Sequence record: OQ990039
Strand: one strand, 5' to 3'
DNA from: Escherichia phage SUT_E420
DNA length: 64,000 bases
Shown: positions 1-64,000 of the stretch, piece after piece
Position numbering within the stretch: the stretch's first letter is position 1
How the letters are laid out: each line of letters begins with the position of its first letter
Program-made: the position numbers and the translations under genes
The notes under the pieces: generated by a model
Seen by the model: the letters and a program-made list of their open reading frames with translations, nothing else
Database searches by the model: none
What the model was told of the DNA's origin: nothing

Positions 1-7699: not shown

Positions 7700-7770
7700 A
7701 CCGACCGTAGGATTCGAACCTACATCTTCCACCAGTTACGGCTTGATAATACCAATTATACTAGGACGGC
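7700..7770 (-). ncRNA. tRNA-like element (T-arm and acceptor present, no anticodon stem)
   Basis: Perfect T-arm GTAGG-TTCGAAT-CCTAC, 3' acceptor GGTCGGT, D-loop GG, but no foldable anticodon stem and no encoded CCA; possibly the 3' module of a longer structured RNA. Confidence 0.3.
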
Positions 7771-7993
7771 AGTGTTACTACATAAGTGATTTCCACACCC
7801 CACTATTTATAAATCAGAGAAGAGTTTAGGGGAGAGGTTTCAGACGCCTCATTTTACACGTTCTAGCCACTAACCGGGATTGCCGCCCCCTGTGTACTAG
7901 TTTTACAACTAACCCACCGACTCTATTCAATGCGCTCCGGTTGGGATTCTGCACTCAGCGTAATCGGCTCGCTGTTCCCTAATTTATGAATAT

Positions 7994-8022
7994 ATTATAC
8001 AGAATTTATAAGCATTTAGCAA
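7994..8022 (-). promoter_or_regulatory. sigma70-type early promoter (minus): -35 TTGCTA, 17-bp spacer, -10 TATAAT
   Basis: Plus strand ATTATA-N17-TAGCAA; transcribes leftward into the 790-bp non-coding region 7197-7993. Confidence 0.7.
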
Positions 8023-8030
8023 ATGAATTT

Positions 8031-8465
8031 TTAGAAAAATTCACTAGCAATCAAAGCAGTTGTTTTACCGTCATAACGTCCGGGAAATTCTGCCTTAATA
8101 GTTTTCATTAATAGAGCTTTGGTAATACCTGGGTTTAATTTAACCAGTTCTGCAAAATACTCACGAATCTGAACCTCAGTCAGTTGACTTGGCTGATACT
8201 CTTGCAGCATGGAATAAAGCAGTTGCTCATAGTCTACATCAGTAGGAACTTCCATACCAACTTTAATAGCGCGTTGTTTTGCATTTTCTAGAGCCTTAAT
8301 CTGAGCTTTCAGATAGGCTACGAACTCGGTTCGAGTAACAATGTCTTTATCAATACGTTGCAGATCACCAATCATGGTCTGAAGATTAAGTGCCCGTTCC
8401 TTATCACCGTGAGTACGTGCTAGACTAAGTAGTCCACGAAGGGTCATTAGAATATTTTCACCCAT
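8031..8465 (-). CDS. hypothetical protein (144 aa)
   Basis: ORF in track; start overlaps the stop of the upstream small ORF (TAATG); no motif. Confidence 0.45.
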   Translation of the reverse strand: MGENILMTLRGLLSLARTHGDKERALNLQTMIGDLQRIDKDIVTRTEFVAYLKAQIKALENAKQRAIKVGMEVPTDVDYEQLLYSMLQEYQPSQLTEVQIREYFAELVKLNPGITKALLMKTIKAEFPGRYDGKTTALIASEFF

Positions 8466-8635
8466 TATTTCATCCCCAATGCTTGGTTAAAAGATTGTTC
8501 TGTCATAACTGCTGAGACTTTGGCGAAATCAAACTTTTTAGGGTTCGTAGTTATTTCAGCAACGTTAGAAGTTTTAACAGTTTTCGTAGTACGAATACCG
8601 CGAGTGTTAACACCAATAATTACAACTGATTTCAT
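8465..8635 (-). CDS. small hypothetical protein (56 aa), below the track threshold
   Basis: ATG at 8635 preceded by GAGAGGAAG; stop overlaps the next start (TAATG), implying translational coupling. Confidence 0.35.
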   Translation of the reverse strand: MKSVVIIGVNTRGIRTTKTVKTSNVAEITTNPKKFDFAKVSAVMTEQSFNQALGMK

Positions 8636-8667
8636 ATTTCGCTTCCTCTCATTAATTTATGAAAGTA

Positions 8668-8696
8668 TTATACAGAAATTTAAGTAGCTAAGCAAG
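8668..8696 (-). promoter_or_regulatory. sigma70-type early promoter (minus): -35 TTGCTT, 17-bp spacer, -10 TATAAT
   Basis: Plus strand ATTATA-N17-AAGCAA. Confidence 0.7.
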
Positions 8697-8703
8697 TAAA
8701 TTT

Positions 8704-9171
8704 TTAAGTTTTAGTGACAACAGGTTTATAGAATGTATGTCCCTTAATCTTAGTTGTTTTCTTAAACTTCTTTGTCCAGTAAGGTTTATCTTTACCACTA
8801 TGGAAGTATAGTGCTCCATATGTAGGATCTTGTGGTAAATCAACGTAGTATATCACTCTAGCTAAATTCTTAGCGGTTTGCCAAGCCTCATCAGTTTTAT
8901 CAACTTTTGGTCTCTTAGATACCCAAGAGAACTGGTTAGACTGATATACTACTTTACAGTAGGAATCTGGGAATTTACCGGAGTTTACACGGTTTTTAGT
9001 AACATGTGCAATCGCCGTCATTCCCTTTATGCCCTCACCACGACTTTCGAAATAGATATTTTTAGCAATGCAATCTATTTCTTTTGCATCGTGCGATGCC
9101 TGACTACTAAAGCTGAAGGTAAGGGCAGCTACTAAAAGCAAAGCTGCCTTCATTCTTTTTACTCCTGCCAA
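8704..9171 (-). CDS. secreted cell-wall hydrolase, SleB/CwlJ (Hydrolase_2)-like (155 aa)
   Basis: Signal peptide (MKAALLLVAALTFSFSSQA) then NIYFESRGEGIKGMTAIAHVTKNRV...FPDSYCKVVYQSNQFSW, matching the Hydrolase_2 core. Confidence 0.55.
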   Translation of the reverse strand: MAGVKRMKAALLLVAALTFSFSSQASHDAKEIDCIAKNIYFESRGEGIKGMTAIAHVTKNRVNSGKFPDSYCKVVYQSNQFSWVSKRPKVDKTDEAWQTAKNLARVIYYVDLPQDPTYGALYFHSGKDKPYWTKKFKKTTKIKGHTFYKPVVTKT

Positions 9172-9476
9172 TCATATTCAACACGATTGGGATTTTCTTT
9201 ATACCCTAAGTCAAGCAAATCATTACGCATATTTTGCTTAGCTACTGGGTTCGAGGTTACTAGTACCACTTTCTTTGGTCTCTGCCCAAATTCTAAGAGT
9301 AAACGAAGAATTTGATAACCTTCCATACCATCTACAGCCAAGTCATTATCCATATAAACGAAATGGCCGGTGGTATCAGTTTTATTCAGAAACTCTACAG
9401 CGGCTTCTGGGGTTCGAATGATAATGTCCATTCCGTGAAGATTACGCACATCATCAATCAAAATATGAAAAGTCAT
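9159..9476 (-). CDS. receiver (REC)-like domain protein (105 aa)
   Basis: N-terminal ILIDDVR, central YMDNDL and VVLVTSNP resemble a receiver fold; weak assignment. Confidence 0.3.
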   Translation of the reverse strand: MTFHILIDDVRNLHGMDIIIRTPEAAVEFLNKTDTTGHFVYMDNDLAVDGMEGYQILRLLLEFGQRPKKVVLVTSNPVAKQNMRNDLLDLGYKENPNRVEYDWQE

Positions 9477-9506
9477 AATAGCCTCGTTTCATCAATTTAA
9501 AAATAT

Positions 9507-9535
9507 ATTATACAGATAACTTAGTAACTTAGTAA
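9507..9535 (-). promoter_or_regulatory. sigma70-type early promoter (minus) with degenerate -35 (TTACTA) next to an 8-bp tandem duplication
   Basis: Plus strand ATTATA-N17-TAGTAA; CTTAGTAA is duplicated in tandem so the family-consensus TAGCAA lies 25 bp from the -10. Confidence 0.5.
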
Positions 9536-9926
9536 ATTAGCAAATACATTTTTAAATTGTGAAACTAGTAAACCGATAAACAGCCTAGAGGCGCCACAGG
9601 CCATATCTTATGAGCCATGTACCTTTGATCTAGGGTTTGAATCATCAACGAATACTTTGCATCTTTTAGCTTTAGAAGTTTAGAAGTTTGAGTTCTTTAA
9701 ACTTTTCAGCTTTCATACTTAAATGTTGATCTTTGAAGTTGTGTCGGTAATATCAACGACGCTTTGTTCTTACGTGTCAGCTTAAAAGGCTGGTGTAATA
9801 AACATAATCTCCAATAGATTATACTTTATAGTATGGTCAGCGGTCTTATTTAACCCCGTATTTCAACCGCTGCTGCGAGGTAAGATGCTTGGGCTTTCGT
9901 CTACCGATTTACTAGCTTTTAAATTA

Positions 9927-10565
9927 TTACTCTACTTCAATGAAGGTAGAGGCGTTAGACTCGGACAGAACAAAGTCAACATTTGTTGCAAAGTCCTGGT
10001 ATTCCTCGTCATGCTGCTTAATCAACTTCTCCAGTTCCAGCGGATCAATCAAGAATGGAGTATTCTTGAGTTCCAGCAGGTTGAGTTGCATTTTAACTTC
10101 ATCTTCGGAAGTTTTCTTATCACGGGTAGCCATGCTATCCTGCAAACGCTCATATTTAGCATCAAACTGTGCTTTCTGCGTATTAAACTTAACCGTAGCG
10201 GCATGGAACTGCTTACGCATGTTAGCCAGCAGTTGAGCTTTAAGCTCCATAGAACGCTTAGCTTCAATTGCTTCCGCAACAGTCATTTTACGAGAACCGA
10301 TCTCAACGATTGTTTCTGCATTGCTCTTAATCAGAGCAGATTTAATACGATCACGCTGAGACATCATATCCAGCAGAGACTGGAAATCAGTCTTAATACG
10401 AGTAGACAGATCAGCTACTTCGATTGCAGCGCCAACTACAACCTGGTTTTTATCCTTACCTTCACCAACAGCGATCAGAAGCTGCTGTTCAGTAGCTTTA
10501 CGGATTTTAGCTTCCAGAGATTTGATAGTTGCTAGAGCGCGAGTTTTAGAAATACGAGTAGTCAT
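9927..10565 (-). CDS. hypothetical protein (212 aa)
   Basis: ORF with ribosome-binding site; predicted helical; no motif. Confidence 0.45.
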   Translation of the reverse strand: MTTRISKTRALATIKSLEAKIRKATEQQLLIAVGEGKDKNQVVVGAAIEVADLSTRIKTDFQSLLDMMSQRDRIKSALIKSNAETIVEIGSRKMTVAEAIEAKRSMELKAQLLANMRKQFHAATVKFNTQKAQFDAKYERLQDSMATRDKKTSEDEVKMQLNLLELKNTPFLIDPLELEKLIKQHDEEYQDFATNVDFVLSESNASTFIEVE

Positions 10566-10618
10566 TATTTGTTTCCTTATATGAGGTTTGAGATTTGAAT
10601 TTGTTTAAAGTTGGTCTA

Positions 10619-10801
10619 TTACAGACCAATTGCCAGCAGAGTGCGCAGAACAGTATCGTTACTGTTATCAATTTTAGGATTAGCACGATTTAGCAGATCA
10701 AAGATTTTCTGGACACCTGATTGACGTTCAGCCATACGACGGATACCCAGATTACGAGTAGCTTTCTTACCATTTTTACGAACATTTTTAGATACTGGCA
10801 T
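10619..10801 (-). CDS. small basic protein (60 aa)
   Basis: Lys/Arg-rich N-terminus; own promoter 10842-10870. Confidence 0.35.
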   Translation of the reverse strand: MPVSKNVRKNGKKATRNLGIRRMAERQSGVQKIFDLLNRANPKIDNSNDTVLRTLLAIGL

Positions 10802-10841
10802 ATTTGTTTTCCTTTTATTGTTTTCTCAAATTTATGAATAT

Positions 10842-10870
10842 ATTATACAGAATTTTGGAGCCGGAAGCAA
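10842..10870 (-). promoter_or_regulatory. sigma70-type early promoter (minus): -35 TTGCTT, 17-bp spacer, -10 TATAAT
   Basis: Plus strand ATTATA-N17-AAGCAA. Confidence 0.7.
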
Positions 10871-10871
10871 A

Positions 10872-11573
10872 TCAAATTTTCATTTTTTCGATCATAGCTG
10901 CAACACAATAGCTTTCAACTAAGGCATCAAATGCAGGATCATGCTTAACCGGATAGATCCCATAACGAATGGTGTCCATCTTCTCCATTTTAGCTTTTGC
11001 CCAGCTAATACCTTCAGCCTCTAGATCTTTGTAACTATAATCAGCTTGCATCCAGAGATTACGAAGAGATCGAACATTGCCCAAATTCCAGAATTTCCAC
11101 GGAACTACCTCTTCATTGGTTCCAGCATGGAATGTGTTTGCAGAGTAGATAGTCATATCAAACTCTGGGCCATTACCATAATACAAAGCATTTTCGCCTA
11201 GAGCCAACTCCATAATATTTTGAGCCATAGAGAAGGCAGCATAGTTTGAGCCAAATTTATTAGTGCAATGATGTTTACCATTTTGGAAGGCAATCAGTTT
11301 TGGATTACGTTCCTTCATAGCTTCCATAATGTGAATAGCAGACGGGCTATTTTTAGCTTGATCCATCCAGAATGCTAGAGTAGATGCTGTAACTTTAGCA
11401 CCAGAATTAAGCTGATCTTGTACATCCAAAGTAACAAATACTAGATCAGGGTCTTTATCAATTCCATGCATAGCCACAAAAGCGAAAGAAGGCATTGCGA
11501 TATGAGTAGTACCACAATCTCCTGGAGTTCCCAGAGATTCAATATCTAGCATACCAAATGGTTTTACTTTCAT
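10872..11573 (-). CDS. DEDDh-type 3'-5' exonuclease-like protein (233 aa)
   Basis: Exo I-like LDIESLG, Exo III-like HDPAFDALV (His-x4-Asp), central acidic residues. Confidence 0.5.
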   Translation of the reverse strand: MKVKPFGMLDIESLGTPGDCGTTHIAMPSFAFVAMHGIDKDPDLVFVTLDVQDQLNSGAKVTASTLAFWMDQAKNSPSAIHIMEAMKERNPKLIAFQNGKHHCTNKFGSNYAAFSMAQNIMELALGENALYYGNGPEFDMTIYSANTFHAGTNEEVVPWKFWNLGNVRSLRNLWMQADYSYKDLEAEGISWAKAKMEKMDTIRYGIYPVKHDPAFDALVESYCVAAMIEKMKI

Positions 11574-11601
11574 AAGTTATCCTTTATTGTGTAGAAAACT
11601 A

Positions 11602-11838
11602 TTAAAGAGCTGTCTCTTTAATAGACTCCCACTTCTTGGGGTCTTTAAAACCAGGGAGCATATCCTCACTGACATCCCAGTTCTCTTCCATAGAGAAGTC
11701 GGGCCATTCATCCCAACTACCTTCCAACTCTTCATAACAGGTATCCATTACCTCATGACTAGAAAGTCGTGTATAATCCCTAGCTGACTTATGGGTGGTA
11801 GCACGGTTAAAATCATTCTTTGCCACAAAATTACGCAT
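11602..11838 (-). CDS. hypothetical acidic protein (78 aa)
   Basis: ORF in track; no motif. Confidence 0.4.
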   Translation of the reverse strand: MRNFVAKNDFNRATTHKSARDYTRLSSHEVMDTCYEELEGSWDEWPDFSMEENWDVSEDMLPGFKDPKKWESIKETAL

Positions 11839-11855
11839 AGTTTCTCCAAATAAGA

Positions 11856-11869
11856 GGGGCTTTCGCCCC
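11856..11869 (-). terminator. GC tetraloop hairpin (GGGGC-TTTC-GCCCC), putative attenuator
   Basis: Perfect 5-bp GC stem between genes 11880-12095 and 11602-11838; one of a family of similar hairpins. Confidence 0.35.
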
Positions 11870-11879
11870 CTGATTTAAA

Positions 11880-12095
11880 TCACTTGCCCAGCAGTTTAAG
11901 GATATTTTCCATAATAGTTTGGGCAGATTTTTCACTCTTGTTGGTTTCAGCCAACTTTAAAGCGAGTTCTTCCTGCTGTTTCTGAATATCAGCTGCGATT
12001 TTTTGATCAGCCTCAATACGAGCTTGAAGCTCATCAGTGATAGTGGTAAAGGAAGCAACGATTTCAGTAACAGAACGTGGTTTCTTAGAGAACAT
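11880..12095 (-). CDS. hypothetical coiled-coil protein (71 aa)
   Basis: ORF in track; no motif. Confidence 0.4.
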   Translation of the reverse strand: MFSKKPRSVTEIVASFTTITDELQARIEADQKIAADIQKQQEELALKLAETNKSEKSAQTIMENILKLLGK

Positions 12096-12159
12096 AAAAA
12101 ATATCCTTGATTAGTTAGAGAATTAGTGGATTGTAGGGGCTTCTGCCCCTATTTATCTA

Positions 12160-12675
12160 TTACTTCGCTTTACGCTTGCGAGCTGGTTTAGCAGATTTAC
12201 GAGCAGAATCACCAGTGAACTTAATGCCTACACCGTAACACAGAGCGCGAACATTATCTTTACTATACTCTACGCCAAAGATATTTGGCTTAACAGAACC
12301 AAACTGTCCACGAGTATCGCGCAATACATCTGCTGTTGGTTTACGCTTCTGGTTAACTGCCTTCTCGTAGTCTTTCATAGACATACCATTACGAGAGAAC
12401 AATTCAGCCCCAGCGTTGAAACTCAAAGATACTGGGACAGATTTGTGGCCGTAATTTTCTACATACATAACCATTTTGTAGGATTTACGGGTGGCATTTT
12501 TAGCTTTAGGCTTCTTACGAATCGGAGCCGGATTATTCAATGCTTGCGCAGCCTGAGCATCGGTAGGATGCTTACGCAGGTGACGTTCCAGACGAGCTTT
12601 GCGATTAGCCTCGGTCTGCGGGAAAGTTTTAACTGCCGGGGCTGCTTGAGTTTTTGCGTTTTTCTGCTTAGCCAT
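12160..12675 (-). CDS. basic protein, possible nucleic-acid binding (171 aa)
   Basis: Lys/Arg-rich termini (KPARKRKAK); own promoter 12714-12742. Confidence 0.45.
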   Translation of the reverse strand: MAKQKNAKTQAAPAVKTFPQTEANRKARLERHLRKHPTDAQAAQALNNPAPIRKKPKAKNATRKSYKMVMYVENYGHKSVPVSLSFNAGAELFSRNGMSMKDYEKAVNQKRKPTADVLRDTRGQFGSVKPNIFGVEYSKDNVRALCYGVGIKFTGDSARKSAKPARKRKAK

Positions 12676-12713
12676 TATTTGTTTTCCTTTTTGTTTATCA
12701 ATTTATGAAGTAT

Positions 12714-12742
12714 ATTATACGAGAATTTGAAGCGTTTAGCAA
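12714..12742 (-). promoter_or_regulatory. sigma70-type early promoter (minus): -35 TTGCTA, 17-bp spacer, -10 TATAAT
   Basis: Plus strand ATTATA-N17-TAGCAA. Confidence 0.7.
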
Positions 12743-12750
12743 ATGAATTT

Positions 12751-13200
12751 TTAATTTATTAACTGTAAGCTTCTTTTAATTTCAGACCTTACTTGCATCA
12801 AAAGGACTCCTAAAGTATTATCCCCGATGCCTCGGCAAACACCCCAATATGTATCTCCCCAGGTATTTCCTTCGATCAAAGTTGCATTTTCTGTTGCTAA
12901 CAGTTTATCTCTTAAATCAGGAATTGCAAACTTTAATCGTAAAAGCTCTAGCATTACATCATCTTTTACTTTATCCCAGTCAGAGCGTAGGGTTAATTTA
13001 CGTCCTCTACGTTTAGCAACTCCTGCATTTAGGGAGCGGAGTACATGAGCTACATCATCTTTTTGGTCGGATTTCATAGCCTGAAAAGCATGTTCTACAG
13101 TATCAGCATGCCATATCTCATTTAGATATTCGAAAGTAATTGGTGATAAATAAAAGTTAGATAAGAAACTATAAGTACCTTTAAATTCAGTAATCTTCAT
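12751..13200 (-). CDS. NADAR-family (YbiA-like, DUF1768) protein (149 aa)
   Basis: FLSNFY...EHAFQAMK and LIEGNTWGDTYWGVCRGIGDNTLGVLLMQVR closely parallel the E. coli YbiA signature. Confidence 0.75.
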   Translation of the reverse strand: MKITEFKGTYSFLSNFYLSPITFEYLNEIWHADTVEHAFQAMKSDQKDDVAHVLRSLNAGVAKRRGRKLTLRSDWDKVKDDVMLELLRLKFAIPDLRDKLLATENATLIEGNTWGDTYWGVCRGIGDNTLGVLLMQVRSEIKRSLQLIN

Positions 13201-13481
13201 TTTTTACGCCCCGCATCTTTAGCCTCCTCGGCTGTATAGATATACTGATAAGCCCCTTTGGAGTAGGCTGGAGCAGTACACATTTTCTTACGCTCAATCT
13301 CTTCTTGAGCTTTTCTTTCGCGTTCCGCTAATTCTTCGTCCAAATAAACTAAACGTTGTTCTGGAGGAGGTGGAAGACGTGTTTCTGGCTCGCCAATATT
13401 AGCCTTTCTTATTTGACGAGGTGATTGTGCACGTTTTCTCAATGGTTTAAATCCTAATGAATTTGAGTTATAGATCCGCAT
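13197..13481 (-). CDS. hypothetical basic protein (94 aa)
   Basis: ORF overlapping the NADAR start by 4 nt; promoter 13509-13537 upstream. Confidence 0.4.
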   Translation of the reverse strand: MRIYNSNSLGFKPLRKRAQSPRQIRKANIGEPETRLPPPPEQRLVYLDEELAERERKAQEEIERKKMCTAPAYSKGAYQYIYTAEEAKDAGRKK

Positions 13482-13508
13482 AAAGCCCTCCTCACTTTCA
13501 ATACGAAT

Positions 13509-13537
13509 ATTATACTAAATTATAGGGCTTTAAGCAA
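13509..13537 (-). promoter_or_regulatory. sigma70-type early promoter (minus): -35 TTGCTT, 17-bp spacer, -10 TATAAT
   Basis: Plus strand ATTATA-N17-AAGCAA. Confidence 0.7.
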
Positions 13538-13558
13538 GAGAATTTTTTAATTTATTTA

Positions 13559-14047
13559 TCACATCTCAGCCATTTCAGCTTCAGTAATAACTGTATTACA
13601 TAAGGCGTCTACAGCCTCATTACCACTAATACCAGAATGTCCTTTAACCTTAATAAAGGTAGGGTTAGTATTATGAAAGTTGATATACTGCTGTGTTAAT
13701 TTAAATGCTTCCTGCCAAAGTTCTAGATTAAGAGGAACTTCACCATCTGCTTTCTTCCAGCCTTTCCTTTGCCAAGAAAACATCCAACTTTCCATGCCAT
13801 TTTTGCAATAAGCAGAGTCAGTATAGATAGCAATTGGTCTATTATCTTTTTTAACAGACCAACGTAGGGCTTCTACGATAGCTGTGAGTTCCATCTCATT
13901 ATTTGTAGTTTTAGGATTATAACCAGATTTAGAACCTAAACGATCGTCGTTATCATCATAGACAATAAAACCCCAAGCACCTGGACCTGGATTAGACTTA
14001 CAAGCACCATCTGTGTAAATGTGGAAAACCGACATTATACCTCCCAA
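13559..14047 (-). CDS. rnh: ribonuclease H (RNase HI family)
   Basis: N-terminal IYTDGACKSNPGPGAWGFIV matches the RNase HI active-site region; C-terminal KGHSG...NE..D motifs present. Confidence 0.8.
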   Translation of the reverse strand: MGGIMSVFHIYTDGACKSNPGPGAWGFIVYDDNDDRLGSKSGYNPKTTNNEMELTAIVEALRWSVKKDNRPIAIYTDSAYCKNGMESWMFSWQRKGWKKADGEVPLNLELWQEAFKLTQQYINFHNTNPTFIKVKGHSGISGNEAVDALCNTVITEAEMAEM

Positions 14048-14316
14048 CTAATTTTAAGACCCATGTCTACAAAGGCGGCTTCTCGGTAGTATTGAGAGAG
14101 ATGATACCCCTTATCCGATAAGGTTTTTAGTACCGATTTAGCGGCTCCTGGCATTTCTCTAGGATTATATAGCCACCTAGCGTAAGGATTATCTCGAATA
14201 ATTACTTCTGTATTTCCAGACTTAGCAGCTTCTACAATCTTTTCTTCTATAAACTTTAGAAAAGCGGGTACTTCTGTTAATCCTGCAAGTTCTTGGGCTT
14301 CTTTGGCTGAAATCAT
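14035..14316 (-). CDS. hypothetical protein (93 aa)
   Basis: ORF overlapping neighbours by a few codons. Confidence 0.4.
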   Translation of the reverse strand: MISAKEAQELAGLTEVPAFLKFIEEKIVEAAKSGNTEVIIRDNPYARWLYNPREMPGAAKSVLKTLSDKGYHLSQYYREAAFVDMGLKISWEV

Positions 14317-14516
14317 GGCTTTTCACCTTCTGCTACACTTCTGGTTTTTGGTGGGATGGGAGGGTTAGGTTTTATAGCCGCTAATTCCCTATCTAAGAAT
14401 TCCTCTATTGCTCTATCTACAAAGTAGTCATAGGGTAAATGATAATGTTCTGATAGAGTAAGAAGTTTGTGCTCTTGGCTTTCTGTTAAATAAACTTTCT
14501 TTCTAAAGAGTCCCAT
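14313..14516 (-). CDS. hypothetical protein (67 aa)
   Basis: ORF downstream of promoter 14543-14571. Confidence 0.4.
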   Translation of the reverse strand: MGLFRKKVYLTESQEHKLLTLSEHYHLPYDYFVDRAIEEFLDRELAAIKPNPPIPPKTRSVAEGEKP

Positions 14517-14542
14517 ATGTGTATCTCCAATCTATAAAATAT

Positions 14543-14571
14543 ATTATATTTAAATTTCACTAAATAAGCAA
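14543..14571 (-). promoter_or_regulatory. sigma70-type early promoter (minus): -35 TTGCTT, 17-bp spacer, -10 TATAAT
   Basis: Plus strand ATTATA-N17-AAGCAA. Confidence 0.7.
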
Positions 14572-14589
14572 ATGAAATTTAAATATAAT

Positions 14590-14603
14590 AGCCCCGAAGG
14601 GCT
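14590..14603 (-). terminator. GC hairpin terminator after thyA
   Basis: Stem AGCCC/GGGCT with loop CGAA, flanked by A/T runs, between thyA stop and the next promoter. Confidence 0.4.
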
Positions 14604-14610
14604 ATTTAAA

Positions 14611-15465
14611 TTACACAGTGAATGGATATGCAATAGCAGGATGGTGTTCGTAACCACGAACAGTAAAATCATCCTTATTTACCCAGGTCAATACATCCTC
14701 CAGAGTTCGGATATTTGGATTGATTTCTAGAGTAGGAGGTGCAAAGGGTTCACGATCAAATTGCTTATGCTCCATCAAAACATTATACTGATCCTCATAG
14801 ATATGAAGATTGATAATCTTCTGGCGTGCAATCCCTGGTTTAAGGCCTGTAATCTGTGCCATTAATGCTAGAAGCGTATAGCACTGAACCATGTTAAATA
14901 CTTGGCCTAACAGGAAGTCATTAGATCTCTGGAAAGAGTTCAGATATAATGTATCTCCCAAAATAGAGAACTGATGAGTATGCATACATGGACGTAAGCA
15001 ACCCTTTGAGAACTCCCCCGGATTCCAGAAGGTTAGAATTTCCCCACGATCATCAATGCCCTTTTTCAGATTATGATAAATCTTGGCTAGTTGGTCAAAC
15101 ATAAGACCATCGGAATTAGTCCACTGACGTCCTTGAACACCATAGACTCGTCCCATATCATCCTCACCTTTACGGTATGGATTGTCTAGCCAAGCTAAGT
15201 TTTCATTTGCATTAGCATTCCATGTGTTAACACCAATAGCGCGGAATTGTGCTGCTGAATCATACCCACGTAGATACCCAATCATTTCCATTATTGCTTG
15301 TTTTGCAAACGCCTTACGAGTAGTAATAAGTGGGAATTCACCTGCACCTACGTTAAAAGTAAAATCTGCATCAATAATGGTGAGGCAACGAACCCCTGTT
15401 CTGGGATTCGTTACCCACTGACCTTCTGATAGAATACGTTTTCCAACTTCTATATACTGATCCAT
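14611..15465 (-). CDS. thyA: thymidylate synthase
   Basis: 284 aa; active-site region [10 protein letters not shown] and overall ThyA-like sequence. Confidence 0.9.
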
Positions 15466-15998
15466 TAATAAGTAACCAATTCCTGTACAAATCGCAGGCT
15501 GTTATCACTGTTTGCGCCAGTTGCGTAAACTAAACGAGTAGATTCATAGTTGTAATCTAGAATCGTATTATCCAGATATACATCTGCCTCTAGTTTTTGA
15601 TTACTAAAGATTGTGGATACAAAAGCACTTTCAATATGACCATATTGATACATTTCTAGAAGAAGGTTAGCACCACCTAGAACTACTGTCTGCTGATCTT
15701 TCAGAAATGTAGGTAAAGCATCCCCAATCTTAGAAATTGGGGTGTAAATATCATGTGTAATATCATCTGGCAGTGGACGATCAGCACGAATAAATAGGTC
15801 AGAAGCTCCAATCATACGTTCTCTAACGGCGTATGGAAGAGCTAAATAAGTACCCGCACCAATGATGATGTTATCTGGATTCAACACGTCCAGTTGAGAA
15901 TAGAAAGCATCTAGTTCTTCTTTGAAGGAACCCCATGGAAGTTTACCGCGGAGGCCGAACTCCCCATTCGGCCCAACTGCATACATTGCTGTAATCAT
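15465..15998 (-). CDS. frd: dihydrofolate reductase
   Basis: 177 aa; N-terminal [22 protein letters not shown] is DHFR-like; overlaps thyA and nrdB by one codon each. Confidence 0.8.
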
Positions 15999-17140
15999 AA
16001 GAAATCTCCAAATTCATTACCCAGATCTTTCAGAGTATCAGTAGAGGTCTCAGTTACCTGACCTACACGGTAGGCTGCACCAATCTGGATTTCTTGTGGA
16101 GCAGGCTGTAGAGAAGTAGTATCCAACCAGTTCATAATCCACGGAATAGGGTTTTTGGTGATTACTGGTAAATGACTAGGCCATTCTACACCGATGTGCA
16201 TAAATGCATTACGTCCCACAAAATACAGATATTCTTCTAGAAGTTCTGCATTCAAGCCAATCAGACTACGACCTTTGAAAATGAAATGACCCCATTCAAT
16301 TTCAGTTTTCAGAGTTTTCAGGAGCTGTGCTGGTGCTTTAGCCACTGCTTCATCTACCAGATCTTTGTCAAATTGCTGAAACATAATCTGGATGATTGCT
16401 TTGGACATCTGAGTGTGCAGAGCTTCATCTTTAGCGATTAATTGCAGATTTTTAGCAATACCTTGCAGAATATCGTTCTCTGCTAATGCAAAGGTACATG
16501 CAAAGGATGCGTAAAACTGCATTGCTTCCAGACCATAGATCGCAAAGTAAGCGTCTAATAGTTTAGCCTGAGTTTCACGTTTAACTTCAGGGAACTCAGT
16601 TTCTGGATATGTATTGTCGCCACGATGATCGCGTACTGCGATGAAATACTGACCTAACTGGTACAGTTCATCGAATAGTTCAACAGAATCAGCGATGCGC
16701 GCGAATGCTTCTTGGTTTTTGGTTACAGAATCAATAAATTCTGCTGGATCAGTCAGCACATTACGAATAATATTGCTATAAGCACGACTATGCAGGTCTT
16801 CAAAATAGCTCCACTGTTTGAGCATACCTTCCAATTCTGGACGACTTACAAGCGGCATAATAGCTGCTTCAGGGGCACGACTAATAAAGGAATCAGTTTG
16901 AGTTTGCCATGCTAAGTTCAGGAGTGTAATTTCCTGAATTTCTCGTGGGAGATTAGGCCATTGTTTCTTATCTGCTTCCAGACTGATTTCAGTTTCAGTC
17001 CAAAATTGAGAGCGCTGCAGAAGTGCCAGACGTTCTAGTTCTGGATGTGCTACACGTACATAATCTGCGATACCGAGAGAATCTCCCAGGAAAAGGTCGG
17101 CGTTAGTATGATCCCAATTCAGGTTTAGTAAAGTAGTCAT
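15995..17140 (-). CDS. nrdB: ribonucleotide reductase small (beta) subunit, class Ia
   Basis: 381 aa; di-iron ligand motifs (EALH, EGMLKQWSYFEDLHSRAY) in a ferritin-like fold. Confidence 0.85.
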   Translation of the reverse strand: MTTLLNLNWDHTNADLFLGDSLGIADYVRVAHPELERLALLQRSQFWTETEISLEADKKQWPNLPREIQEITLLNLAWQTQTDSFISRAPEAAIMPLVSRPELEGMLKQWSYFEDLHSRAYSNIIRNVLTDPAEFIDSVTKNQEAFARIADSVELFDELYQLGQYFIAVRDHRGDNTYPETEFPEVKRETQAKLLDAYFAIYGLEAMQFYASFACTFALAENDILQGIAKNLQLIAKDEALHTQMSKAIIQIMFQQFDKDLVDEAVAKAPAQLLKTLKTEIEWGHFIFKGRSLIGLNAELLEEYLYFVGRNAFMHIGVEWPSHLPVITKNPIPWIMNWLDTTSLQPAPQEIQIGAAYRVGQVTETSTDTLKDLGNEFGDFL

Positions 17141-17171
17141 TGATTTTCCTCTTTCTCACTATTTCAGGAAT

Positions 17172-17200
17172 ATTATAGCAAATCTGGTAGCGATTAGCAA
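17172..17200 (-). promoter_or_regulatory. sigma70-type early promoter (minus): -35 TTGCTA, 17-bp spacer, -10 TATAAT
   Basis: Plus strand ATTATA-N17-TAGCAA upstream of nrdB. Confidence 0.7.
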
Positions 17201-17206
17201 GTAAAA

Positions 17207-17689
17207 TTATAAACTATCAAGCTCCAATAGTTTAGCATCGCGCCATTCTATAGCATCCTCTAATTCTTTGAATGTTTTAGTATGTTTTACACCTTTTCTA
17301 GCAATCTGGACTTGGTAAGATCCGCTTGCTTTTTGGTGTATATTCTTAATACCTAACTTATTGTCTTTGTGCGCTCCGACATTCTTTCCATTGTTAAATC
17401 TATCAGATGCTAATAAATTAATTGCTCTATTATCATGACGTATTCTGTTGTCATGGTCTACTTCTTTTGGAATGTATCCATGAGTGATATAGAATGCTAG
17501 GATATGTGCATAGTATTTTTTACCCCTTACTTGCATTACTATATACCCTGAGCATTTTTCTAGAGAACCTGCTTCTTTGCCAGCAAACTTAGTATTAAAG
17601 GATTTATCTTCTCTAGGTTTGTGGGTAAAGATTCCAGTTTCTGGATTATAGTCAAATAACCCAGCTATTTCTTTATATTTTTCTTCCAT
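17207..17689 (-). CDS. HNH homing endonuclease with AP2-like DNA-binding domain (160 aa)
   Basis: HNH core (VDHDNRIRHDNRAINL) plus C-terminal GIKNIHQKASGSYQVQIARKGVKHTKTFKELEDAIEWR; lies between nrdA and nrdB. Confidence 0.65.
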   Translation of the reverse strand: MEEKYKEIAGLFDYNPETGIFTHKPREDKSFNTKFAGKEAGSLEKCSGYIVMQVRGKKYYAHILAFYITHGYIPKEVDHDNRIRHDNRAINLLASDRFNNGKNVGAHKDNKLGIKNIHQKASGSYQVQIARKGVKHTKTFKELEDAIEWRDAKLLELDSL

Positions 17690-17723
17690 AATCTAAAATT
17701 ACAGCTATGATAGGCCTAATAAA

Positions 17724-17737
17724 GGGGCTTTCGCCCC
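17724..17737 (-). terminator. GC tetraloop hairpin terminator (GGGGC-TTTC-GCCCC) after nrdA
   Basis: On the minus strand the hairpin is followed by TTTATT; sits between the nrdA stop and the HNH gene. Confidence 0.45.
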
Positions 17738-17744
17738 TTATTTA

Positions 17745-20078
17745 TTATAATTGACAACCACCGGATGCACATCCAGCAGCAGCTTCTTCACCTGCACCTC
17801 CACCATTTGCAGTATTGAAGTTTGCATAGTAGAAAGTTTTCCACCCATACTTAACAGCAGTCATGAAATCACGAACTACTACTGGGCCAGGAATGATTTC
17901 ATTCTCAAACTTGGTGTAGTCATAGTACATATTCGTACTGATAGACTGACTGAAGAATTTCTGCATAGTTGCTACCCACTTGATCCACTCGATACGATCT
18001 ACATCATAAGCCAGTTTATAGCTCATTAACGTTTCCCAATCGGTTGCACCTGGAGCAATTGCAATTACTTTATTTACTGCACTACCCTTGATAGATACAA
18101 TCTTACGAGGTGGTTCGATAGAGTTAGTAACACCTAACAGAACAGAAGAACTTTCTCCCGGCATCTGAGCAGTCAGAACAGAGTTACGCATACCATATTT
18201 CAGAATATCTGCACGCAGAGACTCCCAATCCATTTCTAGACCTACGGATACCAGTTCATCAACAGTTTTCTTGTACGTGTCGATTACCAGAATTCCTTTA
18301 GATGGTTTAGTACGATCAAACCACTCACATGCACCCTGTTCTTTAGCTAGGCGTACAGAGGCTTTATGCAGGAAGTAAGACAGTTTTTCAGCCTCACGGT
18401 GAATCCAGTTACGAGCTTCAATACCTTCATAAGCCAGACCTTCTGCTGCCATTGCACCTGCTGCGTTCATCAGGCCAATACCAACATTACGACGTTTCTT
18501 AGCCGTATATTCCATAGTTGGGAACGGATAATCCTGAATTTCAATAATTGTATCAACGAATTTCAGAAGGATGTAGCAAGTTTTTTCCCACTCAGCCAGA
18601 GATTCCATGCGTCCAAGTACAACACCGCCTAAGTTACACAGAGATACTTCACCAATATCCTCCGGCTTCATTTGATCAAGTTGTTCTTTTGTTTTATACA
18701 GTTCCGTGATATGATGGAACGGGCGTGTAGGCTGAGTAATTTCAACACAAAGGTTTGTCATACGGATCGGATCAAGGAAGTTACCGTGACGATTAGATTC
18801 CCCGATGTGATGAGCATACATACGTCCTGTTTCCATTCGGATACGTAGCCAAGTATCTAGGATTTCTTTTGCAGAGACTTTAGGAGCTGCTGGAACTGTT
18901 TTTCCTTCGTGGTCGATCTTTGTAAGAGATGCCACACGTTTCTCCGCTGCCACGTAGATTTCTTCAAATTTAGCCTCGTCATCACTATAAAACGCTTCAT
19001 GAACTTCTGGAGCATAGAAGTATGACATTAGCGTAATATCTTCGTTTTTAAGATAACGTTTTAACAAAAGATTGTTAAAGCTCAGAGAATAGTCCATCTT
19101 ATCGATTTTATTCTCATCTGTAGCACGTTGTTGCTTAACCTGCATCAATTGAATGATTTCAGGGTCGAAGTACGTATAAGACACTGTGGCAGAACCACCA
19201 CGAGTTTGCTGAGTATTGGCCTTTACTGAGCGGTCAATGTGTCGATAATATGGCAGTTTTCCGGAATGCGGGAATGCCCCATTTCGCACCGGATCAGCAA
19301 TTGATCGGCTTTCAAGATGATACCCGATTCCCGCTCTGGCTGCGACCATTTTGAAGACGATGTGCTCGGCGGTGTCGATTGAATCCAACGTGTCAGTGGA
19401 ATCCACGAGGCAGCAACTAGCAAATCCACGGTCACTAGAGCGCAGACCAACCAGTGGCGGCGTAGGAATGTTGATTTTGTGGAGTGACATTGCGTTGTAG
19501 AGGTCGATTGCATCTAGAATTGTCCAGTTAGGTTGAGATAACATCGCCATTGCCATACCCATGTAGGCAAACTGCGGAGTTTCATAGATTTCACCAGTGG
19601 CTATGTTACGACGGGAATACTTATCAAAGAACTGTTTCAGCCCACCACTAGTAAAAAGACGGTCACGATCATGGTCGATAACCTGATTCAGAGCTTCAAA
19701 TTGCTCATCGGTAATCCATGCACTCATGTCTTCCCATGCACCTACGCTAACCATATGGTCATGGAAGAAGCGCAGAGAAGGTGGTTCGAAGGAATCATAG
19801 AGGCGTTTACGCATTTGCGCAAGACGTAATTCCTTTGCTGGCACATCATATGCTGGATTATCTTTGATAAGACTTTCAGCAGCTTTAATTAATGCATCCA
19901 TCAGAGTGTCGGAATCTACAACCCCTTTAGGCAGAGTTTTTTGAGCAGCCATAGTAATGGCTGACCAACTTACATCAACTGTTTTGCAACCATACTCCGC
20001 CCAACCATTGAGTTTTTCAGGAGCAAAGTCTTCTACAGTACCGTCACGTTTAATTACTTTTTCAATGCGATGGCTCAT
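17745..20078 (-). CDS. nrdA: ribonucleotide reductase large (alpha) subunit, class Ia
   Basis: Start set at the Met of MSHRIEKVIKRDGT (ATP-cone) with ribosome-binding site AAGGAAAG; the track start is 35 codons upstream; catalytic Cys and C-terminal CxxC tail (CASGGCQL) present. Confidence 0.9.
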   Translation of the reverse strand: MSHRIEKVIKRDGTVEDFAPEKLNGWAEYGCKTVDVSWSAITMAAQKTLPKGVVDSDTLMDALIKAAESLIKDNPAYDVPAKELRLAQMRKRLYDSFEPPSLRFFHDHMVSVGAWEDMSAWITDEQFEALNQVIDHDRDRLFTSGGLKQFFDKYSRRNIATGEIYETPQFAYMGMAMAMLSQPNWTILDAIDLYNAMSLHKINIPTPPLVGLRSSDRGFASCCLVDSTDTLDSIDTAEHIVFKMVAARAGIGYHLESRSIADPVRNGAFPHSGKLPYYRHIDRSVKANTQQTRGGSATVSYTYFDPEIIQLMQVKQQRATDENKIDKMDYSLSFNNLLLKRYLKNEDITLMSYFYAPEVHEAFYSDDEAKFEEIYVAAEKRVASLTKIDHEGKTVPAAPKVSAKEILDTWLRIRMETGRMYAHHIGESNRHGNFLDPIRMTNLCVEITQPTRPFHHITELYKTKEQLDQMKPEDIGEVSLCNLGGVVLGRMESLAEWEKTCYILLKFVDTIIEIQDYPFPTMEYTAKKRRNVGIGLMNAAGAMAAEGLAYEGIEARNWIHREAEKLSYFLHKASVRLAKEQGACEWFDRTKPSKGILVIDTYKKTVDELVSVGLEMDWESLRADILKYGMRNSVLTAQMPGESSSVLLGVTNSIEPPRKIVSIKGSAVNKVIAIAPGATDWETLMSYKLAYDVDRIEWIKWVATMQKFFSQSISTNMYYDYTKFENEIIPGPVVVRDFMTAVKYGWKTFYYANFNTANGGGAGEEAAAGCASGGCQL

Positions 20079-20220
20079 TTGGCTTTCCTTTTTATAGTTA
20101 TCAGGATTTAAGGAATATTCTACTTTATTATCGGTCATTAGGCAAATAAAATTTTCTGATAGAAAAGGCCCGAGTATTTTCATACCCAGGCCCTGTATAT
20201 TACCAGTCTAGCTTTTTAGC

Positions 20221-20442
20221 TTATTCAATTACTTTAGCTCTAGCTACTTCTTTTAATAGAATATCTATGGAGGTGCTCAGCTCGTTATAATTGAATGGTT
20301 TATTTGGATTTGAGGTTACAATTTTCCACGCTAGGGTTGTCTTAGGACTTTCTTCCCCTTCCTTACGTGTAATCATATTAGCAGCACTCAGTGAAGTACG
20401 ATGTATTTTAGTTTTACGGCTCAGATGAACGACGTTTCCCAT
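20221..20442 (-). CDS. hypothetical protein (about 74 aa; start corrected)
   Basis: Track ORF overlaps phoH; internal ATG at 20442 with GGAAGGTG upstream sits just after the phoH stop. Confidence 0.35.
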   Translation of the reverse strand: MGNVVHLSRKTKIHRTSLSAANMITRKEGEESPKTTLAWKIVTSNPNKPFNYNELSTSIDILLKEVARAKVIE

Positions 20443-20443
20443 A

Positions 20444-21205
20444 TTACACCTTCCCCATGTCTTTAAAAATATCATAGAATGCTTTAGACTCAACAGAACG
20501 AACGTTATCAATCAATTCGATCATTGAGAATGGGGCATTTTCGTATTTTTCATAGACTTCCATAAGGAGTGCTAGACCTGAGTCACCTTTAATGTCTTTC
20601 TGAGCTATATCTCCGCAGATAATTAAACGGCAGTCTTGTCCTACACGAGTTAGGAGACAAATCATTGCCTCAACGGAAATATTCTGAGCTTCATCGACAA
20701 TTACATAGGAGTTGTTGAAAGTTCTGCCACGAGCATGTTCGACAGCCAAAAATTTAATTTTCTGACGTTCGACATATCCTTTATACGCATGATCGCCGAT
20801 GGCCCATTTCATACCATCAGCTATTGGCTCCAACCAAGGCTCTAGCTTTTCCGCTAGATCACCAGGAAGCATACCAAGAGACTTACCTAGAGGTTCATTA
20901 GGACGTACGAGAATCACTTGCTCAATATCTGAGTGAATGTCTGCGAGTTCCTGAGCTGCAAGAACGGACGGAATAAAGGTTTTACCAGTACCTGGCTCAC
21001 CGATACCCACAGTCACTGTGTTGTTCTTGATCATATTGATATATGATTTTTGCTCGCGGTTTTTACCTACTAGGGATTTAGCAACTGGGTTAGCGTAATC
21101 ATTAGAAAAATCAGCCTGAATTACGTTATTCTCATATTTGTTGCCACGCTTTCTTGAACCATTACGGTTCTCTCTTTTTTGACGTGCTTTTCCCATAAAT
21201 AACAC
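20444..21205 (-). CDS. phoH: PhoH-like ATPase
   Basis: Walker A GEPGTGKT and Walker B-like VIVDEAQN. Confidence 0.8.
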   Translation of the reverse strand: MLFMGKARQKRENRNGSRKRGNKYENNVIQADFSNDYANPVAKSLVGKNREQKSYINMIKNNTVTVGIGEPGTGKTFIPSVLAAQELADIHSDIEQVILVRPNEPLGKSLGMLPGDLAEKLEPWLEPIADGMKWAIGDHAYKGYVERQKIKFLAVEHARGRTFNNSYVIVDEAQNISVEAMICLLTRVGQDCRLIICGDIAQKDIKGDSGLALLMEVYEKYENAPFSMIELIDNVRSVESKAFYDIFKDMGKV

Positions 21206-21269
21206 TCCTATAGTGTACTTCGCTAACAGAGGATCAACAAAAAGATCTTGTTTATCAACTTACAAATAT

Positions 21270-21298
21270 ATTATACCAATATATACAGTAAAAAGCAA
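21270..21298 (-). promoter_or_regulatory. sigma70-type early promoter (minus): -35 TTGCTT, 17-bp spacer, -10 TATAAT
   Basis: Plus strand ATTATA-N17-AAGCAA upstream of phoH. Confidence 0.7.
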
Positions 21299-21490
21299 CT
21301 ACAATTTTAAATAAGCCTATGATATTGCATTTAAATAAAAAATTTGCTTGCTTTTAACGTGAGATGTGTGATACTAGATAATCATTTTATATCGCGTGCA
21401 CGAGTGTGTGATTATACAATTTTTAATAGAGATTGGCAAATAAAATTTTTTGACTCAGATCATGTTACAGAACTTTATAGTAAAATATTG

Positions 21491-21519
21491 TTGACATCCG
21501 CCCTCGAATGAGTTATAAT
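21491..21519 (+). promoter_or_regulatory. consensus sigma70 promoter (plus): -35 TTGACA, 17-bp spacer, -10 TATAAT
   Basis: Perfect hexamers upstream of nrdD; start of the rightward block. Confidence 0.75.
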
Positions 21520-21548
21520 AGTAGTCTTAGTTAGAGAAGGAGAGTATA

Positions 21549-23423
21549 ATGAATCGCAATGAAGAACTAAAGTATAAAGAAATGCAGGCGTTAATTAGAA
21601 ACTGCAAAGAGATTATCGAAGGGTCAGCAGATGAAGAGCTGCTGTTTAATAATGCTAATAAACCCTCAGAACGTTTCCCTACACAAAGGGATATGCTTGC
21701 AGGTGAATTGAGTAAGTATCTGATTCTAGAAGAAATGCCAATTCAGATTCGAAATGCTCATATGATTGGGGATATTCATTTCCATGATGCTGATTATGCT
21801 GCATTAGGCATGACTAACTGTTGTCTGGTAGCTTTGGAAGATATGTTGAAGAATGGTATGAAGGTTGGTAATGCTGAAATTAGCACTCCAAACTCTATCA
21901 CTACTGCGGCGGCTATTACTGCTCAGATTATCACTCAGGTTAGCTCCCATCAGTATGGTGGTACTTCTGTAGACCGCCTTGATGAAGTATTAGCCCCTTA
22001 TGTTCGTAAATCATATGACAAAAATCATGCGTTTGCAAAACGTTGGACTAAGGATGAAGCCAAAGCATCCGTAATGGCTACGGAGATGACTGAAAAGGAA
22101 GTCTATGACGCTTGTCAGGGTTTAGAATATGAAATCAATACCATGTTCAACTCTAACGGTCAGAGTCCATTTATTACCTTTGGTTTTGGTCTAGGAACTT
22201 CTTGGGAAGCACGTCTAGTACAGAAAGCAATACTGAAAGTACGCATGGATGGTTTAGGTATCAATAAACGTACAGCTATCTTCCCGAAACTGGTATTTGT
22301 ACTTCGTGATGGTGTTAACATGAAACCAGGAGATGTTAATTATGACATCAAGAAGTTAGCTATGAAATGTACTGCTGAACGTATGTATCCAGATTATATC
22401 AGCTATGACAAAGTTGTAGAAGTTACTGGAGACTATAAAGTTTCTATGGGCTGTCGTTCATTCCTAGCTGCTACAGAAGATGGTGAAACTGCCGGTCGTA
22501 ATAACTTAGGTGTTGTTTCTGTAAACTTGCCTAGAATTGCTATCGAAGCTGAAGGAAATATTGACCTATTTTTTGATTTGCTTGAACTGCGTGTGGATAC
22601 AGCGTTAAAAGCATTGGAGTGGAGAGTTGATCGCTTAAAATACATCCAAGCTAAAGCTGCACCCATCCTCTATATGTCAGGAGCCTTTGGGTTACGCTTG
22701 GAGCCTGATGAATATGTATTCGATCATTTCTATAATCGTGCTTCTGTATCTCTAGGGTATATTGGCTGCCATGAAATGCTACAGTTCATGTTTGGCAAAG
22801 ATATAGACACAATGTCCGAGACCTGCATCAAGTTTGTTCAGCGTGTATTGCAGTACATGCGGGATAGAGTCGATCAGAAGAAGGAAGAAACTAAGTTAGG
22901 TTATAGCCTGTATGCTACACCATCAGAATCCCTATGTGATCGCTTTTGTCGTCTAGACCGTGAATATTTCCCGGAACATGAAGATATTCTGTCCAAAGGA
23001 TACTACACTAACTCTCACCACCTTGATGTGGAACGTAAAGTTGCTCCTAACGTGAAATTTGATTATGAATCTAACTTTACTCCGATTGCTTCTGGTGGGT
23101 GTATTTCCTACGTAGAATTACCGGATATGAAACGATTCCCAGATGCACTGGAATGGGTTATTAATTATGCTGCTAGTAAGGTTCATTACTTCGGTATTAA
23201 TACTCCAGTGGATTCTTGCGGTAAATGTGGATTCTTAGGTGAAACAATAGCATCCGAAGATGGATTTAAGTGCCCTATCTGTGGTAATCATGACCCCGAA
23301 ACTCTTGAAGTAACTCGTCGAGTTTGTGGGTATCTTGGAAATCCGGGTGCTCGTCCATTTAACCCCGGCAAACAGCACGAGGTGATGGGCAGAGTGAAAC
23401 ATCAGGATATTCGAGCTAAATAA
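21549..23423 (+). CDS. nrdD: anaerobic ribonucleoside-triphosphate reductase (class III)
   Basis: 624 aa; C-terminal glycyl-radical motif RVCGYLG preceded by Zn-ribbon cysteines (CGKCG...CPICGNH). Confidence 0.85.
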   Translation: MNRNEELKYKEMQALIRNCKEIIEGSADEELLFNNANKPSERFPTQRDMLAGELSKYLILEEMPIQIRNAHMIGDIHFHDADYAALGMTNCCLVALEDMLKNGMKVGNAEISTPNSITTAAAITAQIITQVSSHQYGGTSVDRLDEVLAPYVRKSYDKNHAFAKRWTKDEAKASVMATEMTEKEVYDACQGLEYEINTMFNSNGQSPFITFGFGLGTSWEARLVQKAILKVRMDGLGINKRTAIFPKLVFVLRDGVNMKPGDVNYDIKKLAMKCTAERMYPDYISYDKVVEVTGDYKVSMGCRSFLAATEDGETAGRNNLGVVSVNLPRIAIEAEGNIDLFFDLLELRVDTALKALEWRVDRLKYIQAKAAPILYMSGAFGLRLEPDEYVFDHFYNRASVSLGYIGCHEMLQFMFGKDIDTMSETCIKFVQRVLQYMRDRVDQKKEETKLGYSLYATPSESLCDRFCRLDREYFPEHEDILSKGYYTNSHHLDVERKVAPNVKFDYESNFTPIASGGCISYVELPDMKRFPDALEWVINYAASKVHYFGINTPVDSCGKCGFLGETIASEDGFKCPICGNHDPETLEVTRRVCGYLGNPGARPFNPGKQHEVMGRVKHQDIRAK

Positions 23424-23465
23424 GCTAATCAGCCGGGTTGCTAGTCGACCTGGCTTTTATTTTAT

Positions 23466-23494
23466 TTGCTTTCAGCCAAAAATTTATATATAAT
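23466..23494 (+). promoter_or_regulatory. sigma70-type early promoter (plus): -35 TTGCTT, 17-bp spacer, -10 TATAAT, with conserved leader
   Basis: Followed by TAGATTTATAAATTTGAGAGGAG, the shared early-leader element ending in the ribosome-binding site. Confidence 0.7.
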
Positions 23495-23522
23495 AGATTT
23501 ATAAATTTGAGAGGAGAAAGGT

Positions 23523-23903
23523 ATGGAATTAAAGCCCTATATAGTTGAGTCTACATGTGGTGGTTTCCATCTTGGCGTAGACGATCTTAGAGAAGCTATT
23601 TTTGCATCTACTGGAGATTATTCCCATCTAGAGGGTATTGGATATTCATCAATTATTGGTGATTGGGTAGAAACAAATCTAGATGTATCACCATATAACT
23701 CAGATTGCTTGTTTGACGAGGATGAGGATGAAATAAAGTATGATATTGAATTTGTTTATAATAGAGTATTAAAAGTATACCAACGTAATCCCGAGGGATA
23801 CGAAGATATTACTAAAGGTATTAAACAGTATCTTAAAGATGTATACTATAATTTTTCTGATGAAGACCTAGAAACAGTTGCAGTGGAGTTTAATAATGGC
23901 TAA
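23523..23903 (+). CDS. hypothetical acidic protein (126 aa)
   Basis: First gene of the overlapping-gene operon 23523-26423. Confidence 0.45.
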   Translation: MELKPYIVESTCGGFHLGVDDLREAIFASTGDYSHLEGIGYSSIIGDWVETNLDVSPYNSDCLFDEDEDEIKYDIEFVYNRVLKVYQRNPEGYEDITKGIKQYLKDVYYNFSDEDLETVAVEFNNG

Positions 23904-24102
23904 GAATGTAAAACATCTTAAATATCGCTTAATTTACAATGGACGTATGGAAACAGAAGACCTGGCCCAATTAGCTATTAATTCTAACGAGGTTACAGTG
24001 CGTGCGCTGGCAATTGAAAAGTTGCGTGCCTCTTATGAAAATCGTGTTATGGAACTAGAGGAGAAACTTTATGGCATTCTCGAAGCCGATGCTACCAGAT
24101 AA
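23896..24102 (+). CDS. hypothetical small protein (about 68 aa)
   Basis: Start taken at MAKNVK; overlaps both flanking genes. Confidence 0.35.
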   Translation: MAKNVKHLKYRLIYNGRMETEDLAQLAINSNEVTVRALAIEKLRASYENRVMELEEKLYGILEADATR

Positions 24103-24292
24103 GGGTTTAAACGCCGCTTTGGAAAACGCATTAATGCAGCACTGGGAAACTGGCTATAAGGATGGTGTTGAATCCTGCGCTACTATGCTAGAAGTTATTG
24201 CTAATACCTTAATGGAGAAAGGCAATAAAGAATTAGCTGAGCTATTAGACAGTATTGGGCAAAACTTCAGAGAACAGGTGAAAAATGCGTAG
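24071..24292 (+). CDS. hypothetical small protein (73 aa)
   Basis: Overlaps the upstream ORF and the Sir2-like start. Confidence 0.4.
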   Translation: MAFSKPMLPDKGLNAALENALMQHWETGYKDGVESCATMLEVIANTLMEKGNKELAELLDSIGQNFREQVKNA

Positions 24293-25100
24293 ATTAATTG
24301 TTATTAGCGGTGCAGGTTTGAGTGTTGAAAGTGGTGTACGAGCTTTTCGTACTGATACTGCTAGTGGTAAAGCATTGTGGGATGATTATGATCTAGAAGA
24401 AGTATGTAATATTCATGCCTTTCGTGGTAATTTTTATCATAAAACCCATATGTTTTACAACAAGCGTCGTGAAGAGCTAAAAACTGTTGAACCCAATCTT
24501 GCGCATTTGCGTATCGGTGAATGGTATAAACAATATCCAGGTCAAGTAGTAAACTTGACTACCAACGTTGATGACCTTATTGAGCGTTCTGGCGTTCCAC
24601 ATAATGACATTCTACACATTCATGGATATTTAAAAGAGGTTGTTGTAGCTGATAGCTACAATAGTAGCAATAAACGGATTATTGATGTAGGATACAATTC
24701 TATTGATCCAGATGATTATAAATGGGTTAAACCTAATGTAATCTTCTTTGGAGAGCATGCTCCAGCATATGCGGAGATGTACAATGTTTTTGATGGTATT
24801 ACCAGTCAAGATATGATCATTGTGGTTGGTTGCTCTAACCAAGTAATTAACTTCTACTGGGAATTATTTCCTGTTCTTAATTTGACTGCTGCCAAGCTAA
24901 TGGTTGTTAACTACTATGATAGTGCCCTAGCGGCGGAACCGAGCTATCAAGGTATGACTCGTAGTGAGATGTACCAGCTGGAAGAACGCGGTATCCCTTA
25001 CTGGGGTAAAGGTGCGGTAGATGCTTTCAGTGATCCTGATTTTATTGCTCGTGTAGAAGCTCATTTAGGGGGTAGACCTTATGTGTCAGGAAATAAGTAA
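24285..25100 (+). CDS. Sir2-family (sirtuin-like) NAD-binding protein (271 aa)
   Basis: GAGLSVESGVRAFR matches the Sir2 signature GAGISxxSGIPxFR; downstream TTNVDDLIERSG and HIHGYL parallel the catalytic-region motifs; no CxxC zinc module visible. Confidence 0.7.
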   Translation: MRRLIVISGAGLSVESGVRAFRTDTASGKALWDDYDLEEVCNIHAFRGNFYHKTHMFYNKRREELKTVEPNLAHLRIGEWYKQYPGQVVNLTTNVDDLIERSGVPHNDILHIHGYLKEVVVADSYNSSNKRIIDVGYNSIDPDDYKWVKPNVIFFGEHAPAYAEMYNVFDGITSQDMIIVVGCSNQVINFYWELFPVLNLTAAKLMVVNYYDSALAAEPSYQGMTRSEMYQLEERGIPYWGKGAVDAFSDPDFIARVEAHLGGRPYVSGNK

Positions 25101-25593
25101 TACTCCAATTATTTTTCTAGACATTGATGGGGTGCTCAATTCGAGCATCTCCCACTATCATGCACCTGATGATGAAAAGATTTTCTTTGGAAGTGATTGG
25201 GTTTTCAAACCGCTTCTCAAGGCTTTTCAGGACTTTATTCGTCCTTCTCCAATAATGATTGTTGGAGTATCATCTTGGTTCTCTGTCAGAAATGAGATGG
25301 AGAACGTTCAGATTATGACCGGATTAGGCCTTATCGATCGTTTTCTTGGTACAACGGATTTTACTGGTGGTGGATTATCTAGGGGTAATTCTGTTCTTCG
25401 CTTCGTTGAAAAGCATAAGCTCAAACATTGGTGTGTGCTTGATGATGCGGGTGCTATGATGTATCAGTATCCAACGGTTATAGTCAACGGTAGGACTGGT
25501 ATAAATCTTCAAGATTTAAAAGCTGTTAGCTATATGCTAGAATTTAGCCCAGATCTTGAAATGTGTAAATCCTTACAACAATTTAAGGTGTAA
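25081..25593 (+). CDS. HAD-superfamily hydrolase-like protein (170 aa)
   Basis: IIFLDIDGVLNS resembles HAD motif I (DxDG); later CVLDDAG may be motif IV; overlaps the Sir2 gene by 20 nt. Confidence 0.4.
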   Translation: MCQEISNTPIIFLDIDGVLNSSISHYHAPDDEKIFFGSDWVFKPLLKAFQDFIRPSPIMIVGVSSWFSVRNEMENVQIMTGLGLIDRFLGTTDFTGGGLSRGNSVLRFVEKHKLKHWCVLDDAGAMMYQYPTVIVNGRTGINLQDLKAVSYMLEFSPDLEMCKSLQQFKV

Positions 25594-25595
25594 AT

Positions 25596-26024
25596 ATGTT
25601 CAATAATGTATTCTCTAAAGAAGCTAACCCAATTTTGGTTAACTTTTGGCGTACTCTTCCAGCTAGCCTGTATAATGAGGCTATTAACTCTTTGAAAATA
25701 TGGTGTGAGAATAACGAAATCTACTTTGCTTTTAAAGATGATATTGATGAAGCCCCCTGTATTGGTTTAATTGTTCAGGTAGAGGAGGGTCTTGAAGAGA
25801 TTGTCGGCTGGAAAGAGTTAGATGAAATGGGCTTAGTTTTTGCGTTAAACTATAAGCTGTTTATGCCTGCTAAGCATCGCCTCGTTGTTAACTATAAAAC
25901 TAGTGAATCTCCTGGTTTTCAAGTTAATGAACGTTACGGTTGGTCTTACTCACCAGAAGAAGTGAATGATGGTATCCAAAAACTTCGCCGTTTCGGGTAT
26001 ATGATCCCAGGTTTAACTGCTTAA
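25596..26024 (+). CDS. hypothetical protein, paralog A (142 aa)
   Basis: Shares CIG...W.EL.EMGL..ALN..LF.P...Y.P....L.R.GY..PGL with the next ORF. Confidence 0.45.
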   Translation: MFNNVFSKEANPILVNFWRTLPASLYNEAINSLKIWCENNEIYFAFKDDIDEAPCIGLIVQVEEGLEEIVGWKELDEMGLVFALNYKLFMPAKHRLVVNYKTSESPGFQVNERYGWSYSPEEVNDGIQKLRRFGYMIPGLTA

Positions 26025-26033
26025 GGAGGCAGA

Positions 26034-26423
26034 ATGGAACAAGTATATTGGCGTCAGATTGACCCTAGTTTGGTGAAACGTGCGGAGAAGCTGCTACAAC
26101 GTTGGTTGGGGGTAAGACAAGCCTCCTTCACTTTTCCTGAGCAGCAAATAGATGATCCATGCATTGGCGTTTTCCTGTCTGGATACGCCAGGGAATGGGA
26201 ACTGGATTGGAATGAGTTGTCTGCTATGGGTTTAATTGTTGCCCTAAATTTCTCTTTGTTCCATCCACGTGGTTTTGCCATATGTCGTGTGCCGGATGAT
26301 GGTTGTTCGCCCCATCTTTTACAGGTGGAAAATGATATTTGGGAGTACACTCCAGATATTCTCAAAGAAGCTAAAGAACAATTAAACCGTGTTGGGATAT
26401 ATGTTCCGGGATTAAATGACTAA
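26034..26423 (+). CDS. hypothetical protein, paralog B (129 aa)
   Basis: Tandem paralog of 25596-26024; ribosome-binding site AAGGAGG. Confidence 0.45.
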   Translation: MEQVYWRQIDPSLVKRAEKLLQRWLGVRQASFTFPEQQIDDPCIGVFLSGYAREWELDWNELSAMGLIVALNFSLFHPRGFAICRVPDDGCSPHLLQVENDIWEYTPDILKEAKEQLNRVGIYVPGLND

Positions 26424-26449
26424 TGATTTTTATTAGCTGAACTCTGATT

Positions 26450-26475
26450 ACCGAGTCATTTTGGCTCGGTTTTAT
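26450..26475 (+). terminator. rho-independent terminator
   Basis: Stem ACCGAG/CTCGGT with 9-nt loop followed by TTTTA; ends the Sir2 operon. Confidence 0.5.
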
Positions 26476-26517
26476 CCGTACTCAAGACCAATGATAGCAC
26501 CATCCGGAAAATTTTAC

Positions 26518-26546
26518 TTGCAGGATGCTCAAAATCTTGATATAAT
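26518..26546 (+). promoter_or_regulatory. sigma70-type early promoter (plus): -35 TTGCAG, 17-bp spacer, -10 TATAAT
   Basis: Followed by the family leader ATTTATATTGAATTGAGAGA; about 500 nt of non-coding leader follow before the next gene. Confidence 0.6.
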
Positions 26547-27045
26547 ATTTATATTGAATTGAGAGATATTAGTAAAAATTGATTTTGCTAATTTTTCTTG
26601 TTTACAATCCGCGATACGGAACAGTTAGGCTGCCCAATTAAGGGTTGTTTTAACTGTTACGTGTTAGTTTTTAAACAAATAGTTAATAGAATACTTAGCG
26701 ATCTGCGTCCCGTAGGAACCCTGGTAAGGCCTCGAAGCAACCTAGATAGAGGTGGTTGTGAAGTGAGACGGGAGGAGTGAAAAACTCCGAGACGTGATTC
26801 TGTAAGTTATATTGCATCTAGTATGAGCTAGTACATGAAGCATTAGGTGAGCAAATCTGGCTTAGCGGCCATCCTCAAGGATTTGTGCGGTATAGCAAAG
26901 CAGCAGCGCAGCGTGAAAGTGGAAGTTGCCACCCCACTTCAGTATTTGCGATTAATTTGTTGAGAAATTGACAGTAACAGTTGTTCTATTCTTTCTGAAT
27001 AGTCCTAAAGAAAACTTATTTCATTTCCAACACAGGAGTATTGTT

Positions 27046-29460
27046 GTGTTCTCAATCCTACAAGGTCATGCAGGATTTCATCGCGATTTAGCCACAGGCA
27101 ATTGGCGAGAAGTTAAAGCAGAAGACTATCTTTTTGCTAAAAGATTTTCCTCAAAGCATCCTGAAGGTAAACCAGCTTCAATGCCCTTCAAGTTTGATGT
27201 AATTGATGAAGTTGATCCTCAAACCCTAGTAGAAATGCTTCCTCTTATGAGACGTTTAACGTCTGACCCTCATATCGTTGCGGTACGAGGTCGATGTCTT
27301 ACACCTAAAAATAATGTGCGACGTAAGAAGGGCAACTTTAATGTATCTAACCCAAGTCATATAATTGCAATGGACGTGGATGGTATTGTAGATACAGGTG
27401 GTTGCAACAAGTTTGATCTTGTTGGCATGGCTCGACATATTATTAGAATGTTAAATAGTATTAGTGAGGATATGTTTCCTCTTGATGCAGGGTTTATCGC
27501 TCATGCATCGTCTTCGGCTGGGCTNNNNNNNNNNNNNNNNNNNNNNNNNNNNNNNNNNNNNNNNNNNNNNNNNNNNNNNNNNNNNNNNNNNNNNNNNNNN
27601 NNNNNNNNNNNNNNNNNNNNNNNNATGTTAAATAGTATTAGTGAGGATATGTTTCCTCTTGATGCAGGGTTTATCGCTCATGCATCGTCTTCGGCTGGGC
27701 TAAAACCAGGTATCCGAATGCACTTAATACTAGAATCTAATGTTAAAGTAACTCAGGGTCAAATCAAATTCTTATTTACATCTATCAACGAAAGTAGTAG
27801 ACAAAAGTATGGCTTTGATATTGCCGACTTAGCTTATTACTCTTCCGTACAGCTCCACTATTTTGCAGATCCGTTATTTACCGATGGTATAGTAGATCCG
27901 TTTAAAGCGGAGGGTGCTTCACGTCTGGTATTTGTTAAGGGTTCTAAAGTAAATTTACCCAATAATCTGGTTGACTATGAAACAACTAGAGGTGAGTTTA
28001 AGGAGGAGTTTTACTCTTTACTCGATCAAATTAAAGGTAAAAAAGCTGCCTCTGATAAAGTAGAGGAAACTATCAGCGAACTAGAAGAAGCTGAGGATGG
28101 AGTGTATCTACGTATCATACCTAAACTCTATCACAGAGCCTTAGAGGATGGTGTTGATTTTGCATGGCTAGAAAAAGAAATCCGTCCAGCCTTATCAGAA
28201 TATATTGCAACTAAAGATAACAGTCGCAATATTCAAGATTACTTTAATAACGGTCGTAAACAGGCTCTGAAAGCATTTGTTAATAATTCTAAACGTGATA
28301 TACCTGATGTTTTAAAGGGTATTCCACTTAAAAAGCTAGAAACTAATTCTCTAGAAACTGATAACTTCTTGAAATTAAATACTGTACCACCAGAAGGTTA
28401 TATGACTTTTGTAAAAGCAAGTCTAGGTACAGGTAAAACTACAGCGGTTGTGCGTTGGTTAGATTCAGGAGTTATTAAAGGTAATTTCTTAGCAATTACC
28501 AATACTAGAGCACTGGTATCTTCAAATGCCAAGAAATTTAGTGCAGGACAATATGATAAGTCTGTAGATATGCTTAATTTTAAGCGGGGTGCTATTGACC
28601 GTATGTCCACAACTATTCACTCTTTGCATAAATTCAAGAGTTTTATTGGTCAAATTGATGCAATCTTTATCGATGAATGTGATGCAGTAATGAATGACCT
28701 ATTATTCGCCCCGGTTGTTAAACAACGTCGCGAGTGTATTCAGGTTCTTCGGGATATTCTTGCAACTGCAAAAATCATTATATTATCTGATGGGGATATT
28801 AGTGCAGAAACAATTGAAGCATATGGTTCTTTGATTGAGTTTGATAAACCAGTAGCATTTTATAACCATCACCGTAAAATGCTATCAAAAGCTCATGCTT
28901 ATGAGTTCCCGGATGAATCCAGTATTTGGGTTGCACTTCAGACTTCTCTAGAGATGGGTGAGAAATCTATCCTAGTATCTGACTGTGGGCCGGATGAACT
29001 GAATGAGAAGGGTATGGCATTGCGTCGTAATACGGGTGCGTTAGTTAAGGAAATCCACTCAAANNNNNNNNNNNNNNNNNNNNNNNNNNNNNNNNNNNNN
29101 NNNNNNNNNNNNNNNNNNNNNNNNNNNNNNNNNNNNNNNNNNNNNNNNNNNNNNNNNNNNNNNGATATTAAGAAGTGTTCAAATGTCACTATCAAACCAT
29201 TCATAGAAGCTCTGAAAGGTAAGAAGAAAGATTTCTTCCTTAAAACAGGTCAGAGTGCTAACCCAAAATATGCCAGAATGTATCTTGGTATGATGGGTAT
29301 TGGTAAGGATATGAACACTGAAAATATTGTAGACTGGTACAGAACCTATTGTAAAATCGAGTGTATGCCAATCCCCTATAAGTTTATGACTGATGAGGAG
29401 AAACATATGCATGATGAAGCAATGGCAGAGCTAGGTGCTAGAAATGACAGTGAAGAATAA
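27046..29460 (+). CDS. large P-loop ATPase/helicase-like replication protein, putative origin-binding protein (interrupted by two gaps)
   Basis: Walker A LGTGKTT and Walker B IFIDECD; start set at GTG 27046 with ribosome-binding site ACAGGAG; gap at 27525-27624 is a duplication artefact, gap at 29064-29163 hides real sequence. Confidence 0.5.
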   Translation: MFSILQGHAGFHRDLATGNWREVKAEDYLFAKRFSSKHPEGKPASMPFKFDVIDEVDPQTLVEMLPLMRRLTSDPHIVAVRGRCLTPKNNVRRKKGNFNVSNPSHIIAMDVDGIVDTGGCNKFDLVGMARHIIRMLNSISEDMFPLDAGFIAHASSSAGXXXXXXXXXXXXXXXXXXXXXXXXXXXXXXXXXXMLNSISEDMFPLDAGFIAHASSSAGLKPGIRMHLILESNVKVTQGQIKFLFTSINESSRQKYGFDIADLAYYSSVQLHYFADPLFTDGIVDPFKAEGASRLVFVKGSKVNLPNNLVDYETTRGEFKEEFYSLLDQIKGKKAASDKVEETISELEEAEDGVYLRIIPKLYHRALEDGVDFAWLEKEIRPALSEYIATKDNSRNIQDYFNNGRKQALKAFVNNSKRDIPDVLKGIPLKKLETNSLETDNFLKLNTVPPEGYMTFVKASLGTGKTTAVVRWLDSGVIKGNFLAITNTRALVSSNAKKFSAGQYDKSVDMLNFKRGAIDRMSTTIHSLHKFKSFIGQIDAIFIDECDAVMNDLLFAPVVKQRRECIQVLRDILATAKIIILSDGDISAETIEAYGSLIEFDKPVAFYNHHRKMLSKAHAYEFPDESSIWVALQTSLEMGEKSILVSDCGPDELNEKGMALRRNTGALVKEIHSXXXXXXXXXXXXXXXXXXXXXXXXXXXXXXXXXXDIKKCSNVTIKPFIEALKGKKKDFFLKTGQSANPKYARMYLGMMGIGKDMNTENIVDWYRTYCKIECMPIPYKFMTDEEKHMHDEAMAELGARNDSEE
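27525..27624. other. assembly gap (100 N) flanked by identical 77-bp copies
   Basis: 27448-27524 is identical to 27625-27701; adds 59 artefactual codons to the ORF. Confidence 0.85.
29064..29163. other. assembly gap (100 N) without flanking duplication
   Basis: Flanks differ, so the true missing length is unknown. Confidence 0.8.
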
Positions 29461-29677
29461 AAAATGGGAAACAAGGAAGTTTCCAGTAAAAGAACGTAAA
29501 GTTCCTGTTTACGACACTTCGGAAAAGCTATGTAGGGTGGTACCGCATAGATTAGCTGGCATCCCTAACATATCCGAGTGGTTACTTAAACAACGGAAAA
29601 CAAACGTGTCTCTTCGTATCGGCTTTGAATTAGATAAAGTCTATGCTGAACTTGCTTCTTTACTCAAGGAATCGTAA
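29435..29677 (+). CDS. hypothetical basic protein (80 aa)
   Basis: ORF overlapping the end of the upstream gene. Confidence 0.3.
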   Translation: MLEMTVKNKKWETRKFPVKERKVPVYDTSEKLCRVVPHRLAGIPNISEWLLKQRKTNVSLRIGFELDKVYAELASLLKES

Positions 29678-29685
29678 AAATTTAT

Positions 29686-29714
29686 TTGCATAGTGCAAAA
29701 AATTTCTGTATAAT
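29686..29714 (+). promoter_or_regulatory. T5 PN25-like early promoter (plus): -35 TTGCAT, 17-bp spacer, -10 TATAAT
   Basis: AAAAATTTATTTGCATAGTGCAAAAAATTTCTGTATAATAGATTCATAAATTTGAGAGAGGAGTTTAAATATG closely matches the classical T5 PN25 promoter and leader as recalled. Confidence 0.8.
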
Positions 29715-29745
29715 AGATTCATAAATTTGAGAGAGGAGTTTAAAT

Positions 29746-30450
29746 ATGGCTGGTTCTCGTAGAAAGAAACATATCCATGAAATCCCGGATGAAGTCTTTA
29801 AAAAGGTTATAGAGCATCTGGAGAACGGTGGTACCAAGAAAGCAGCATGTGAAATGCTCGGCGTATCATCCAATCCAACTATGGAAAGGATGATTGAAGA
29901 ATGGCAAGACCGCCAGATTCAAGTGGCTGAAATGAAGAAAAAGAAACGTGGCACACTCATTGAAGGCATTGAGTTAGCTAACGTTATTGAACAGTATTTG
30001 TCTGGTGATTCTTTTGAAGAAATTGCCGATCGTAATTACCGCTCTGTAGCAATGGTTAAATCTGTTCTGGAACGATATGGTGCTCTGCTTCGTTTGAATG
30101 ATATTGTAGATCCATTGAATCCTCCAATTATTCCTGATGATGCTGTAGCAGAAGAATTTGCAGTTGGTGAGCTTGTTTGGGTTCCTGGATACCAGTGTAT
30201 CGGTGAAATCAAAAAAGCAATGGATAACCCTGTTGGTTGTTACCGTGTATGGCTTCTATCAGAAGGCAAACAACAGAACGTTCATTATATGAATTACGAG
30301 CTGGCTTCTGTTAAACATCTGGAAAAGTTAGGGGTAGACGTAAAATCTCTAGGATATAAGTGGACTCGTGAAGAAATTATTACGTTGATTAACGAAGCTG
30401 TTAAGGCTGCCCTGAAACTTGATAAAGAAAAAGGAAAACGCCGTGAGTAA
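29746..30450 (+). CDS. early protein downstream of PN25, possible HTH DNA-binding protein (234 aa)
   Basis: N-terminus MAGSRRKKHIHEIPDE; helix-turn-helix-like KKAACEMLGVSSNPTMERMIEEW. Confidence 0.6.
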   Translation: MAGSRRKKHIHEIPDEVFKKVIEHLENGGTKKAACEMLGVSSNPTMERMIEEWQDRQIQVAEMKKKKRGTLIEGIELANVIEQYLSGDSFEEIADRNYRSVAMVKSVLERYGALLRLNDIVDPLNPPIIPDDAVAEEFAVGELVWVPGYQCIGEIKKAMDNPVGCYRVWLLSEGKQQNVHYMNYELASVKHLEKLGVDVKSLGYKWTREEIITLINEAVKAALKLDKEKGKRRE

Positions 30451-30694
30451 GCTAACAGATTTGCTTAAAGATGGGGAAGTAAAAACTCTATATCGTAGAA
30501 GCTGGGATAATGACAATAATGGCTTAGTGTTACTAACTTTAGACGCTGACTCAGATGTAGTTACCCAACATACCTGGGTAGCTGGTAATTATCCCTATAG
30601 TGAGGTTGTTACGTTAACAGTATGCGAAGCTATTGCTGACGATTGGGAGATTGCCAGCATTGATGATATGCTTGCTGTTGGCCTGGTGGAGTAA
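30419..30694 (+). CDS. hypothetical protein (91 aa)
   Basis: ORF overlapping the previous gene; an alternative GTG start at about 30446 is possible. Confidence 0.35.
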   Translation: MIKKKENAVSKLTDLLKDGEVKTLYRRSWDNDNNGLVLLTLDADSDVVTQHTWVAGNYPYSEVVTLTVCEAIADDWEIASIDDMLAVGLVE

Positions 30695-30711
30695 CTACAG
30701 AAAAATTTCAG

Positions 30712-30740
30712 TTGCTTAATCCTATAATTCTTGATATAAT
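30712..30740 (+). promoter_or_regulatory. sigma70-type early promoter (plus): -35 TTGCTT, 17-bp spacer, -10 TATAAT
   Basis: Consensus hexamers upstream of gene 30798. Confidence 0.65.
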
Positions 30741-30797
30741 ATTCTCATAGTTTGAAAGAACTATTCTGTTTAATTCTTAATTAAGGAAATATAAAAT

Positions 30798-31208
30798 ATG
30801 ACTACTCCAACTCAGTGGACTGATGAACTGTTCGAAAAAATGTCTTCCGAATACGTTGCTCGTATGGAGCAATTCCCAGAGGATGAACGTCCGGGTGTTA
30901 GCATGGAAATTGTTAGCGAAATTGCTCAGGAAAATGGTGTAACTCCGAACGGTTTTCGTATGAAGTTGACCAAAGCAGGTGTATATATCAAGAAAGCTGC
31001 TGGCTCTGCTTCTAAATCTAGTGCATCTACTGGAGAAAAAGCTTCTGGTGGTTCTCGCACTTCCAAAGCCCAAGCTCATGCCGATCTTCGTTCAGCATTC
31101 TCTGATGCTGGCCTAGCACCAGATTTTCTGGATGATGCAATTATCGACAAACTGACCGGTAAAGCGGCTGCTCATCTGGCAGAAGCAATCCGAGCTATCA
31201 CTAAGTAA
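30798..31208 (+). CDS. hypothetical protein with high-expression codon usage (136 aa)
   Basis: Strong bias to GCT/CGT/CTG/GGT codons; Ser/Ala-rich central linker. Confidence 0.5.
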   Translation: MTTPTQWTDELFEKMSSEYVARMEQFPEDERPGVSMEIVSEIAQENGVTPNGFRMKLTKAGVYIKKAAGSASKSSASTGEKASGGSRTSKAQAHADLRSAFSDAGLAPDFLDDAIIDKLTGKAAAHLAEAIRAITK

Positions 31209-31244
31209 TTTTTAGATAAATCCACCAACAAAAGGAACACAGTT

Positions 31245-31541
31245 ATGACCAAAGCTGAAATTATCGCACAATGTGAAAAATTTGGTGAGTTTTATCTTCA
31301 TTACGAGAAACTTCGTCAGAAAGGAACCACGTACCTTCAGGGTACGATGGAATTTGATCCAGCCCAAGATAAATATCTGGCTGAGCGTATTAAACGTGAA
31401 CGTATTCGTAAAGCGAAAGATGATGAGATCCTTGTCTTCTCTCGTACTAATGATAGCTTCCGTTTTATTCCTGTCGAGAAAGTCCGTCGTGTGACTAGCC
31501 TCCAATCAGAGTTAGATCGTGCTTCTCCAGTAGGCCGATAA
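31245..31541 (+). CDS. hypothetical protein (98 aa)
   Basis: ORF with ribosome-binding site AAAGGAA; followed by a terminator. Confidence 0.45.
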   Translation: MTKAEIIAQCEKFGEFYLHYEKLRQKGTTYLQGTMEFDPAQDKYLAERIKRERIRKAKDDEILVFSRTNDSFRFIPVEKVRRVTSLQSELDRASPVGR

Positions 31542-31550
31542 GAAACCAAT

Positions 31551-31575
31551 TAGCCCCTATATGGGGCTTTTTGTG
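31551..31575 (+). terminator. rho-independent terminator
   Basis: Stem AGCCCC/GGGGCT with loop TATAT followed by TTTTTG. Confidence 0.55.
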
Positions 31576-31591
31576 TATTTGGGATATGTAA

Positions 31592-31900
31592 ATGAGCGAA
31601 CAGGTAAATCAAAACTATGAAGGACACGTTGATGACCAGTCCATCATACTTTGGGAGAAGGAGGGGGAACAAGTAAGATTAACAGTATCTGAATTTCGTG
31701 GGAATCTATACATGGGTATTCGTTACTGGCTTCTTGATATTAATGATGAATGGTTTCCAACGAAATCTGGCTTCTCTTTTCCTTACACCCTAGAAACAAC
31801 ATCACAGCTTTTCTATGCGTTTACACAGATTCTTAGCGAATCTGAGGTTTTACATGAAGTACAGAAACGAGCTGAAGAACTCAAAGCCAAGAATGCCTAG
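31592..31900 (+). CDS. PC4-like ssDNA-binding protein (102 aa)
   Basis: VRLTVSEFRGNLYMGIRYWLLDINDEWFPTKSGFSF resembles the PC4/Sub1 C-terminal ssDNA-binding fold. Confidence 0.45.
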   Translation: MSEQVNQNYEGHVDDQSIILWEKEGEQVRLTVSEFRGNLYMGIRYWLLDINDEWFPTKSGFSFPYTLETTSQLFYAFTQILSESEVLHEVQKRAEELKAKNA

Positions 31901-31917
31901 TTCTTGGCTTTTTCTTT
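31884..31917 (+). terminator. rho-independent terminator (10-bp stem)
   Basis: AAGCCAAGAA/TTCTTGGCTT stem with 7-nt loop, followed by TTTCTTT; overlaps the stop codon of the PC4-like gene. Confidence 0.6.
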
Positions 31918-31927
31918 ATAAATGTAT

Positions 31928-31956
31928 TTGCTTTCAACTCAGTTTTGTTATATAAT
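31928..31956 (+). promoter_or_regulatory. sigma70-type early promoter (plus): -35 TTGCTT, 17-bp spacer, -10 TATAAT
   Basis: Followed by the family leader ATTTATATAAATTAATGAGAGGG. Confidence 0.7.
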
Positions 31957-31986
31957 ATTTATATAAATTAATGAGAGGGTTGCAAA

Positions 31987-32259
31987 GTGAAAAAGATAAG
32001 TATAAGTACACTTAAACCTTTCCCGTACATCGGACAGCCTCTTATACTTATGTGGGAGGGGAAGATTAATGGAGAAAAGTATACTAAAACTAGAAGTGGG
32101 TATAAGCTGATTTCACTTCATTACGAAAAAGAAGTATTAGTAGCTGAAATATACTCTCCGTTGTCAGATAGGCTAGTAAAAACTACATATTTGCATCTTT
32201 GCAAAAATTATACATGGCACGGATCCACTAGACAACCCACATACTATGAGGCAGAATAA
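31987..32259 (+). CDS. hypothetical protein (90 aa, GTG start)
   Basis: GTG start with ribosome-binding site GAGAGGG; directly upstream of the ligase N-terminal ORF. Confidence 0.4.
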   Translation: MKKISISTLKPFPYIGQPLILMWEGKINGEKYTKTRSGYKLISLHYEKEVLVAEIYSPLSDRLVKTTYLHLCKNYTWHGSTRQPTYYEAE

Positions 32260-33231
32260 ATGACCAATGTAAAAGACTTTATTAAACGTTGCCAAGAAGC
32301 ATATTATCAAGGTATGTCTTTAATCTCTGATGAAGAGTATGATTGCCTGGTAAAACGCTTTCCGTTAGAAGAAGAGATCGGACCTAAGGGCGATATTCCA
32401 CATCTGTATCGTATGTATTCTTTACAGAAAGTTTATTATAATCGTGGAGATAAACCTCCGTTTAACCCGTTAGGTCAAGTAGAAACTGATAAGTTAGATG
32501 GTTGTGCAATTTCTCTGTTATATATTAATGGCGAATTTGTTCAAGCACTAACTCGTGGTAATGGTATTCTAGGGAATGATGTCACAAGCAACGTAAGATT
32601 GCTGAATATCCCTAAAAAGATTTCCCAAAAAGTACCTACTCAAATCACTGGTGAAGTTCTAATTACAAAAGAAGTAGAAAATAAACGTAACTTTGCCTCT
32701 GGTGCTATTAACCTCAAAGATAGTGATGATTTTGTACAACGTATCGGAGAAGGTGGTTTAATCTTCGTTGCATATGGTATCCAGTGTTCTGCTGAATCTG
32801 TAGGTATTACAGAAGCATATTTAAAAGATATGCTTTGGCTGGAGAATGAGAACTTCTTAACAGTTGTTAATGTGCGTTCCTTCTTTAAATGGATTCCGAC
32901 GGATGGTAAAGTTGTTCGTATTAATGACAACAACAAATTCTTCCGTGAAGGCTGGACTAATAAATTCCCTCGTGGAGCATTCGCTATTAAAGAGGATGAA
33001 GAAGGCGAGGTTACAACTCTTACTAAAGTTGAATGGCAGGTAGGGGCTTCTGGTAAAGTAACTCCAGTTGGTTATTTCGAACCGGTAATTATTGATGATG
33101 CTACAATTGTTAAAGCGACTCTTAATAACGTTGATTATATTAACTCTCTTGATCTAGAGATCGGTTGCCAGATTCGAGTGATTCGTGCTGGTGGTGTAAT
33201 CCCGTGCATAGTAGAGCGAGTATACGAGTAA
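32260..33231 (+). CDS. NAD-dependent DNA ligase, N-terminal part (adenylation domain)
   Basis: 323 aa; nucleotidyltransferase motif I KLDG (VETDKLDGCAISLLY) and LigA-like Ia region. Confidence 0.7.
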   Translation: MTNVKDFIKRCQEAYYQGMSLISDEEYDCLVKRFPLEEEIGPKGDIPHLYRMYSLQKVYYNRGDKPPFNPLGQVETDKLDGCAISLLYINGEFVQALTRGNGILGNDVTSNVRLLNIPKKISQKVPTQITGEVLITKEVENKRNFASGAINLKDSDDFVQRIGEGGLIFVAYGIQCSAESVGITEAYLKDMLWLENENFLTVVNVRSFFKWIPTDGKVVRINDNNKFFREGWTNKFPRGAFAIKEDEEGEVTTLTKVEWQVGASGKVTPVGYFEPVIIDDATIVKATLNNVDYINSLDLEIGCQIRVIRAGGVIPCIVERVYE

Positions 33232-33282
33232 TACATAACCCTTTGCTACCCATCTACCATATCGGAATTATAAAGTGGTTAT

Positions 33283-33310
33283 TGACATTTTCGCCGCTTA
33301 GGTATATACT
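33283..33310 (+). promoter_or_regulatory. sigma70-type promoter (plus): -35 TTGACA, 16-bp spacer, -10 TATACT
   Basis: In the spacer between the ligase halves; shares TTGACATTTTCGC with the promoter at 4125. Confidence 0.5.
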
Positions 33311-33374
33311 AGTATCATTCAGTTGAGGGATAGAAAGTTATGGCGAGGGTAAGCAAAGTTAGTTAAAATTGTAG

Positions 33375-33403
33375 TTGCTAAATGCTTAAATACTTGCTAT
33401 AAT
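33375..33403 (+). promoter_or_regulatory. sigma70-type early promoter (plus): -35 TTGCTA, 17-bp spacer, -10 TATAAT
   Basis: Directly upstream of the ligase C-terminal ORF with the family leader. Confidence 0.7.
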
Positions 33404-33433
33404 ATTTATATAAATTGATAAGGAAGAAATTTG

Positions 33434-34204
33434 ATGAAAATCGAAATTCCAACACAATGTCCCTCTTGTGGTTCTAAGCTAGATCTTGTCAACGGACAAT
33501 TATTTTGTCGGAATAAGTCCAACTGTCCAGCGCAATCAAGTAAGTTAATTGAGAACTTCTGTACAAAAATGAAGTTAAAGGGTTTTGGTCCAAAAACTAT
33601 TGAGAAGCTGGAGCTGACGAAGATTTCAGAACTATTTTACCTAACCGAAGAAGATTTGGTTAGAGCCGTGGGTAGCAAGGTTGCCGCTAAGTTAATTAGC
33701 GAATTAAATACTAAAGTTCGCGGAGACATTGACTTTGGTTCAGTTCTCGGTTCTTTAGGAATCCCTCTAATTGGAGAGGTTGCAGCAAAGAAATTATCCC
33801 AAAATTGCACTAGCTTCCACGATGTGAAGGCTGACGGCAAGGCTGGAGAAAATTATAAAGCCTGGCTAAATTCCCCACAAGGCAAGGATGTTATCGAATT
33901 ACCGTGGAAATTCTCAACTGGTGCTAAAGCTAAAACCGTCGTTACTGATGATTTAGTTGCCCAGCCAAATGGAATCGCGGTATGTATTACCGGATCTTTG
34001 CAAGACTTTGCAAATCGAACGGATGCAACAAACTATTTAGAAGGTCTAGGATATACGGTTAAGAAATCTGTTACCAAAGACGTCAAATACCTAATCTGTG
34101 AGGATGAATCGAAGCGTTCTTCCTCATCTTATAAGAAAGCCGAAACGAATGGGATAGAAATCCTGTCGATTAAAGAACTATTGGAGAAAAATAATAATGT
34201 CTAA
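33434..34204 (+). CDS. NAD-dependent DNA ligase, C-terminal part (Zn finger, HhH, BRCT)
   Basis: Cys4 Zn finger (CPSCGSKLD...CRNKSNC), helix-hairpin-helix region, BRCT-like C-terminus (IAVCITGSL...YLICED). Confidence 0.7.
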   Translation: MKIEIPTQCPSCGSKLDLVNGQLFCRNKSNCPAQSSKLIENFCTKMKLKGFGPKTIEKLELTKISELFYLTEEDLVRAVGSKVAAKLISELNTKVRGDIDFGSVLGSLGIPLIGEVAAKKLSQNCTSFHDVKADGKAGENYKAWLNSPQGKDVIELPWKFSTGAKAKTVVTDDLVAQPNGIAVCITGSLQDFANRTDATNYLEGLGYTVKKSVTKDVKYLICEDESKRSSSSYKKAETNGIEILSIKELLEKNNNV

Positions 34205-34964
34205 ACTGAACTGGAACGTAGAAGGTGTAACCGAGTCTCTGAAAGCAAAAGCCACTGCTCTGGGTGTTTCTGTAATCTCTCAAGAACAAGTAGCCGCTAT
34301 CGCCGCTGAACTGGCTGCTGAAACTGGCAAAGATGTTACCGCTCGCTCTGTTGGCTCTAAACTGCGTAAAGAAGGTTTTGAAGTACAGAAAGCTAACGAA
34401 GTACAGAAATCCCCGTGGACTCCTGAGCAGGAAGCTGAACTGGTTGATTTCCTGAACGCTCATGCTGGTCAGTATACCTATGCTGAAATCGCTGCTGCTG
34501 TAGCTGGTGGTCAGTTCGGTGCTAAGCAGGTACAGGGTAAGATTCTGAGCCTGGAAATGACCGCTTCTGTTAAACCAACTGAAAAAGCTGCTGCTGTTCG
34601 TTCCTTTACTCCGGATGAAGAAACTGATTTTGTTAATCAGGTTGTTGCTGGTGCTACTATTGAAGCTATCGCTGCTCACTTCGGTCGCAATATTAAGCAG
34701 ATCCGTGGTAAAGCTCTGAGTCTGCTTCGTGAAGGTCGTATCGCTGCTATGCCGGTACAGGAAACCTCAAGTGCTAAAACTCGTGAAGATCTGTTAGAAG
34801 GTCTGGATCTGGTTAACATGACTGTTGCTGAGATCGCTGAGAAAACTGGTAAATCTGAGCGCGGTGTTAAATCTATGCTGTCTCGTCGTGGTCTGGTTGC
34901 TAAGGACTATGATGGTGCCGCTAAGCGTGCTAAACTGGATGCAAAAGCTGCGGCTGCTGAATAA
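34197..34964 (+). CDS. abundant-type protein with 3-4 tandem HTH-like repeats, putative DNA-binding protein (255 aa)
   Basis: Internal repeats (...ARSVGSKLRKEGF / ...AKQVQGKILSL / ...IKQIRGKALSLLREG / ...ERGVKSMLSRRGL); strong high-expression codon bias. Confidence 0.5.
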   Translation: MSKLNWNVEGVTESLKAKATALGVSVISQEQVAAIAAELAAETGKDVTARSVGSKLRKEGFEVQKANEVQKSPWTPEQEAELVDFLNAHAGQYTYAEIAAAVAGGQFGAKQVQGKILSLEMTASVKPTEKAAAVRSFTPDEETDFVNQVVAGATIEAIAAHFGRNIKQIRGKALSLLREGRIAAMPVQETSSAKTREDLLEGLDLVNMTVAEIAEKTGKSERGVKSMLSRRGLVAKDYDGAAKRAKLDAKAAAAE

Positions 34965-34981
34965 TCTGGTAAATTAAACCT

Positions 34982-35018
34982 AAGGGGAGGGGGCTATGCT
35001 CCTTCCCCTTTTTGCATT
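34982..35018 (+). terminator. rho-independent terminator
   Basis: Stem AAGGGGA/TCCCCTT followed by TTTGCATTT, immediately after gene 34197-34964. Confidence 0.5.
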
Positions 35019-35046
35019 TAGAAGGCACGAAAGCGTGCAAAGGAGA

Positions 35047-36519
35047 ATGACCTTGTTTAACGTGCAAGCTGTAGTGTTGAAGATGCTTCTAGCTTCCGAA
35101 CAGAAGCAAATAGCATTGGAAACATTCTCAAAACTGCATAAAGATCATTTTAATGACGCTTTCTCCTCAATTTACCAAGCCGTCCAGAATTATTATAAAA
35201 AATATAACACAATGCCGTCCATTGACGCACTTATGCTTGAAGCTAATAGGAACGCCCGCCTTTCTCAAGCCCTAGTCGTCTTAGCTAACACTCAAATTCC
35301 AGAAGTGAGCATGGAACAGGCACTTGAAGTCCTAGAGGCCGAGTATACACAGGATTTATTCCTGAAGCTTCTAGAAACAGACGTGCTTCAAGATTTAACA
35401 ATGCTGGATCAGGGAGAAATTCTCAACCGAGTTGCCTCCCTTCACTTAAAATTAGAAGAGAAAGTAACGAATACTGGAAAAGTATTCAACGCAGATAACA
35501 TGCGTATTTTCCAGAGAGAAGAAGATACCAAACTGAACTTAATCGCTCTTGGTATTTGTAATGAGTTCGATGCTCAAATTGGTTTAGCTCGCACAGAAAC
35601 GTTACTGCTTGGTGGTTGGCGTGGTACTGGTAAATCCATTATCTGTTCAAACATACAGGTTCAGCAATATTTGAATGGAGATATTGCTCCATACTTCTCA
35701 ATTGAGATGAAAGAACATGAAGTATTTAGACGTAATCTAGCCATGTTAGCCGGGGTATCAGCACTAGCAATGCGTAATAATACTCTAGAAGGTGCAGCTC
35801 TATTGAGATTAGCCAGAACTAGAGCTAGAATGTTCAACGGGGGTGAAGAGCTTTTCGATAACTTCGTTAAACAGTATACAATGGCTAAGATGAGTGATTT
35901 CTACGATATGGAGAGTAAGCTAATAGAGGGGTATGAACTACATACTCCTATGATTATCGTTTATGACCCTGAACTGTCCATTACAACAGTTGACGTAGAA
36001 TTAAATAAATTAGTTGCTAGATATGGTGATAAAGTTACAGTAGCTTTACTGGACTATATTAACCAAACCCGACTTCCAGATTCTAAAACCATTGATATGT
36101 ATGACTGGAAGGAACAGATGGTTGTTAGCTCGTCTTTCAAATCCATCTGCCAGAAACATAACGTGGCTGGCGTAGCTCCCTACCAGATCGATCAAGATGG
36201 TAGAACACGTATGTCAAAGGGGATTCTTGATTCCGCAGACATGGCTGCTAATCTTAATGCTGCTAAAGCTGATAATGGTCAAGGTGCTATTATGTTTGAC
36301 TTTGTTAAGACTCGTTCTTCTGATAGCGTGAAGTTTATGCCTAAAATGAATTGGGAAACTCTGCGAATGGATAATACTACCAACCTAGCAATGGAAGATA
36401 TATCTCAAATGGAAGCTGAGTTCGTTATCCCTATTGAGAAGGATAAGCCGGCTCAACCTAAACGTGCTAAGAAAGACAAAACTGAAAATTCAACAGGTGA
36501 ACAGGCCAGCGATATATGA
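35047..36519 (+). CDS. DnaB-like replicative helicase (about 490 aa)
   Basis: Walker A GGWRGTGKS, DnaB-type SIEM motif, Walker B-like MIIVYD; start set at ATG 35047 (ribosome-binding site AAAGGAGA); the track start 34996 lies inside the terminator hairpin. Confidence 0.6.
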   Translation: MTLFNVQAVVLKMLLASEQKQIALETFSKLHKDHFNDAFSSIYQAVQNYYKKYNTMPSIDALMLEANRNARLSQALVVLANTQIPEVSMEQALEVLEAEYTQDLFLKLLETDVLQDLTMLDQGEILNRVASLHLKLEEKVTNTGKVFNADNMRIFQREEDTKLNLIALGICNEFDAQIGLARTETLLLGGWRGTGKSIICSNIQVQQYLNGDIAPYFSIEMKEHEVFRRNLAMLAGVSALAMRNNTLEGAALLRLARTRARMFNGGEELFDNFVKQYTMAKMSDFYDMESKLIEGYELHTPMIIVYDPELSITTVDVELNKLVARYGDKVTVALLDYINQTRLPDSKTIDMYDWKEQMVVSSSFKSICQKHNVAGVAPYQIDQDGRTRMSKGILDSADMAANLNAAKADNGQGAIMFDFVKTRSSDSVKFMPKMNWETLRMDNTTNLAMEDISQMEAEFVIPIEKDKPAQPKRAKKDKTENSTGEQASDI

Positions 36520-37406
36520 GTAGAATAACAGAACTACTTGATCTGAAAGGCATTGAATATAAAGACACAGGTGGGGACATCCTCATCTGTTGTCTCAATC
36601 CAGATCATGACGATAAACACCCAAGTTTGCGTATTGATCCTGAAACAGGTATTATGCACTGCTTGAGTTGTGGCTTCGGTAAAGGTATACCGAGCATTTA
36701 CCATTATTTTAATGAGACTCAGTACCGACAGTCTCCAAGACTATCGCAGGTACGTAAAAAGATTTCAGAGATTAGGAATGGATCTACAAATCTTGCAATT
36801 CCTGAATCTGCTTACCTTTTCGAAGGTGATTTCCGAGGTATAAGTTCTAAGACCTTGAAGAAATACTTTGCTTTCCAACACCAAGCAGACTGGGAAGGCA
36901 GAATTGTATTCCCAATCACAGATGCTGTTGGACGCAATATCCTATTTTTGGGTCGTTCTATAAACAGTTCTGCCCCTCCTAAATACTTAGTAAAACCAAA
37001 ACAAGTTTCACCACCGATTTTCCCTGTACGATATAATACTCCAGTTCTTATTCTAGTTGAAGGTATCTTTGATATGCTGAACCTAGAGGATAATGGTATA
37101 GACTATGCTTCTTGCTGCTTTGGTACACATCAGTTTACTTCAGATAACATTGCAGATAAGTTTAGCCCTTATATTATTGCTGGTGTAAAAGTTGTTGTTA
37201 TCTTACTAGATAATGATGCTTCTGGTAATAAAGCTGCACAAGCGTTGGCCAAGCTAATTCGTACAAAAACGCGTTTAACACCTGTAGTGGCTAACTTTCT
37301 TCTACCCGAAGGTAAAGACCCTGGTGACTTAAATAAAGAAGAAATTGATATGTTAGCAAAACGTATTGAAATTTTAGTTGCTGAATCGCTTAAAGATTTG
37401 GTATAA
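36516..37406 (+). CDS. DNA primase (zinc-binding plus Toprim)
   Basis: Zn-binding CCLNPDHDDKHPSL...CLSCGFG followed by Toprim DxD (VVILLDNDASGNKAAQ). Confidence 0.7.
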   Translation: MSRITELLDLKGIEYKDTGGDILICCLNPDHDDKHPSLRIDPETGIMHCLSCGFGKGIPSIYHYFNETQYRQSPRLSQVRKKISEIRNGSTNLAIPESAYLFEGDFRGISSKTLKKYFAFQHQADWEGRIVFPITDAVGRNILFLGRSINSSAPPKYLVKPKQVSPPIFPVRYNTPVLILVEGIFDMLNLEDNGIDYASCCFGTHQFTSDNIADKFSPYIIAGVKVVVILLDNDASGNKAAQALAKLIRTKTRLTPVVANFLLPEGKDPGDLNKEEIDMLAKRIEILVAESLKDLV

Positions 37407-37468
37407 TATATTGGTAAGTTAGAGAAGAAACACTGAAGTTATACTTACTTACCAAGAGGAGATTAAAT

Positions 37469-39661
37469 TTGAAAATCGCAGTAGTTGATAAAGCTCTAAA
37501 TAACACTCGTTACGATAAACATTTCCAGCTATACGGCGAGGAAGTTGATGTATTTCATATGTGTAACGAGAAGTTATCTGGTCGTTTGCTTAAAAAGCAC
37601 ATTACTATTGGAACACCAGAAAATCCATTTGATCCGAATGATTACGATTTTGTTATACTAGTAGGTGCTGAACCTTTCCTGTATTTCGCAGGTAAGAAAG
37701 GCATTGGTGACTATACTGGTAAACGTGTAGAATATAATGGATATGCTAACTGGATTGCAAGTATCAGCCCAGCCCAGTTACACTTTAAGCCTGAAATGAA
37801 ACCAGTTTTCGATGCAACAGTAGAGAATATCCACGATATTATCAATGGTCGTGAAAAGATTGCAAAAGCTGGTGATTACCGTCCTATTACTGACCCTGAT
37901 GAGGCGGAAGAATATATCAAGATGGTGTATAATATGGTTATCGGACCTGTCGCATTCGACTCCGAAACCTCAGCACTATACTGTCGAGATGGTTATCTGC
38001 TTGGTGTTTCTATATCTCACCAAGAGTATCAGGGTGTATATATCGATTCTGATTGTCTCACAGAGGTTGCAGTATATTATCTCCAGAAAATTCTGGATAG
38101 TGAAAACCACACTATTGTTTTTCACAACTTGAAGTTTGATATGCACTTTTATAAGTACCATCTGGGACTTACTTTTGATAAAGCACATAAAGAACGCAGG
38201 CTCCATGATACAATGTTGCAGCATTATGTTCTAGATGAGCGTCGTGGTACTCATGGCTTGAAATCTCTAGCAATGAAGTATACCGATATGGGTGACTATG
38301 ACTTTGAACTAGATAAGTTCAAAGATGATTACTGCAAAGCACATAAAATCAAGAAAGAAGATTTCACCTATGATTTAATTCCGTTTGATATTATGTGGCC
38401 TTACGCTGCAAAAGATACCGATGCCACCATACGCTTGCACAACTTCTTCTTACCAAAAATTGAGAAGAATGAAAAACTTTGCAGTCTGTATTATGATGTT
38501 CTAATGCCTGGTTGTGTATTTCTCCAGCGTGTTGAGGATCGTGGTGTACCNNNNNNNNNNNNNNNNNNNNNNNNNNNNNNNNNNNNNNNNNNNNNNNNNN
38601 NNNNNNNNNNNNNNNNNNNNNNNNNNNNNNNNNNNNNNNNNNNNNNNNNNGGGTATCGTGTAATCGCATGGGACTTAACAACTGCGGAAGTTTATTATGC
38701 TGCTGTTCTATCTGGGGATAGAAATATGCAACAGGTATTTATCAATATGAGAAATGAACCTGATAAATACCCGGACTTCCACTCTAACATCGCACACATG
38801 GTATTTAAACTCCAATGCGAGCCTCGTGATGTTAAAAAGTTATTCCCAGCTCTGCGTCAGGCTGCTAAGGCAATTACCTTCGGTATTTTGTATGGTTCTG
38901 GCCCAGCTAAAGTAGCTCATTCTGTTAACGAAGCTCTTCTGGAACAGGCTGCTAAGACAGGAGAACCGTTTGTTGAATGTACTGTTGCGGATGCGAAGGA
39001 CTATATCGAAACTTACTTCGGTCAGTTCCCACAGCTTAAGCGTTGGATTGATAAGTGCCACGATCAGATTAAGAATCATGGATTTATCTATAGTCACTTT
39101 GGTCGTAAGCGTCGTCTGCACAATATCCACTCCGAAGACCGTGGTGTTCAGGGTGAAGAAATTCGTTCTGGATTTAACGCAATCATTCAGTCTGCTTCCT
39201 CTGATAGCCTCCTTTTAGGTGCTGTAGATGCAGATAATGAGATCATTTCTCTTGGCCTAGAACAAGAGATGAAGATTGTTATGCTGGTTCATGACTCCGT
39301 GGTTGCTATTGTTCGTGAGGATTTGATCGACCAATACAATGAAATCCTGATTCGTAATATTCAGAAAGACCGTGGTATCAGTATTCCTGGCTGTCCGATT
39401 GGTATTGATTCAGATTCTGAAGCTGGAGGTTCTCGTGACTATTCTTGTGGTAAGATGAAGAAACAGCACCCATCAATCGCTTGTATTGATGATGATGAAT
39501 ATACTCGTTATGTCAAGAGTGTATTACTTGATGCAGAGTTCGAGTATAAGAAACTAGCTGCAATGGATAAAGAGCATCCAGATCATAGCAAATACAAGGA
39601 TGATAAGTTTATTGCTGTATGTAAAGATTTGGATAACGTAAGAAGGATTCTCGGTGCTTGA
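37469..39661 (+). CDS. DNA polymerase, family A (internal assembly gap)
   Basis: TTG start; 3'-5' exonuclease motifs (FDSETSAL, YAAKDTD) before the gap; motif A-like WDLTTAEVYYAA, motif B RQAAKAITFGILYGSG and motif C LVHDS after it; palm/thumb region missing at 38551-38650. Confidence 0.85.
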   Translation: MKIAVVDKALNNTRYDKHFQLYGEEVDVFHMCNEKLSGRLLKKHITIGTPENPFDPNDYDFVILVGAEPFLYFAGKKGIGDYTGKRVEYNGYANWIASISPAQLHFKPEMKPVFDATVENIHDIINGREKIAKAGDYRPITDPDEAEEYIKMVYNMVIGPVAFDSETSALYCRDGYLLGVSISHQEYQGVYIDSDCLTEVAVYYLQKILDSENHTIVFHNLKFDMHFYKYHLGLTFDKAHKERRLHDTMLQHYVLDERRGTHGLKSLAMKYTDMGDYDFELDKFKDDYCKAHKIKKEDFTYDLIPFDIMWPYAAKDTDATIRLHNFFLPKIEKNEKLCSLYYDVLMPGCVFLQRVEDRGVXXXXXXXXXXXXXXXXXXXXXXXXXXXXXXXXXXGYRVIAWDLTTAEVYYAAVLSGDRNMQQVFINMRNEPDKYPDFHSNIAHMVFKLQCEPRDVKKLFPALRQAAKAITFGILYGSGPAKVAHSVNEALLEQAAKTGEPFVECTVADAKDYIETYFGQFPQLKRWIDKCHDQIKNHGFIYSHFGRKRRLHNIHSEDRGVQGEEIRSGFNAIIQSASSDSLLLGAVDADNEIISLGLEQEMKIVMLVHDSVVAIVREDLIDQYNEILIRNIQKDRGISIPGCPIGIDSDSEAGGSRDYSCGKMKKQHPSIACIDDDEYTRYVKSVLLDAEFEYKKLAAMDKEHPDHSKYKDDKFIAVCKDLDNVRRILGA
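38551..38650. other. assembly gap (100 N) without flanking duplication, inside the DNA polymerase gene
   Basis: Flanks differ; motif spacing implies roughly 150 missing residues. Confidence 0.8.
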
Positions 39662-40151
39662 TTTCAAATTGCCCGTCTATACGTTACGGGCGTTTGTATC
39701 AATTGAGCAAGAAGGTGATTATTCCGTAATTACAACAAGATATAATAAATATGTGCTAGATAACAGGAAGTTGCCTGGCACGTTTTCTCAACGTAGGCTC
39801 ATTCTATTTGAGAAACGGAAAGAATTACCGTACAAGCTCTATCCTATTAGAGGTAGAATATCAATGTTGTCCCAATTAGTTGGGTCAAAGCGTAGCCAAT
39901 TTATAGATTCTGATGGAAATCTTATTAATTGGAAGAAAACTACGTTCTATGATGTTGTTACCTCTAAAGTTTTGAATTCAGCTAGAATTTATAACGGAAA
40001 ATACCAATGCTATGTAGCTAAAGTTCCATACCCATTTGTATTATCCTATGTTCCAGCTTATATAAGCTATATTCTGGTAAATAATAGCCCTGTTATTTAT
40101 CAAGTCCATCAAGAGGAGCCTGAAATTCCTAGACTTAGAATAAAATTATGA
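39654..40151 (+). CDS. hypothetical protein (165 aa, GTG start)
   Basis: AT-rich ORF between polymerase and helicase genes. Confidence 0.4.
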   Translation: MLDFKLPVYTLRAFVSIEQEGDYSVITTRYNKYVLDNRKLPGTFSQRRLILFEKRKELPYKLYPIRGRISMLSQLVGSKRSQFIDSDGNLINWKKTTFYDVVTSKVLNSARIYNGKYQCYVAKVPYPFVLSYVPAYISYILVNNSPVIYQVHQEEPEIPRLRIKL

Positions 40152-41500
40152 AGGTTGTTATATCTAATAAAGCCTATTTCAAGCCCGATGATGAACTTTG
40201 GGATTATTGTAGTAAGCAAACCACTTATCACATAGAGACAATGACTAGTAAATACCCTATTATGTATAAGAATAGTGGTGTTGTTGCTAAAGAGATTAAG
40301 TGGATTCCTATCACGCGTCTGGATTTATTAGATGCTAAAGGAGTAAAATACGAATTAGTAGATAAACGTACATTAGCTCCGGTAGATATACCAAAACCTA
40401 AGTTCAAGCTGCGTGAAGAAGACCAGCTCCCAATATATGAAGAGTGCGATGATACCTGTATTATTAATGGTAAGCCTGGGTTTGGTAAAACTATCCTAGC
40501 CCTTGCACTTGCGTATAAATTTGGCCAGAAAACTTTGGTAATCTGTACGAATACATCCATTCGTGAAATGTGGGCAGCAGAAGTTCGTAAATGGTTTGGG
40601 TTTGAACCGGGCATTATAGGTTCTGGGAAATACAATATTGATCCACCAATTGTAGTCAGTAATATTCAAACAGTGAATAAACATGCGAATAATCTTTCTA
40701 AAGTATTCGGTACTGTTATAGTTGATGAAGTTCACCATTGTGTGGCTACAACTTTCACCAACTTCCTAGAAATATCATGTGCTCGCTATAAGATTGGACT
40801 ATCTGGAACATTAAAACGGAAAGATGGTCTACAAGTTATGTTCAAAGATTTCTTTGGATATAAGATCTTTAGCCCACCGGTTAATAATACTGTTGCACCT
40901 ACAATCCATAGGTACTCCGTGCCTGTTGAGTTATCAGGAAACCAAAACGTACCATGGGCATTACGTGCTAATGATGTGTATAACCATCCTGAATATCGAG
41001 AGACTATTATAAACTTAGCACACTTATACGTGAATATGGGGCATAAAGTACTCATTGTAAGTGACAGAACAGAGTTAATCCAAACAGTACTAGAAGCTCT
41101 CGCACAGCGTGGTGTTACAACATATGAAATTATAGGGGCAACCCACTTGGATGACCGATTAAAAATTCAGGAAAATATAGCAAAAGGTGGGCCTTGTGTA
41201 CTTGCAGCAGCTCAAAGTATCTTCTCTGAAGGTATTTCCCTTAATGAGCTATCTTGTTTAATAATGGGGAGTCTCATTAATAATGAATCTCTCATTGAAC
41301 AGCTTGCAGGACGTGTTCAACGTATTGTCGATGGTAAACTCGACCCTATTGTTGTAGATCTAATTATGAAAGGTGGCACTGGACTAAGACAGGCTTCTGG
41401 ACGTATGGCAGTATATCGTAACAACGGGTGGAAAACTATTACCATGACTCCTGAGAAAGCAGTTCAATTAGCTAAAATTGCATTTGGCAACAGCTCATAA
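40148..41500 (+). CDS. SF2 DEAH-box helicase (T5 D10-like)
   Basis: 450 aa; Walker A GKPGFGKT, DEAH box VIVDEVHH, C-terminal helicase motifs. Confidence 0.7.
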   Translation: MKVVISNKAYFKPDDELWDYCSKQTTYHIETMTSKYPIMYKNSGVVAKEIKWIPITRLDLLDAKGVKYELVDKRTLAPVDIPKPKFKLREEDQLPIYEECDDTCIINGKPGFGKTILALALAYKFGQKTLVICTNTSIREMWAAEVRKWFGFEPGIIGSGKYNIDPPIVVSNIQTVNKHANNLSKVFGTVIVDEVHHCVATTFTNFLEISCARYKIGLSGTLKRKDGLQVMFKDFFGYKIFSPPVNNTVAPTIHRYSVPVELSGNQNVPWALRANDVYNHPEYRETIINLAHLYVNMGHKVLIVSDRTELIQTVLEALAQRGVTTYEIIGATHLDDRLKIQENIAKGGPCVLAAAQSIFSEGISLNELSCLIMGSLINNESLIEQLAGRVQRIVDGKLDPIVVDLIMKGGTGLRQASGRMAVYRNNGWKTITMTPEKAVQLAKIAFGNSS

Positions 41501-41512
41501 ATGATGTATAAT
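41484..41512 (+). promoter_or_regulatory. sigma70-type early promoter (plus): -35 TTGGCA, 17-bp spacer, -10 TATAAT
   Basis: Overlaps the end of the helicase gene; followed by the family leader. Confidence 0.6.
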
Positions 41513-41583
41513 ATATACATAAATTTGAGAGAGAAAGTTTCGGATTGATAAGAAAGTCCGAAGCAGAAAAATAAAAATTTTAG

Positions 41584-41613
41584 TTGCTAAATTCTCTCGA
41601 AATCTAGTATAAT
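41584..41613 (+). promoter_or_regulatory. sigma70-type early promoter (plus): -35 TTGCTA, 18-bp spacer, -10 TATAAT
   Basis: Second tandem promoter about 100 bp downstream of 41484-41512. Confidence 0.6.
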
Positions 41614-41720
41614 ATATACATAAATTCGAGGAGAAAACAAAAATTAAATTCTTCGATTATGAAAAGCTATACTTACTAGCTAGAGGAAATTCCGACCTAA
41701 TTATCAAGCTATTCAAAAGA

Positions 41721-42005
41721 ATGCTTACAGAGCCTGATGCTCATCAATTATTGGTCGGTTCCTCATTCATTTTGAATGAATCAACAATAGTTGATAATCC
41801 AAATAAATTGTCTAATAGACAACTGGCAGAATATCTAGGAATTTTAAGTCTACGAAATTATGCCGAATACAAGTTTACAAACGATCCTAGTTTGGACATA
41901 CAATATGTTCCAGTATGGATACCACGTTTAGTAATCGACACTAACCCACTAATCGCAATTAACAAATCGAAATTAATCTTTAAAGAGGAAATAAAATATG
42001 GCTAA
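41721..42005 (+). CDS. hypothetical protein (94 aa)
   Basis: ORF in track; no motif. Confidence 0.35.
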   Translation: MLTEPDAHQLLVGSSFILNESTIVDNPNKLSNRQLAEYLGILSLRNYAEYKFTNDPSLDIQYVPVWIPRLVIDTNPLIAINKSKLIFKEEIKYG

Positions 42006-42771
42006 GTCTTGGGGCGAAACTACTGGCGGTTCTAACGATAAAATCGAATTCCTGAAGTTCAACAACGGTATCACTCGTGTTCGTATCGTTTCTGGTGTTC
42101 TTCCACGTTATGTCTATTGGCTGACTAATAAAGAGGGTAACGTAGCTCCTTTCGAATGTCTCCGTTTTAACCGTGACAAAGAGAGCTTTGTTCGTGGTAA
42201 AGCTGATCCGGTTCATGAGATGGGCTTCTTCGAGAAAGAGCTGGATAAAGATGGTAATCGTGTTCCGCTGAAACCGAAGAAAAACTATATCGCTTTTGTT
42301 ATCGACCGTTCTGATAACAAACTGAAAGTAATGGAAGTCAAGGCTACTATTCTGAAAGGCATCCAGTCTATCATGAAGCAGCTGAGCCTGGCAACTCCGT
42401 TTGATATTGATATTTCTATCGAGAAAAAAGGTAAAGGTTTCGATACTGAGTATGATGTACAGCAGATTGCTGCTATGCAGTTCCAGATTAAGCTGCAAGA
42501 TCCTAACAGTGCAGAATCTAAGCAATATGCTGCAGATGTAGATCTGATCGGTGAAGCTATGTGTGATGAAGATGGCGACATCATTAAGTTCGAAAAAGTT
42601 CCTTCTCTGGAACAAACCTATCCGGTTCCTACCTATGAAGAGCAGAAAGAAGCAATTCTAGCCTTCATGGAAGGTCGTGAGAATAAAGATGATGATGCCA
42701 AATCTGGTAATAGCAATGCAGGCTCCCAGAAAGGTATTGACACAGAAGCTGCAAGCGATCTGGATGACTAA
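41998..42771 (+). CDS. highly expressed early protein (T5 D11-position), function unknown (257 aa)
   Basis: Ribosome-binding site AAAGAGGAAA, strong high-expression codon bias, acidic C-terminal tail (EAASDLDD); followed by a terminator. Confidence 0.5.
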   Translation: MAKSWGETTGGSNDKIEFLKFNNGITRVRIVSGVLPRYVYWLTNKEGNVAPFECLRFNRDKESFVRGKADPVHEMGFFEKELDKDGNRVPLKPKKNYIAFVIDRSDNKLKVMEVKATILKGIQSIMKQLSLATPFDIDISIEKKGKGFDTEYDVQQIAAMQFQIKLQDPNSAESKQYAADVDLIGEAMCDEDGDIIKFEKVPSLEQTYPVPTYEEQKEAILAFMEGRENKDDDAKSGNSNAGSQKGIDTEAASDLDD

Positions 42772-42796
42772 TAAATAGAGGGGCTTCGGCCCCTTT

Positions 42797-42896
42797 NNNN
42801 NNNNNNNNNNNNNNNNNNNNNNNNNNNNNNNNNNNNNNNNNNNNNNNNNNNNNNNNNNNNNNNNNNNNNNNNNNNNNNNNNNNNNNNNNNNNNNNN
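42797..42896. other. assembly gap (100 N) flanked by identical 77-bp copies
   Basis: 42720-42796 is identical to 42897-42973. Confidence 0.85.
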
Positions 42897-42956
42897 AGGC
42901 TCCCAGAAAGGTATTGACACAGAAGCTGCAAGCGATCTGGATGACTAATAAATAGA

Positions 42957-42979
42957 GGGGCTTCGGCCCCTTTCTTTTT
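42957..42979 (+). terminator. rho-independent terminator (GGGGC-TTCG-GCCCC plus T-run)
   Basis: GC stem with TTCG tetraloop followed by TTTCTTTTT; the first copy at 42780-42796 is truncated by the gap. Confidence 0.7.
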
Positions 42980-42984
42980 AACCA

Positions 42985-44139
42985 ATGAGAATATTATTTA
43001 GTGCTGATCATCATATCAAACTAGGACAAGATAAAGTTCCAAAGGAATGGCAGAAGCGTCGCTTCCTGATGCTAGGAGAACGGTTAAATGATATATTCCA
43101 TAATCATAACTGTGATCTTCATATTGCTGGTGGTGATATACTTGATGTTGCCGACCCGTCGTCAGAAGAAATAGAACTGCTTGAACAGTTCATGTCAAGA
43201 CTTGACCATCCAGGCAAAATCTTTACTGGAAATCATGAAATGTTAACGAAAACCATTTCATGTCTATATCATTATGCAGGAGTTATTAATAAAGTAACGA
43301 GTGGTAAGTGGGAAGTAATTACCAAACCATATCGTTCCCCTGAATTTGATATTGTTCCATATGACGAAATCCATAAATCTAAGTGGAAACCATCTGAATC
43401 AAAACTATGTTTCACGCATGTTCGTGGTGAAATCCCTCCACATGTAAAACCAGANNNNNNNNNNNNNNNNNNNNNNNNNNNNNNNNNNNNNNNNNNNNNN
43501 NNNNNNNNNNNNNNNNNNNNNNNNNNNNNNNNNNNNNNNNNNNNNNNNNNNNNNTCTAAGTGGAAACCATCTGAATCAAAACTATGTTTCACGCATGTTC
43601 GTGGTGAAATCCCTCCACATGTAAAACCAGAAATTGATCTAACTAAGTACAACTGTTATGATACTGTAATTGCTGGCGATTTACATTCTTATACTAATAG
43701 CCAGACTATCGGATCTACTAGACTCCTCTACCCAGGGTCTCCATTAACTACATCGTTCCATAGAGAACGCACAAAAGGTACAAATGGTTGCTTTATCGTT
43801 GATACCGACACATTAAAAGTAGAATGGATTGAACTCGGTGATTTACCACAACTGATTCGTAAAACAATCGGAGCTGGTGAAGAGATGGAACCTAGTGATT
43901 ATGATCGTGTAGTCTATGAAGTTACTGGTGACGTTGTTCAATTAAAGTCTATCAAAGACTCTGATTTATTAGATAAGAAGATTAACCATCGAGTTACTAA
44001 AGACGCTAAGTTAAATCTTGTTGATCTTGATATGTTAGGCGAACTTGAACTTTACTTCCGTGAAGTTGAGAAGCTATCTCAAGGCGACATTGATAGAATC
44101 TTGGCTAGAGCTGCGAAATATGTCAAAGATTACAATTAA
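42985..44139 (+). CDS. SbcD/Mre11-like nuclease (T5 D12-like)
   Basis: Calcineurin-like phosphoesterase motifs (ILFSADHH, GGDILD, FTGNHE); ORF contains the duplication artefact at 43455-43554. Confidence 0.75.
   Translation: MRILFSADHHIKLGQDKVPKEWQKRRFLMLGERLNDIFHNHNCDLHIAGGDILDVADPSSEEIELLEQFMSRLDHPGKIFTGNHEMLTKTISCLYHYAGVINKVTSGKWEVITKPYRSPEFDIVPYDEIHKSKWKPSESKLCFTHVRGEIPPHVKPXXXXXXXXXXXXXXXXXXXXXXXXXXXXXXXXXXSKWKPSESKLCFTHVRGEIPPHVKPEIDLTKYNCYDTVIAGDLHSYTNSQTIGSTRLLYPGSPLTTSFHRERTKGTNGCFIVDTDTLKVEWIELGDLPQLIRKTIGAGEEMEPSDYDRVVYEVTGDVVQLKSIKDSDLLDKKINHRVTKDAKLNLVDLDMLGELELYFREVEKLSQGDIDRILARAAKYVKDYN
43455..43554. other. assembly gap (100 N) flanked by identical 77-bp copies
   Basis: 43378-43454 is identical to 43555-43631. 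Confidence 0.85.
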
Positions 44140-46489
44140 GACACTAAAATTTAGTAACGTTATGTCTTACGGTAAGGACATCGTAATTCATNNNNNNNNN
44201 NNNNNNNNNNNNNNNNNNNNNNNNNNNNNNNNNNNNNNNNNNNNNNNNNNNNNNNNNNNNNNNNNNNNNNNNNNNNNNNNNNNNNNNNNNNGAAATATGT
44301 CAAAGATTACAATTAAGACACTAAAATTTAGTAACGTTATGTCTTACGGTAAGGACATCGTAATTCATCTCGATAAGAATCCCGTTACTCAACTAATCGG
44401 GGGCAATGGGCTAGGGAAATCTACAATTGCTACTGTTATTGAAGAACTATTCTATAATAAGAACTCACGCGGTATTAAGAAAGATGCTCTGTTCTCTTGG
44501 TCTTCTCCGAAAAAAGAATACGATATGCACGCTTATTTCTCGAAAGATGAGGATGAGTATGAACTGCATAAAGTAGTTAAGTCAACTGCTAAAGTAACTC
44601 TTATTAAGAATGGGGAAGATATTAGTGGACACACGGCAACCCAAACATACAAGATGATTGAAGAAATTATGGGTGGTGACTTCCAAACATTCACCAAACT
44701 GATTTATCAATCGGTGGGCTCCAATCTAGACTTTCTAAAAGCAACGGATGCAACACGTAAGGCTTTTCTTGTTAACTTGTTCAATCAAGAACAGTATAAA
44801 GAAATGTCAGAAACTATTAAGGCNNNNNNNNNNNNNNNNNNNNNNNNNNNNNNNNNNNNNNNNNNNNNNNNNNNNNNNNNNNNNNNNNNNNNNNNNNNNN
44901 NNNNNNNNNNNNNNNNNNNNNNNGATGCAACACGTAAGGCTTTTCTTGTTAACTTGTTCAATCAAGAACAGTATAAAGAAATGTCAGAAACTATTAAGGC
45001 TGACCGTAAAGAAATAGCAAATACCTTAAACAATTTGCAAGGCCAAATGGCTGTAATTACGAAAATCCTTAATGGAAAGAATAATCTAGGAACTCTACAG
45101 GAACCTGTAGAAGTACCGGAGTTTGATGAAGAACCATTAGCACAAGAACTTACTGAATCGAAAATTAAGGCGGCATTAGCCAAGTCTCAAGAGGCTAATA
45201 TTACTAAATTGCGTAATTTGGACAAAGCTGTACAAGTTGCCGAACAATCTTTCGAACCTTTCAAAAATTTACCCGCGCCCACCGACCAAAACGAAGAGAT
45301 CTCAAGTGTTACGCGTGACCTAACGATTGTGACCTCACGTGCTGGTGAAGTTAAGAAACGTTATCAGAAGTTCAAGCAAGAGGCTTCAAATACTGAATGT
45401 CCTACTTGTGGTACTCATCTGGATACAACTGCCGCTCAAAAAGCAATGGATATGGCTAGAACAGAATATGATCCTCTGTTCAAAGAGAAGCAATCTCTTG
45501 AAGCTAAGCTAGAACAGTTGAGGAAAGAACAACTTGAGTACGTTGCGTATATTAGAGCAAAGGATGCCTTGGATAAAGCAGTGGTAGCTAGGGACGAGTT
45601 CAAAAATTCAATGAGTGATGCTTCTTTTGAAGAACTCAATGTGCAAATCCTACAGGTGCAAATCCGACAATTAGAACAGGAAATCGCTGATGGNNNNNNN
45701 NNNNNNNNNNNNNNNNNNNNNNNNNNNNNNNNNNNNNNNNNNNNNNNNNNNNNNNNNNNNNNNNNNNNNNNNNNNNNNNNNNNNNNNNNNNNNGATGCTT
45801 CTTTTGAAGAACTCAATGTGCAAATCCTACAGGTGCAAATCCGACAATTAGAACAGGAAATCGCTGATGGACGTTCTAAGGTTGCAATTGCCAAAGAGCA
45901 TAATGCAAATGTCGAATTAGCCAATGCAAAATATAAAGCGAAACTAGAACAGATTGAGAAAGCTGAAGCAGAAATGTCCGAGATTACTTCCAAATTAAAT
46001 GAAGTATCAGAAGCTGTTGCTGATCTCGATATTCTGATTGCTGCATTGAAGAATTTAGTAGGATATAAACTAGAGCATAGTGTGAAAGTATTTGAAGAAC
46101 TAATTAATAAATACCTTTCTATTATGACTGGCGGTAAATTCGCACTTGGATTTGAACTTGATGAAACAAAATTACAAGTAGTAATCTTCAATGATGGAAA
46201 TCGTACCAGTATGGAGAACTGCTCTACTGGTCAACAGAGTCGAATTAACCTAGCAACCCTGTTAGCTATTCGGATGCTGTTAACATCTATTAGTAAAGTT
46301 AATATTAATCTTCTATTCCTTGATGAAGTAATTAGCTTTATTGATACGAAAGGACTTGACACTCTTGTTGAATTATTAAACGAGGAAGAAAGTCTAAATT
46401 CTATCATTGTTTCTCATGGGCATACGCATCCACTAGCTCATAAGATTACTGTCAAAAAAGATGCAGAAGGATTTTCCTACTTAGAATAA
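44119..46489 (+). CDS. SbcC/Rad50-like ATPase (T5 D13-like)
   Basis: Start at MSKITIKTLKF; Walker A GGNGLGKST, long central coiled coil, C-terminal signature/Walker B region (LLFLDEV); three duplication artefacts inflate the track ORF by about 177 aa. Confidence 0.7.
44192..44291. other. assembly gap (100 N) flanked by identical 77-bp copies
   Basis: 44115-44191 is identical to 44292-44368. Confidence 0.85.
44824..44923. other. assembly gap (100 N) flanked by identical 77-bp copies
   Basis: 44747-44823 is identical to 44924-45000. Confidence 0.85.
45694..45793. other. assembly gap (100 N) flanked by identical 77-bp copies
   Basis: 45617-45693 is identical to 45794-45870. Confidence 0.85.
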
Positions 46490-46492
46490 AAC

Positions 46493-47152
46493 ATGGCTGT
46501 AGATAGTAGAGAGAAAGGTAAACGTGGTGAATATCAGGTAAGAGATATTCTACGTGAGCGTACAGGTCTTGAGTGGGAACGTGTTCCTGGCTCTGGTGCT
46601 TTTGGCCAGAGCCACGGACTGAAAGGTGACATCTACCTTCCACCACAAAGCGGACACATTAGTAAATACTGCTTCGAAGTTAAGTGGTANNNNNNNNNNN
46701 NNNNNNNNNNNNNNNNNNNNNNNNNNNNNNNNNNNNNNNNNNNNNNNNNNNNNNNNNNNNNNNNNNNNNNNNNNNNNNNNNNNNNNNNNCACGGACTGAA
46801 AGGTGACATCTACCTTCCACCACAAAGCGGACACATTAGTAAATACTGCTTCGAAGTTAAGTGGTATAAAGATGATAATATATCAAGTAATTTATTTAAT
46901 GTTGGTGAATCCACTCTAGAGAAGTGGTGGCAGCAGTGCTCACGTGAAGGTGAGCAGATGAACTCCAAACCTGCATTAATATTCAAAAAAGACAGAGGAC
47001 AGTGGTTAATAGCTTTGGATAGCTCAGACCCAATGGTTGACAACTTAATGAGTCGTACCCATATGGTGTTAAATAAGAAAGACATGGAAATCGTAATTGG
47101 TTTATTTGAACCGTGGCTACATCATGCATCTGTTGAGGACTTAATTAAATAA
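46493..47152 (+). CDS. PD-(D/E)xK-type nuclease-like protein (T5 D14-like)
   Basis: GDIY...FEVKW resembles a PD-(D/E)xK core; contains one duplication artefact (true length about 160 aa). Confidence 0.45.
   Translation: MAVDSREKGKRGEYQVRDILRERTGLEWERVPGSGAFGQSHGLKGDIYLPPQSGHISKYCFEVKWXXXXXXXXXXXXXXXXXXXXXXXXXXXXXXXXXXHGLKGDIYLPPQSGHISKYCFEVKWYKDDNISSNLFNVGESTLEKWWQQCSREGEQMNSKPALIFKKDRGQWLIALDSSDPMVDNLMSRTHMVLNKKDMEIVIGLFEPWLHHASVEDLIK
46690..46789. other. assembly gap (100 N) flanked by identical 77-bp copies
   Basis: 46613-46689 is identical to 46790-46866. Confidence 0.85.
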
Positions 47153-48204
47153 TGAGTAAATCCTGGGGAAAATTTATTGAAGAAGAGGAAGCTGAAATGG
47201 CTTCCCGTCGTAACCTAATGATTGTCGATGGAACTAACTTAGGCTTTCGCTTCAAACATAANNNNNNNNNNNNNNNNNNNNNNNNNNNNNNNNNNNNNNN
47301 NNNNNNNNNNNNNNNNNNNNNNNNNNNNNNNNNNNNNNNNNNNNNNNNNNNNNNNNNNNNNGAGGAAGCTGAAATGGCTTCCCGTCGTAACCTAATGATT
47401 GTCGATGGAACTAACTTAGGCTTTCGCTTCAAACATAACAACAGTAAAAAACCATTTGCCTCAAGTTATGTTTCCACTATTCAGTCTCTAGCAAAATCTT
47501 ATTCTGCTAGAACTACAATAGTTTTAGGAGATAAGGGGAAGTCTGCATTCCGCTTAGAGCATTTACCTGAGTATAAGGGTAATCGAGATGAGAAATACTC
47601 TCAGCGTACGGAAGAGGAGAAAGCGTTAGATGAGCAGTTCTTCGAGTATTTGAAAGATGCTTTCGAGTTATGTGAAACTACATTCCCAACTTTCACTATT
47701 CGGGGTGTAGAAGCAGATGATATGGCAGCTTATATTGTTAAACTGATCGGGCATCTATATGATCACGTTTGGCTGATTTCTACTGATGGTGACTGGGATA
47801 CTTTATTAACTGATAAAGTATCTCGCTTCTCTTTCACAACACGTCGTGAATACCATCTTCGTGATATGTATGAGCATCATAATGTTGACGATGTAGAGCA
47901 GTTTATCTCCCTGAAAGCAATTATGGGTGATTTAGGGGATAATATCCGAGGTGTTGAAGGTATTGGGGCAAAGCGCGGGTATAATATTATTCGTGAATTT
48001 GGTAACGTTCTGGATATTATTGATCAGCTTCCACTGCCTGGAAAACAGAAATATATACAGAATTTAAATGCTTCGGAAGAATTGCTTTATCGAAACCTAA
48101 TTCTGGTTGATTTACCTACCTACTGTGTGGATGCTATTGCTGCTGTAGGTCAAGATGTATTAGATAAATTTACAAAAGATATTTTGGAGATTGCAGAACA
48201 ATGA
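47152..48204 (+). CDS. flap endonuclease / 5'-3' exonuclease (T5 D15-like)
   Basis: After removing the duplication artefact the product is 291 aa; N-terminus MSKSWGKFIEEEEAEMASRRNLMIVDGTNLGFRFKH matches T5 exonuclease as recalled; acidic active-site clusters (VEADD, STDGDWD). Confidence 0.9.
   Translation: MSKSWGKFIEEEEAEMASRRNLMIVDGTNLGFRFKHXXXXXXXXXXXXXXXXXXXXXXXXXXXXXXXXXXEEAEMASRRNLMIVDGTNLGFRFKHNNSKKPFASSYVSTIQSLAKSYSARTTIVLGDKGKSAFRLEHLPEYKGNRDEKYSQRTEEEKALDEQFFEYLKDAFELCETTFPTFTIRGVEADDMAAYIVKLIGHLYDHVWLISTDGDWDTLLTDKVSRFSFTTRREYHLRDMYEHHNVDDVEQFISLKAIMGDLGDNIRGVEGIGAKRGYNIIREFGNVLDIIDQLPLPGKQKYIQNLNASEELLYRNLILVDLPTYCVDAIAAVGQDVLDKFTKDILEIAEQ
47262..47361. other. assembly gap (100 N) flanked by identical 77-bp copies
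   Basis: 47185-47261 is identical to 47362-47438. Confidence 0.85.
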
Positions 48205-48647
48205 TTAAAATTAAATTAACTCATCCAGATTGTATGCCTAAGATTGGTTCCGAAGATGCCGCAGGTATGGATCTGCGAGCATTCTTTGGTACTAATCCTG
48301 CCGCAGACTTACGCGCTATTGCACCAGGCAAATCTCTTATGATTGACACCGGTGTCGCGGTAGAAATTCCGCGAGGTTGGTTCGGTTTGGTAGTTCCTCG
48401 TAGTTCTTTAGGTAAACGCCATTTGATGATTGCAAATACCGCAGGAGTGATTGACTCAGACTATCGTGGAACTATTAAGATGAATCTGTTTAACTACGGT
48501 TCTGAAATTCAAACTCTGGAGAATTTTGAAAGACTTTGTCAGCTAGTAGTAGTACCACACTACTCAACTCATAATTTTGAAATCGTTGACGAACTAGGGG
48601 AGACTGATCGTGGGGAAGGTGGATTTGGAAGTTCAGGAAGCAAATAA
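48201..48647 (+). CDS. dut: dUTP diphosphatase
   Basis: 148 aa; dUTPase motifs (AAGMDLRA, GVIDSDYRG) and C-terminal Gly-rich tail. Confidence 0.85.
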   Translation: MIKIKLTHPDCMPKIGSEDAAGMDLRAFFGTNPAADLRAIAPGKSLMIDTGVAVEIPRGWFGLVVPRSSLGKRHLMIANTAGVIDSDYRGTIKMNLFNYGSEIQTLENFERLCQLVVVPHYSTHNFEIVDELGETDRGEGGFGSSGSK

Positions 48648-48873
48648 TTTTACTGATCCTAATATGATAGGTATTGATACTAATATGTTAACTTATCAGA
48701 TTAAAACTGCTGAACCAGAAACGTTTGTGCTAAAAACAGATAAAGAAGGTAATGTTACTTTCTGGGACCCTGAAGGTTTTGTAGAGCTTTGTACTAATAC
48801 GGATAATGAGCATTTAAAACTACTATTAGCTATTTATAATCTTGGTATTATAGAAGGTTGTAGAAGCAAGTAA
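48610..48873 (+). CDS. hypothetical protein (87 aa)
   Basis: ORF overlapping the dut end; last gene of the rightward block. Confidence 0.3.
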   Translation: MGKVDLEVQEANNFTDPNMIGIDTNMLTYQIKTAEPETFVLKTDKEGNVTFWDPEGFVELCTNTDNEHLKLLLAIYNLGIIEGCRSK

Positions 48874-48881
48874 TAGAAAAA

Positions 48882-48914
48882 CCCCGGTGGATTTTGTCCA
48901 CCGGGGTTTCTTTG
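48882..48914. terminator. bidirectional rho-independent terminator
   Basis: 10-bp stem CCCCGGTGGA/TCCACCGGGG with A-run upstream and T-run downstream, between the convergent dut block and the tail-fibre gene. Confidence 0.7.
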
Positions 48915-48929
48915 TACTATGTATATGTA

Positions 48930-51698
48930 CTATGAGTTATCTGGCTTAATAAGCTCGCTAACAAGTTTCTTCAGTTCGGTTAATTCTTGCTCAAGTTTGT
49001 TAACTTTATCAGCTTGATAACGAAATGCGCAAGCTAGATCTGCCATAATGACGTTGTTATCAAGTGCTAATGTGTCATCTGCTTTGTCAACAACAATTTG
49101 GCGGTCTACATATTCTTCACCGTCATCGTTAACACCTATAACATCTGCAAAAATATCTCCACCAGGAATTAATTTTACATATTCCGGGTCTATTTTTAGA
49201 AGGTCTTGGGCTATTAAGCCAAATCGCTGTATGTTGCTTCCATTGTATTTAAACATTGTCGGAAGCCACTGCATAACGCGATCATAGCTTTCTTTTCCAT
49301 CTGTATAGATTATATCGTGCTTTAAATCTCTGTCAGAGTTAGCGGCCTTTTGAAAAATGAAGTTTCCATTTGATGACCATGTGGTTATATCGTTTGAGGC
49401 TGGTTGAAACTGGAAGTTACAGAAAAAATTACCATCACCACGAAGTCTTAACGAGCAAAAAGGCCAAGCATTATTTCCCTGTGGGATAAGACCCCAAGTT
49501 GCACGAATTGGATAACCACCAGTTGATTGTGTACCCCATGAAAGGCCAGGCGCCCATCCACCATCATTGTTAGGAATAATCTCGCCCCAAACAAGAGCAT
49601 TACCCCAATAGTTAGGATCATCCCAGCCCATTTGTTGGGTTTTGCCAGTGTATTGAGCAGAATGAGTTCTGCCGTCAGGGTAAAACTTGTGCATATAGGA
49701 CTGTATCCCTGCTTGATACAATTCTATTCCAAAAGATTCAACGTGTGTGTCGCCTCTTCTGATTAAACCAGCGATAGCGTAATCGTCATACCAGTTGTAA
49801 CGACTTACACCAGTCCATGTGTTTATTGGTGGATTCATGATTGAGAATAGTTGTGACGCATTGCGTTCATTCCCGTCTGCATAAATACCAGCCCCAGGAG
49901 CTAAGGAAATACTTTTCGCTCCCGAAAAAGTACCATTTTCATTAAACTGATAATACTGTGCTAACCCATTATGAAATACGCCTATTGTATGCTTTCCTAC
50001 GCCTACTTGAGTCTCAAAATACGACTGAGAAGAACCAATATCTTCGCCTTGGGTATTCTTTAGTTTTGAATGGTATATACCTGCGTTTGCAGTAACTGCA
50101 TTTTCCGTTTCATTTTCAACATTAAGACTAAGGAACTTTGGCGCATGTTTCTCACCAAGCCCTATATTATTTCTGATACCATTCGCATCCTTAGCACCTG
50201 TACCACCAAATTGAATACCTAGTGGTAGCCATTGATCGGTGGTAGCATCATAAACGCCCCAATGATCCCCGTCAGCTGGAATGGTTAGATACTTGTTTTT
50301 ATTTGGAGAATATAAAACTGTTTCTACAGAATTCTGAAACAGCCTATCAACTCCTAAATTATATCTAGCACCTTCAGGAGTATCTGCTCCTGTACCCCCA
50401 GCCGCAGTTGATAATGGAAGAGTTTCCCATGAAATTCCGTCACCTGTTGCATTTCTCTGAAGTACAATAAGACCATCATCTCTAATAACAAATCTATATA
50501 ATCTATTATGTGAATATAAAAAAGTATGAACCCCATCTTGCACAAGTGAGTCTATAAGGAGTGTCTGACGAGAAGCATTGATATCCAACAGATCTGAAAG
50601 ATTATTTTCTTTTAATAACGATTTACTAATGATACCTTCAGCTTTTCCAGCAGCCACTTCCGCGCGCCCAGCGTCTGTAGATGCGCTTTGTGCGCTACCA
50701 GCAGCATTGCTAGCTTGTTGTCCTGCTTCGATAGCGCTATTGCTTGCTTGTGCAGCGGAAGCAGCAGCAGCATCTTTTAGCGTGGTAGTTTCGGACACAG
50801 CAGCGTCCTTAATTCCCTGTGTGTCTATTTTTAGCTGCTCAACGTCTGATTTTAAAGCTACTGTCTCTGCTACTGCAGTATCCTTAATACCTTGTGTATC
50901 TATTTTTAGCTGTTCAACATCTGATTTTAAGCCTTGAATAGTAGTTACTGATTGGCTAGCTGAGGCTGCGGAATGGGCTGCATTGGTTTCACTAGTTTTT
51001 GCATTGGTTTCACTAGTTTTTGCATTGGTTTCACTAGCTTTTGCATTAGTTTCCGAGGTTTTTGCAGCGGATGCTGATGCGGCGGCTTGTGCAGAGAATA
51101 TTTCTGCCCCATCTCTATAGCCTTTAGAATCCGAAGCAGAAGCAGCAGCATTAGTTTCACTAGCCTTTGCCTTATCTTCACTAGTCTTTGCTGCAATAGC
51201 AGAAGCAGCAGCATTAGTTTCACTAGCCTTTGCCTTATCTTCGCTAGCCTTTGCATTAGTCTCACTAGTTTTTGCGTTAGTCTCACTAGTTTTTGCATTA
51301 GTTTCACTAGCCTTTGCCTTATCTTCGCTAGTTTTAGCATTAGTCTCAGATATTTTAGCTGCAGCTGCTGATTCCTCCGATTTAGTAGCTGATGCAGCAG
51401 ATTGAGTAGCAGATGTAGCGGACTGAGTGGCAGAGGCTTCAGAAGCTCCAGCAGAAATAGCAGCTTCCTGTTCAGAGTTCTTAGCATTAAGCTCCGAAGT
51501 TTTAGCCGCTATCTCAGAATCTTTTGCAGCTGCAGCAGACTTAGCTGCAGCCTCAATAGAAGATACTAACTCACTTGCAGTAATAGAGCTAATAGAATTA
51601 CCTAGAGTTACTGTATATCTAGGAAACTTACTAGCAGTAGCTTTAGTATCATCAATATTTAATATTTGTTGTACAATAATTTTAGTAGTTACTGCCAT
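48930..51698 (-). CDS. L-shaped tail fibre protein (pb1/Ltf-like) with C-terminal intramolecular chaperone domain
   Basis: 922 aa; N-terminal Ala/Ser/Thr-rich heptad repeats (KTSETNA/KASEDKA); C-terminal region (DLKHDIIYTDGKESYDRVMQWLP...GLIAQDL) resembles the self-cleaving chaperone of tail fibres. Confidence 0.7.
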   Translation of the reverse strand: MAVTTKIIVQQILNIDDTKATASKFPRYTVTLGNSISSITASELVSSIEAAAKSAAAAKDSEIAAKTSELNAKNSEQEAAISAGASEASATQSATSATQSAASATKSEESAAAAKISETNAKTSEDKAKASETNAKTSETNAKTSETNAKASEDKAKASETNAAASAIAAKTSEDKAKASETNAAASASDSKGYRDGAEIFSAQAAASASAAKTSETNAKASETNAKTSETNAKTSETNAAHSAASASQSVTTIQGLKSDVEQLKIDTQGIKDTAVAETVALKSDVEQLKIDTQGIKDAAVSETTTLKDAAAASAAQASNSAIEAGQQASNAAGSAQSASTDAGRAEVAAGKAEGIISKSLLKENNLSDLLDINASRQTLLIDSLVQDGVHTFLYSHNRLYRFVIRDDGLIVLQRNATGDGISWETLPLSTAAGGTGADTPEGARYNLGVDRLFQNSVETVLYSPNKNKYLTIPADGDHWGVYDATTDQWLPLGIQFGGTGAKDANGIRNNIGLGEKHAPKFLSLNVENETENAVTANAGIYHSKLKNTQGEDIGSSQSYFETQVGVGKHTIGVFHNGLAQYYQFNENGTFSGAKSISLAPGAGIYADGNERNASQLFSIMNPPINTWTGVSRYNWYDDYAIAGLIRRGDTHVESFGIELYQAGIQSYMHKFYPDGRTHSAQYTGKTQQMGWDDPNYWGNALVWGEIIPNNDGGWAPGLSWGTQSTGGYPIRATWGLIPQGNNAWPFCSLRLRGDGNFFCNFQFQPASNDITTWSSNGNFIFQKAANSDRDLKHDIIYTDGKESYDRVMQWLPTMFKYNGSNIQRFGLIAQDLLKIDPEYVKLIPGGDIFADVIGVNDDGEEYVDRQIVVDKADDTLALDNNVIMADLACAFRYQADKVNKLEQELTELKKLVSELIKPDNS
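50978..51350. repeat. tandem 21-bp/42-bp repeats encoding heptad repeats of the tail-fibre shaft
   Basis: Four near-identical copies of GCATTGGTTTCACTAGTTTTT at 50978-51062 and related 42-bp units to about 51350. Confidence 0.75.
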
Positions 51699-52120
51699 TA
51701 TTTAGTTACCCCATCACTGATAAATACTTTACCCTCCATTATACGAAAGGAGCTAATTGCAGATCCTATAACATCTCTAGTCATAATTATATCATAGTAT
51801 CCTGCGAATCGCTGACGAGGGTTATATTTATCTCTATCTTTAGATGCTCTAGCCCCTATATTTTCCACAGATTCTACTGGCAAACTTATAGCTACAGCCC
51901 CTTGAGCAGCATCAATAATATTAGTAGTAAAGGATGCTAATATCTCCGCATTCTCATCTAGGCTATTTTTTATAGTACCCCTTAGAGAATACCCGGTTAA
52001 GTTAACGGGGGTATTTGTAGGTGGATAAGTACTATCATCAACATCTAAGAACTGCATCATTAAACCATATGGTACTTTCTCATCTATTACTAAATCTATA
52101 ACTCTATTTTCAGTACTCAT
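51698..52120 (-). CDS. tail collar protein (T5 p132-like)
   Basis: 140 aa, between the pb4-like gene and the tail fibre; size and position match T5 p132 from memory. Confidence 0.45.
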
Positions 52121-52123
52121 TAT

Positions 52124-54373
52124 TTACCTTATATGGATGTACCCGTTTTGCAGGTCTATCTTCATTCTGTAATAGGCTTCCGGATTATCAGATAATGCAG
52201 CGTTTCTATCATAAATAACGTTAACACCGATCTGAGATAAGAAGGCATTATTTGCTACAATCTTACTGGCGGTTACCGTACCATTAACTATCATATCGCC
52301 ATGCAGTACCATTGCTGGGTTAACCCAACCGGAACCATTCCATTGACGAGTAAATGCAGATTGCGGAGCATTACTATTAAACTCTGTCAATACATCATAT
52401 CTAACTGGAGGACTACCAAAGTTATTCTGGAAGAAGGCATTAGCCTGCCCATCATCCCAACCACCAAGACCAGGAATACCTAAGGAATACATTCCAGGAC
52501 CACGTTGTCCATCATGTCCTATAGTACCTTCAGTACCACTCCACTGAACTACATCAGACCAGCTAGTACCTGCAAGTAGCTTATTAGTAACTGGGTCAAG
52601 TGTACCCGTAGTCGCATAGATATTTTGTGTCATATCTGTACGATTAGGTGGAGTTTTTGACCAACCAGGAGGCGGATAATCTTGTTCTAGTGGCTTTGCT
52701 GGAAGTGCAGTTGATATCTTATAAACAAATACTGTTTGCTTGCCCTGTATACCTGTTTGGATATCTACATCGCCATTTGGTGTTCCAATTACTACTCCAC
52801 TAGAAATACGTAGTACATCACCATCATAACGAATCCACTGTGTGGCATTACCAATGTCTAACTTAGCTTTGGCAGAGGTATTATCCATGCCCATCCAAAT
52901 ACCGGAGTTATTATCCCCCCAAGATTTACCTTGAGTGTAAATTGCTGGATTATCCTTACCGGATAAGTTAGTCATGATAAAATTCGCAGCATTAATATCT
53001 CTAGTAATTACTTTACCATCAACGTTAACAACACGGTTTATAGGATCAAAAGAAATAGGTGCTTTTCCCTCTTCATCTAGCAGACCAATGTTAATAGCAC
53101 CAGTAGCTGCATCGATTAAGAATGTCTGTCTCCAGATTTCTCCATCTTTCATGCTGCCCTTAATAAAGGCATAGTTAACATCAATACCAGTCTCATTGAC
53201 AAAGCTGTTATCTAGAGGAGTATCTTCATTCAATATAAATGTTACAGGAGCTGATTCTGTTATATCTTGTTTATTTGGTCCCCAGGCAATTGATGATACC
53301 TTAAAGGTATGTTCAACTTTCCATGGGAATGATATAATTGTTGCAGCTCTGGCAGCACCAACGTTTATCTTTTGAGCTTTAGCCCAGCCAGTCTTAGCGT
53401 ATTCTTCAGAATTTATATATGTAACCAAGAACTCACGAACATTAGCACCACCACCGCGTTCCCAATCCCACTCAATTCTAACATCATATCGTTCTTTACC
53501 ATCAGCAATTCGTGCAGCTTTAAAAACAATATTGATAGGTGCAGTAGGAGGAACAAAATTATAAGCTACTGTTAAAATATTAGGGAATTCATAGTACCCA
53601 GAAGAATCAACTGTAACACCATCAGGCATAGTTACTTGACCAGATATTCTGATCTTATAATCTCCGATAGGAACTCCACCAAATTTAATAGTAGAACCTA
53701 AAGCCCCAATGTAATACTTAGTCCAAGGACTGTCTTCAGTAGCTGTACTTTTTAACTCAATAGTACAGTAGCTTGCTTCACCAGTTGTTTCTACGACAAC
53801 TATCGGTGCACCTACCCCAACATCCACAGGTTCTGATTCAGATCTTGCTGCAACAATTATTGGCTTCTCTTTTGTCCTAAAGTTAGTCTCATTAGAGAGA
53901 TTGATACCAATCTTAGCCTCTAGCAGTTCAGAATCAATAATAGAGTCGTAGAAAGCCCCTTGAATCTCGTAAGAGGTTGAAGGGGTCAGGTTATTAATCA
54001 TTATGAAGAAAGTATCTATACCAGTATAATCACGTCTATCTATACTTTCTCCTGTCTTTAACCAAAAAGATCTACCAATAANNNNNNNNNNNNNNNNNNN
54101 NNNNNNNNNNNNNNNNNNNNNNNNNNNNNNNNNNNNNNNNNNNNNNNNNNNNNNNNNNNNNNNNNNNNNNNNNNNNNNNNNGAAGAAAGTATCTATACCA
54201 GTATAATCACGTCTATCTATACTTTCTCCTGTCTTTAACCAAAAAGATCTACCAATAACGTCATAGTCAGTATATATAGAGTGCTGGACATATGCCATTG
54301 TATATCCAGTCATTATACTATTTAAGACCATTTTGGCTGGTGCATTATTCGAAATCATTAAATGGATGCCCAC
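52124..54373 (-). CDS. baseplate/tail tip protein (T5 pb4-like)
   Basis: Large structural ORF downstream of the pb3-like gene; contains the duplication artefact at 54082-54181 (true length about 690 aa). Confidence 0.5.
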   Translation of the reverse strand: MGIHLMISNNAPAKMVLNSIMTGYTMAYVQHSIYTDYDVIGRSFWLKTGESIDRRDYTGIDTFFXXXXXXXXXXXXXXXXXXXXXXXXXXXXXXXXXXIGRSFWLKTGESIDRRDYTGIDTFFIMINNLTPSTSYEIQGAFYDSIIDSELLEAKIGINLSNETNFRTKEKPIIVAARSESEPVDVGVGAPIVVVETTGEASYCTIELKSTATEDSPWTKYYIGALGSTIKFGGVPIGDYKIRISGQVTMPDGVTVDSSGYYEFPNILTVAYNFVPPTAPINIVFKAARIADGKERYDVRIEWDWERGGGANVREFLVTYINSEEYAKTGWAKAQKINVGAARAATIISFPWKVEHTFKVSSIAWGPNKQDITESAPVTFILNEDTPLDNSFVNETGIDVNYAFIKGSMKDGEIWRQTFLIDAATGAINIGLLDEEGKAPISFDPINRVVNVDGKVITRDINAANFIMTNLSGKDNPAIYTQGKSWGDNNSGIWMGMDNTSAKAKLDIGNATQWIRYDGDVLRISSGVVIGTPNGDVDIQTGIQGKQTVFVYKISTALPAKPLEQDYPPPGWSKTPPNRTDMTQNIYATTGTLDPVTNKLLAGTSWSDVVQWSGTEGTIGHDGQRGPGMYSLGIPGLGGWDDGQANAFFQNNFGSPPVRYDVLTEFNSNAPQSAFTRQWNGSGWVNPAMVLHGDMIVNGTVTASKIVANNAFLSQIGVNVIYDRNAALSDNPEAYYRMKIDLQNGYIHIR
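54082..54181. other. assembly gap (100 N) flanked by identical 77-bp copies
   Basis: 54005-54081 is identical to 54182-54258. Confidence 0.85.
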
Positions 54374-57207
54374 TCCACAGACTGTTCTCCATCATCTCCT
54401 TCTGCTCTAATACGAAAATATAGTTTTCTATTTATTCCTAGAGCATCACTGTTATGAAGAGCAAAATCTGCCTTATTATACATTAATAAATAGTCATAAG
54501 TATACTGATTTTCAATACGTACACTTCTTAGCATTCTATTCTGGGAGTCATAGATTTCCAGAGTATAGAATATACTTTCTATTATATCTTCTTCTGGTAT
54601 CCTATCCCAAGCTAGTTTTACATCTGGGCCTACAAATTCAGTTACATCCCCAGAAGCCGTATTAGTTACCCTAAAATTAGATACTACACTTAGGTTTTTA
54701 GCAGAGTTAAGTTCTATAGATAAGGTTACTGGAGAACTTCTTCTACCATTTATATCCACAGCCCTTATTTCAAATATCGCTAAGCCTGCAGGCTCTCCAA
54801 TTATCTCTTGGATCATGCGTTCATTGGGATTTGTTTCTAGTTGCTGCACAATATAAGGCTCAGCATGCCCGGAATGCACGATAGAGTAATAAACTACGTT
54901 ATTAGTTAAGCTTGGAAGCCAAGATAACTCACCATTTTTTCCTATAGAACCAACTAAACCACCGGGTGTAGGAGTATATTTAAAATCTCTAGGAGGAAGA
55001 ACGTTGTTACTAATATCTGGTATATCATTACCACTATTATCTACTTGATCAGAGTTGATAAATACATCTTCCCCATACTCCTGTAGAGTAACATTTATCT
55101 TTCCTTCTCTAGAGTTTTCGACTTCATCTACTAAAAAGTACTTCTTATCCCATCCGTAACGGTCGTATGTAAATGCAATAGCATCGTTAGGCTCAATACC
55201 AATGAATTGATATGGTAAAGAAAATGAGAGGGTTCTAGAATACCTAGATTTCTTAAGTTCTCTGTCTGCAAAACTTCTAGCAGTATAGTAGTTAGTTATA
55301 TTTGCAAAAGATAATTGTAATTTTTTATCTAAATTTTTATCCTGCTCTTTATATTTAGAGTTATAAAAGGTAATAGAGTTAGTTTTCCAGCTAAGAGCTG
55401 GGTCTACTATGGATGCTTGAACTGAGTTGAATTTATTTCTACCAGTAGTATCTGATAGCTCTAAATCACCATAAGTATCCAGAAAATTAATCTCTAATGG
55501 AGTATTAGAATATTTTTCTACAGTAATCCTATATTGACCAGATAAGTTGTTAATAGCCCCACCGTAGGATTCTAGTAAACCTTGCACATTTTTAAATACT
55601 GATTCAGATGTATCTAGAATAGTATTCATTTGTACTATTTGTCTATTTTCTGCTAATGGATCAGTCCACCCAACATATCTCCAGTATGGCTGCCAGGATA
55701 CTTGGTAAGATTCATCTATAATATCTAAGATAGCAGCTTCTTGTACCAATTGTTGTAGGGGGAACTGATCAATAGCAATGTTTGCACCATACCTATCTGA
55801 AGTTAAGTAGTCAAGTGTTTGCCAAATACCATTTAAACTAGTACTATTAGCAGTTACTCTACCATCAGGATGATAGATTTTTATCTTCTTACCCTGAATC
55901 TCAGCACTAACTTCTGGAATCTCAGTTCTATTTTCATTAATAGTAAAGCGTACTACCGCGTATGCAGTATCTAATAATTTATATCTAGTATCCCAGTACT
56001 CAGGCCCATTACCGTTCATATTTTGGAGATAGAACCCACGTTCCTTCGCTATATTTACTAATACTTCAGAAGCCGTTTGATCAGCTTTTCCATGATAAGT
56101 CCAAATCCTTATATCACCATTACCATCATTATATTTATATTCCTGACCGTGCACAGAAGGACTACTAGAAGATATTCCTGATGCTATTCTTTGCATGGTG
56201 TCTCCTGCTACTTTTTTAACACCGAAACAGGTTCTAGCAGAGCTATCATTAGAGTCCATACAAATCATAGGGTTATCCCCAAAGGAAAAGTCAAGAAAAC
56301 CGTCTATCTCTCCTTCAGCAAAAGCGTATACTACGTAAACTATATTAGGATTGTGTAATTCCGTATCCGCAAAAATAGGTATTCCCGGTATTTTCTGTAC
56401 ACCATAAACTACTGGTATATACTTAGCAGCAAGGTTAAAATCTATATCTACTTCTTTAGTAACAGTCTCATAATACTTTTTAAGACTATAACTTCTAGAT
56501 AGTCCAAATAGCTTTTTCTTAGACTTTAGCTTGTATCTTTCTTCCTGTACCTGATACTTTGCTAGAATAGAGATACTTTTATTGGCATGAAAGAACCCAT
56601 AATCTTCCTGGTATTCAAGTCTTTTAGCCCCGTTAGATGGAACTAATTGTCCTGCTACAACCTCAAGCCCTCTATGAGAAGCATCATCAGTAAACCTACC
56701 GTTAACCCTATCAAAATCATAGAATTGGTTAGAACAATTCCAAGTAATTGTAGAGGTTCCAACCCCAGAAGTACTAATGTTGTCCTTAATACCTCCACCA
56801 GTAATTCTCCCTCTAAAGTATAATAAAGGGCCATTTGTGTCTGGGTCTACAGGTAAAATAGAACCATCCTCTGTAATAATTGCTTGGTGGATTGATACTA
56901 GTCTATCTAAAAAGGATACACCATTCTGCACTAATTTCAGTACTTCATCCTGTGCTGTACCTGTAATAGTAAAAGATAGGCTGCCAATAGATAAATCTCT
57001 ATTTTGTTTATGTGTGCTAATAGACTTAACTTTACCGGCCTGGTACAAAATACCATTATATAGTACATCTCTAAAATAGTCAGTTAAGTAAATAAAAGCA
57101 GTACTAGTACCTGTAGAGCCGGGTAATTCTAGAGAAATTAGACTAGCAGTTTTTATTCTGCTATTATTTTTTAAGTAGTTTCTAGCACTATCTAATATTT
57201 TTTTCAT
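54358..57207 (-). CDS. baseplate hub protein (T5 pb3-like)
   Basis: 949 aa ORF directly downstream of the distal-tail-protein gene, the usual position of the hub protein. Confidence 0.55.
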   Translation of the reverse strand: MKKILDSARNYLKNNSRIKTASLISLELPGSTGTSTAFIYLTDYFRDVLYNGILYQAGKVKSISTHKQNRDLSIGSLSFTITGTAQDEVLKLVQNGVSFLDRLVSIHQAIITEDGSILPVDPDTNGPLLYFRGRITGGGIKDNISTSGVGTSTITWNCSNQFYDFDRVNGRFTDDASHRGLEVVAGQLVPSNGAKRLEYQEDYGFFHANKSISILAKYQVQEERYKLKSKKKLFGLSRSYSLKKYYETVTKEVDIDFNLAAKYIPVVYGVQKIPGIPIFADTELHNPNIVYVVYAFAEGEIDGFLDFSFGDNPMICMDSNDSSARTCFGVKKVAGDTMQRIASGISSSSPSVHGQEYKYNDGNGDIRIWTYHGKADQTASEVLVNIAKERGFYLQNMNGNGPEYWDTRYKLLDTAYAVVRFTINENRTEIPEVSAEIQGKKIKIYHPDGRVTANSTSLNGIWQTLDYLTSDRYGANIAIDQFPLQQLVQEAAILDIIDESYQVSWQPYWRYVGWTDPLAENRQIVQMNTILDTSESVFKNVQGLLESYGGAINNLSGQYRITVEKYSNTPLEINFLDTYGDLELSDTTGRNKFNSVQASIVDPALSWKTNSITFYNSKYKEQDKNLDKKLQLSFANITNYYTARSFADRELKKSRYSRTLSFSLPYQFIGIEPNDAIAFTYDRYGWDKKYFLVDEVENSREGKINVTLQEYGEDVFINSDQVDNSGNDIPDISNNVLPPRDFKYTPTPGGLVGSIGKNGELSWLPSLTNNVVYYSIVHSGHAEPYIVQQLETNPNERMIQEIIGEPAGLAIFEIRAVDINGRRSSPVTLSIELNSAKNLSVVSNFRVTNTASGDVTEFVGPDVKLAWDRIPEEDIIESIFYTLEIYDSQNRMLRSVRIENQYTYDYLLMYNKADFALHNSDALGINRKLYFRIRAEGDDGEQSVEWASI

Positions 57208-57818
57208 AGACTTTCCCGTAAATTTAGTGAGATGTTGGAGTATGTTCCGTTATTATTTAGTGTAGATCCAAAAGCATCACCATTCATGAGTTTTGTTCTA
57301 AATAGGATTCCATTAAATACTGGCTTCTCCGCTCCAGTAGTAGTTATAAATAAATCAGGGTATAAGTTTATAGACCATGTATTACCTGATTTGTTAAATG
57401 ATGTTATTTTATATACTTTTGGGTGGTTAGACAGCTTAAATAGATCCCCCGGTTTTGGGGTACCTGTAAGAAACCCTTTTGTATCCATAGTTATATTAGA
57501 ACCCTTCTGTCCAGCAGGTATATTTACTAGACTAGTATTACCTCTAACTCTAAAAGCTTCGTATTGGGGTAATATAACATCTATATAACCACCAGTCCTT
57601 TTGTATTCTAGAATAAAAGCATCTAGAACACTATATTCATCTGGAAATAATTCTGGATAAGAAATATTTATACCCCAGTATTGAGCAGATACCTTAACTT
57701 CGTTAACTTTACCATTTGGTAACTCATCACGAATTACTGGGTCATTATCAATCAGGTTAACACTTTCGAATCCTAAGCCTGAAAGTTCTGGATTCGTGTA
57801 TGGGTCTGGTAATCTCAT
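57204..57818 (-). CDS. distal tail protein (Dit, T5 pb9-like)
   Basis: 204 aa ORF immediately downstream of the tape measure gene. Confidence 0.55.
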   Translation of the reverse strand: MRLPDPYTNPELSGLGFESVNLIDNDPVIRDELPNGKVNEVKVSAQYWGINISYPELFPDEYSVLDAFILEYKRTGGYIDVILPQYEAFRVRGNTSLVNIPAGQKGSNITMDTKGFLTGTPKPGDLFKLSNHPKVYKITSFNKSGNTWSINLYPDLFITTTGAEKPVFNGILFRTKLMNGDAFGSTLNNNGTYSNISLNLRESL

Positions 57819-57894
57819 AGTTAATTTCTCCTCTTTAATAACAATATTATAATAGTATTAGAAAATTTTATCAAGAAATTTTTATTTTTCCATA

Positions 57895-57920
57895 AAGAAA
57901 AGGAGGACTCAAAGTCCTCC
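57895..57920 (-). terminator. rho-independent terminator/attenuator (minus) between tape measure and Dit genes
   Basis: Stem GGAGGACT/AGTCCTCC; on the minus strand followed by TTTTCTTTATGG. Confidence 0.45.
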
Positions 57921-57927
57921 TCCAGTT

Positions 57928-60900
57928 TTAAGAATTTCCTAATGTTTTCAGACTAGCACCGTTCTCATTCAGAGCTAATTCTACTGCGTCTCTTAGAGCA
58001 CTACTATTACTAGAAGCAAACTCTCTAAAACTTGCAGCATCCATAGCACTAATATTCAAGATGATAGGTCTTCCTGAAGTTGAGTTAGATGAAGTTTTTA
58101 GCTCATCATTAGGTGTAGCTTTCATAGGAATCATAGGGGTAACTACTTCTGTACCATGCTCACCCATTTGATAGCTAACCCCAGGGTACATATTACCACC
58201 CTCAGCACGAGGAACGAAAGAGTTAGCGCTACCTATACCTTGATCGCCACGAATATAAGACAGTTCACCTGCATTAGCAGACATGGACACATCTATATTC
58301 TTCTGACGTTCTCCTAAGGTTAGGTAACTAGTTGTATCCGCTCCAGAATCTGCAATACTTGACATACCAGATGCAGAAGATGCTTGAGCAAGAGCTAAGG
58401 CACCTGCCAAACCTGCCGCCACCATCAAAGGAATAGAGAACGGGTACGGTACAGCTGTCGCCGCTTGCATTACAGCTACTGCAGTTTGGATGATGATCTG
58501 CTTCTTAGCTGCGTCTTGTTGAATCTTCAACTTTTCAGCTTCTAGTTTCTTCAACTTAGCTTTAGATGCTTCTGATTTACCATCACGTTTCTGCTCTGCT
58601 GCAATAGCCTGATCAATTGCACTAACCTGTTGACTAGTACTATATTGAATCATAGAGGCCACAGTCTGCATACCTGCTGCGATCGTGGAAGTAGTGTCTA
58701 AAGACCCCATAGAGAACTGAATCATAGCATTGGTTAAATTACCCATGCTTTGAGCTACAGCAGTTGCTTCGGAATTTAACTCAGATAGTTTAGAAATTGC
58801 CTGATCATAAGAAGCCATTCTATTTCCCATATCAGCAAAATCTTTATCTTCTCCAGATAGTCCAGTTGTAGGAGTGTACACAGCACCTAAAGAAGATCCA
58901 ACAGAAGCTTGCATCTCCGCATTTCTCTGTGCCCTTAAACCTGCTAGTTGTGCCCTAGTTTCAGCTATCTTTTTATTATATTCCGCTTGTGCCGCAGCAT
59001 TACCTAATGTTTTCTGCTTTAAGTCTTCATATAATTTTAGCTGTTCCTGTAAGCGCTCCGCATTTCCCATTAATGGTTTAGCAGTAAATTGTCTTTGCTG
59101 TTCTTCCTCTCTACCAGCAGCCATTGAAGCAATCTGATCTTGGCGGAATTTCCAGATTTCACGTTCAATTTGGGCTTGAGCACGTCTAGACTGTTCCGCC
59201 TCTTTCTGTTTATCAGCTTGTTTTGTATACCATTCGTACTTCTCTTTTTCAATGGTCAATTCAAGATTTAACTGTGCTAAACGATACTGAGTATCTGTCA
59301 TAGTACGGTTATTTAAGAGAGCTATCTCACGGTCTACACCCAGAATTTTATCTGTATAATCCTTAACTTTCTTCTGAGCTTCCATACCCTGATTGGTAAG
59401 CTTAAGTTTCTCCAGCTGAATTTTTTCAATCTCTTTCTCAACAGCTTTATTTCCCTGATTAGTTTGAAGTACACGGCGTAAAGCAGCCTCTTGCTCTTCT
59501 AACTGTTGGAGTTCTAAACGCCTACCGGCTTCCTGTGCTTTTTCTTTATCTTTAGTTTGGTTGTATACGTCAGCTATCTTCTGTTGAACTGCTAACTGGT
59601 TCTTAGTCTCATTACCGGTTAGTTTAACGTACTCAGATAAGGCCTGAGACGCAGTTTTCATTTCAGACAGAGTATTATAGCCTAGGTTAAGGTTTTTAAC
59701 ATACTCGTCTGCACTTTTACCAGTACCTTGAGATAGTGATTCTATATTTTTTATAGCATCTGCTAAAGTAGCACTAGTCTTAGCAGCAGTATCTGTATTC
59801 TGAGCAACGTTCTGTATATCATTAGCTAAGTCACTAGCAGTTTTCTTAGTCTGATTATATGCCTTTTGTTGTTCAGTTAGTCCTTTTAATACAGTAGAGT
59901 TAAAATCGTATACAGCATCAGGATCAGTAGTATCTCTCTGTAGATTAATCTGTTTCTGAAACTCTGGATTAGCTTTTGCAGCAGCAGCTCCAGCAGCCTG
60001 ATAAGCTGATTTCCAAGCATTGAGGTTCTCTGTAGAATCCTCTACTTCCTTACCGAGTCTAGTTACTTGTAGACCCATAGCTGCGGTTTCTTCTACAAAC
60101 TTTTTATTAGCTTCGGAAGCACCCGCGGCTGCAATACCAACAGGAATACCTTCACCAACTTGACGTATAGCTAGTTTTGTATAGAAATCTGCTTGTTCCA
60201 TTCGTTTATCGAACTCAGATTTTAGCTTATTACGCTTATCAAGAGATTCCTTATACATATCTAGAGCTTTATTATAGCCTTCTTCAGAAGCAGCTAAACT
60301 TAAAGCAACAGCACCAACGTTGGTAGGGTCTATCTGTCTATTAGTTTTTTCTTGAGCTCTAGCTGCCTCAGCAGATATAGAAGCCTGAGATGTATAAAAT
60401 ACTGTGTTGATAGCATCAATTACTGGCCCTAAATACTTAGCAGCAGCTTGTTGTATTTTTCTTAGTGCAGCATCTGCATTAGCAGCAAATTGCTCCCATG
60501 GAGTTGCACGTAGTACTTCATCTAGATAGCCAAACCGTTTAGTAGATTCAGCAATTACTGCATTAGCATATGCTTGTTGCTTCTGGAAAGTGGTAAGACT
60601 ATTAACATTATATGTTATACCTGTGTTTGCAGCATTTAACTGTTTAACATAATCAGCGTATGCGTCATTAAGACGGATAGTGACACCAAGTTCATCCAGA
60701 AGTTCGATTTCTTGTTTAGATACGCCCTTAATTACACGGTTAAGTGCATCAGTCATATCAACGCCAAGAACAGCAGCCGCACGACGAGCTACTAAACCAA
60801 ATTTATTAAGTTGTTCAGCATCAAATCCATAAGCAGATGCTGAAGATGCCTGTCTCATTGCTTCCTCAAAAGAAATAGCATATCCAGCAGCTTCTTGTAG

Positions 60901-61608
60901 TGATCTAGCAAGGGTCTGAACAGGAGTACCTGTCTGAGTACCTACTATAACACCAAATTTTTCTAGACGATTTAGCTGATCACCTAGTTTAAGTTGTTCA
61001 AATGCTGATTGCAAAACGAAGATGTTGGAAGCAAGAGCTGCGTACATAATAGGTAGACTACCACCGATCTTAGCCATTGCCGCAAAATCACGAGTTGCAC
61101 CACGTGCTGAACCAGAGGTATTACCAATAGCTCTAGAAGCTCTACCAGCGGCACCAGCAGTGTCGTTAAAACCTCTAGCTGTACCACCTAATGCTCTATT
61201 AGTATCGTATAATCTATCCTGGACTTTTTCTGTTGCAGCTGCAACATCATTACCCATTGTTTTAACAGATCTAGAAACTCCATCAAATCCAATTTCTAGT
61301 TTATCTGTTACTTCAATAAGTTGGATAGCCAGGTAATCTAGCTTATCACCAATACCATCAATGGATTTAGTAATACCAGCCATACCCCTACTAGCTTGCA
61401 TTTTAGTAAGACTTTTCGCTGCTCTGTCTGCTGCCCTCTCAATGGAATAAAGAGTTCTGGGCATTTTACCTAACTGCTCATTTGTCAGTTCGGAAGCAGC
61501 AGCAGCATTTTCCAACGCATCAGATACGTTTTCAATAGACTTTGCAGTACGAGTTGCCCCCTTCTGTTTAACGTCTATTAGTAATTCTCGTATTAGCTTA
61601 TCAGTCAT
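57928..61608 (-). CDS. tail tape measure protein (T5 pb2-like)
   Basis: 1226 aa; Ala/Gln/Lys-rich coiled coil, hydrophobic segment near residue 1000, C-terminal Gly-containing region; canonical siphovirus position. Confidence 0.8.
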   Translation of the reverse strand: MTDKLIRELLIDVKQKGATRTAKSIENVSDALENAAAASELTNEQLGKMPRTLYSIERAADRAAKSLTKMQASRGMAGITKSIDGIGDKLDYLAIQLIEVTDKLEIGFDGVSRSVKTMGNDVAAATEKVQDRLYDTNRALGGTARGFNDTAGAAGRASRAIGNTSGSARGATRDFAAMAKIGGSLPIMYAALASNIFVLQSAFEQLKLGDQLNRLEKFGVIVGTQTGTPVQTLARSLQEAAGYAISFEEAMRQASSASAYGFDAEQLNKFGLVARRAAAVLGVDMTDALNRVIKGVSKQEIELLDELGVTIRLNDAYADYVKQLNAANTGITYNVNSLTTFQKQQAYANAVIAESTKRFGYLDEVLRATPWEQFAANADAALRKIQQAAAKYLGPVIDAINTVFYTSQASISAEAARAQEKTNRQIDPTNVGAVALSLAASEEGYNKALDMYKESLDKRNKLKSEFDKRMEQADFYTKLAIRQVGEGIPVGIAAAGASEANKKFVEETAAMGLQVTRLGKEVEDSTENLNAWKSAYQAAGAAAAKANPEFQKQINLQRDTTDPDAVYDFNSTVLKGLTEQQKAYNQTKKTASDLANDIQNVAQNTDTAAKTSATLADAIKNIESLSQGTGKSADEYVKNLNLGYNTLSEMKTASQALSEYVKLTGNETKNQLAVQQKIADVYNQTKDKEKAQEAGRRLELQQLEEQEAALRRVLQTNQGNKAVEKEIEKIQLEKLKLTNQGMEAQKKVKDYTDKILGVDREIALLNNRTMTDTQYRLAQLNLELTIEKEKYEWYTKQADKQKEAEQSRRAQAQIEREIWKFRQDQIASMAAGREEEQQRQFTAKPLMGNAERLQEQLKLYEDLKQKTLGNAAAQAEYNKKIAETRAQLAGLRAQRNAEMQASVGSSLGAVYTPTTGLSGEDKDFADMGNRMASYDQAISKLSELNSEATAVAQSMGNLTNAMIQFSMGSLDTTSTIAAGMQTVASMIQYSTSQQVSAIDQAIAAEQKRDGKSEASKAKLKKLEAEKLKIQQDAAKKQIIIQTAVAVMQAATAVPYPFSIPLMVAAGLAGALALAQASSASGMSSIADSGADTTSYLTLGERQKNIDVSMSANAGELSYIRGDQGIGSANSFVPRAEGGNMYPGVSYQMGEHGTEVVTPMIPMKATPNDELKTSSNSTSGRPIILNISAMDAASFREFASSNSSALRDAVELALNENGASLKTLGNS

Positions 61609-61625
61609 GTTTTATTTTTCCCAAT

Positions 61626-61656
61626 AAAAAAGGCTCTGGGCAAATCACCCAGAGCC
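61626..61656 (-). terminator. rho-independent terminator/attenuator (minus) upstream of the tape measure gene
   Basis: 9-bp stem GGCTCTGGG/CCCAGAGCC; on the minus strand followed by TTTTTTATTGGG. Confidence 0.5.
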
Positions 61657-61691
61657 AAGCCTCATCGTGGAACGCCCATTGGAGGAAACTT

Positions 61692-62060
61692 TTACCGTGC
61701 ACGAGATCTAGCATGTGGCTTAACGTTAGGAATCCTTCCGTTTTGCGGTTTATGCTGCTCAGCACGCTTACGTGCAGCATCTACAGCTTTAGCATCAAAT
61801 ATATTGATAATGTGTAGAACGAATTCTTTTTCTATAGGATCAGTAATCCCATAAATATCAAATAAAACACCTAATGCAGCCTTATCCTTACCTATAAAAA
61901 TAGGGAAGTCACCCGGTATGAAACAGTCAATTAGACTGTTATAAATATTCATACTAATAGATACAATAGGTGGAAAATCTTCGAGTTCAACGGGCATAGC
62001 CTTAGGATCAGGCTCTATACCCATTGACTCGCAAAGTATTAAATATTGTTGTTTAGTCAT
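61692..62060 (-). CDS. tail assembly protein, possible chaperone partner (122 aa)
   Basis: Small ORF between the chaperone-like gene and the tape measure gene; basic C-terminal tail. Confidence 0.4.
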   Translation of the reverse strand: MTKQQYLILCESMGIEPDPKAMPVELEDFPPIVSISMNIYNSLIDCFIPGDFPIFIGKDKAALGVLFDIYGITDPIEKEFVLHIINIFDAKAVDAARKRAEQHKPQNGRIPNVKPHARSRAR

Positions 62061-62121
62061 TTTAGATGCTGAGCTTTTAATACATTTGTCTGCAAAATCA
62101 GCAACAGCATCTAGGAGTTCT

Positions 62122-62526
62122 TTACGCTTTTGGGCTACGAAAAGTGTCTAAGTGGAACACTGTTTGGTTGATCCAAGAATCAAACGCAGCAGAGTTCTGC
62201 ATAAGCATTACAGCATTATCGCGGCTAAAAGGAACTTCAGTAGCGGGATCAGCATCTGTTTCAATCAGCATCAGTTTTTCAACGTCACCTACAGTCAAAC
62301 CAGTCCAACCTTTAATAGCTGCGTCAACAAATGCTTCAATGAACTTATCATCATCCTGCACTTGTATCAGTGTACCATTAACCCATTCGTCACGTTTAGC
62401 AGAAGAAATAACACGTTTAGAGGTAGCGCGAGACATATAGTTAAGTTCTAGTTTAAAGTTTGGCATACCTGGGTAGGAAAGAGTAATAGTACGAGTATCA
62501 AGAGTAATATCTTTTAAATTAATCAT
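62122..62526 (-). CDS. tail assembly chaperone-like protein (134 aa)
   Basis: Acidic small protein upstream of the tape measure gene, the typical gpG-like position. Confidence 0.45.
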   Translation of the reverse strand: MINLKDITLDTRTITLSYPGMPNFKLELNYMSRATSKRVISSAKRDEWVNGTLIQVQDDDKFIEAFVDAAIKGWTGLTVGDVEKLMLIETDADPATEVPFSRDNAVMLMQNSAAFDSWINQTVFHLDTFRSPKA

Positions 62527-63422
62527 TTTTTAATTTCTCCAAAGAAATCTATTCTCACTGGGTCTGAAGAAGCAGTAGGTATAATATCCCACTCAACTCT
62601 ATACACATCTGAGAAATCTAGGCGTTTTGTAATACGTGCTGAAGGAAAATCTATAGAAATATTATTATTTCTTATATTTAAAGGTACATCTACCTCTGGT
62701 TCGACATTGTAAACCATATCTCCTGCAAAACGTTTTAAGTAATATAGAGAAATAGTTGCCGAAGCATTCATTTCATTTACATAAGCTCTTTTATTATTAT
62801 AGATTTTATTTATATCAAAAACACTCTTATCTTCTCTCCAAGAGCACTGCTGCTGGAAAGATAAAGAGGCAGAGATAAGACCTGGTAAGACGCTACCATT
62901 AGTAGAAGCTATTACTGGGCTATAAGACATTACTTCACCCTGTATAATAGAACCTGCTTCTCTATATGTAGATACTTCGGAAAATTTCCCCGATTCAATA
63001 CCAACATTAAGAATTGGTATGTTCTTATCTAAAGAAAAATCTACCGTAGATACATAACAGTTTTCAAAATATACACAGTTATTATCTTTATTTACTATAT
63101 AGATATTGAACATAATAGGTTCAATATTATTACTATATAGTGGGAGTAAGAAAGTATTACCTTTTCTATCAAAACCTAACCATTCAAAGAAGTTAGCCTC
63201 AGTAAGAGTATTACTGAAATTTACTGCTAGAGAGATAGAAGAGGGGGTTTGAGCATTTATAATAGAGTCTGCATAGTTAGTTCTACGATGAACAGTCCTA
63301 CGAAGAGTCTTGAATTCCTCGTAGGAAGTCTGTATATCATAGTTTGATAGGGCATCAAAATGAAATGCCCTACCATCATACTCAACTATAACTTTTGACT
63401 CTCTCATTAGAGAGTAGTACAT
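62523..63422 (-). CDS. tail structural protein (possibly T5 p140-like)
   Basis: 299 aa ORF immediately downstream of the tail tube gene. Confidence 0.4.
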   Translation of the reverse strand: MYYSLMRESKVIVEYDGRAFHFDALSNYDIQTSYEEFKTLRRTVHRRTNYADSIINAQTPSSISLAVNFSNTLTEANFFEWLGFDRKGNTFLLPLYSNNIEPIMFNIYIVNKDNNCVYFENCYVSTVDFSLDKNIPILNVGIESGKFSEVSTYREAGSIIQGEVMSYSPVIASTNGSVLPGLISASLSFQQQCSWREDKSVFDINKIYNNKRAYVNEMNASATISLYYLKRFAGDMVYNVEPEVDVPLNIRNNNISIDFPSARITKRLDFSDVYRVEWDIIPTASSDPVRIDFFGEIKK

Positions 63423-63426
63423 TTAA

Positions 63427-64000
63427 TTAGCCACCAGCAGTAACTGTAATGCTCTTAGTACCTTCTACACCAGAACCGTCTTTAGCTACAGCTTTGACAG
63501 TAACAGAACCTGTCTTAGTAGTGTCCGCAGTTAATAAACCAGATTCTGGATCAATTGTAGCTGCATCACCACTAGAAATAGACCAAGTTACAGCACTATT
63601 AGTAGCATCTGGCGGAGTTACTTCAACAGACATCTGTAGAGTATTACTGTTCTGTACTGAAGTAGCATTACCAACAGATTTAACTGTGATTGATTCAACT
63701 AGTTTTGGTGGAGTTTTAGCTCCATCTCCTGTAGCAATCAGATTAGCCACAGTGGTTTTAGTATACTTGTTAGAGAAACCAAGATAACCTTCATCACCAG
63801 TATCCAAATCTGTAGGGATAGCTTTAAACTCTACTGAAGTACCAAGTACATCATCAGTCTCAATAGTAGGAATGTTAACGTGAGCCTGTTTAGCAACCAG
63901 CACAGCTGCCGGACGTTCATCATCGTATTCACCACCAAGGATAAGTGCGATTTCAAACTTGTTAACTACCTTCAAGGTTTTGATAAGATCTTTGTACAGT
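63427..64000 (-). CDS. major tail tube protein (T5 pb6-like), C-terminal part; 5' end beyond the window
   Basis: C-terminal Ig-like segment (TPPDATNSAVTWSISSGDAATIDPESGLLTA...VTVKAVAKDGSG); reading frame stays open to the window edge. Confidence 0.6.
   Translation of the reverse strand, partial: LYKDLIKTLKVVNKFEIALILGGEYDDERPAAVLVAKQAHVNIPTIETDDVLGTSVEFKAIPTDLDTGDEGYLGFSNKYTKTTVANLIATGDGAKTPPKLVESITVKSVGNATSVQNSNTLQMSVEVTPPDATNSAVTWSISSGDAATIDPESGLLTADTTKTGSVTVKAVAKDGSGVEGTKSITVTAGG

Follow-up and report, generated by a model that had tools for sequence, protein, structure and literature searches.

Positions 8704 to 9476 of the analyzed window (a 64,000-nt stretch of a T5-like phage genome, 100% identical to Escherichia phage SUT_E1520 across the stretch) carry two minus-strand open reading frames, a SleB/CwlJ-type cell wall hydrolase gene and a cREC gene, which are the orthologs of T5.083 and T5.084. 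We give about an even chance to the reading that they form one early transcription unit serving two unrelated jobs. The hydrolase probably serves as an accessory muralytic enzyme, exported through Sec and redundant with the M15 endolysin, and the cREC protein is predicted, in line with the published prediction (PMC9503650), to be a separately acting cytoplasmic cyclic-phosphate/ADP-ribose phosphoesterase. Both genes are already known under their T5 annotations and are real but ordinary, with nothing that goes beyond public annotation and Pfam.

Gene layout and transcription unit

The cREC gene (9159..9476, minus strand, 105 aa) ends with a stop codon at 9161-9159, followed by 5 nt and then by the ATG at 9153 that opens the hydrolase gene (8704..9153, minus strand, 149-aa precursor, stop codon at 8706-8704). 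The junction reads CAGGAGTAAAAAGAATG, and the Shine-Dalgarno sequence of the hydrolase gene, GGAG (9162..9165, minus strand), lies inside the last cREC codons, 8 nt upstream of the ATG. The earlier note had described a 13-nt overlap of the two genes, which resulted from a longest-ORF choice of a TTG start at 9171. This TTG has no ribosome-binding site, and the N-termini of homologs as well as public annotations favor the corrected start at ATG 9153, which opens a canonical signal peptide and begins a 450-nt coding sequence in every public annotation inspected. Therefore, the overlap that had hinted at coupling between cREC and the hydrolase is a start-codon artifact. Both genes are under purifying selection (dN/dS of 0.10 and 0.09 relative to T5) and are found in >440 public phage records; thus, they are not chance open reading frames.

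A sigma-70-type early promoter-like site upstream of cREC (9507..9536, minus strand; TTTACT, 18-nt spacer, TATAAT; 10 of 12 matches in the promoter scan) heads the two-gene unit; in T5 RefSeq, a promoter is annotated at the corresponding place immediately before T5.084. The unit is bounded downstream by the next early promoter (8667..8695, minus strand; TTGCTT, 17-nt spacer, TATAAT), which lies 9 nt past the hydrolase stop codon and drives a DUF7616 gene and a YqeY-like gene. This second promoter was read from the sequence and is missing from the automatic scan because its -35 hexamer scores 3/6; the corresponding T5 site carries promoter P-D/E 33 in RefSeq. A scan of positions 7500-11000 turned up no terminator-like site, and an Rfam scan of positions 7000-11000 returned only tRNA matches and sub-threshold noise. 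A snoR83 match across the gene junction was dismissed (23 bits against a 40-bit cutoff).

Could the two proteins act together, for example with cREC regulating the expression, export, or activity of the hydrolase? The shared promoter, the ribosome-binding site within the cREC 3′ end, and the 5-nt gap could be read this way, as could the gene order, which is kept in divergent T5-like contigs at cREC identities of 53-68%. To follow the adjacency further, we surveyed three divergent T5-like contigs, My1, Sugarland, rV5, a KVP40-type phage, three distant SleB loci, and four distant cREC loci. Even within the same phage family, the pairing is not kept: five genes separate cREC and the SleB-like gene in My1, the Sugarland SleB gene has no neighboring cREC, and another gene is inserted between the two in one of the divergent contigs (L009). 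A Hydrolase_2 neighbor is absent at all four divergent cREC loci, which are unrelated to the T5 lineage, and at the KVP40-type locus as annotated, and the SleB-like genes of rV5 and of three other phage contigs have no cREC neighbor. The cREC-hydrolase adjacency is thus synteny within the T5 lineage only. In addition, cREC is predicted to be cytoplasmic whereas the hydrolase is predicted to be exported, and the cREC family is predicted to be enzymatic and never occurs with histidine kinases (PMC7824862). A joint function is therefore very improbable.

The cREC protein

The T5.084 ortholog is an acidic protein (pI 4.9) with a stand-alone, minimal receiver fold and conserved residues D8/D9, D43/N44/D45, and T74. 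It matches Pfam cREC_REC (PF20274) with 56.8 bits against a cutoff of 27, over model positions 2-86 of 88, and the Pfam search gave no second family at an E value of 0.1 or better. It shows the CheY-like receiver fold with the active-site aspartates at the ends of beta-1 and beta-3. The HMM match above threshold and the fold bear out the REC-like character that had been ascribed to this neighbor. A classical response-regulator receiver was rejected, as a conserved Lys following beta-5 is lacking (EYD at residues 100-102) and so is an output domain; no partner histidine kinase was found in T5-like genomes.

The cREC family was defined by Iyer et al. in 2021 and has been predicted to resolve 2′,3′- or 1′′-2′′-cyclic phosphates of RNA ends or ADP-ribose derivatives (PMC7824862, PMC9503650). 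A tRNA cluster, an Rv2179c-like exoribonuclease gene, and a NADAR gene lie 1-4 kb from cREC. No RNA ligase, sirtuin, 2H, or Nudix gene neighbors cREC at the locus, and no RNA ligase or kinase that could complete a repair pathway is adjacent to cREC in T5-like phages. Most likely, cREC would belong to the RNA/NAD counter-defense gene set of this region and not to cell wall biology. The co-transcribed cREC may, as a separate possibility, be an anti-defense enzyme that destroys cyclic-phosphate immune signals or repairs cleaved tRNA.

Family, fold, and conserved residues of the hydrolase

The hydrolase matches Pfam Hydrolase_2 (PF07486) over the entire model (E = 3.8e-25; 88.9 bits against a cutoff of 27; model positions 1-100 of 100), in agreement with the Hydrolase_2 core proposed previously and contrary to the missing match that the earlier note had named as a refutation, and also PHROG 938 ("endolysin"). 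It does not belong to the SleB equivalog TIGR02869, which it matches with 50.4 bits against a cutoff of 236.5 and over model positions 79-201 only. In a Foldseek search of the PDB with its AlphaFold model (pLDDT 90.9), the only significant matches were the SleB catalytic domains 4F55 and 4FET (probability 1.00; TM 0.71-0.79), both of which were also matched by phmmer. LysSE24 of phage LPSE1, considered as a possible characterized homolog, is a lysozyme of PF00959 without bearing on the present enzyme.

Residues E36 and E40 of the ESRGE motif are invariant in 35 homologs and align to the ESRGE of SleB (phmmer, 4F55/4FET). The codon for Glu36, the first E of the motif, is located at 9046..9048 (minus strand), and its counterpart in the alignment is the glutamate of SleB numbered 120 in chain 4fet_B. 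Assuming a 31-residue chain offset, E36 would be the equivalent of SleB E151 and presumably the catalytic one of the two glutamates. Catalysis in the SleB family needs a glutamate (PMC12331253, PMC11148199). Among the homologs, C66 is invariant and C28 nearly so. The mature hydrolase is computed to be a very basic single-domain protein of 15 kDa with a pI of 9.7, and Hydrolase_2 lysins from Gram-negative phages typically have a cationic C-terminus (PMC8223927).

Predicted signal peptide and export

Residues 1-19, MKAALLLVAALTFSFSSQA (9097..9153, minus strand), form a predicted Sec-type signal peptide that is followed by SHD, with the predicted signal peptidase I cut after Ala19. By rule, its N-terminus consists of an n-region MK, a 13-residue h-region AALLLVAALTFSF, and an S-Q-A↓S site. 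Although the signal sequence itself diverges, 33 of the 34 full-length homologs have an uncharged segment followed by an AXA-type site, so that the signal peptide named in the earlier note holds as a prediction. Two other kinds of N-terminus were considered: (i) a SAR endolysin has a ~20-residue Gly/Ala/Ser-rich transmembrane domain that is not cleaved, whereas the h-region here has just 13 residues with an AXA-type site after it, and therefore, by this heuristic, the N-terminus looks cleavable rather than like a SAR anchor; (ii) a lipoprotein was rejected since the predicted cleavage site lacks a Cys. No periplasmic inhibitor or immunity gene was found adjoining the hydrolase gene, and the downstream DUF7616 protein has no signal sequence. 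Small signal-peptide SleB-like genes among early or metabolic genes also occur in T5-like, rV5-like, and several uncultured phage lineages.

The 149-aa precursor would be exported through Sec and cut by signal peptidase I, probably after Ala19, which would leave a 15-kDa SleB/CwlJ-fold enzyme in the periplasm, probably with a Cys28-Cys66 disulfide. By homology, this enzyme would be a lytic transglycosylase that cleaves the MurNAc-GlcNAc glycan bond through the ESRGE glutamate. Its export would be independent of the holin, and the enzyme may wait in the periplasm and help to dismantle the sacculus at lysis. In the laboratory, the canonical M15 L-Ala-D-Glu endolysin would render it redundant.

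Possible role of the hydrolase in lysis or in the envelope

The proven holin-endolysin cassette of T5 (C1/T5.041 and lys/T5.040) is located at 19.9-21.0 kb in the leftward-transcribed early region (PMC3326045), which is 21-22 kb away from T5.083 in T5; no homolog of the T5 holin or lys was found in the 64-kb window. The hydrolase differs from a canonical holin-dependent endolysin in its location outside the lysis cassette and in its predicted export signal. The placement of the gene among early genes and outside a lysis cassette, from which the earlier note had derived a possible action during infection rather than at lysis, is correct, but the argument is weak. Since the T5 holin and lys genes are early as well, an early-region position cannot separate a lysis from a non-lysis role.

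A function in the envelope during early infection, that is, non-lysis peptidoglycan remodeling for superinfection exclusion, envelope or receptor display, or muropeptide signals, nevertheless has to be weighed. It would fit the early sigma-70-type promoter of the gene and its distance from the holin-endolysin cassette, and distant homologs in other large virulent phages likewise sit among nucleotide-metabolism or early genes outside lysis cassettes, with the rV5 SleB-like gene adjoining rIIA. It would also fit the missing fitness effect of the T5.083 knockdown in single-infection laboratory conditions, as expected for a function in competition or exclusion. For superinfection exclusion, which had been the suggestion made for this enzyme, no support was found, and lpp/T5.158 is the gene given this function in the T5 gene table that accompanies the knockdown screen. 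Muralytic enzymes are not known to serve as exclusion factors; the T4 example, Spackle, inhibits a lysozyme. Given the uninformative position and the link of the SleB-like homologs of Vequintavirinae to lysis (PMC7344957), we regard an early envelope function as unlikely, if still worth consideration.

In the T5 CRISPRi-ART knockdown screen, the holin C1 was Fit, and both lys (T5.040) and T5.083 were Not Fit; only 17 of the 162 genes were Fit in these single-gene knockdowns, and therefore "Not Fit" is weak evidence from a low-sensitivity screen. If the hydrolase is a Sec-exported back-up lysin, this would explain why the lys knockdown has no measurable cost. The HIDEN-SEQ and phage Tn-seq essentiality maps cover phages other than the T5-like ones, and no discussion of the Bas54 SleB gene was found in the part of the text that is searchable.

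The hydrolase may also be a conditional endolysin for walls that resist the M15 peptidase, such as stationary-phase, heavily 3-3 cross-linked, or O-acetylated walls, and may thereby widen the range of hosts or conditions for lysis. In this regard, the gene is under purifying selection in >500 Demerecviridae-type records (from Escherichia, Salmonella, Klebsiella, and Pectobacterium) without a measurable fitness effect in the laboratory, the two enzymes attack different classes of bond (by homology, glycan for the hydrolase; stem peptide for the M15 peptidase), and a SleB homolog in Zymomonas remodels vegetative peptidoglycan and is functionally tied to peptidoglycan O-acetylation. This idea, which we consider improbable as a distinct explanation, is a refinement of the accessory role with the same mechanism. 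We see a similarly slim chance that signal-peptide SleB-like enzymes are a widespread, unrecognized class among the large virulent phages of Gram-negative hosts, one that pre-conditions or remodels the sacculus (a holin-independent "pre-lysis" or exclusion function) instead of acting as endolysins, with cREC serving separately in anti-defense.

Overall, an accessory exported muralytic hydrolase with a separately acting cREC is the best explanation, in which our confidence is middling. Against it, an active muralytic enzyme would be expected to put the cell at risk if it is exported early on. Bacillus SleB requires muramic-delta-lactam, which E. coli does not have, and therefore the substrate preference of the phage hydrolase could differ from that of SleB.

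Significance for T5-like phages

T5-like phages have long served as a classic model and are often considered for phage therapy, and several groups have already remarked on a second "endolysin" far from the holin in them. If the hydrolase proves to be a back-up lysin, its compact size and naturally cationic character might make it useful in applications; should it act before lysis instead, it would represent a phage envelope-remodeling factor of a new kind. The neighboring cREC belongs to a predicted enzyme family, and T5 would be a tractable test case for this family.

Comparison with known systems

The hydrolase resembles Bacillus SleB/CwlJ in the full-length PF07486 match, the ESRGE motif, the fold (TM 0.71-0.79), and 28-31% identity. 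It differs from them in being a phage gene product, and from SleB in lacking the N-terminal peptidoglycan-binding domain and in its conserved Cys pair, which stands in place of a Leu and a Ser of SleB. To our knowledge, no YpeB/GerQ-type partner is to be expected for the phage hydrolase.

Closer counterparts are found in Vequintavirinae and relatives (rV5 gp002, CB7_83, CR3_087), which share a cleavable-type signal peptide and a single Hydrolase_2 domain in 150-166 aa, 40% identity to the T5-type hydrolase (E = 6e-28), and, for the rV5-type gene, a location that is also outside a classical lysis cassette. These signal-peptide SleB-like proteins have been described as the probable (main) endolysin, are implicated in lysis by phage CR3, and are toxic on expression (PMC7344957). 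However, a candidate holin adjoins the SleB-like gene in Vequintavirinae (PMC7344957), whereas T5-like phages already carry a holin and M15 endolysin cassette. In addition, rV5 gp002 lacks the Cys28/Cys66 pair.

Lys44 of Oenococcus phage fOg44, which has a signal peptide, and SAR endolysins such as P1 Lyz also reach the wall by the Sec route without holin holes, and exported endolysins of this kind are thought to be restrained until the membrane is de-energized. Their catalytic folds are unrelated to the SleB-like fold of the T5 hydrolase, whose apparently cleavable N-terminus further separates it from SAR endolysins (13-residue h-region and AXA site).

The type VI secretion effector T6EC3 has a SleB-like fold as well and attacks E. 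coli peptidoglycan from the periplasm; it rounds and bursts E. coli, and its E108Q variant, at the SleB-aligned glutamate, points to a residue that is essential for toxicity (PMC11148199). In contrast to the phage enzyme, T6EC3 is delivered between bacteria, its SleB-like part is the C-terminal domain of a larger effector, and it has a cognate periplasmic immunity protein, while no immunity-like gene was seen adjoining the T5-type hydrolase gene.

Finally, T5.084 shares with the cREC family (PF20274) the receiver fold, the acidic residues at the beta-1 and beta-3 ends, and the lack of a histidine kinase. It differs in being a minimal stand-alone protein, with neither the fused Nudix domain nor the adjacent RNA ligase, sirtuin, or 2H genes, the contexts that motivated the functional prediction for this family.

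A conserved gene pair in the early region

The window is T5-like phage DNA that, over positions 8000-10600, has 100% identity to Escherichia phage SUT_E1520. This stretch matches 446 records, hundreds of which are Tequintavirus or Epseptimavirus at 88-99% identity. Because positions 8461-11877 align with 42047-45453 of the T5 reference, the two minus-strand ORFs of 8704-9476 are the orthologues of T5.083 (8704-9153; a SleB/CwlJ-type hydrolase) and T5.084 (9159-9476; a receiver-like protein, here cREC), at the edge of the tRNA cluster in the leftward-transcribed early region. Comparison with T5 gives a dN/dS of 0.10 for the hydrolase and of 0.09 for cREC; in more distant T5-like contigs the proteins keep 55-70% identity although synonymous sites have reached saturation. 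With tblastn, ~520 phage records carry the hydrolase at ≥60% identity, and ~395 carry cREC at ≥80%. RefSeq labels T5.083 "endolysin" (elsewhere "cell wall hydrolase SleB" or "spore cortex-lytic enzyme") and T5.084 is a "hypothetical protein, similar to KVP40.0304". Public records and Pfam already show the two genes, their domain assignments and the adjacency, so the observation is already known, and several papers already mention the SleB-like gene of T5-like phages.

The 13-nt overlap between the genes described in the earlier note came from the longest ORF, which opens with a TTG at 9171 that has no ribosome-binding site. The minus-strand junction reads TGG CAG GAG TAA AAAGA ATG, with GGAG 8 nt upstream of the hydrolase ATG at 9153; since the cREC stop codon is at 9161-9159, the genes do not overlap but are separated by 5 nt. 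Every public annotation inspected gives the 450-nt CDS from ATG 9153, and hydrolase homologues begin with MK or MR. Upstream of cREC is a sigma-70-type promoter-like site (9536-9507, minus strand; TTTACT and TATAAT, 18 nt apart), at the position equivalent to a promoter annotated in T5 RefSeq. The next promoter (8695-8667, minus strand; TTGCTT and TATAAT, 17 nt apart), which corresponds to T5 promoter P-D/E 33, begins nine nucleotides past the hydrolase stop codon. Given these flanking promoters, cREC and the hydrolase form a bicistronic early unit; no terminator-like site was found in 7500-11000.

The order cREC-hydrolase is retained in T5-like relatives down to 53-68% cREC identity. Contig L009, a divergent T5-like metagenomic sequence, has a crAss001_48/"Sequestin"-family gene (PF21825) on each side of cREC (L009 3763-4546), one of them between cREC and the hydrolase. 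Beyond these relatives the pairing is lost. In Pectobacterium phage My1, of the same family, the hydrolase homologue (55% identity) is five genes from cREC; in Klebsiella phage Sugarland no cREC gene adjoins the hydrolase gene, and rV5 gp002 adjoins rIIA. Three distant hydrolase homologues, all from large uncultured phages, have thymidylate-synthase, phosphoesterase or baseplate genes around them and no cREC. Conversely, four divergent cREC genes (35-44% identity) on non-T5 contigs have no Hydrolase_2 neighbour, and the KVP40-type cREC has a tRNA array next to it and is otherwise surrounded by hypothetical genes. Therefore, the adjacency is inherited synteny and not an independent sign of cooperation. 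As one product is cytoplasmic and acidic and the other, by prediction, exported and basic, we regard functional coupling as very improbable.

cREC and its surroundings

The receiver-like character proposed for the 105-aa neighbour was borne out, and the family is more specifically cREC: the T5.084 orthologue is a member of PF20274. D8, D43, N44, D45 and T74 never vary and D9 almost never does; all occupy receiver active-site positions, at the C-terminal ends of beta-1, beta-3 and beta-4. It is not a classical response regulator, as the receiver beta-5 lysine has no counterpart in cREC. The family was defined in 2021 by Iyer, Aravind and colleagues as a receiver derivative never linked to histidine kinases; it co-occurs with RNA-repair and NAD/ADP-ribose genes and is predicted to open 2',3'- or 1''-2''-cyclic phosphates (PMC7824862). 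The same authors state that it is experimentally uncharacterised (PMC9503650). Judged by family assignment, cREC is probably a small cytoplasmic phosphoesterase-type receiver domain.

The surroundings of cREC are more in keeping with RNA/NAD counter-defence than with cell-wall biology, because a tRNA cluster, a weak YqeY/GatB-like protein, an Rv2179c-like 3'-5' exoribonuclease and a NADAR gene lie there. No RNA ligase, kinase, sirtuin, 2H or Nudix partner was found near cREC; thus, an RNA-repair-type pathway would be incomplete and the cREC chemistry is a published prediction.

The NADAR-domain gene (12751-13200, minus strand; Pfam E 7.2e-22), an accessory gene for ADP-ribose processing that lies 3.3 kb upstream of cREC, is followed by a 94-aa ORF (13197-13481), and the segment is absent from the T5 reference at that site (T5 46050/46097 correspond to window 12752/13243). 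The T5.087 orthologue (10872-11573, minus strand), variously labelled metallopeptidase, exonuclease or recombination-related exonuclease, has a Pfam Rv2179c-like 3'-5' exoribonuclease domain (E 5.2e-08). The 212-aa product of 9927-10565 (minus strand) is a "tail fiber protein" in many records (PHROG 1491), although its gene is part of the early region and no Pfam family matches it; the label is probably a propagated misannotation. Between the T5.085 orthologue and cREC, the 450 bp of 9477-9926 are conserved with T5 43063-43504 and contain no minus-strand ORF of at least 40 aa and no Rfam match, the promoter-like site at 9507-9536 being the sole annotated feature; a small RNA, tiny ORF, regulatory site or nick site could be located here. 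On the other side, a 56-aa DUF7616 gene (8465-8635, minus strand) comes after the hydrolase in all T5-like contigs examined and shares one base with the T5.081 orthologue (8031-8465, minus strand), whose "tRNA amidotransferase" label derives from a sub-threshold YqeY match (E 0.0032, 18 bits vs 27). Positions 7197-8030 correspond to T5 "RNAX", an annotated stable RNA of unknown function. Within them, downstream of tRNA-Arg (7122-7196), is a tRNA-like element (7699-7770) that matches the Rfam tRNA model at 35.5 bits and is left uncalled by ARAGORN. The T5.080 orthologue (6140-7087, minus strand), between the tRNA cluster and tRNA-Arg, is an SPFH/Band_7-domain membrane protein labelled "lipoprotein".

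A probably exported enzyme with a SleB fold

The Hydrolase_2 core reported in the earlier note held up, and the signal peptide it reported is probable. The hydrolase matches the complete Pfam Hydrolase_2 model (E 3.8e-25; 88.9 bits, cutoff 27) and PHROG 938 "endolysin". Among solved structures, phmmer returned only the SleB catalytic domains 4F55 and 4FET, with ESRGE aligned on ESRGE. An AlphaFold model built with 35 homologues as input was confident (pLDDT 90.9), and Foldseek against the PDB matched it only to the same two structures (prob 1.00, TM 0.71-0.79), the next match having E > 2. By score, fold and motif, the protein belongs to the Hydrolase_2 domain family. It is not a spore SleB orthologue, since TIGR02869 gave 50 bits against a cutoff of 236.5 and only the catalytic part matched. 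Across the homologues E36, E40, C66, W77 and H139 do not vary, and C28 almost never does. E36 aligns with residue 120 of chain 4fet_B, which would be SleB E151 if the 222-residue construct begins at SleB residue 32; E151 is presumably the catalytic residue of B. anthracis SleB. A single glutamate has been reported as necessary for SleB-family catalysis (PMC12331253; PMC11148199).

The N-terminus, MKAALLLVAALTFSFSSQA|SHD, starts with a basic n-region, followed by a hydrophobic core of 13 residues and a small-x-small site. An equivalent cleavage-type site follows an uncharged segment in 33 of 34 full-length homologues, the N-terminal sequences themselves being divergent, which is good comparative evidence for a predicted cleavable Sec signal peptide. 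The h-region is too short for an anchor, ruling out a signal-arrest-release endolysin, and the N-terminus has no lipobox cysteine. The predicted mature enzyme (15 kDa, pI 9.7) has a strongly cationic C-terminus, a charge pattern described for Hydrolase_2 lysins of Gram-negative phages (PMC8223927).

A possible accessory role in lysis

The earlier note had argued, from the place of the hydrolase gene among early genes and outside a lysis cassette, that the enzyme may act during infection. This does not follow, because the bona fide lysis cassette of T5 (holin C1/T5.041 and endolysin lys/T5.040, 19.9-21.0 kb) is itself in the leftward early region, a placement also described for the T5-like phage AKFV33 (PMC3326045), so gene position cannot separate the two roles. 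The hydrolase is not the cassette endolysin; the window contains no homologue of T5.041 or T5.040. Our best model, about an even call, is that the hydrolase is a lytic-transglycosylase-type enzyme which, exported by the Sec pathway and resident in the periplasm, would back up or accelerate destruction of the sacculus at lysis. A difficulty for this back-up model is that an exported muralytic enzyme made from early times is under no visible restraint, and no periplasmic inhibitor gene adjoins the hydrolase. Control by membrane energisation, as known for some other exported endolysins, may be invoked for the hydrolase only by analogy. A genuine early-infection role in the envelope or in exclusion seems unlikely. 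Also improbable is a reading in which exported mini-SleB enzymes make up a widespread class that acts before lysis or in exclusion, and cREC is an anti-defence enzyme.

The sole functional data found on the two genes come from a CRISPRi-ART screen of T5, in which T5.083, T5.084 and lys (T5.040) were "Not Fit" and holin C1 was "Fit" (PMC11879866). Not Fit for both lys and T5.083 is the pattern expected of redundancy between two muralytic enzymes, although this is weak evidence because only 17 of 162 genes were called Fit. A conditional endolysin, serving atypical walls or growth states, is an improbable alternative reading of the hydrolase. The supplementary text of the screen once places T5.084 with the Fit genes whose function is unknown, against its own 17-gene list and tables (PMC11879866, supplementary files 1 and 16).

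The accessory lysis role is favoured by what is known of related enzymes. One T6SS effector with a SleB fold makes E. coli cells round up and burst, an effect that depends on the glutamate aligned with that of SleB (PMC11148199); therefore, the fold is able to attack ordinary Gram-negative peptidoglycan. A Zymomonas SleB homologue remodels vegetative peptidoglycan. Guzel et al. remarked on a second, SleB-domain "endolysin far from holin" in T5-like Salmonella phages, whose role they did not settle (PMC11180984). In architecture the hydrolase resembles the signal-peptide SleB-like proteins conserved in Vequintavirinae and regarded there as the likely endolysin; a homologue in CR3 has been linked to lysis, and expressing CB7_83 is toxic (PMC7344957). 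A periplasmic disulfide between the two conserved cysteines of the T5-like hydrolase is a reasonable inference; Bacillus SleB, in contrast, carries Leu and Ser at these positions, and rV5 gp002 also lacks both cysteines.

Follow-up and report, generated by a model that had tools for sequence, protein, structure and literature searches.

Gene content and organization of the locus

The sequence analyzed here, referred to as the window, is a stretch of 64,000 nucleotides from Escherichia phage SUT_E420 (OQ990039). It represents a T5-like phage (Demerecviridae, Tequintavirus), and the segment at 12000-14200 matches Escherichia phage EC148, as well as a few others, at 100% identity. By combining the annotation of EC148 with the ORF and Pfam assignments for the window, we obtained the following order of transcription, with every gene on the minus strand: nrdA, nrdB, frd, thyA, two small ORFs, the gene for RNase H, a homologue of T5 ORF085, a gene of the NADAR family, a promoter and the DUF7022 gene. 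This agrees with an earlier note on this DNA, which had described a neighbourhood of nucleotide-metabolism genes and had placed the NADAR gene just upstream of RNase H and thyA. Both neighbours are present, but the NADAR gene is located downstream of rnh (13559..14047, minus strand; Pfam RNase_H) and thyA in terms of transcription, and it is upstream in plus-strand coordinates only, since the whole set is on the minus strand.

The homologue of ORF085 (13197..13481, minus strand) was identified from the ORF list and by alignment to T5. It codes for 94 amino acids, belongs to phrog_4593 and shares 91% identity with T5 ORF085, from which its C-terminus diverges. Its TGA stop codon overlaps the ATG of the NADAR gene in the tetranucleotide ATGA at 13200..13197, an arrangement that suggests translational coupling of the two genes. 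There was no promoter-like site between them. A putative sigma-70 early promoter, equivalent to T5P26, was instead recognized ahead of the ORF085 homologue (13509..13537, minus strand) by direct reading of the sequence and from the T5 annotation. It consists of TTGCTT at 13537..13532, a 17-nt spacer and TATAAT at 13514..13509, with an A/T-rich stretch upstream, and is followed by the Shine-Dalgarno sequence GAGGAGGG and the ATG of the ORF085 homologue at 13481. In T5, an almost identical sequence carries the annotation of a putative early promoter, T5P26. The site was missed in the consensus scan because its -35 box matches only 3 of the 6 positions. To judge from its position and sequence, this promoter is likely to drive the ORF085-NADAR pair.

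On the other side, a T5P25-equivalent early promoter of the type TTGCTA-17-TATAAT (12714..12742, minus strand), identified in the promoter scan and from the T5 annotation, begins 9 nt past the stop codon of the NADAR gene. This promoter drives the DUF7022 gene (12160..12675, minus strand) and marks the downstream edge of the cassette described below. With this layout, the NADAR gene would be transcribed early, as the second of two cistrons on one transcript.

A small single-domain NADAR protein

The gene of interest is an ORF of 149 codons, ATG to TAA, located exactly at 12751..13200 on the minus strand. Based on the ORF itself, the Pfam match, an AlphaFold2 model, Foldseek searches and residue mapping, we consider it an adfN-type NADAR gene coding for a predicted guanine-ADP-ribose DNA glycohydrolase. 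All four of the signature blocks quoted in the earlier note (FLSNFY, EHAFQAMK, WGDTYWG and GDNTLG) were present in the translation, at residues F12-Y17, E36-K43, W114-G120 and G126-G131, respectively. The protein matched Pfam NADAR (PF08719, DUF1768) with 78.8 bits (E = 7.2e-22) against a gathering cut-off of 35.1 and across profile positions 9-163 of 163, which places the sequence match to the family far above chance. It also matched phrog_1017, a PHROG without an assigned function (E = 1.2e-44). In sequence searches against solved structures, matches were obtained to E. coli YbiA (2b3w, E = 3e-15) and to the NADAR protein of Phytophthora nicotianae (8bau, E = 7e-7).

The AlphaFold2 model, which was built on an alignment of 32 homologues, had a mean pLDDT of 97.4 and a pTM of 0.91. 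In a Foldseek search of the PDB with this model, the only significant matches were 2b3w (TM 0.82) and the ADP-ribose-bound 8bau (TM 0.78), while the third match was a weak one to the DarT1-linked Geobacter NADAR 8bat (TM 0.51, E = 0.17). All significant structure matches were thus NADAR proteins, and the assignment to this family that had been made from the motifs was borne out. The model has the fold of YbiA, with a helical core that is flanked by small beta-hairpins, and the protein is a small single-domain NADAR without an N-terminal extension. Two ORFs on the opposite strand, 12827..13048 (73 aa) and 12849..13016 (55 aa), were dismissed as shadow ORFs, given the full-length, high-confidence domain in the minus-strand frame.

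Conservation of the active site

The structure of the P. nicotianae NADAR shows that the distal ribose is contacted by E43 and E125, and the pyrophosphate by K50, R79, W89, R93, W133 and, via a water molecule, D130 (Schuller et al. 2023, PMC11543638). Mutagenesis has demonstrated that hydrolysis of guanine-ADPr and rescue of cells from DarT1 both depend on the residues equivalent to E43, K50 and the E125 position (PMC11543638). We mapped these residues using a profile of the 32 homologues aligned to 8bau, in which the numbering differs from the published one by 2 throughout. The correspondence was E43 to E36, K50 to K43, R79 to R67, W89 to W75, R93 to K79, E125 to E110, D130 to D116 and W133 to W119. 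All 8 positions that contact ADP-ribose in 8bau were hence matched in the phage protein, one of them (K79) by an Arg-to-Lys replacement. Six of the eight were invariant or nearly so across the 32 homologues, and R67 and K79 fell below the 90% threshold. A single-sequence phmmer alignment to 8bau was rejected for this purpose, as it contained a local shift of three residues at SE[HQ]xFxxxK, which would have put the catalytic Glu and Lys at the wrong positions.

An alignment to characterized NADAR proteins had been proposed in the earlier note as one check on the function of the gene, and it recovered the complete set of catalytic and ADP-ribose-binding residues, including the Glu and Lys of SE[HQ]xFxxxK and the pyrophosphate-binding Arg, Trp and Asp. 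By homology to the ADP-ribose-bound Phytophthora protein, E36 and E110 would hold the distal ribose, while K43, R67, W75, K79, D116 and W119 would hold the pyrophosphate. The roles of the individual residues in the phage protein are predicted by analogy with that structure.

Near identity to a protein that counteracts DarT1

Comparison with the BASEL collection revealed that the NADAR protein of the window is identical at 148 of 149 residues to bas33_0070 of phage Bas33 (HildyBeyeler), the single difference being E104 in the window versus K104 in Bas33. The protein bas32_0066 of phage Bas32 (IrisVonRoten) is the same as bas33_0070 and is located at the same locus. Column 104 is freely variable in the alignment of the 32 homologues (E, G, L, D, Y, H or N) and makes no contact with the ligand. 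The two proteins are of the same length, their genes start with the same ATGA overlap, and they occupy the same slot (rnh, ORF085 homologue, NADAR, P25 promoter, DUF7022 gene) in phages of the same genus. Near identity and a gene order common to the window and both BASEL phages identify the gene as an orthologue, and the E104 allele is expected to be functionally equivalent to the K104 allele that has been tested.

The protein of Bas32 and Bas33, identical between both phages, has been named AdfN(Bas32) by Johannesman, Awasthi, Carlson and LeRoux (bioRxiv 2024; Nat Commun 2025, PMC11825919). AdfN(Bas32) neutralizes the toxicity of DarT1 in uninfected E. coli, and when supplied in trans it enables the DarTG1-sensitive phages T5, RB69 and Bas25 to form plaques at full titre on cells with DarTG1 (PMC11825919). 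T5 gains nothing from it on cells with DarTG2, which produces thymidine-ADPr (PMC11825919). T5 itself is inhibited by DarTG1 (PMC11825919), and both our alignment and the T5 annotation show that it lacks the NADAR gene. That a phage without the gene is sensitive to DarTG1 and is rescued in trans was counted in favour of an anti-DarTG1 role. The suggestion in the earlier note that the gene is a counter-defence factor, reversing the ADP-ribosylation of guanine by DarT, is accordingly supported by the identity of 148 out of 149 residues to a protein with anti-DarT1 activity in E. coli.

In the available portions of the paper by Johannesman et al. there was no purified-enzyme assay of AdfN(Bas32), the activity being deduced from the rescue in vivo. 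Our literature search found neither a reported knock-out of the NADAR gene in its native phage (Bas32, Bas33 or EC148) nor data on the native sensitivity of Bas32 and Bas33 to DarTG1, and the HIDEN-SEQ preprint, which was searched for mention of this gene, covers T4 adfN only. The gene would presumably be needed by the native phage on hosts with DarTG1.

An accessory cassette in T5-like phages

A three-way DNA alignment of T5, Bas32 and the window delimited an accessory cassette at approximately 12753..13240, which contains the NADAR ORF and the divergent 3' end of ORF085. The three sequences are identical up to window position 12752 on the downstream side, next to T5P25. From the NADAR stop codon the indel relative to T5 continues into the last ~12 codons of ORF085, and the C-terminus of the ORF085 product differs accordingly. 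As estimated with blastn, T5 is ~445 bp shorter in this region, the match spanning 1021 bp of T5 versus 1466 bp of the query. The ORF085 homologue, for which there was no Pfam match, is rich in Lys, Arg and Glu and is kept across T5-like phages with or without a NADAR gene behind it. Its last ~12 residues exist in two versions that switch with the presence or absence of the cassette.

To determine how widespread the gene is, we searched for it at the protein and DNA levels. NADAR copies of at least 95% identity were found with tblastn in 95 phage records. With the segment 12100-13600 as the query for blastn, 94 records covered the whole stretch, while most other T5-like records covered 65-68% of it in two pieces, indicating that the NADAR gene is missing. 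In total, about 94 of about 445 T5-like records contained the gene; those without it include T5 and the BASEL phage GreteKellenberger. Such a patchy presence is typical of counter-defence cargo and was also counted in favour of a role against DarTG1. A cluster of proteins at 90% identity that includes the window NADAR has 235 members, but this is not a count of NADAR copies since the cluster also contains ORF085 homologues of 92 or 94 aa, products of the overlapping upstream gene. The mixture has probably arisen as an artefact of the clustering, through an ORF that was fused or mis-called.

A more divergent NADAR, 60% identical, was identified in the Epseptimavirus Salmonella phage vB_SenS_UTK0009 (NC_111487; locus L005, 1989-2438). 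The order in this phage is rnh, NADAR, ORF085 and ORF084, as compared with rnh, ORF085, NADAR and ORF084 in the window, and the ORF085 gene beside the UTK0009 copy has the C-terminus of the T5 type. Because the UTK0009 gene is placed one slot upstream and is adjacent to an ORF085 with a T5-type C-terminus, we consider it the product of a separate insertion event, which suggests that NADAR genes have been inserted twice independently into the same early operon of the Markadamsvirinae. Outside the T5-like phages, the closest relatives (55-61% identity) were located on phage-like contigs among genes for nucleotide metabolism and DNA modification. The overall distribution is what one would expect of mobile counter-defence cargo.

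The contexts of these relatives were diverse. In a Logan contig from SRR12876859 (L011, 6001-6826), a NADAR gene of 61% identity overlaps a gene of the YAcAr (SLOG) family and adjoins genes of the 7-deazaguanine pathway (QueC, PTPS, GTP cyclohydrolase I and radical SAM). Other relatives, among them those of L009 and L010, are next to genes for dUTPase, QueH and nucleoside deoxyribosyltransferase, or to genes for dCMP deaminase, Thg1 and NAD-ligase. The NADAR of EP_H11 is larger (218 aa), 43% identical and located in a different, unclassified phage context.

Relationship to YbiA, DarG1 and the T4 protein

The NADAR families have been distinguished by the residue at the E125 position, which is Glu in YbiA, Asp in the DarT1-linked BC4488/DarG1 proteins and His in the phage proteins of the T4 type (PMC11543638, PMC11125620). 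The window protein has a Glu at this position, E110, whose counterparts in the alignments are E125 of 8bau and the Glu in the LVEH motif of YbiA. It thereby falls into the YbiA family in the sense of de Souza and Aravind, which has Glu rather than Asp or His in the last strand. E. coli YbiA (2b3w) was also the best structural match, with 40% sequence identity and a minimal core that likewise lacks an N-terminal extension. The best match among the NCBIfam models was TIGR02464, the equivalog for the N-glycosidase acting on riboflavin biosynthesis intermediates. The score of 66.6 bits was below the curated NCBI cut-off of 73.7, however, whereas E. coli YbiA, included as a control, scored 169.5 and the phage relatives straddled the cut-off with scores of 73.6-90. 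Against NF053876, the model for the DS-32 NADAR family anti-phage protein, the window protein scored 44.8 bits versus a cut-off of 240, which reflects no more than the shared domain. T4 gp30.3 matched none of the NCBIfam models. These comparisons place the protein at the edge of the YbiA-type group. The designation YbiA-like in the earlier note is therefore apt as regards the diagnostic Glu and the 40% identity but does not extend to membership in the riboflavin N-glycosidase equivalog. In the published tree, AdfN(Bas32) falls close to two archaeal NADARs and not within the YbiA-like group (PMC11825919).

The resemblance to YbiA, which is the closest solved structure and the best match in the PDB by sequence, together with the diagnostic Glu and the top rank of TIGR02464, could be taken to indicate a housekeeping N-glycosidase that destroys reactive intermediates of the riboflavin pathway, as implied by database labels such as GTP cyclohydrolase II, COG3236 and riboflavin biosynthesis. 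We regard this as highly improbable. Apart from the sub-threshold score, no genes for riboflavin biosynthesis were found nearby, the gene being situated among genes for replication and nucleotide metabolism, and its accessory, patchy distribution is unfit for metabolic housekeeping. Moreover, the nearly identical AdfN(Bas32) has an anti-DarT1 phenotype that YbiA does not have: although E. coli YbiA can hydrolyse G-ADPr in vitro, it gives no rescue from DarT1 toxicity in vivo (PMC11125620), as opposed to the rescue by AdfN(Bas32) (PMC11825919). Since YbiA is 40% identical to the window protein, family resemblance alone would not have predicted the phenotype. The two also differ in setting: ybiA is a chromosomal gene beside dinG and ybiB and has been placed in a LexA-controlled operon (PMC11125620), while the window gene is early cargo of a phage.

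DarG1, the antitoxin of the BC4488 family that is associated with DarT1 (E. coli C7; 8bat of G. lovleyi), performs the same chemistry and has the same opponent, and both DarG1 and AdfN(Bas32) neutralize DarT1 in uninfected cells (PMC11543638, PMC11825919). DarG1 differs in having an N-terminal DNA-binding extension and an Asp, D171, in place of the Glu (PMC11543638). In the window protein the core starts from about residue 9 of 149, the diagnostic residue is Glu rather than Asp and the similarity to 8bat is weak, so that it falls outside the DarG1/BC4488 family. Nor did a gene for a toxin or other ADP-ribosyltransferase (ART) adjoin the NADAR gene, the neighbours of which are the ORF085 homologue and the DUF7022 gene.

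AdfN(T4), the gp30.3 protein of the T-even phages, belongs to the same superfamily and has the same role as a guanine-ADPr DNA glycohydrolase directed against DarTG1. It is only ~21% identical to the window protein and is reported to have His in place of the Glu. In addition, AdfN(T4) was unable to neutralize DarT1 outside of a T-even infection, whereas AdfN(Bas32) was able to do so (PMC11825919). The AdfN proteins of the T4 and Bas32 types are judged to be independent acquisitions.

Proposed role in counter-defence

We conclude that the gene very probably codes for an orthologue of AdfN(Bas32), a NADAR ADP-ribosylglycohydrolase with the role of an orphan antitoxin that protects the phage from defence systems of the DarTG1 type. 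Established here are the gene, its fold, the conserved active site, the near identity to a tested protein and the operon layout. According to the literature, replication is blocked by the ADP-ribosylation of guanines that DarT1 carries out on phage DNA. Upon infection, host DarT1 would add ADP-ribose to the N2 of guanine in single-stranded phage DNA and thereby block replication. The phage NADAR, made early from the T5P26-like promoter along with the genes for replication and nucleotide metabolism, would cut the N-glycosidic bond that links guanine to the distal ribose, freeing ADP-ribose and restoring normal DNA.

The natural target of the protein could be broader than DarT1. It has been shown that NADAR enzymes of the YbiA type and of the type designated 'NADAR' remove cytidine-ADPr and act on RNA, and that cytidine-ADPr is not removed by DarG1 or T4 AdfN (PMC12945103). 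A YbiA-type NADAR is also the antitoxin of YarT, a toxin other than DarT (PMC11125620). The window protein has the Glu of the YbiA type and, judging from AdfN(Bas32), does not depend on a phage-specific context in the way that T4 AdfN does. The gene might thus be a broader eraser of ADP-ribose for which the main selection comes from other ARTs that act on nucleic acids, such as YarT-like or pierisin-like toxins and the enzymes generating cytidine-ADPr or RNA G-ADPr. That selection of this kind has been the dominant one seems improbable to us: the thymidine-ADPr of DarTG2 is not countered, and DarT1-modified DNA is the one substrate that has been tested for this protein. Such a breadth of action would in any case extend the anti-DarTG1 explanation rather than replace it.

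We tentatively raise the possibility, without thinking it likely, that this NADAR, which has the Glu and no extension and is of a type active against DarT1 in vivo, unlike E. coli YbiA, is a generalist eraser of base-linked ADP-ribose, acting on DNA as well as RNA that carries guanine-ADPr or cytidine-ADPr. In that case, T5-like phages would be protected against several ART-based defences and not against DarTG1 alone, and the 60%-identical Epseptimavirus copy in the adjacent slot would represent the repeated capture of a generalist module.

As a factor against DarTG1, AdfN was already published in 2024-2025, and the window gene is an orthologue that differs by one residue and provides no new lead. 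The first-pass reading of the sequence correctly singled out a counter-defence gene of which the gene, the family and the phenotype are described in those publications. What has been added here is small, namely the status of the gene as an accessory cassette, its predicted co-transcription with the ORF085 homologue from a T5P26-like early promoter, the NADAR of an Epseptimavirus and the correction of the direction of transcription. The presence or absence of the ~450-bp cassette should predict the growth of T5-like phages used in therapy or typing on E. coli or Salmonella that carry DarTG1.

Annotation and other features of the window

The labels given to the NADAR gene in GenBank records of T5-like phages are inconsistent and include GTP cyclohydrolase II, swarming motility protein YbiA, DUF1768 domain-containing protein, riboflavin biosynthesis protein and hypothetical protein. 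Neither AdfN nor an action against DarT was mentioned in any record examined. With many records naming a swarming motility protein, a further rival reading is a role for the product in motility or as another type of host-manipulating effector. All that speaks for this is the annotation carried over from ybiA of E. coli K-12, and the label goes back to a genome-wide screen of K-12 knock-outs that included ybiA (cited in PMC11543638 and PMC11125620), which has no bearing on a gene of a lytic phage and offers no mechanistic basis here; we assign this role a practically negligible probability. Both the swarming motility and the GTP cyclohydrolase II labels are cases of annotation carry-over, and dozens of T5-like genomes in GenBank could have the gene re-annotated as an anti-DarT1 NADAR (AdfN).

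Elsewhere in the window, the Rfam tRNA model matched at 3240-3314 and 7699-7770, both on the minus strand, with 40.3 and 35.5 bits, respectively. Neither was called by ARAGORN, and the second corresponds to a feature annotated as tRNA-OTHER in EC148. Both may represent tRNAs of the phage's tRNA cluster that have diverged or degenerated. Finally, an ORF of 233 codons at 10872-11573 (minus strand) is annotated as a metallopeptidase in EC148, Bas33 and T5. Its product matched the Pfam family of Rv2179c-like 3'-5' exoribonucleases (E = 5e-8) as well as PHROG 255, exonuclease (E = 1e-51), and the peptidase label therefore looks doubtful.

Follow-up and report, generated by a model that had tools for sequence, protein, structure and literature searches.

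A probable I-HmuI-like (HNH_3) free-standing homing endonuclease gene between nrdA and nrdB of a T5-like Escherichia phage

Introduction

The genes for the two subunits of the class Ia RNR of Escherichia phage SUT_E420 are separated by a small open reading frame for an HNH endonuclease, which raises the question of what kind of element this is and how it came to lie there. We analysed the stretch of 64,000 nucleotides (OQ990039) that contains the locus, hereafter the window, which belongs to a T5-like phage and is 100% identical to Escherichia phage SUT_E1520. An earlier note, made from the letters alone, had described the gene as a mobile HNH-AP2 insertion lying behind a terminator and lacking a promoter. 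The element itself is ordinary and already known, the same gene being annotated as 'homing endonuclease' in dozens of GenBank records, and attention was drawn in 2012 to the nrdA–nrdB hotspot of T5-like phages (PMC3326045). Our reading, which we consider probable when taken together with the homing mechanism and the read-through expression proposed below, is that the gene (the W-type gene) encodes a homing endonuclease of the I-HmuI-like HNH_3 group and is free-standing.

The locus and its alleles

Both nrdA and nrdB are intact, and the endonuclease has its own open reading frame inside their spacer (Table 1). No Rfam intron model matched at the locus, where a sub-threshold chance match to a snoRNA was the sole hit. 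The gene is thus free-standing, as the earlier note had held, and its term 'intron-less allele' was wrong, since no intron is involved. A tblastn search for paralogues within the window returned the gene itself alone. Copies 100% identical to it occur in phages SUT_E1520, SUT_E520, and SP01.

Table 1. Coordinates in the window of the features discussed in the text
Feature	Position	Strand	Basis or remark
Homing endonuclease gene (W-type)	17207..17689	-	160-aa open reading frame, ATG start, TAA stop
nrdA (class Ia RNR large subunit), upstream flank	17745..20183	-	Translation and annotation of identical or near-identical phage records
nrdB (class Ia RNR small subunit), downstream flank	15995..17140	-	Translation and annotation of identical or near-identical phage records
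Cassette-specific block, 532 bp, in place of ~33 bp of the empty allele	17209..17740	.	Alignments and 32-locus listing
Last ~100 bp of nrdA, co-travelling with the cassette	17748..17845	-	32-locus sequence comparison
N-terminal β-rich region, residues 1–58	17516..17689	-	Likely to contact DNA, as I-HmuI does
HNH (His-Me finger) nuclease core, residues 59–104, with D78, H79, N91, N100, and N103	17378..17515	-	Pfam HNH_3 and alignment
AP2-fold DNA-binding domain, residues ~113–159, three strands and a helix	17213..17353	-	
Hairpin AAGGGGC-GAAA-GCCCCTT (AAGGGGCTTTCGCCCCTT), G/C core 17724–17737	17722..17739	-	Between the nrdA stop and the endonuclease start
nrdB promoter TTGCTA-N17-TATAAT, TG-extended	17172..17200	-	Downstream of the endonuclease gene; 10/12 consensus match

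We found the locus in 529 phage records. Only about 47 carry the W-type gene; in 295, at least 80% of the length of the empty junction is matched. Among the aligned alleles (31 loci and the window, 32 in all, sampled without phylogenetic correction), 17 are empty and 7 are W-type. The empty allele has a spacer of 106 bp (106–107 bp) with a different terminator. Such a 106-bp spacer stands in place of the gene in AZ23 and T5_ev212, whose flanks are 98–100% identical to those of the window; T5_ev212 is even 100% identical through nrdB, yet it lacks the endonuclease gene. The junctions are clean. Shared sequence is found again up to 17208, at GTAAAATT, and from 17741, at TTTATTA. The GC content is 34.4% in the cassette-specific block and 33.7% in the gene, compared with 42–43% in nrdA and nrdB. 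Presence or absence at one site among close relatives, with such junctions, is the behaviour of a mobile element. The comparison of the interval across T5-like phages, which the earlier note had proposed, therefore bears out a mobile insertion that close relatives can lack; the gene is far from universal at this site, most T5-like records being without it. Two copies are irregular: that of SB6 shows a partial tandem duplication, and that of H8 is apparently truncated at the C-terminus, in a record with frame problems whose values are unreliable.

Domain structure of the protein

The 160-aa protein matches Pfam HNH_3 (PF13392) over residues 59–95 (E = 1.6e-8, 34.5 bits against a cut-off of 24.8) and PHROG 99, 'HNH endonuclease' (E = 1e-49), and the HNH_3 match recurs in all 43 of the aligned homologues. 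In this alignment, Asp78, His79, Asn91, Leu92, and Asn103 are invariant, and Asn100 is conserved in at least 90% of the sequences. By analogy with I-HmuI, we take Asp78, His79, Asn91, Asn100, and Asn103 to supply the catalytic Asp-His pair, the structural Asn, and the metal-binding Asn. The core has a ββα-metal fold resembling that of I-HmuI. The HNH assignment of the earlier note thus stands, and the catalytic residues, whose absence from an alignment would have spoken against it, are in place.

The C-terminal domain was recognized by a less direct route. Neither the whole protein nor its C-terminal 56 aa alone matched Pfam PF00847 (AP2) at E ≤ 10, and NCBIfam likewise gave no AP2 match, so that the assignment was made via homologues and structure. 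Over the C-terminal region, 30 of the 43 aligned homologues match PF00847 (best E 4.7e-11), and hhalign against six plant AP2 domains, whose seed sequences were entered by hand, gave a probability of 90% for residues 119–152. A structure model built from 8 sequences was too poor (pLDDT 63.6) and a 43-sequence model was used instead; the region consists of a three-stranded sheet packed against one helix. A phmmer search against PDB sequences gave only a chance match (E 0.72). Both Pfam domains, HNH_3 and AP2, are present in many of 4136 homologues, and one 90% cluster holds 27 member sequences. The AP2-like domain claimed earlier is therefore upheld as a C-terminal AP2 fold, even though the protein itself has no PF00847 match.

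Hairpin, promoter, and expression

The GC hairpin that the earlier note had placed at 17724–17737 lies exactly there, as the core of a longer stem-loop with a folding energy of −13.7 kcal/mol. Its U-tract is broken in the direction of transcription (minus strand, UUUAUUAGG) and a terminator scan gave a terminator-like score on the plus strand alone, which makes it a plausible rather than a textbook nrdA terminator. The hairpin is kept in all close W-type alleles, and the empty, T5-type, and AKFV33-type alleles have CAAGGAGATCTTCGGGTCTCCTTTTTC at this place. It is thus probably a terminator, possibly a leaky one, that belongs to the cassette; the earlier view of it as a terminator after nrdA holds in part, since it is not simply the terminator of nrdA but a part of the cassette replacing the usual terminator of the family.

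We found no sigma-70-like promoter on the minus strand in the interval from the hairpin to the endonuclease ATG, and no Shine-Dalgarno (SD) motif (GGAG, GAGG, or AGGA) occurs within 20 nt before this ATG. The promoter scan covered sigma-70 consensus sites only and has no statistical power (16 sites in the region against 15.9 expected by chance), so we used from it only the upstream absence and the strong nrdB site. That site, which no other strong one accompanies in the vicinity, is conserved in all empty and W-type alleles, and the annotations of T5 and AKFV33 list its equivalent as a promoter; the scan thus agrees with the earlier statement that nrdB has a promoter and the endonuclease gene has none of its own. 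A hairpin at the end of the nrdA unit, with neither a promoter nor an SD motif behind it, suggests that the endonuclease is made from transcripts reading through the hairpin and that its expression is probably kept low. As the sense U-tract is weak, the hairpin may not terminate at all, and 'read-through' would then simply be co-transcription.

Linkage to the nrdA 3′ end and selection on the gene

The cassette does not travel alone. The last 100 bp of nrdA are 77–88% identical to the window in all non-W alleles and 90–99% identical in W alleles, whereas the next 200 bp are 95–100% identical in most loci. W-type alleles have their own nrdA codons at 17772–17795 (GCTGCTGCTGGA), including one extra Ala, and because of these codons, the last ~100 bp of nrdA is the candidate region for differences in target or immunity. 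Across the 31 loci and the window, the flank is co-inherited with the gene, and the history of the gene is unlike that of the flanks. The nrdA 3′ variation is not perfectly diagnostic of carriers: the final QL or TI codons occur in both carrier and non-carrier classes, and one empty allele (L021) has a carrier-type nrdA end, as would be expected after partial conversion or loss.

Against the EPS7 copy, the W-type gene has a dN/dS of 0.02 (dS 0.53), close to the 0.016 of nrdB, and the protein is therefore maintained. In SP01, the dS of the gene is 0.03 and that of nrdB 0.31. Between Tequintavirus and Epseptimavirus, the gene (dS 0.53) is about as diverged as nrdB (dS 0.69), so that much of its distribution could reflect vertical descent with repeated loss and not frequent homing. 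Recent transfer between the genera was considered and rejected, since the comparison of the window with EPS7 shows no identity peak at the gene, which is as diverged as its flanks.

Comparison with known systems

I-HmuI and I-BasI of the Bacillus phages SPO1 and Bastille (PDB 1u3e) belong to the same His-Me finger group (HNH_3/zf-His_Me_endon, group 2, PMC5714182). I-HmuI and the W-type protein are both monomer-sized proteins whose several small modules would contact a long site. However, I-HmuI is encoded inside a group I intron, whereas the W-type gene is free-standing; the C-terminus of I-HmuI is a helix-turn-helix module instead of an AP2 fold, and the sequence identity is only 17–20%. Enzymes of the I-HmuI type nick one strand (PMC3017599).

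The HNH_3 and AP2 architecture of homing endonucleases has been described (PMC5714182). The HNH-AP2 endonucleases of phages and cyanobacteria (Magnani et al. 2004, as cited in PMC5714182) have HNH_3 followed by AP2, as in the W-type protein, whose AP2 domain is too diverged for any Pfam AP2 score. T5 hegF (F-TflVI) encodes a protein of the same family, with 42% identity over 154 aa. Orthology with it was rejected at this identity, as hegF lies at 23245–23742 of T5 next to pseT.2-like genes, far from nrdA and nrdB. The W-type gene carries the name F-TflVI in EPS7 and mar003J3, and the EPS7 label is a best-hit name transfer.

A parallel in niche and lifestyle is mobE of phage T4, a free-standing HNH gene that also lies between nrdA and nrdB. 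Its HNH subgroup (group 1, together with enzymes of the PF01844 type, PMC5714182) and its phage family are both different. MobE cuts in nrdB and is preferentially inherited (PMC2790892), and the parallel between T4 mobE and T5-like phages has already been drawn (PMC3326045).

Other HNH genes in the spacer

Not every other relative has an empty spacer, which corrects the earlier note: in T5 and AKFV33 it holds HNH genes of other types, inserted at a second point that lies downstream of the promoter. T5 hegH (P-TflVIII; F-TflVIII in DT57C), AKFV33 orf096, and the L030-type gene share the spacer, the phage family, the protein family, and the architecture with the W-type gene, at 36–44% full-length identity, and hegH is likewise polymorphic (about 75 records). 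In contrast to the W-type gene, which lies upstream of the nrdB promoter, these genes lie downstream of it and abut the nrdB ATG, with the family terminator kept. With the promoter upstream, the nrdB ATG adjoining and, in T5, a good SD motif, the hegH-type genes would head the nrdB unit and be expressed with it. Their linked flank is the first 300 bp of nrdB, which is divergent, whereas that of the W-type gene is the nrdA 3′ end. None of the alleles examined has both a W-type and a hegH-type gene.

A tentative extension, which we think has the odds somewhat against it, is that the 106-bp spacer is a two-slot landing pad contested by at least four mutually excluding HNH-AP2 lineages. The W-type lineage would enter upstream of the nrdB promoter, bring its hairpin, mark the nrdA 3′ end, and be expressed by read-through only; the others would enter downstream, leave their mark at the nrdB 5′ end, and be driven by the strong nrdB promoter. 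With ~70 bp between the slots, the rival would be co-converted and erased whenever homing occurs, and such erasure would explain both the lack of a double allele and mosaics such as SP01 and L021.

Proposed mechanism and alternatives

In the homing mechanism that we propose, the protein would bind a long site via its N-terminal β region and its C-terminal AP2-fold domain, and the His-Me finger formed by Asp78, His79, Asn91, and Asn103 would nick or cut the DNA. During mixed infection with a T5-like phage that has an empty spacer, the genome of the latter would be cleaved near the nrdA 3′ end and the terminator; the predicted cleavage zone lies around GAAGAAGCAGCNGGTTG and the terminator region of the empty allele. 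Repair from the carrier genome would then copy in the 532-bp cassette, with the gene and its own hairpin, together with the last ~60–100 bp of nrdA. The co-copied nrdA segment, which differs in sequence and includes the extra Ala codon, probably makes the carrier immune. No assay of an enzyme of exactly the W-type lineage was found in the literature searched.

Purifying selection as strong as that on nrdB, together with a divergence between genera that is similar to that of the flanks and suggests long residence, would also suit a nuclease kept mainly for the benefit of the phage, either by cutting co-infecting relatives, as in marker exclusion or competition, or by stimulating recombination around the nrd genes, with self-copying as a by-product. 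Nuclease genes mark the boundaries of genetic exchange in phages (PMC10448857), and the break in identity between the window and T5_ev212 at the gene fits this. However, the gene is dispensable, as only about one in ten T5-like records carries it, and we regard such a benefit as an unlikely main cause of its maintenance; benefit and homing are not mutually exclusive and are inseparable by sequence.

The life cycle of homing endonucleases predicts decay after fixation, and the apparent C-terminal truncation in H8, the partial tandem duplication in SB6, and the missing promoter and SD motif could be taken as signs that the gene is what remains of an earlier invasion, inactive or in decay. The intact reading frame, the conservation of all catalytic residues, the dN/dS of 0.02 over a dS of 0.53, and the 27 sequences in one 90% cluster argue against this, and we consider it very improbable. 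Hardly any credence is given to a protein that acts chiefly as a DNA-binding regulator of the nrdA–nrdB region via its AP2 fold or as the maker of the T5-type genomic nicks. AP2 domains are elsewhere the domains of transcription factors, site-specific nicks are present, and annotated, in T5-like genomes (PMC10644984), and the DT57C paralogue at the locus is annotated as 'nicking homing endonuclease F-TflVIII'; but most T5-like phages lack the gene, including ones with identical promoter and terminator regions, the nicks are a general trait of T5 and BF23, and a pure regulator would not need the conserved nuclease residues. Homing by a free-standing endonuclease thus remains the reading that we prefer.

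Implications

The presence and absence of such genes is already routine in the comparative genomics of T5-like phages. The present locus is a warning not to build phylogenies on the nrd region, which is a recombination boundary, and it corrects the label 'F-TflVI'. If the two-slot arrangement is true, the very strong purifying selection would reflect continuing competition instead of decay. The spacer is a neat natural setting in which to study how homing endonucleases compete and how their expression is throttled: its 106 bp bring together two insertion slots, four lineages, and two expression strategies. If characterised, the W-type enzyme would join the rare-cutting HNH-AP2 nucleases or nickases whose target is defined.

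Distribution of the endonuclease gene

Of the 529 phage records matching the nrdA-nrdB locus, about 47 carry the endonuclease gene of the window (W-type; 78-100% nucleotide identity). In 295 records, 80% or more of the empty junction is matched, and about 75 records carry T5 hegH, a different gene. We classified the spacers of 31 oriented loci together with that of the window; 17 of the 32 alleles are empty (106-107 bp), seven are W-type, including two variants at 75-78%, five are of the T5 hegH type (with T5 itself present twice), two of the AKFV33 orf096 type, and one of a fourth type. The junctions are clean, with ~33 bp replaced by a 532-bp block. Those ~33 bp contain the terminator usual in the family (CAAGGAGATCTTCGGGTCTCC-TTTTTC), and the hairpin that precedes the endonuclease gene therefore belongs to the cassette. 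In Salmonella phage vB_SenS_SB6, part of the endonuclease gene, its first ~90 codons, is duplicated in tandem; this creates a second, truncated 108-aa ORF and lengthens the spacer to 902 bp.

The window comes from a T5-like phage. Over 15900-20300 it is identical (100%) to Escherichia phages SUT_E1520 and SUT_E520, and several Tequintavirus genomes reach 97-98% identity to it. Every gene of the nrdA-nrdB stretch lies on the minus strand, and the ORF and hairpin core were placed exactly by the earlier note. The GC content of the endonuclease gene is 33.7% versus 42-43% in the flanks, which is no outlier within the window.

Features of the nrdA-nrdB locus in the window and in related loci
Feature	Record	Position	Strand	Remark
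nrdA	window	17745-20183	minus	first in order
Inverted repeat	window	17772-17800	minus	nrdA tail
nrdA-endonuclease spacer	window			55 bp; contains hairpin
Hairpin core	window	17724-17737
Cassette	window	17209-17740		532 bp
Endonuclease ORF	window	17207-17689	minus	160 aa
Endonuclease-nrdB spacer	window			66 bp; contains promoter
TTGCTA-N17-TATAAT, TG upstream	window	17200-17172	minus	directly past endonuclease stop codon
nrdB	window	15995-17140	minus
Dihydrofolate reductase and thymidylate synthase genes	window		minus	after nrdB
Second-slot gene	T5 (L005)	5537-6061
Second-slot gene	AKFV33 (L006)	3354-3851
Second-slot gene	L030	~2988-3494
Endonuclease gene	EPS7 (L003)	1511-1993
Partial duplication	SB6 (L004)	1965-2291
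75%-identical variant	H8 (L031)	~2950-3440
Carrier-type block, empty site	L021	~3320-3394		nrdA 3' end

Expression signals

The hairpin (AAGGGGC-GAAA-GCCCCTT, -13.7 kcal/mol) is followed in the sense direction by an interrupted U-tract, TTTATTAGG, and the terminator scan accepted the site in the plus orientation only; we therefore regard it as a probable terminator, possibly leaky. As the earlier note had proposed, nrdB has a promoter and the endonuclease gene has none of its own: there is no sigma-70-like site between the hairpin and the endonuclease ATG, and the TTGCTA-N17-TATAAT site is a T5-type early promoter for nrdB, whose ribosome-binding site is GAGGA. The 20 nt upstream of the endonuclease ATG (CATAGCTGTAATTTTAGATT) contain no Shine-Dalgarno motif. 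From this layout of signals, expression of the endonuclease by read-through is a reasonable inference. In addition, the nrdA tail of carrier (W-type) alleles contains an inverted repeat, CUGGAUG-UGCA-CAUCCGG, which forms a hairpin in the predicted RNA.

The endonuclease protein and its relatives

The PHROG 99 'HNH endonuclease' match spans the whole protein, and Pfam HNH_3 matches residues 59-95 above its curated cut-off. In an alignment of 43 homologues of similar length, drawn from the 4136 found by profile search, Asp78, His79, Asn91, Leu92, and Asn103 are invariant and Asn100 is nearly so; thus, the catalytic His-Me finger is intact. Pfam AP2 (PF00847) gave no match on the window's copy but matches 30 of the 43 homologues in the alignment, and in hhalign residues 119-152 align to AP2 domains of plants with a probability of 90%; the latter two results show the C-terminal third to be an AP2-fold domain. 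The HNH_3 and AP2 architecture has been described for homing endonucleases (PMC5714182).

Among T5 paralogues, the protein is closest to hegF (F-TflVI; 42% identity), hegE (44%, in the N-terminal part), and hegH (36%); it shares 44% identity with AKFV33 orf096. The copies in EPS7 (CP000917) and mar003J3 are labelled 'H-N-H endonuclease F-TfIVI', which is a name transfer, since hegF is located elsewhere in T5; we rejected orthology with hegF, which lies at 23.2 kb and is only 42% identical. The EPS7 record also annotates nrdA as a 1230-bp fragment.

Between the window and EPS7, the endonuclease gene has a dS of 0.53 and a dN of 0.010 (dN/dS 0.02), and nrdB a dS of 0.69 and a dN of 0.011 (dN/dS 0.016); therefore, the protein is maintained by selection. 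The gene either has been in both genera about as long as the genera have been apart or passed from one to the other long ago. The H8 variant reads as truncated ahead of the AP2 helix, with nrdB of the same record one base out of frame; the cause is either genuine decay or an error in sequencing. The S124 copy, which is intact, carries a different hairpin of its own, AGAGGGTTAATTATAACCCTCT, with a T-run.

Mobility, linked flanks, and a second slot

T5_ev212 has no endonuclease gene yet is 100% identical to the window over 15700-17200, and its identity drops to 84-94% in the site-adjacent 300 bp of nrdA. Over the full set of loci, identity to the window in the final 100 bp of nrdA is 90-99% in carriers versus 77-88% in non-carriers, and the adjoining 200 bp are mostly 95-100% identical. 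Carriers have GCTGCTGCTGGATG with an extra Ala codon in common, where others have GCAGCNGGTTG. This picture is consistent with co-conversion and with immunity at the target site, so the cleavage site would likely lie near the nrdA 3' end and the terminator. An empty-site allele (L021, IMGVR_UViG_2974606035) has a carrier-type GCTGCTGCTGCTGG block at the nrdA 3' end together with empty-type last nrdA codons and terminator, and looks like a putative product of partial conversion or loss. In the same allele, identity is 80% in a patch located 600-1200 bp into nrdA.

Three further HNH-AP2 lineages are located at a second point, which lies downstream of the nrdB promoter and adjoins the nrdB ATG. 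They retain the family's usual terminator, and linked to them is a divergent nrdB 5' portion (85-87% identity in the first 300 bp versus 94-97% in the rest). None of the alleles examined has both slots filled. In Salmonella phage SP01, the endonuclease protein is 100% identical to that of the window, and its gene has a dS of 0.03 versus 0.31 for nrdB. The first 300 bp of SP01 nrdB are 85.7% identical to the window and resemble T5/AKFV33-type alleles; this mosaic suggests that the other slot may once have been occupied.

Niu et al. (PMC3326045) reported that AKFV33 and T5 have an HNH gene between nrdA and nrdB and likened the hotspot to T4 mobE (PMC2790892), and later studies of T5-like phages regard the presence or absence of homing endonucleases as chiefly responsible for local differences (PMC10644984, PMC8594841, PMC12639943). 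The literature searched yielded no assay of the W-type lineage. The earlier note's reading of the gene as a likely mobile homing endonuclease is supported, and the finding is real; elements of the W-type endonuclease's kind are ordinary and already annotated. What is added is that there are two insertion slots, which differ in expression context and linked flanks, and that none of the examined alleles has both filled; this is modestly interesting rather than surprising, and it is testable.

Follow-up and report, generated by a model that had tools for sequence, protein, structure and literature searches.

A zinc-less sirtuin and a capless HAD phosphatase as the predicted core of an early operon in T5-like phages

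Escherichia phage SUT_E420 encodes a Sir2-family protein immediately next to a HAD-like hydrolase, within a compact operon in the 64-kb stretch of DNA analyzed here (the window). This arrangement raises the question of whether the two proteins work together and, if they do, on what substrate.

The operon comprises seven ORFs, all on the plus strand, between a promoter and a hairpin-plus-U terminator. Its 5' boundary is the intrinsic terminator of the upstream nrdD gene (23431..23455, plus strand), which has a 10-bp stem followed by a U-run (dG -15.4, z -3.2). A sigma-70-type early promoter can be read from the sequence at 23466..23494 (plus strand), with TTGCTT at 23466-23471 and TATAAT at 23489-23494 separated by a 17-nt spacer. 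The operon ends at an intrinsic terminator (26450..26475, plus strand) in which a hairpin at 26450-26470, with the 9-bp stem ACCGAGUCA/UGGCUCGGU, is followed by UUUUAU (dG -13.2, z -3.9). Both boundary hairpins fold significantly more strongly than shuffled sequence. The same promoter, ribosome-binding sites and terminators are annotated in phages T5 and Lindwurm, with the T5 promoter at the equivalent position (55708-55782). A consensus scan using a 4-of-6 rule did not pick up the operon promoter because its -35 hexamer matches at only 3 of 6 positions, and the scan finds promoter-like sites across the region at chance level; the promoter is therefore called from its location and from the T5 annotation. 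Every one of the seven starts is preceded by a Shine-Dalgarno sequence of the GGAG/AGGTG type, and the successive gene junctions measure -8, -32, -8, -20, +2 and +9 nt, so that four of them overlap. The original prediction of a single phage transcription unit, with one promoter and one terminator around seven ORFs whose starts and stops overlap, is thus confirmed, the overlaps being those four junctions. Host RNA polymerase would transcribe the whole operon from the one sigma-70-type promoter to the one intrinsic terminator, and translation of the genes would be coupled through the overlapping stop/start junctions.

The phage is T5-like (Tequintavirus). Its operon region is 100% identical to that of phages SUT_E1520 and SUT_E520 and is orthologous to the early operon T5.100–T5.107. 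In T5 (NC_005859, 55.7-59.0 kb) the operon occupies the same site, from nrdD to the origin-binding helicase, and has the same promoter and terminator. Protein identities between the two phages are 93% for Sir2, 98% for the HAD protein, 92-95% for the pair of DUF7415 proteins that close the operon and 82% for the first product, orf1. T5 differs in lacking orf3 and in carrying two extra small ORFs, T5.103 and T5.104, between Sir2 and HAD, which consequently do not overlap there. The T5 HAD gene, T5.105, is mislabeled as 'Sir2' in RefSeq.

The Sir2 protein (24285..25100, plus strand; 271 aa; T5.102 orthologue; 8-nt overlap with orf3) is a CobB/SIRT5-like 'true' sirtuin by its match to Pfam PF02146, which covers profile positions 1-178 of 180 with 86 bits against a cut-off of 24 (E 4e-24). 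It belongs to a viral clade that occurs in about 991 phage records. The motif GAGLSVESGVRAFR forms residues 9-22, and among 21 homologues in the clade G9, A10, G11, S13, S16, G17, F21 and R22 are invariant. So are Y58 and R61 of the YxxR motif (FYNKRRE, aligning with FYNARRR in CobB), T92, T93, N94, V95 and D96, the catalytic H113 with G114, K149, P150, V152, F154, F155 and E157 of a KPNVxFFGE-type motif, G182 and S184 of the GxS motif, and N209. The phage protein thus has in common with CobB and SIRT5 the GAGxS, SGxxxFR and YxxR motifs, the N and D of TQNID, the catalytic HG, FGE and GxS. Loss of the catalytic His or Asn, which would have spoken against the original interpretation, is not seen in the alignment: H113 and N94 are both retained. 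On this basis we predict that the protein is catalytically active and consumes NAD+.

The original prediction also described a sirtuin without a zinc module, and this proved right for the whole clade: the segment aligned to the Cys4 zinc ribbon of CobB contains no cysteine in any of the 21 members. The phage protein further differs from CobB and SIRT5 in having TTNVD for TQNID, with Thr in place of Gln, and in its peptide-staple region, where GTSxxVYP is replaced by GCSNQVINF. It falls under the cut-off for all seven matching NCBIfam models, reaching about a third of the thresholds of the CobB equivalogs (99 bits versus 243 for NF001753 and 88.7 versus 320 for NF040867). Since the zinc module is lost, the staple changed and the CobB scores far under their cut-offs, an ordinary acetyl-lysine peptide is an improbable substrate.

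These features bear directly on the possibility that the protein is a CobB-like lysine deacylase (deacetylase/desuccinylase) that resets host or phage protein acylation early in infection, with the HAD protein an unrelated nucleotide or sugar phosphatase and a chance neighbor. We regard this as rather unlikely. A search with the clade profile places E. coli CobB first among solved relatives (6e-29), with the archaeal sirtuins Sir2Af1/Af2 next and human SIRT5 after them; deacylase is also the standard label for Sir2 in databases, and Vibrio phage sirtuins have been interpreted in the same way (PMC5107563). The invariant Y58-x-x-R61, H113 and N94/D96 are in keeping with it, and the class-III YxxR motif, a hallmark of desuccinylases, accommodates a protein deacylase no less readily than the two-step pathway proposed below. 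Against this, the zinc ribbon that is absent throughout the clade forms half of the peptide cleft, the VYP staple is altered and the CobB scores are low. The behavior of the HAD gene and the contexts in which this Sir2 clade is found elsewhere, described below, also count against this reading.

A second reading takes the sirtuin to be an NADase that would drain the host of NAD+ to shut it off or to exclude superinfecting phages. It follows from an analogy, drawn in the original prediction, with defense-type SIR2 effectors (ThsA, DSR, SIR2-HerA and similar), whose Sir2 domains are NADases. The likeness turned out to be weak: the phage protein falls among the 'true' sirtuins of PF02146, and none of the seven operon proteins matched a SIR2 or NAD+-depleting defense model in PADLOC at E up to 0.01. 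Moreover, phage replication uses its own split NAD+-dependent ligase, LigA/LigB, encoded 7 kb downstream, so any NAD+ use by the pair must be limited. We therefore find the NADase reading scarcely credible. A literature search found no experimental study of any phage sirtuin of this clade, whether on KptA/Tpt1-like 2'-phosphate removal or otherwise.

The neighboring gene (25081..25593, plus strand; T5.105 orthologue) encodes a predicted capless HAD-superfamily phosphatase of 170 aa. It matches HAD_SAK_2 (Pfam PF18143) over profile positions 1-138 of 139 with 71.9 bits against a cut-off of 27.5 (E 9e-20), and all four HAD motifs (DxD, Ser/Thr, Lys/Arg and the acidic pair) are present, in agreement with the initial assignment to a HAD-like hydrolase. 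D14, D16, S64, S65, R101 and D121 are invariant in 24 homologues, and D122 is conserved in at least 90% of them. The structure model is confident and has the Rossmannoid HAD fold. With its motifs intact, the protein looks active. Its nearest folds are the capless MDP-1, CTD phosphatases and T4 PNKP, which act on macromolecule-bound phosphates. The phage protein is a stand-alone domain, with no fusion to an RNA-repair domain (kinase or ligase) of the kind found in the name-giving SAK proteins. The 20-nt overlap between the HAD and Sir2 genes, as originally described, is present here, but it is specific to a sub-lineage, T5 and many relatives having T5.103 and T5.104 in between.

Whilst the overlap is not general, the association of the two genes is. 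Sir2 and HAD are both present in 21 of 21 intact T5-like loci sampled. They also occur together in the distant Demerecviridae phages KEY, AAS21, L091 and L093, in the order HAD, orf1-like gene, Sir2. In Epseptimavirus-type loci the Sir2 allele has been replaced (51-52% identity) and HAD kept at about 90%. DT57C and SelmaRatti carry independent natural deletions that have removed the catalytic parts of both Sir2 and HAD and left DUF7415 intact. A single operon in a Prevotellaceae MAG contains HAD_SAK_2, a metallophosphatase, SIR2 and an ADP-ribosylglycohydrolase. Comparison of these loci shows the two genes to be evolutionarily coupled, and because they are co-inherited in two gene orders, were jointly lost twice and are linked anew in an unrelated MAG, a functional link between sirtuin and phosphatase, as first proposed from this locus, is well supported. 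The linkage through rearrangement, allele swap and joint loss argues against the deacylase reading, as does the occurrence of the same Sir2 clade with a metallophosphoesterase and an RNA ligase in phage Mydo.

The pairing itself is not new. Sir2 has been annotated since the T5 genome paper, and the neighborhood of sirtuin and 'Swiss-army-knife' HAD, typified by Escherichia phage SP15, was described by Iyer, Burroughs, Anantharaman and Aravind in 2022 (PMC9503650, section 3.7.3). Their computational prediction is that the sirtuin ADP-ribosylates phosphorylated RNA ends and the HAD protein clears phosphates, in a KptA/Tpt1-like form of RNA repair. The operon described here has the gene pair of those viral sirtuin systems, comes from the same phage group and combines the sirtuin clade with an adjoining SAK-type HAD. 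Of the initial interpretation as a whole, then, the domain calls were right, the anti-phage analogy was weak and the idea had been published. Linkage through the change of order, the allele swap and the two deletions is new, as are the presence of HAD in NARP1-like operons (see below) and the linkage in the Prevotellaceae MAG; the passages of PMC9503650 concerned with these systems do not report the double deletions, the alternative gene order, the HAD-NARP1 link or a T5.100-like partner.

We suggest tentatively, putting it somewhat short of an even chance, that the pair carries out a two-step NAD+-dependent pathway of ADP-ribosyl transfer and dephosphorylation. The working core of the operon would be the zinc-less CobB/SIRT5-like sirtuin and the minimal capless HAD phosphatase, and the substrate a phosphate-bearing nucleic acid or nucleotide. 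In the first step the sirtuin would move ADP-ribose from NAD+ onto the substrate with release of nicotinamide; in the published version this would be KptA/Tpt1-like removal of an RNA 2'-phosphate, yielding ADP-ribose cyclic phosphate. In the second, the HAD protein would hydrolyze the remaining phosphomonoester, whether this sits at the RNA end or on the by-product ADP-ribose, where ADPR-1''-phosphate would become ADPR.

In Tpt1/KptA chemistry, a phosphate or acyl nucleophile attacks C1'' of NAD+, nicotinamide leaves and ADPR cyclic phosphate is formed, from which a Poa1p/Macro phosphatase generates ADPR. The chemistry predicted for the Sir2-HAD pair is the same, but the folds are unrelated, the sirtuin not being an ART nor the HAD protein a Macro domain, and the operon lacks a cyclic phosphodiesterase and an RNA ligase. 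The RNA or nucleotide theme is suggested by the RNA ligase context in Mydo, by the nearest folds of the HAD protein and by the same reading in the relevant section of Iyer et al. (PMC9503650). Neither the operon nor the 64-kb window yielded an RNA ligase (searched with one ligase probe only), a polynucleotide kinase or a cyclic phosphodiesterase, which leaves the phage DNA analyzed here without a full set of RNA-repair genes. Among distant viral HAD loci, an RNA ligase lies within 10 kb in one group only. Counting against the two-step pathway, most distant HAD_SAK_2 loci have no Sir2 nearby, the HAD-NARP1 linkage is essentially confined to one phage group, chance can delete two adjacent genes together, the YxxR motif suits a deacylase at least equally, and the need of LigA/LigB for NAD+ restricts how much the pair could consume.

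The ADPR-phosphate theme derives from a different set of neighbors. Homologues of the HAD gene lie directly ahead of Adps-like and Namat-like genes in NARP1-like NAD+-reconstitution operons of some Vequintavirinae, essentially one closely related phage group. In ChuuTotoro, ABPH49 and a JGI contig these homologues, of 38-40% identity, overlap the Adps-like gene of such an operon or end shortly before it. In NARP1-AP (Osterman et al. 2026 preprint), the Adpp Macro phosphatase is encoded between Adps and Namat, NARP1 chemistry yields ADPR cyclic phosphate, and an ADPR-1''-P phosphatase is a proven NARP1 add-on. The theme thus draws on HAD genes beside Adps/Namat-like genes, on the NARP1 product and on the Macro phosphatase add-on. 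Both NARP1-AP and the operon described here join a phage phosphatase to NAD+-handling enzymes. They differ in that the T5-like window lacks Adps and Namat and its phosphatase has a HAD rather than a Macro fold and a sirtuin partner; in ChuuTotoro-like operons the HAD homologue is an extra gene upstream of Adps.

These neighbors would also suit a counter-defense system acting on NAD+/ADP-ribose small molecules without RNA, in which the HAD protein is a non-Macro ADPR-phosphate phosphatase (converting ADPR-1''-P, ADPR-2'-P or opened ADPR cyclic phosphate to ADPR) and Sir2 works on a related metabolite, or an immune signal, derived from NAD+. Besides the Adps-like neighbors, this is favored by phages that add an ADPR-1''-P phosphatase to beat aRES, as in NARP1-AP, by Adps homologues of the ChuuTotoro type in ICP1 and in Felixounavirus, the source of the NARP1 prototype, by the ADP-ribosylglycohydrolase in the MAG operon and by the dependence of the phage ligase on NAD+. 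Neither the Adps-like nor the Namat-like protein of ChuuTotoro gave a tblastn hit in the 64-kb window, so the phage itself could not rebuild ADPR into NAD+. Capless HADs usually target macromolecule-bound phosphates, the NARP1 linkage is from a single lineage and, to our knowledge, no sirtuin acts on free metabolites, except for a debated phosphoribosyl-transfer activity of CobB. Overall we consider a purely small-molecule role distinctly unlikely.

The first gene of the operon may supply a further component. The orf1 product (23523..23903, plus strand) is a putative acidic protein of 126 aa (pI 4.07) in the T5.100 family (phrog_11748, E 2e-69). It is homologous (33-41% identity, E about 1e-11) to the 116-118-aa ORF between HAD and Sir2 in KEY, AAS21, L091 and L093. 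Of the 21 intact T5-like loci sampled, 10 contain a match to an orf1-family HMM, which also finds the gene in KEY, AAS21, L091 and L093/L094. That this acidic protein often travels with Sir2 and HAD is an observation from these gene neighborhoods that is new in this analysis; the protein may work alongside the two enzymes or be acted on by them. SelmaRatti, one of the Sir2/HAD deletion variants, keeps an orf1-family gene. The sole PADLOC match in the operon was a weak one (E 0.0055), between orf1 and a model for a Type I methyltransferase.

An acidic companion of 116-126 aa in about half of the T5-like loci and in the distant phages would also be in keeping with Sir2 being a macromolecular ADP-ribosyltransferase, like SirTM or T4 Alt/Mod, modifying a host protein or the T5.100-like protein itself, with the HAD protein at most indirectly involved. 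The small acidic protein GcvH-L is the target of SirTM, which the T5.100-like protein recalls; the missing zinc module suggests that the acceptor has changed, and SIR2 is paired with an ADP-ribosylglycohydrolase in the MAG operon. About half of the T5-like loci, however, have no orf1-like gene, Pfam searches of the seven products found neither a Macro domain, such as the adjacent eraser of the SirTM-Macro pair, nor an ARH eraser, and the tight linkage to HAD is left unexplained, making this reading highly unlikely.

The remaining products appear to be co-transcribed passengers with independent roles. The orf2 product (23896..24102, plus strand; 68 aa; T5.101 family; phrog_5236, E 1e-45), which overlaps orf1 by 8 nt and is found in all T5-like loci sampled, is taken here from the ATG also annotated in Lindwurm, the program-made ORF list placing its start at an upstream TTG. 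The orf3 product (24071..24292, plus strand; 73 aa; phrog_5827, E 7e-31) overlaps orf2 by 32 nt and is present in some T5-like loci only, with no match in T5. The three small proteins were all described initially as acidic, which holds for orf1 and orf3 (pI 4.78) but not for orf2 (pI 6.57). The tandem paralogs were correctly recognized: the 142-aa DUF7415a (25596..26024, plus strand; T5.106 orthologue; E 1e-36) and the 129-aa DUF7415b (26034..26423, plus strand; T5.107 orthologue) both match PF24187, with 125 and 110 bits against a cut-off of 27, and are 31% identical (E 6e-19). The predicted fold of DUF7415b matched none of the solved structures, a finding new in this analysis.

The Sir2-HAD module is accessory to the phage and dispensable in the laboratory; it presumably brings an advantage in hosts that target tRNA/RNA or the NAD+ pool. 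The role in NAD+/ADP-ribose metabolism or counter-defense put forward in the original prediction is plausible.

The window is, judged by its sequence relationships, from a T5-like phage. Escherichia phages SUT_E1520 and SUT_E520 share the 3.1-kb operon region at 100% identity and many Tequintavirus genomes at 94-97%, and 447 phage records match the region. Further hallmarks are a tRNA cluster (397-7770, minus strand; tRNAs are the only Rfam matches in the whole window, with none in or adjoining the operon), nrdD directly upstream of the operon, a gene for the origin-binding helicase on its downstream side, and an NAD+-dependent DNA ligase split into two genes, ligA (32260-33228) and ligB (33434-34201), which are 96-99% identical to T5 and follow the sirtuin operon at a distance of 6-8 kb. 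Twelve runs of 100 Ns interrupt the window, 10 of which (5911-6010, 27525-27624, 42797-42896, 43455-43554, 44192-44291, 44824-44923, 45694-45793, 46690-46789, 47262-47361 and 54082-54181) have an exact direct repeat of 77 nt at their two edges. These repeats imply that contig ends overlapping at k=77 were joined with Ns, a scaffolding artefact that duplicates coding sequence, for example within the origin-binding helicase gene.

The feature is the known T5.100-T5.107 operon, and the T5 reference genome already annotates Sir2. The conservation of Sir2 in T5, and the existence of Vibrio phage sirtuins without zinc, have also been noted (PMC5107563). In its passages on viral sirtuins, Iyer et al. 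2022 (PMC9503650) describes a distinct viral clade with three neighbourhood types, and proposes that the sirtuin removes RNA 2'-phosphates in a KptA-like manner and that the associated phosphoesterases process RNA ends or ADPR cyclic phosphate. The Sir2-HAD pairing and its NAD+-linked interpretation are already published, and what the present analysis adds is extra comparative evidence for Sir2-HAD. Our search of the literature on T5.102 (the T5 Sir2 gene), HAD_SAK_2, phage sirtuins and a sirtuin-Tpt1 link found no experimental study.

The original prediction of a seven-gene unit is confirmed, with seven plus-strand ORFs (orf1, orf2, orf3, Sir2, HAD and two DUF7415 paralogs) spanning 23523-26423. 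With orf2 taken to start at ATG 23896, as annotated in the T5-like relative Lindwurm, the junctions are -8, -32, -8, -20, +2 and +9 nt, and a Shine-Dalgarno sequence precedes all seven starts. Every product matches a conserved phage family (PHROG E 1e-31 to 1e-119), and the ORFs are real genes. The single promoter and single terminator thought to bracket them also stand, as T5 and Lindwurm annotate a promoter, ribosome-binding sites and terminators at equivalent places. The promoter (TTGCTT-N17-TATAAT; 23466-23494, plus strand) lies 3' of the nrdD terminator (23431-23455, plus strand; fold z -3.2 against shuffled sequence), and the operon ends in a hairpin and U-run (26450-26475, plus strand; z -3.9). 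A scan with consensus promoters and terminators gave chance-level counts and does not alone single out the operon, so the promoter call rests on its position and on the T5 and Lindwurm annotations. The terminator is separated from the origin-binding helicase gene by a non-coding stretch of ~490 nt (26476-26967) which has two promoter-like sites, at about 26518-26545 and 26579-26608, and no Rfam match; folding prediction gave the 366-nt downstream leader no significant advantage over shuffled sequence (z -1.2). Two details of the prediction hold only in part. Of the three small proteins, two are acidic and one is not (pI 4.07, 6.57 and 4.78), and the 20-nt overlap of HAD with Sir2, present in the window, is restricted to a sub-lineage, since T5 and many relatives have two small ORFs between these genes.

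The domain calls (Sir2 without a zinc module, a HAD-like protein, a paralog pair) proved right in Pfam searches and alignments, and both enzymes match their profiles above cut-off. The Sir2 protein scores 86 bits against Pfam SIR2 (cut-off 24), and its closest solved relative is E. coli CobB, followed by archaeal Sir2Af1/Af2 and human SIRT5. An alignment of 21 viral sirtuins of this clade (50-85% identity) shows no variation in GAGxS, SG..FR, the class-III Y58-x-x-R61, TTNVD (containing N94 and D96), the catalytic H113-G114, a KPNVxFFGE-type motif at its K, P, V, F, F and E positions, GxS and N209, and none of the 21 has the four zinc cysteines. The protein falls far below every cut-off of the NCBIfam CobB/deacylase models and has no match among the PADLOC defence models. 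Together these results point to a divergent 'true' sirtuin, apparently active, rather than a defence-type NADase. The suggested analogy with anti-phage Sir2 proteins was accordingly dropped, a PADLOC scan of all seven proteins having returned no defence-family match. That the protein is nevertheless an NADase is highly improbable, because the phage's own ligase requires NAD+ and phage replication thus depends on the cofactor that the sirtuin would consume. The clade occurs in ~1000 sequenced virulent phages, comprising T5-like, V5-like, phi92-like, jumbo and Vibrio phages. Within the T5-like phages there are two classes of Sir2 allele (92-97% versus 51-52% identity to the window; L021-L023, 8785-9667) and of nrdD allele (about 93-100% versus about 60%; L007, L008, L013, L019, L022 and L024), whose flanking genes stay ~90% identical, making the region a mosaic.

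The HAD protein (25081-25593) scores 71.9 bits against Pfam HAD_SAK_2 (cut-off 27.5), its four HAD motifs vary little or not at all among 24 homologues, and its structure model is confident (pLDDT 95). RefSeq T5 (T5.105; L088, 4501-5007) and PHROG 18062 label this phosphatase 'Sir2 (NAD-dependent deacetylase)', a mislabel now repeated in many T5-like records, with the result that Sir2 is listed twice in them.

Sir2, HAD and both DUF7415 genes are present in all 21 T5-like loci sampled. The distant Demerecviridae KEY and AAS21, like two metagenomic lineages, have a different order, namely HAD, a 116-118-aa ORF, Sir2 and a ~57-aa ORF, at the syntenic position between phoH/nrd and the origin-binding helicase. 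In Epseptimavirus-type loci a Sir2 allele only 51-52% identical to that of the window sits beside a HAD that is ~90% identical. Independent deletions have cost both enzymes their catalytic parts, with the DUF7415 pair left intact, in DT57C, where Sir2 169-216 and HAD 130-170 are fused (L096, 3480-3752), and in SelmaRatti/Bas34, where Sir2 residues 1-103 are fused to HAD 119-170 (L097, 3501-3950). In bacteria, a Prevotellaceae MAG contig (CADCBZ010000005.1; L103, 4891-11611, single strand) encodes MoxR AAA+, VWA, HAD_SAK_2, a calcineurin-like phosphoesterase, a Zn-ribbon protein, SIR2 and an ADP-ribosylglycohydrolase; this cluster resembles a conflict-system operon and is possibly prophage-derived. 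A second MAG has SIR2, SDR and HAD_SAK_2. Most of the further HAD_SAK_2 loci, roughly 55 viral and 56 cellular ones, have no Sir2 within 8-10 kb. From co-presence, rearrangement, allele swap and joint deletion, Sir2 and HAD behave as one dispensable functional unit, and comparative genomics, as far as it reaches, bears out the predicted link between them.

Of the remaining operon genes, the DUF7415 pair, orf2 and orf3 were weighed as parts of this unit. The DUF7415 genes (25596-26423), which are 31% identical to one another (E 6e-19), are absent from the KEY/AAS21-type and two metagenomic loci and outlast the Sir2/HAD deletions, and on this comparative evidence they are outside it. Their core, which in the second paralog covers residues 54-118, stands alone in many 70-160-aa proteins and in one protein is fused to a MazZ-like dATP/dGTP pyrophosphohydrolase (PF04447; protein P0241), and a confident DUF7415 model matched nothing among solved folds. 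Neither orf1, orf2 nor orf3 has a significant Pfam or NCBIfam match or a recognisable domain, and orf2 and orf3 were also considered and rejected. The middle ORF of the KEY/AAS21-type loci is homologous to orf1 (T5.100 family; E ~1e-11, with an N-terminal motif in common), and this family is found in 10 of the 21 T5-like loci. We regard it as very unlikely that the sirtuin ADP-ribosylates proteins, with the acidic T5.100-like protein as a possible target.

Clues to function come from other genomes. Proteus phage Mydo (L090, 1586-11081) carries a Sir2 of the same clade (62% identity) immediately 5' of an ATP-dependent DNA ligase, in an operon that also encodes a metallophosphoesterase and an RNA ligase. 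Five kb away lies a divergent Adps-like/Namat-like pair, which abuts tRNA genes and is transcribed divergently from the Sir2 operon, so that genes of RNA-repair type and of NAD+-reconstitution type are neighbours in Vequintavirinae. In Serratia phage ChuuTotoro (L002, 5603-9217), Acinetobacter phage ABPH49 (L003, 5549-9222) and a JGI contig (L095, 7606-11569) a HAD_SAK_2 homologue (38-40% identity) lies directly 5' of Adps-like and Namat-like genes, preceded by a 140-aa wHTH-like ORF and adjoined by a tRNA cluster. By its gene content this is a NARP1-like operon, NARP1 being the phage NAD+ reconstitution pathway whose prototype is Bas63 genes 79-80, and the ChuuTotoro-type Adps-like genes belong to the same family as Felixounavirus and ICP1 genes. 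Pfam searches of the ORFs adjoining HAD in ChuuTotoro, KEY, AAS21 and Aes012 gave nothing or a weak wHTH match only, and a BLASTP comparison found the L095 116-aa ORF and Mydo_177 unrelated to orf1. The NARP1 intermediate decays to ADPR cyclic phosphate, and some phages add a Macro-domain ADPR-1''-P phosphatase, thereby overcoming the RES-type defence aRES; in the NARP1 papers searched, the main text does not mention a HAD enzyme as an accessory. A counter-defence route through NAD+/ADPR involving small molecules only is, in our estimate, improbable.

We tentatively favour a two-step NAD+-dependent pathway on phosphate-bearing RNA or nucleotide, in which the sirtuin would move ADP-ribose from NAD+ to the substrate and HAD would then strip the phosphomonoester that remains on either the RNA end or the ADP-ribose product. 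This possible pathway is preferred because the Sir2 and HAD genes are tightly coupled, the peptide-binding zinc module is lost and the VYP staple motif altered, RNA ligase and phosphoesterases accompany the clade, the HAD fold is capless, and the HAD-NARP1 link points to an ADPR-phosphate substrate in both contexts. Against it, the operon and the window lack an RNA ligase (sought with one probe), a polynucleotide kinase and a cyclic phosphodiesterase, the HAD-NARP1 link is confined to one lineage, and the YxxR motif of Sir2 fits a desuccinylase. A CobB-like protein deacylase with the phosphatase as an unrelated neighbour seems somewhat unlikely.

NAD+ has become central to the conflict between bacteria and phages. 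It is unlikely that the larger picture holds jointly, namely a zinc-less sirtuin in Tpt1-like NAD+-dependent RNA/nucleotide dephosphorylation, HAD_SAK_2 as a new non-Macro ADPR-phosphate phosphatase, counter-defence in T5-like phages and a NARP1 role in Vequintavirinae. If true, this would give the first demonstration of a sirtuin acting on a phosphate nucleophile, the T5-like module would counter tRNA-cleaving or NAD+-phosphorolysing immunity such as aRES, and the Vequintavirinae HAD plugged into NARP1 would constitute a second kind of 'NARP1-AP' (NARP1 with an added phosphatase). The remaining interest lies in the biochemistry of a widespread phage sirtuin clade, a question made testable by the natural deletion phages: DT57C and SelmaRatti/Bas34 are ready-made double mutants with near-isogenic intact relatives, and the T5 group lends itself well to such tests. 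If the role of Sir2-HAD turned out to be NAD+-dependent RNA repair or ADPR detoxification, the module would represent both new sirtuin chemistry and a new form of counter-defence.

What the first reader, a model, noticed from the sequence alone, without database searches (positions are those of the whole stretch)
25596..26423. Tandem paralogous gene pair at the end of the Sir2 operon
Two adjacent ORFs (142 and 129 aa) share a conserved core (CIG...W.EL.EMGL..ALN..LF.P, then Y.P....L.R.GY..PGL) but diverge elsewhere, indicating an old tandem duplication. No known family was recognised.
Basis: seen in the sequence. Interest (0 to 1): 0.4.

Follow-up and report, generated by a model that had tools for sequence, protein, structure and literature searches.

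The report
Twin DUF7415 genes of phage T5
The two small adjacent genes are real, old duplicates, the counterparts of the uncharacterised phage T5 early genes T5.106 and T5.107; they belong to a catalogued family of unknown function (Pfam DUF7415), and each protein is probably itself a double copy of one small domain.

Summary
ORF1 (25596-26024, 142 aa) and ORF2 (26034-26423, 129 aa) align at 31% identity over 124 residues, E=6e-19. The window is a T5-like phage, so the pair is T5.106/T5.107. "No known family" is wrong: both score far above threshold for Pfam DUF7415 and PHROG 2502, both of unknown function.

New here:
- Each protein matches the ~50-residue DUF7415 unit twice.
- Only ORF2's second unit keeps the family's conserved motif (N..LFHP.G...R...G.SP). 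ORF1 has lost it.
- The duplication predates the split of several Demerecviridae genera. Position-1 copies form one clade (bootstrap 86).
- Both genes are under purifying selection (dN/dS 0.05-0.09 where dS is unsaturated) and look translationally coupled.
- The single domain is widespread in phages. It sits between nrdD and nrdG in Klebsiella T4-likes and is occasionally fused to NTP pyrophosphatase, thymidylate kinase or a PUA-like domain.
- A published T5 knock-down screen scored T5.107, but not T5.106, as weakly fitness-relevant.

GenBank labels "tail tube protein" and "exonuclease" are unsupported. My best guess is an acidic, non-catalytic heteromeric binding module of the early nucleotide-supply/replication programme. 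That function is inferred, not shown.

The parts
25596..26024 (+). ORF1, 142 aa, orthologue of T5.106; the position-1 paralogue. It has two DUF7415 units (residues 15-65 and about 70-113), a C-terminal helix and a G..IPGL tail. The canonical His-Pro/Gly motif of the second unit is lost (LFMPAKHR).
26034..26423 (+). ORF2, 129 aa, orthologue of T5.107; the position-2 paralogue. It has two DUF7415 units (residues 3-50 and about 57-98). The second unit keeps the canonical motif (LNFSLFHPRGFAICR..DGCSP).
26022..26036 (+). Junction TAAGGAGGcagaATG. ORF1's stop codon is embedded in ORF2's Shine-Dalgarno sequence. Divergent relatives have a 4-nt ATGA overlap instead, which suggests translational coupling.
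26450..26476 (+). Rho-independent terminator-like hairpin (ACCGAGUCA-UUU-UGGCUCGGU) followed by UUUUAU, ending the transcription unit.
   Evidence: annotated as a terminator at the equivalent site in T5 and Lindwurm
25081..25593 (+). Upstream neighbour: HAD_SAK_2 phosphatase-like protein (T5.105). Its stop lies 2 nt before ORF1's ATG.
24285..25100 (+). Sir2-family protein (T5.102), in the same transcription unit. Adjacency of Sir2 and DUF7415 is kept in most Demerecviridae examined, but not all.
23523..24292 (+). Three small ORFs of unknown function (126, 74 and 73 aa) that open the transcription unit after the nrdD terminator.

Best explanation
Shown: the pair is the T5.106/T5.107 gene pair of a T5-like phage. 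These are two ancient tandem paralogues, both maintained by purifying selection and co-transcribed as the last genes of the early unit that starts after nrdD (small ORFs, Sir2, HAD phosphatase, ORF1, ORF2). Each protein matches the ~50-residue DUF7415 unit (helix plus beta-hairpin) twice, followed by a C-terminal helix. The four units are unequal: only the second unit of ORF2 keeps the polar motif that is nearly invariant in the hundreds of stand-alone single-domain DUF7415 proteins. Inferred, about 0.35 for this specific mechanism: the two proteins are made in matched amounts and assemble into a hetero-oligomer. ORF2 (T5.107-type) contributes the one functional binding surface and ORF1 (T5.106-type) is a degenerate structural partner. 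The complex is a non-catalytic, strongly acidic binding module of the phage's early nucleotide-supply/replication programme. It would act by binding a conserved partner, either a protein of nucleotide metabolism or replication or a nucleotide-like ligand, rather than by binding nucleic acid or building the virion.
For: - Paralogy: E=6e-19.
- Family: DUF7415 and phrog_2502.
- Two units per protein: the separated halves score E=1.4e-20, 9.6e-15, 5e-16 and 1.6e-14 against the same 53-position model. The second units match the single-domain family at hhalign probability 99.8%.
- Motif asymmetry: all position-1 copies have lost His-Pro/Gly, while position-2 and single-copy genes keep it.
- Age of the duplication: position-1 clade bootstrap 86 across genera.
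- Selection: dN/dS 0.05-0.09 against Lindwurm and T5.
- Coupling: TAAGGAGG-N5-ATG in T5-likes, or an ATGA overlap in three divergent lineages.
- Confident compact models: pLDDT 87.8 and 96.1, pTM 0.82 and 0.89.
- Charge: all 36 two-domain homologues have pI 4.05-4.95, which argues against nucleic-acid binding.
- Links to nucleotide metabolism and replication: the domain lies between nrdD and nrdG in Klebsiella T4-likes and downstream of nrdD in Demerecviridae. It is fused to PF04447 dATP/dGTP pyrophosphohydrolase and to thymidylate kinase, and to the PUA-like DUF3850 in P2-like Orf91, directly after replication gene A. In Aeromonas P2-likes the same two domains are separate genes two apart.
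- Experiment: a CRISPRi-ART screen lists T5.107 among 17 'Fit' T5 genes (score -2.90, listed statistic 0.0215) and T5.106 as 'Not Fit' (PMC11879866 supplements).
Against: - No partner or ligand is identified, and no heteromer prediction could be run.
- The genomic contexts of the domain are mixed. It also sits between tail genes gpU and gpD in a P2-like tail operon (L029) and next to a portal gene (L056). None of 49 IMG/VR loci carried NrdD, Sir2 or HAD nearby. The nucleotide-metabolism link may therefore only reflect where accessory genes accumulate.
- Fusions are a small minority. The 120 best of 806 profile hits are nearly all stand-alone proteins of 71-104 aa, with three longer ones (117, 139 and 170 aa).
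- The T5.107 fitness call is borderline, in a screen where the origin-binding protein T5.108 scored 'Not Fit'.
- The strongly conserved polar residues (Asn, His, Arg, Ser, Glu, Tyr) would also fit a catalytic or small-ligand site.
- My own profile comparison of first unit against second unit was not significant. The internal duplication therefore rests on the Pfam model and on the repeated secondary-structure pattern.
Confidence: 0.55

Rival explanations
1. Small-ligand (nucleotide or NAD-derived) sensor or regulatory domain. DUF7415 would be an ACT- or ATP-cone-like allosteric module that binds a nucleotide-type ligand at the conserved Asn/His-Pro/Arg/Gly-x-Ser/Trp-Glu-Tyr site. It would regulate fused or neighbouring enzymes (NrdD/NrdG, thymidylate kinase, NTP pyrophosphatases, possibly Sir2/HAD). 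In T5 the heteromer would keep one live site.
Confidence: 0.2
2. Host-protein inhibitor or counter-defence factor. This would be a small acidic early protein that neutralises a conserved host enzyme or immune protein, for example a nucleotide-depleting enzyme, as T7 gp1.2 does with dGTPase (that comparison is from my own knowledge).
Confidence: 0.15
3. Partner or substrate of the neighbouring Sir2/HAD enzymes. The small acidic proteins would be carriers or targets that Sir2 modifies or de-modifies, or regulators of it. This resembles how SirTM acts on GcvH-L in its operon (comparison from my own knowledge).
For: The order Sir2 then DUF7415 is kept across divergent Demerecviridae, including lineages that lack the HAD gene at this position. 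A HAD_SAK_2 homologue lies about 2 kb from the DUF7415 gene in the T4-like Aeromonas phage PX29.
Against: Synteny within one virus family is weak evidence. L006 has nrdD and DUF7415 but no Sir2 or HAD. P2-like, Klebsiella T4-like and 49 IMG/VR loci have DUF7415 without Sir2 or HAD.
Confidence: 0.07
4. The labels in some GenBank records are correct: the proteins are tail tube (virion) proteins or exonucleases.
For: There are only annotation strings: 'tail tube protein' (phiP4, HMD-7, JLBYU43 and others) and 'Phage exonuclease (ACLAME 70)'.
Confidence: 0.02

Closest known systems
Pfam PF24187 (DUF7415) / PHROG 2502; phage T5 genes T5.106 and T5.107
   Same: Direct membership. Both ORFs score 125 and 110 bits against a cut-off of 27, and E about 1e-62 to phrog_2502. 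They are 92% and 95% identical to T5.106 and T5.107.
   Different: Nothing differs; this is the family. The family has no assigned function, no solved structure and no paper naming it.
Stand-alone single-domain DUF7415 proteins and P2-like Orf91 (DUF3850+DUF7415 fusion, e.g. Yersinia phage L-413C)
   Same: The second unit of ORF2 carries the same motif (WNELS.MGL...LN...FHP.G.A..R....G.SP) and matches the single-domain family at hhalign probability 99.8%.
   Different: The T5-type proteins add a degenerate first unit, a C-terminal helix and a PGL tail, and exist as two diverged paralogues. P2's own Orf91 has only the DUF3850 part.
Anti-CRISPR AcrIC4 (PDB 8dfo_M)
Ferredoxin-like / ACT-type regulatory alpha+beta domains
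   Same: Helices pack on an antiparallel sheet built from repeated helix-hairpin units, with occasional fusion to metabolic enzymes.

Membership tests
Pfam DUF7415 (PF24187) | Whole-protein score above the curated gathering cut-off (27 bits) | tested here: met
   ORF1 scores 125.1 bits and ORF2 109.6 bits, with two matched stretches each. Each half alone scores 54-74 bits.
PHROG 2502 | Full-length match to the family profile | tested here: met
   E=1.5e-62 (residues 11-142 on profile positions 2-134 of 134) and E=1.4e-61 (residues 1-129 on positions 4-134 of 134).
Canonical DUF7415 core (as in single-domain proteins) | Conserved motif: invariant Asn, nearly invariant (90% or more) His-Pro, Gly and Gly-x-Ser, plus consensus Arg and Trp-Glu-Tyr | tested here: met
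   Met by the second unit of ORF2 only (LNFSLFHPRGFAICR..DGCSP...WEY). ORF1's second unit has Met for His and lacks the Gly. Neither first unit has the motif.
Phage tail tube proteins (label in some GenBank records) | Tail-tube fold | tested here: not met
Phage tail tube proteins (label in some GenBank records) | Gene located in the late morphogenesis module and protein present in virions | tested here: not met
   The genes lie in the early nucleotide-metabolism/replication region, between nrdD/Sir2 and the origin-binding protein. Virion presence is not testable here.
Exonuclease ('ACLAME 70' label) | Recognisable nuclease domain or catalytic motif | tested here: not met
   No nuclease family in Pfam, NCBIfam or PHROGs at E up to 1. 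No PDB sequence match.
Glycyl-radical 'spare part' proteins (GrcA-like), considered because of the nrdD neighbourhood and the C-terminal R.G[YI] tail | Homology to the glycyl-radical C-terminal domain with an RV.GY motif | tested here: not met
   No PF01228 hit. BLASTP against the window's own NrdD finds nothing at its C-terminus. The tail Gly is not conserved across the family.
Known anti-phage defence proteins (PADLOC) | Match to a defence-system protein model | tested here: not met
   Only chance-level hits for ORF1 (E=0.045-0.057). None for nine canonical DUF7415 proteins.
Heteromeric paralogue pair (active subunit plus degenerate subunit) | Physical interaction of the two gene products | not testable with these tools
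Only indirect support exists: coupled translation signals and asymmetric motif loss.

The most novel reading that the evidence does not exclude
DUF7415 is a previously unrecognised fold that forms a widespread phage module. It would dock onto, or sense, a conserved component of nucleotide supply or replication, for example the anaerobic ribonucleotide reductase system or a host nucleotide-degrading enzyme. In T5-like phages it would have evolved into an obligate heteromer with one live and three degenerate units, with the live subunit (T5.107) needed for full phage fitness.
Probability: 0.2. Interest if true: 0.6.

Novelty: already known. Interest (0 to 1): 0.35.

Why it matters
The pair itself is not new. 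It is identical to deposited T5-like genomes and belongs to a catalogued DUF. It is still one of the conserved early 'dark matter' loci of a model phage. The work here gives testable handles:
- a four-unit architecture with a single intact motif;
- an ancient, translationally coupled pair;
- a confident model with no known structural relative;
- recurring, though not universal, proximity or fusion to nucleotide-metabolism and replication genes;
- a borderline published fitness effect for T5.107 only.

It also corrects the misleading 'tail tube protein' and 'exonuclease' labels that are spreading through phage records.

Tried and rejected
- Internal repeat by my own profiles: the first unit against the second unit of the same proteins was not significant (hmmsearch E of 0.06 or worse; hhalign probability 5-15%). 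First units against the single-domain family gave only probability 26%, pairwise E=7e-4. The two-unit claim therefore rests on the Pfam model and on the repeated strand-helix-hairpin pattern.
- The afdb50 fold library was unavailable.
- The large cadherin/Ig repeat proteins in the exhaustive search (P0054, P0091, P0123, P0177) are spurious repeat or composition matches.
- The PADLOC 'PDC-S02' weak hits are chance.
- The glycyl-radical spare-part idea was rejected.
- An obligatory link to NrdD, Sir2 or HAD was rejected: none occurs in 49 IMG/VR loci, L005 lacks nrdD and HAD, and L006 lacks Sir2 and HAD.
- Literature: no paper mentions DUF7415, phrog_2502 or T5.106/T5.107 in its main text. The HIDEN-SEQ study covers no T5-like phage.
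- The third homologue search was meant as a census of fusion partners. Its best 120 hits carried no Pfam domain other than DUF7415 and were nearly all short stand-alone proteins.

Full report
**1. What is there**

The window is a T5-like phage of the genus Tequintavirus. Bases 24000-26800 are 100% identical to Escherichia phages SUT_E1520 and SUT_E520, and 96-97% identical to many others. They correspond to T5.106 and T5.107 of phage T5, both annotated 'hypothetical protein'.

They close a run of abutting + strand ORFs. The run begins after a terminator-like hairpin downstream of nrdD (23431-23455). It contains three small ORFs, a Sir2-family protein (24285-25100) and a HAD_SAK_2 phosphatase-like protein (25081-25593). 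A hairpin plus U-run at 26450-26476 follows ORF2. The equivalent sites are annotated as terminators in T5 and Lindwurm.

Yes. BLASTP of the two proteins gives 31% identity over 124 residues with one gap, E=6e-19. Both genes are real coding genes:
- dN/dS against Lindwurm and T5 is 0.05-0.09, similar to the neighbouring Sir2 and HAD genes.
- Orthologues are present in hundreds of phage records.

**3. Family**

The statement that no family is known is out of date. Both proteins are Pfam DUF7415 (125 and 110 bits, cut-off 27) and PHROG 2502 (E about 1e-62), both of unknown function. NCBIfam and PADLOC give nothing meaningful.

I found no paper that names DUF7415, phrog_2502 or T5.106/107 in its main text.

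Some GenBank records call the pair 'tail tube protein' or 'exonuclease (ACLAME 70)'. Nothing supports either label:
- The genes lie in the early region.
- No tail or nuclease family is hit.
- Neither structural model resembles any solved structure.

**4.

(a) Pfam reports two matched stretches per protein. When the halves are scanned separately, each matches the 53-position model almost end to end:

| Protein | Residues | E-value |
|---|---|---|
| ORF1, first unit | 15-65 | 1.4e-20 |
| ORF1, second unit | about 70-113 | 9.6e-15 |
| ORF2, first unit | 3-50 | 5e-16 |
| ORF2, second unit | about 57-98 | 1.6e-14 |

The AlphaFold models are confident: ORF1 has pLDDT 87.8 and pTM 0.82, and ORF2 has pLDDT 96.1 and pTM 0.89. 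They show the same repeated pattern of short strand, helix and beta-hairpin twice, followed by a C-terminal helix.

One caveat applies. My own profile comparison of first against second units was not significant. The second units match the stand-alone family at 99.8% probability, whereas the first units reach only 26%.

(b) The exhaustive profile search found 158 representatives. Most contain only the core corresponding to the second unit. Their consensus is IDWN.LS.LGLI.RIN.EILHPLGLA..R.PETG.S.G.LV..DG.WEY, with an invariant Asn and nearly invariant His-Pro, Gly and Gly-x-Ser. ORF2's second unit keeps this motif. ORF1's second unit has lost His and Gly (LFMPAKHR). Both first units lack it.

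(c) The asymmetry is old and systematic. Sugarlandvirus, Epseptimavirus and two metagenomic Demerecviridae lineages have the same two-gene arrangement, with a degenerate copy first and a canonical copy second. In the neighbour-joining tree, position-1 copies form one clade (bootstrap 86) and position-2 copies fall in others (100 and 94). Lineages with a single gene (L003, L005) keep the canonical motif.

(d) The junction is built for coupled translation. In T5-likes it reads TAAGGAGG-N5-ATG, and in three divergent lineages it is an ATGA overlap.

(e) All 36 two-domain homologues are strongly acidic, with pI 4.05-4.95.

**5. Fold**

Against predicted viral structures, only other DUF7415 proteins match. 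These include the ORF2 orthologue of phage mar003J3 at TM 0.84/0.91, which confirms that the paralogues share a fold.

**6. Context of the domain elsewhere**

- **Demerecviridae.** The gene or genes sit at the end of the unit downstream of nrdD, usually right after Sir2. HAD is variably placed or absent. In some lineages nrdD or Sir2 is itself missing.
- **Klebsiella T4-like phages.** A 77-aa single-domain gene lies exactly between nrdD and nrdG.
- **Aeromonas phage PX29.** The gene follows rnlA, with a HAD_SAK_2 homologue about 2 kb upstream.
- **Enterobacterial P2-like prophages.** The domain is the C-terminal half of Orf91, fused to the PUA-like DUF3850, directly after replication gene A. 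P2 itself has only the DUF3850 half. Aeromonas P2-likes encode the two domains as separate genes two apart.
- **Other fusions.** These include PF04447 dATP/dGTP pyrophosphohydrolase and thymidylate kinase. One protein (L057) has an N-terminal part that looks MazG-like to me by eye, but Pfam gave no match for that part.
- **Contexts that do not fit.** The domain also occurs between tail genes U and D (L029) and beside a portal gene (L056). None of 49 IMG/VR loci has NrdD, Sir2 or HAD nearby. The great majority of family members are stand-alone proteins of 70-85 aa.

The link to nucleotide metabolism and replication is therefore suggestive, not established.

**7. Experimental hint**

The CRISPRi-ART transcriptome-wide screen of T5 lists T5.107 among 17 'Fit' genes. 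Its score is -2.90 with a listed statistic of 0.0215. T5.106 is 'Not Fit' (-3.28; 0.167) (PMC11879866, supplementary files 1 and 16). The call is borderline, and the screen also scored the origin-binding protein as 'Not Fit'. The direction nevertheless agrees with the sequence asymmetry: the copy that keeps the motif is the one that matters.

**8. Mechanism**

The following are shown: an ancient, conserved, co-transcribed paralogue pair, two DUF7415 matches per protein, one intact motif, acidic charge and a compact fold.

The following are inferred:
- The two products form a hetero-oligomer in which ORF2 provides the functional surface and ORF1 is a degenerate partner.
- The complex acts by binding a conserved partner in the early nucleotide-supply/replication programme.

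I put about 0.35 on this specific reading. The rivals are:

| Rival reading | Probability |
|---|---|
| Nucleotide-type ligand sensor | 0.2 |
| Host-protein inhibitor or counter-defence factor | 0.15 |
| Sir2/HAD partner or substrate | 0.07 |
| Tail tube protein or exonuclease (database labels) | 0.02 |

The confidence of 0.55 given for the best explanation is a blend. The descriptive part is near certain and the mechanistic part is uncertain.

**9. Novelty and interest**

The genes and the family are already catalogued, and this window adds no new variant. Interest is modest. A specialist would not be surprised by a conserved pair of unknown function in T5. The domain is nonetheless widespread, lacks any structural relative, and now has a clear experimental entry point.

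Noticed in passing
window 5911-6010, 27525-27624, 29064-29163, 38551-38650, 42797-42896, 43455-43554, 44192-44291, 44824-44923, 45694-45793, 46690-46789, 47262-47361, 54082-54181: Twelve runs of exactly 100 N. Ten of them are flanked by a direct duplication of about 77 nt, which looks like unmerged k=77 contig overlaps joined by a scaffolder. They artificially interrupt and duplicate parts of genes, for example the origin-binding protein ORF 26968-29460.
   Followed up: partly
window 25081-25593: The HAD_SAK_2 phosphatase-like protein (T5.105) is labelled 'Sir2 (NAD-dependent deacetylase)' in the T5 RefSeq record and in phrog_18062. It has no Sir2 domain, so this is probably an annotation carried over from the neighbouring gene.
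   Followed up: partly
window 21549-23423 and the rest of 18000-32000: The phage encodes an anaerobic ribonucleotide reductase (NrdD). No radical-SAM activase (NrdG) is evident in the ORFs listed for this stretch. Klebsiella T4-likes carry nrdG right after the DUF7415 gene. T5-likes may rely on the host activase.
   Followed up: no
L069 (phage P2, NC_001895 30316-30645) and Yersinia phage L-413C orf91: P2 Orf91 is a DUF3850 (PUA-like) protein. In L-413C and many enterobacterial P2-like prophages the same gene carries an extra C-terminal DUF7415 domain. In Aeromonas P2-likes the two domains are separate genes two apart.
   Followed up: partly
phage phiCTX, Y13918.1 7527-7709; similar position in L029 5980-6177: An apparently unannotated single-domain DUF7415 ORF of about 65 aa. 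In L029 it sits between tail genes gpU and gpD of a P2-like tail operon, an odd place for a gene otherwise found in early regions. This might explain some of the 'tail' labels.
   Followed up: no
L003 6390-6650: In a divergent Demerecviridae lineage with only one DUF7415 gene, the position-2 slot holds an unrelated 86-aa ORF with no Pfam match.
   Followed up: no
window 26424-26967: A 540-nt non-coding gap lies between the pair's terminator and the origin-binding protein gene. T5 annotates a promoter there. No tRNA was found.
   Followed up: partly
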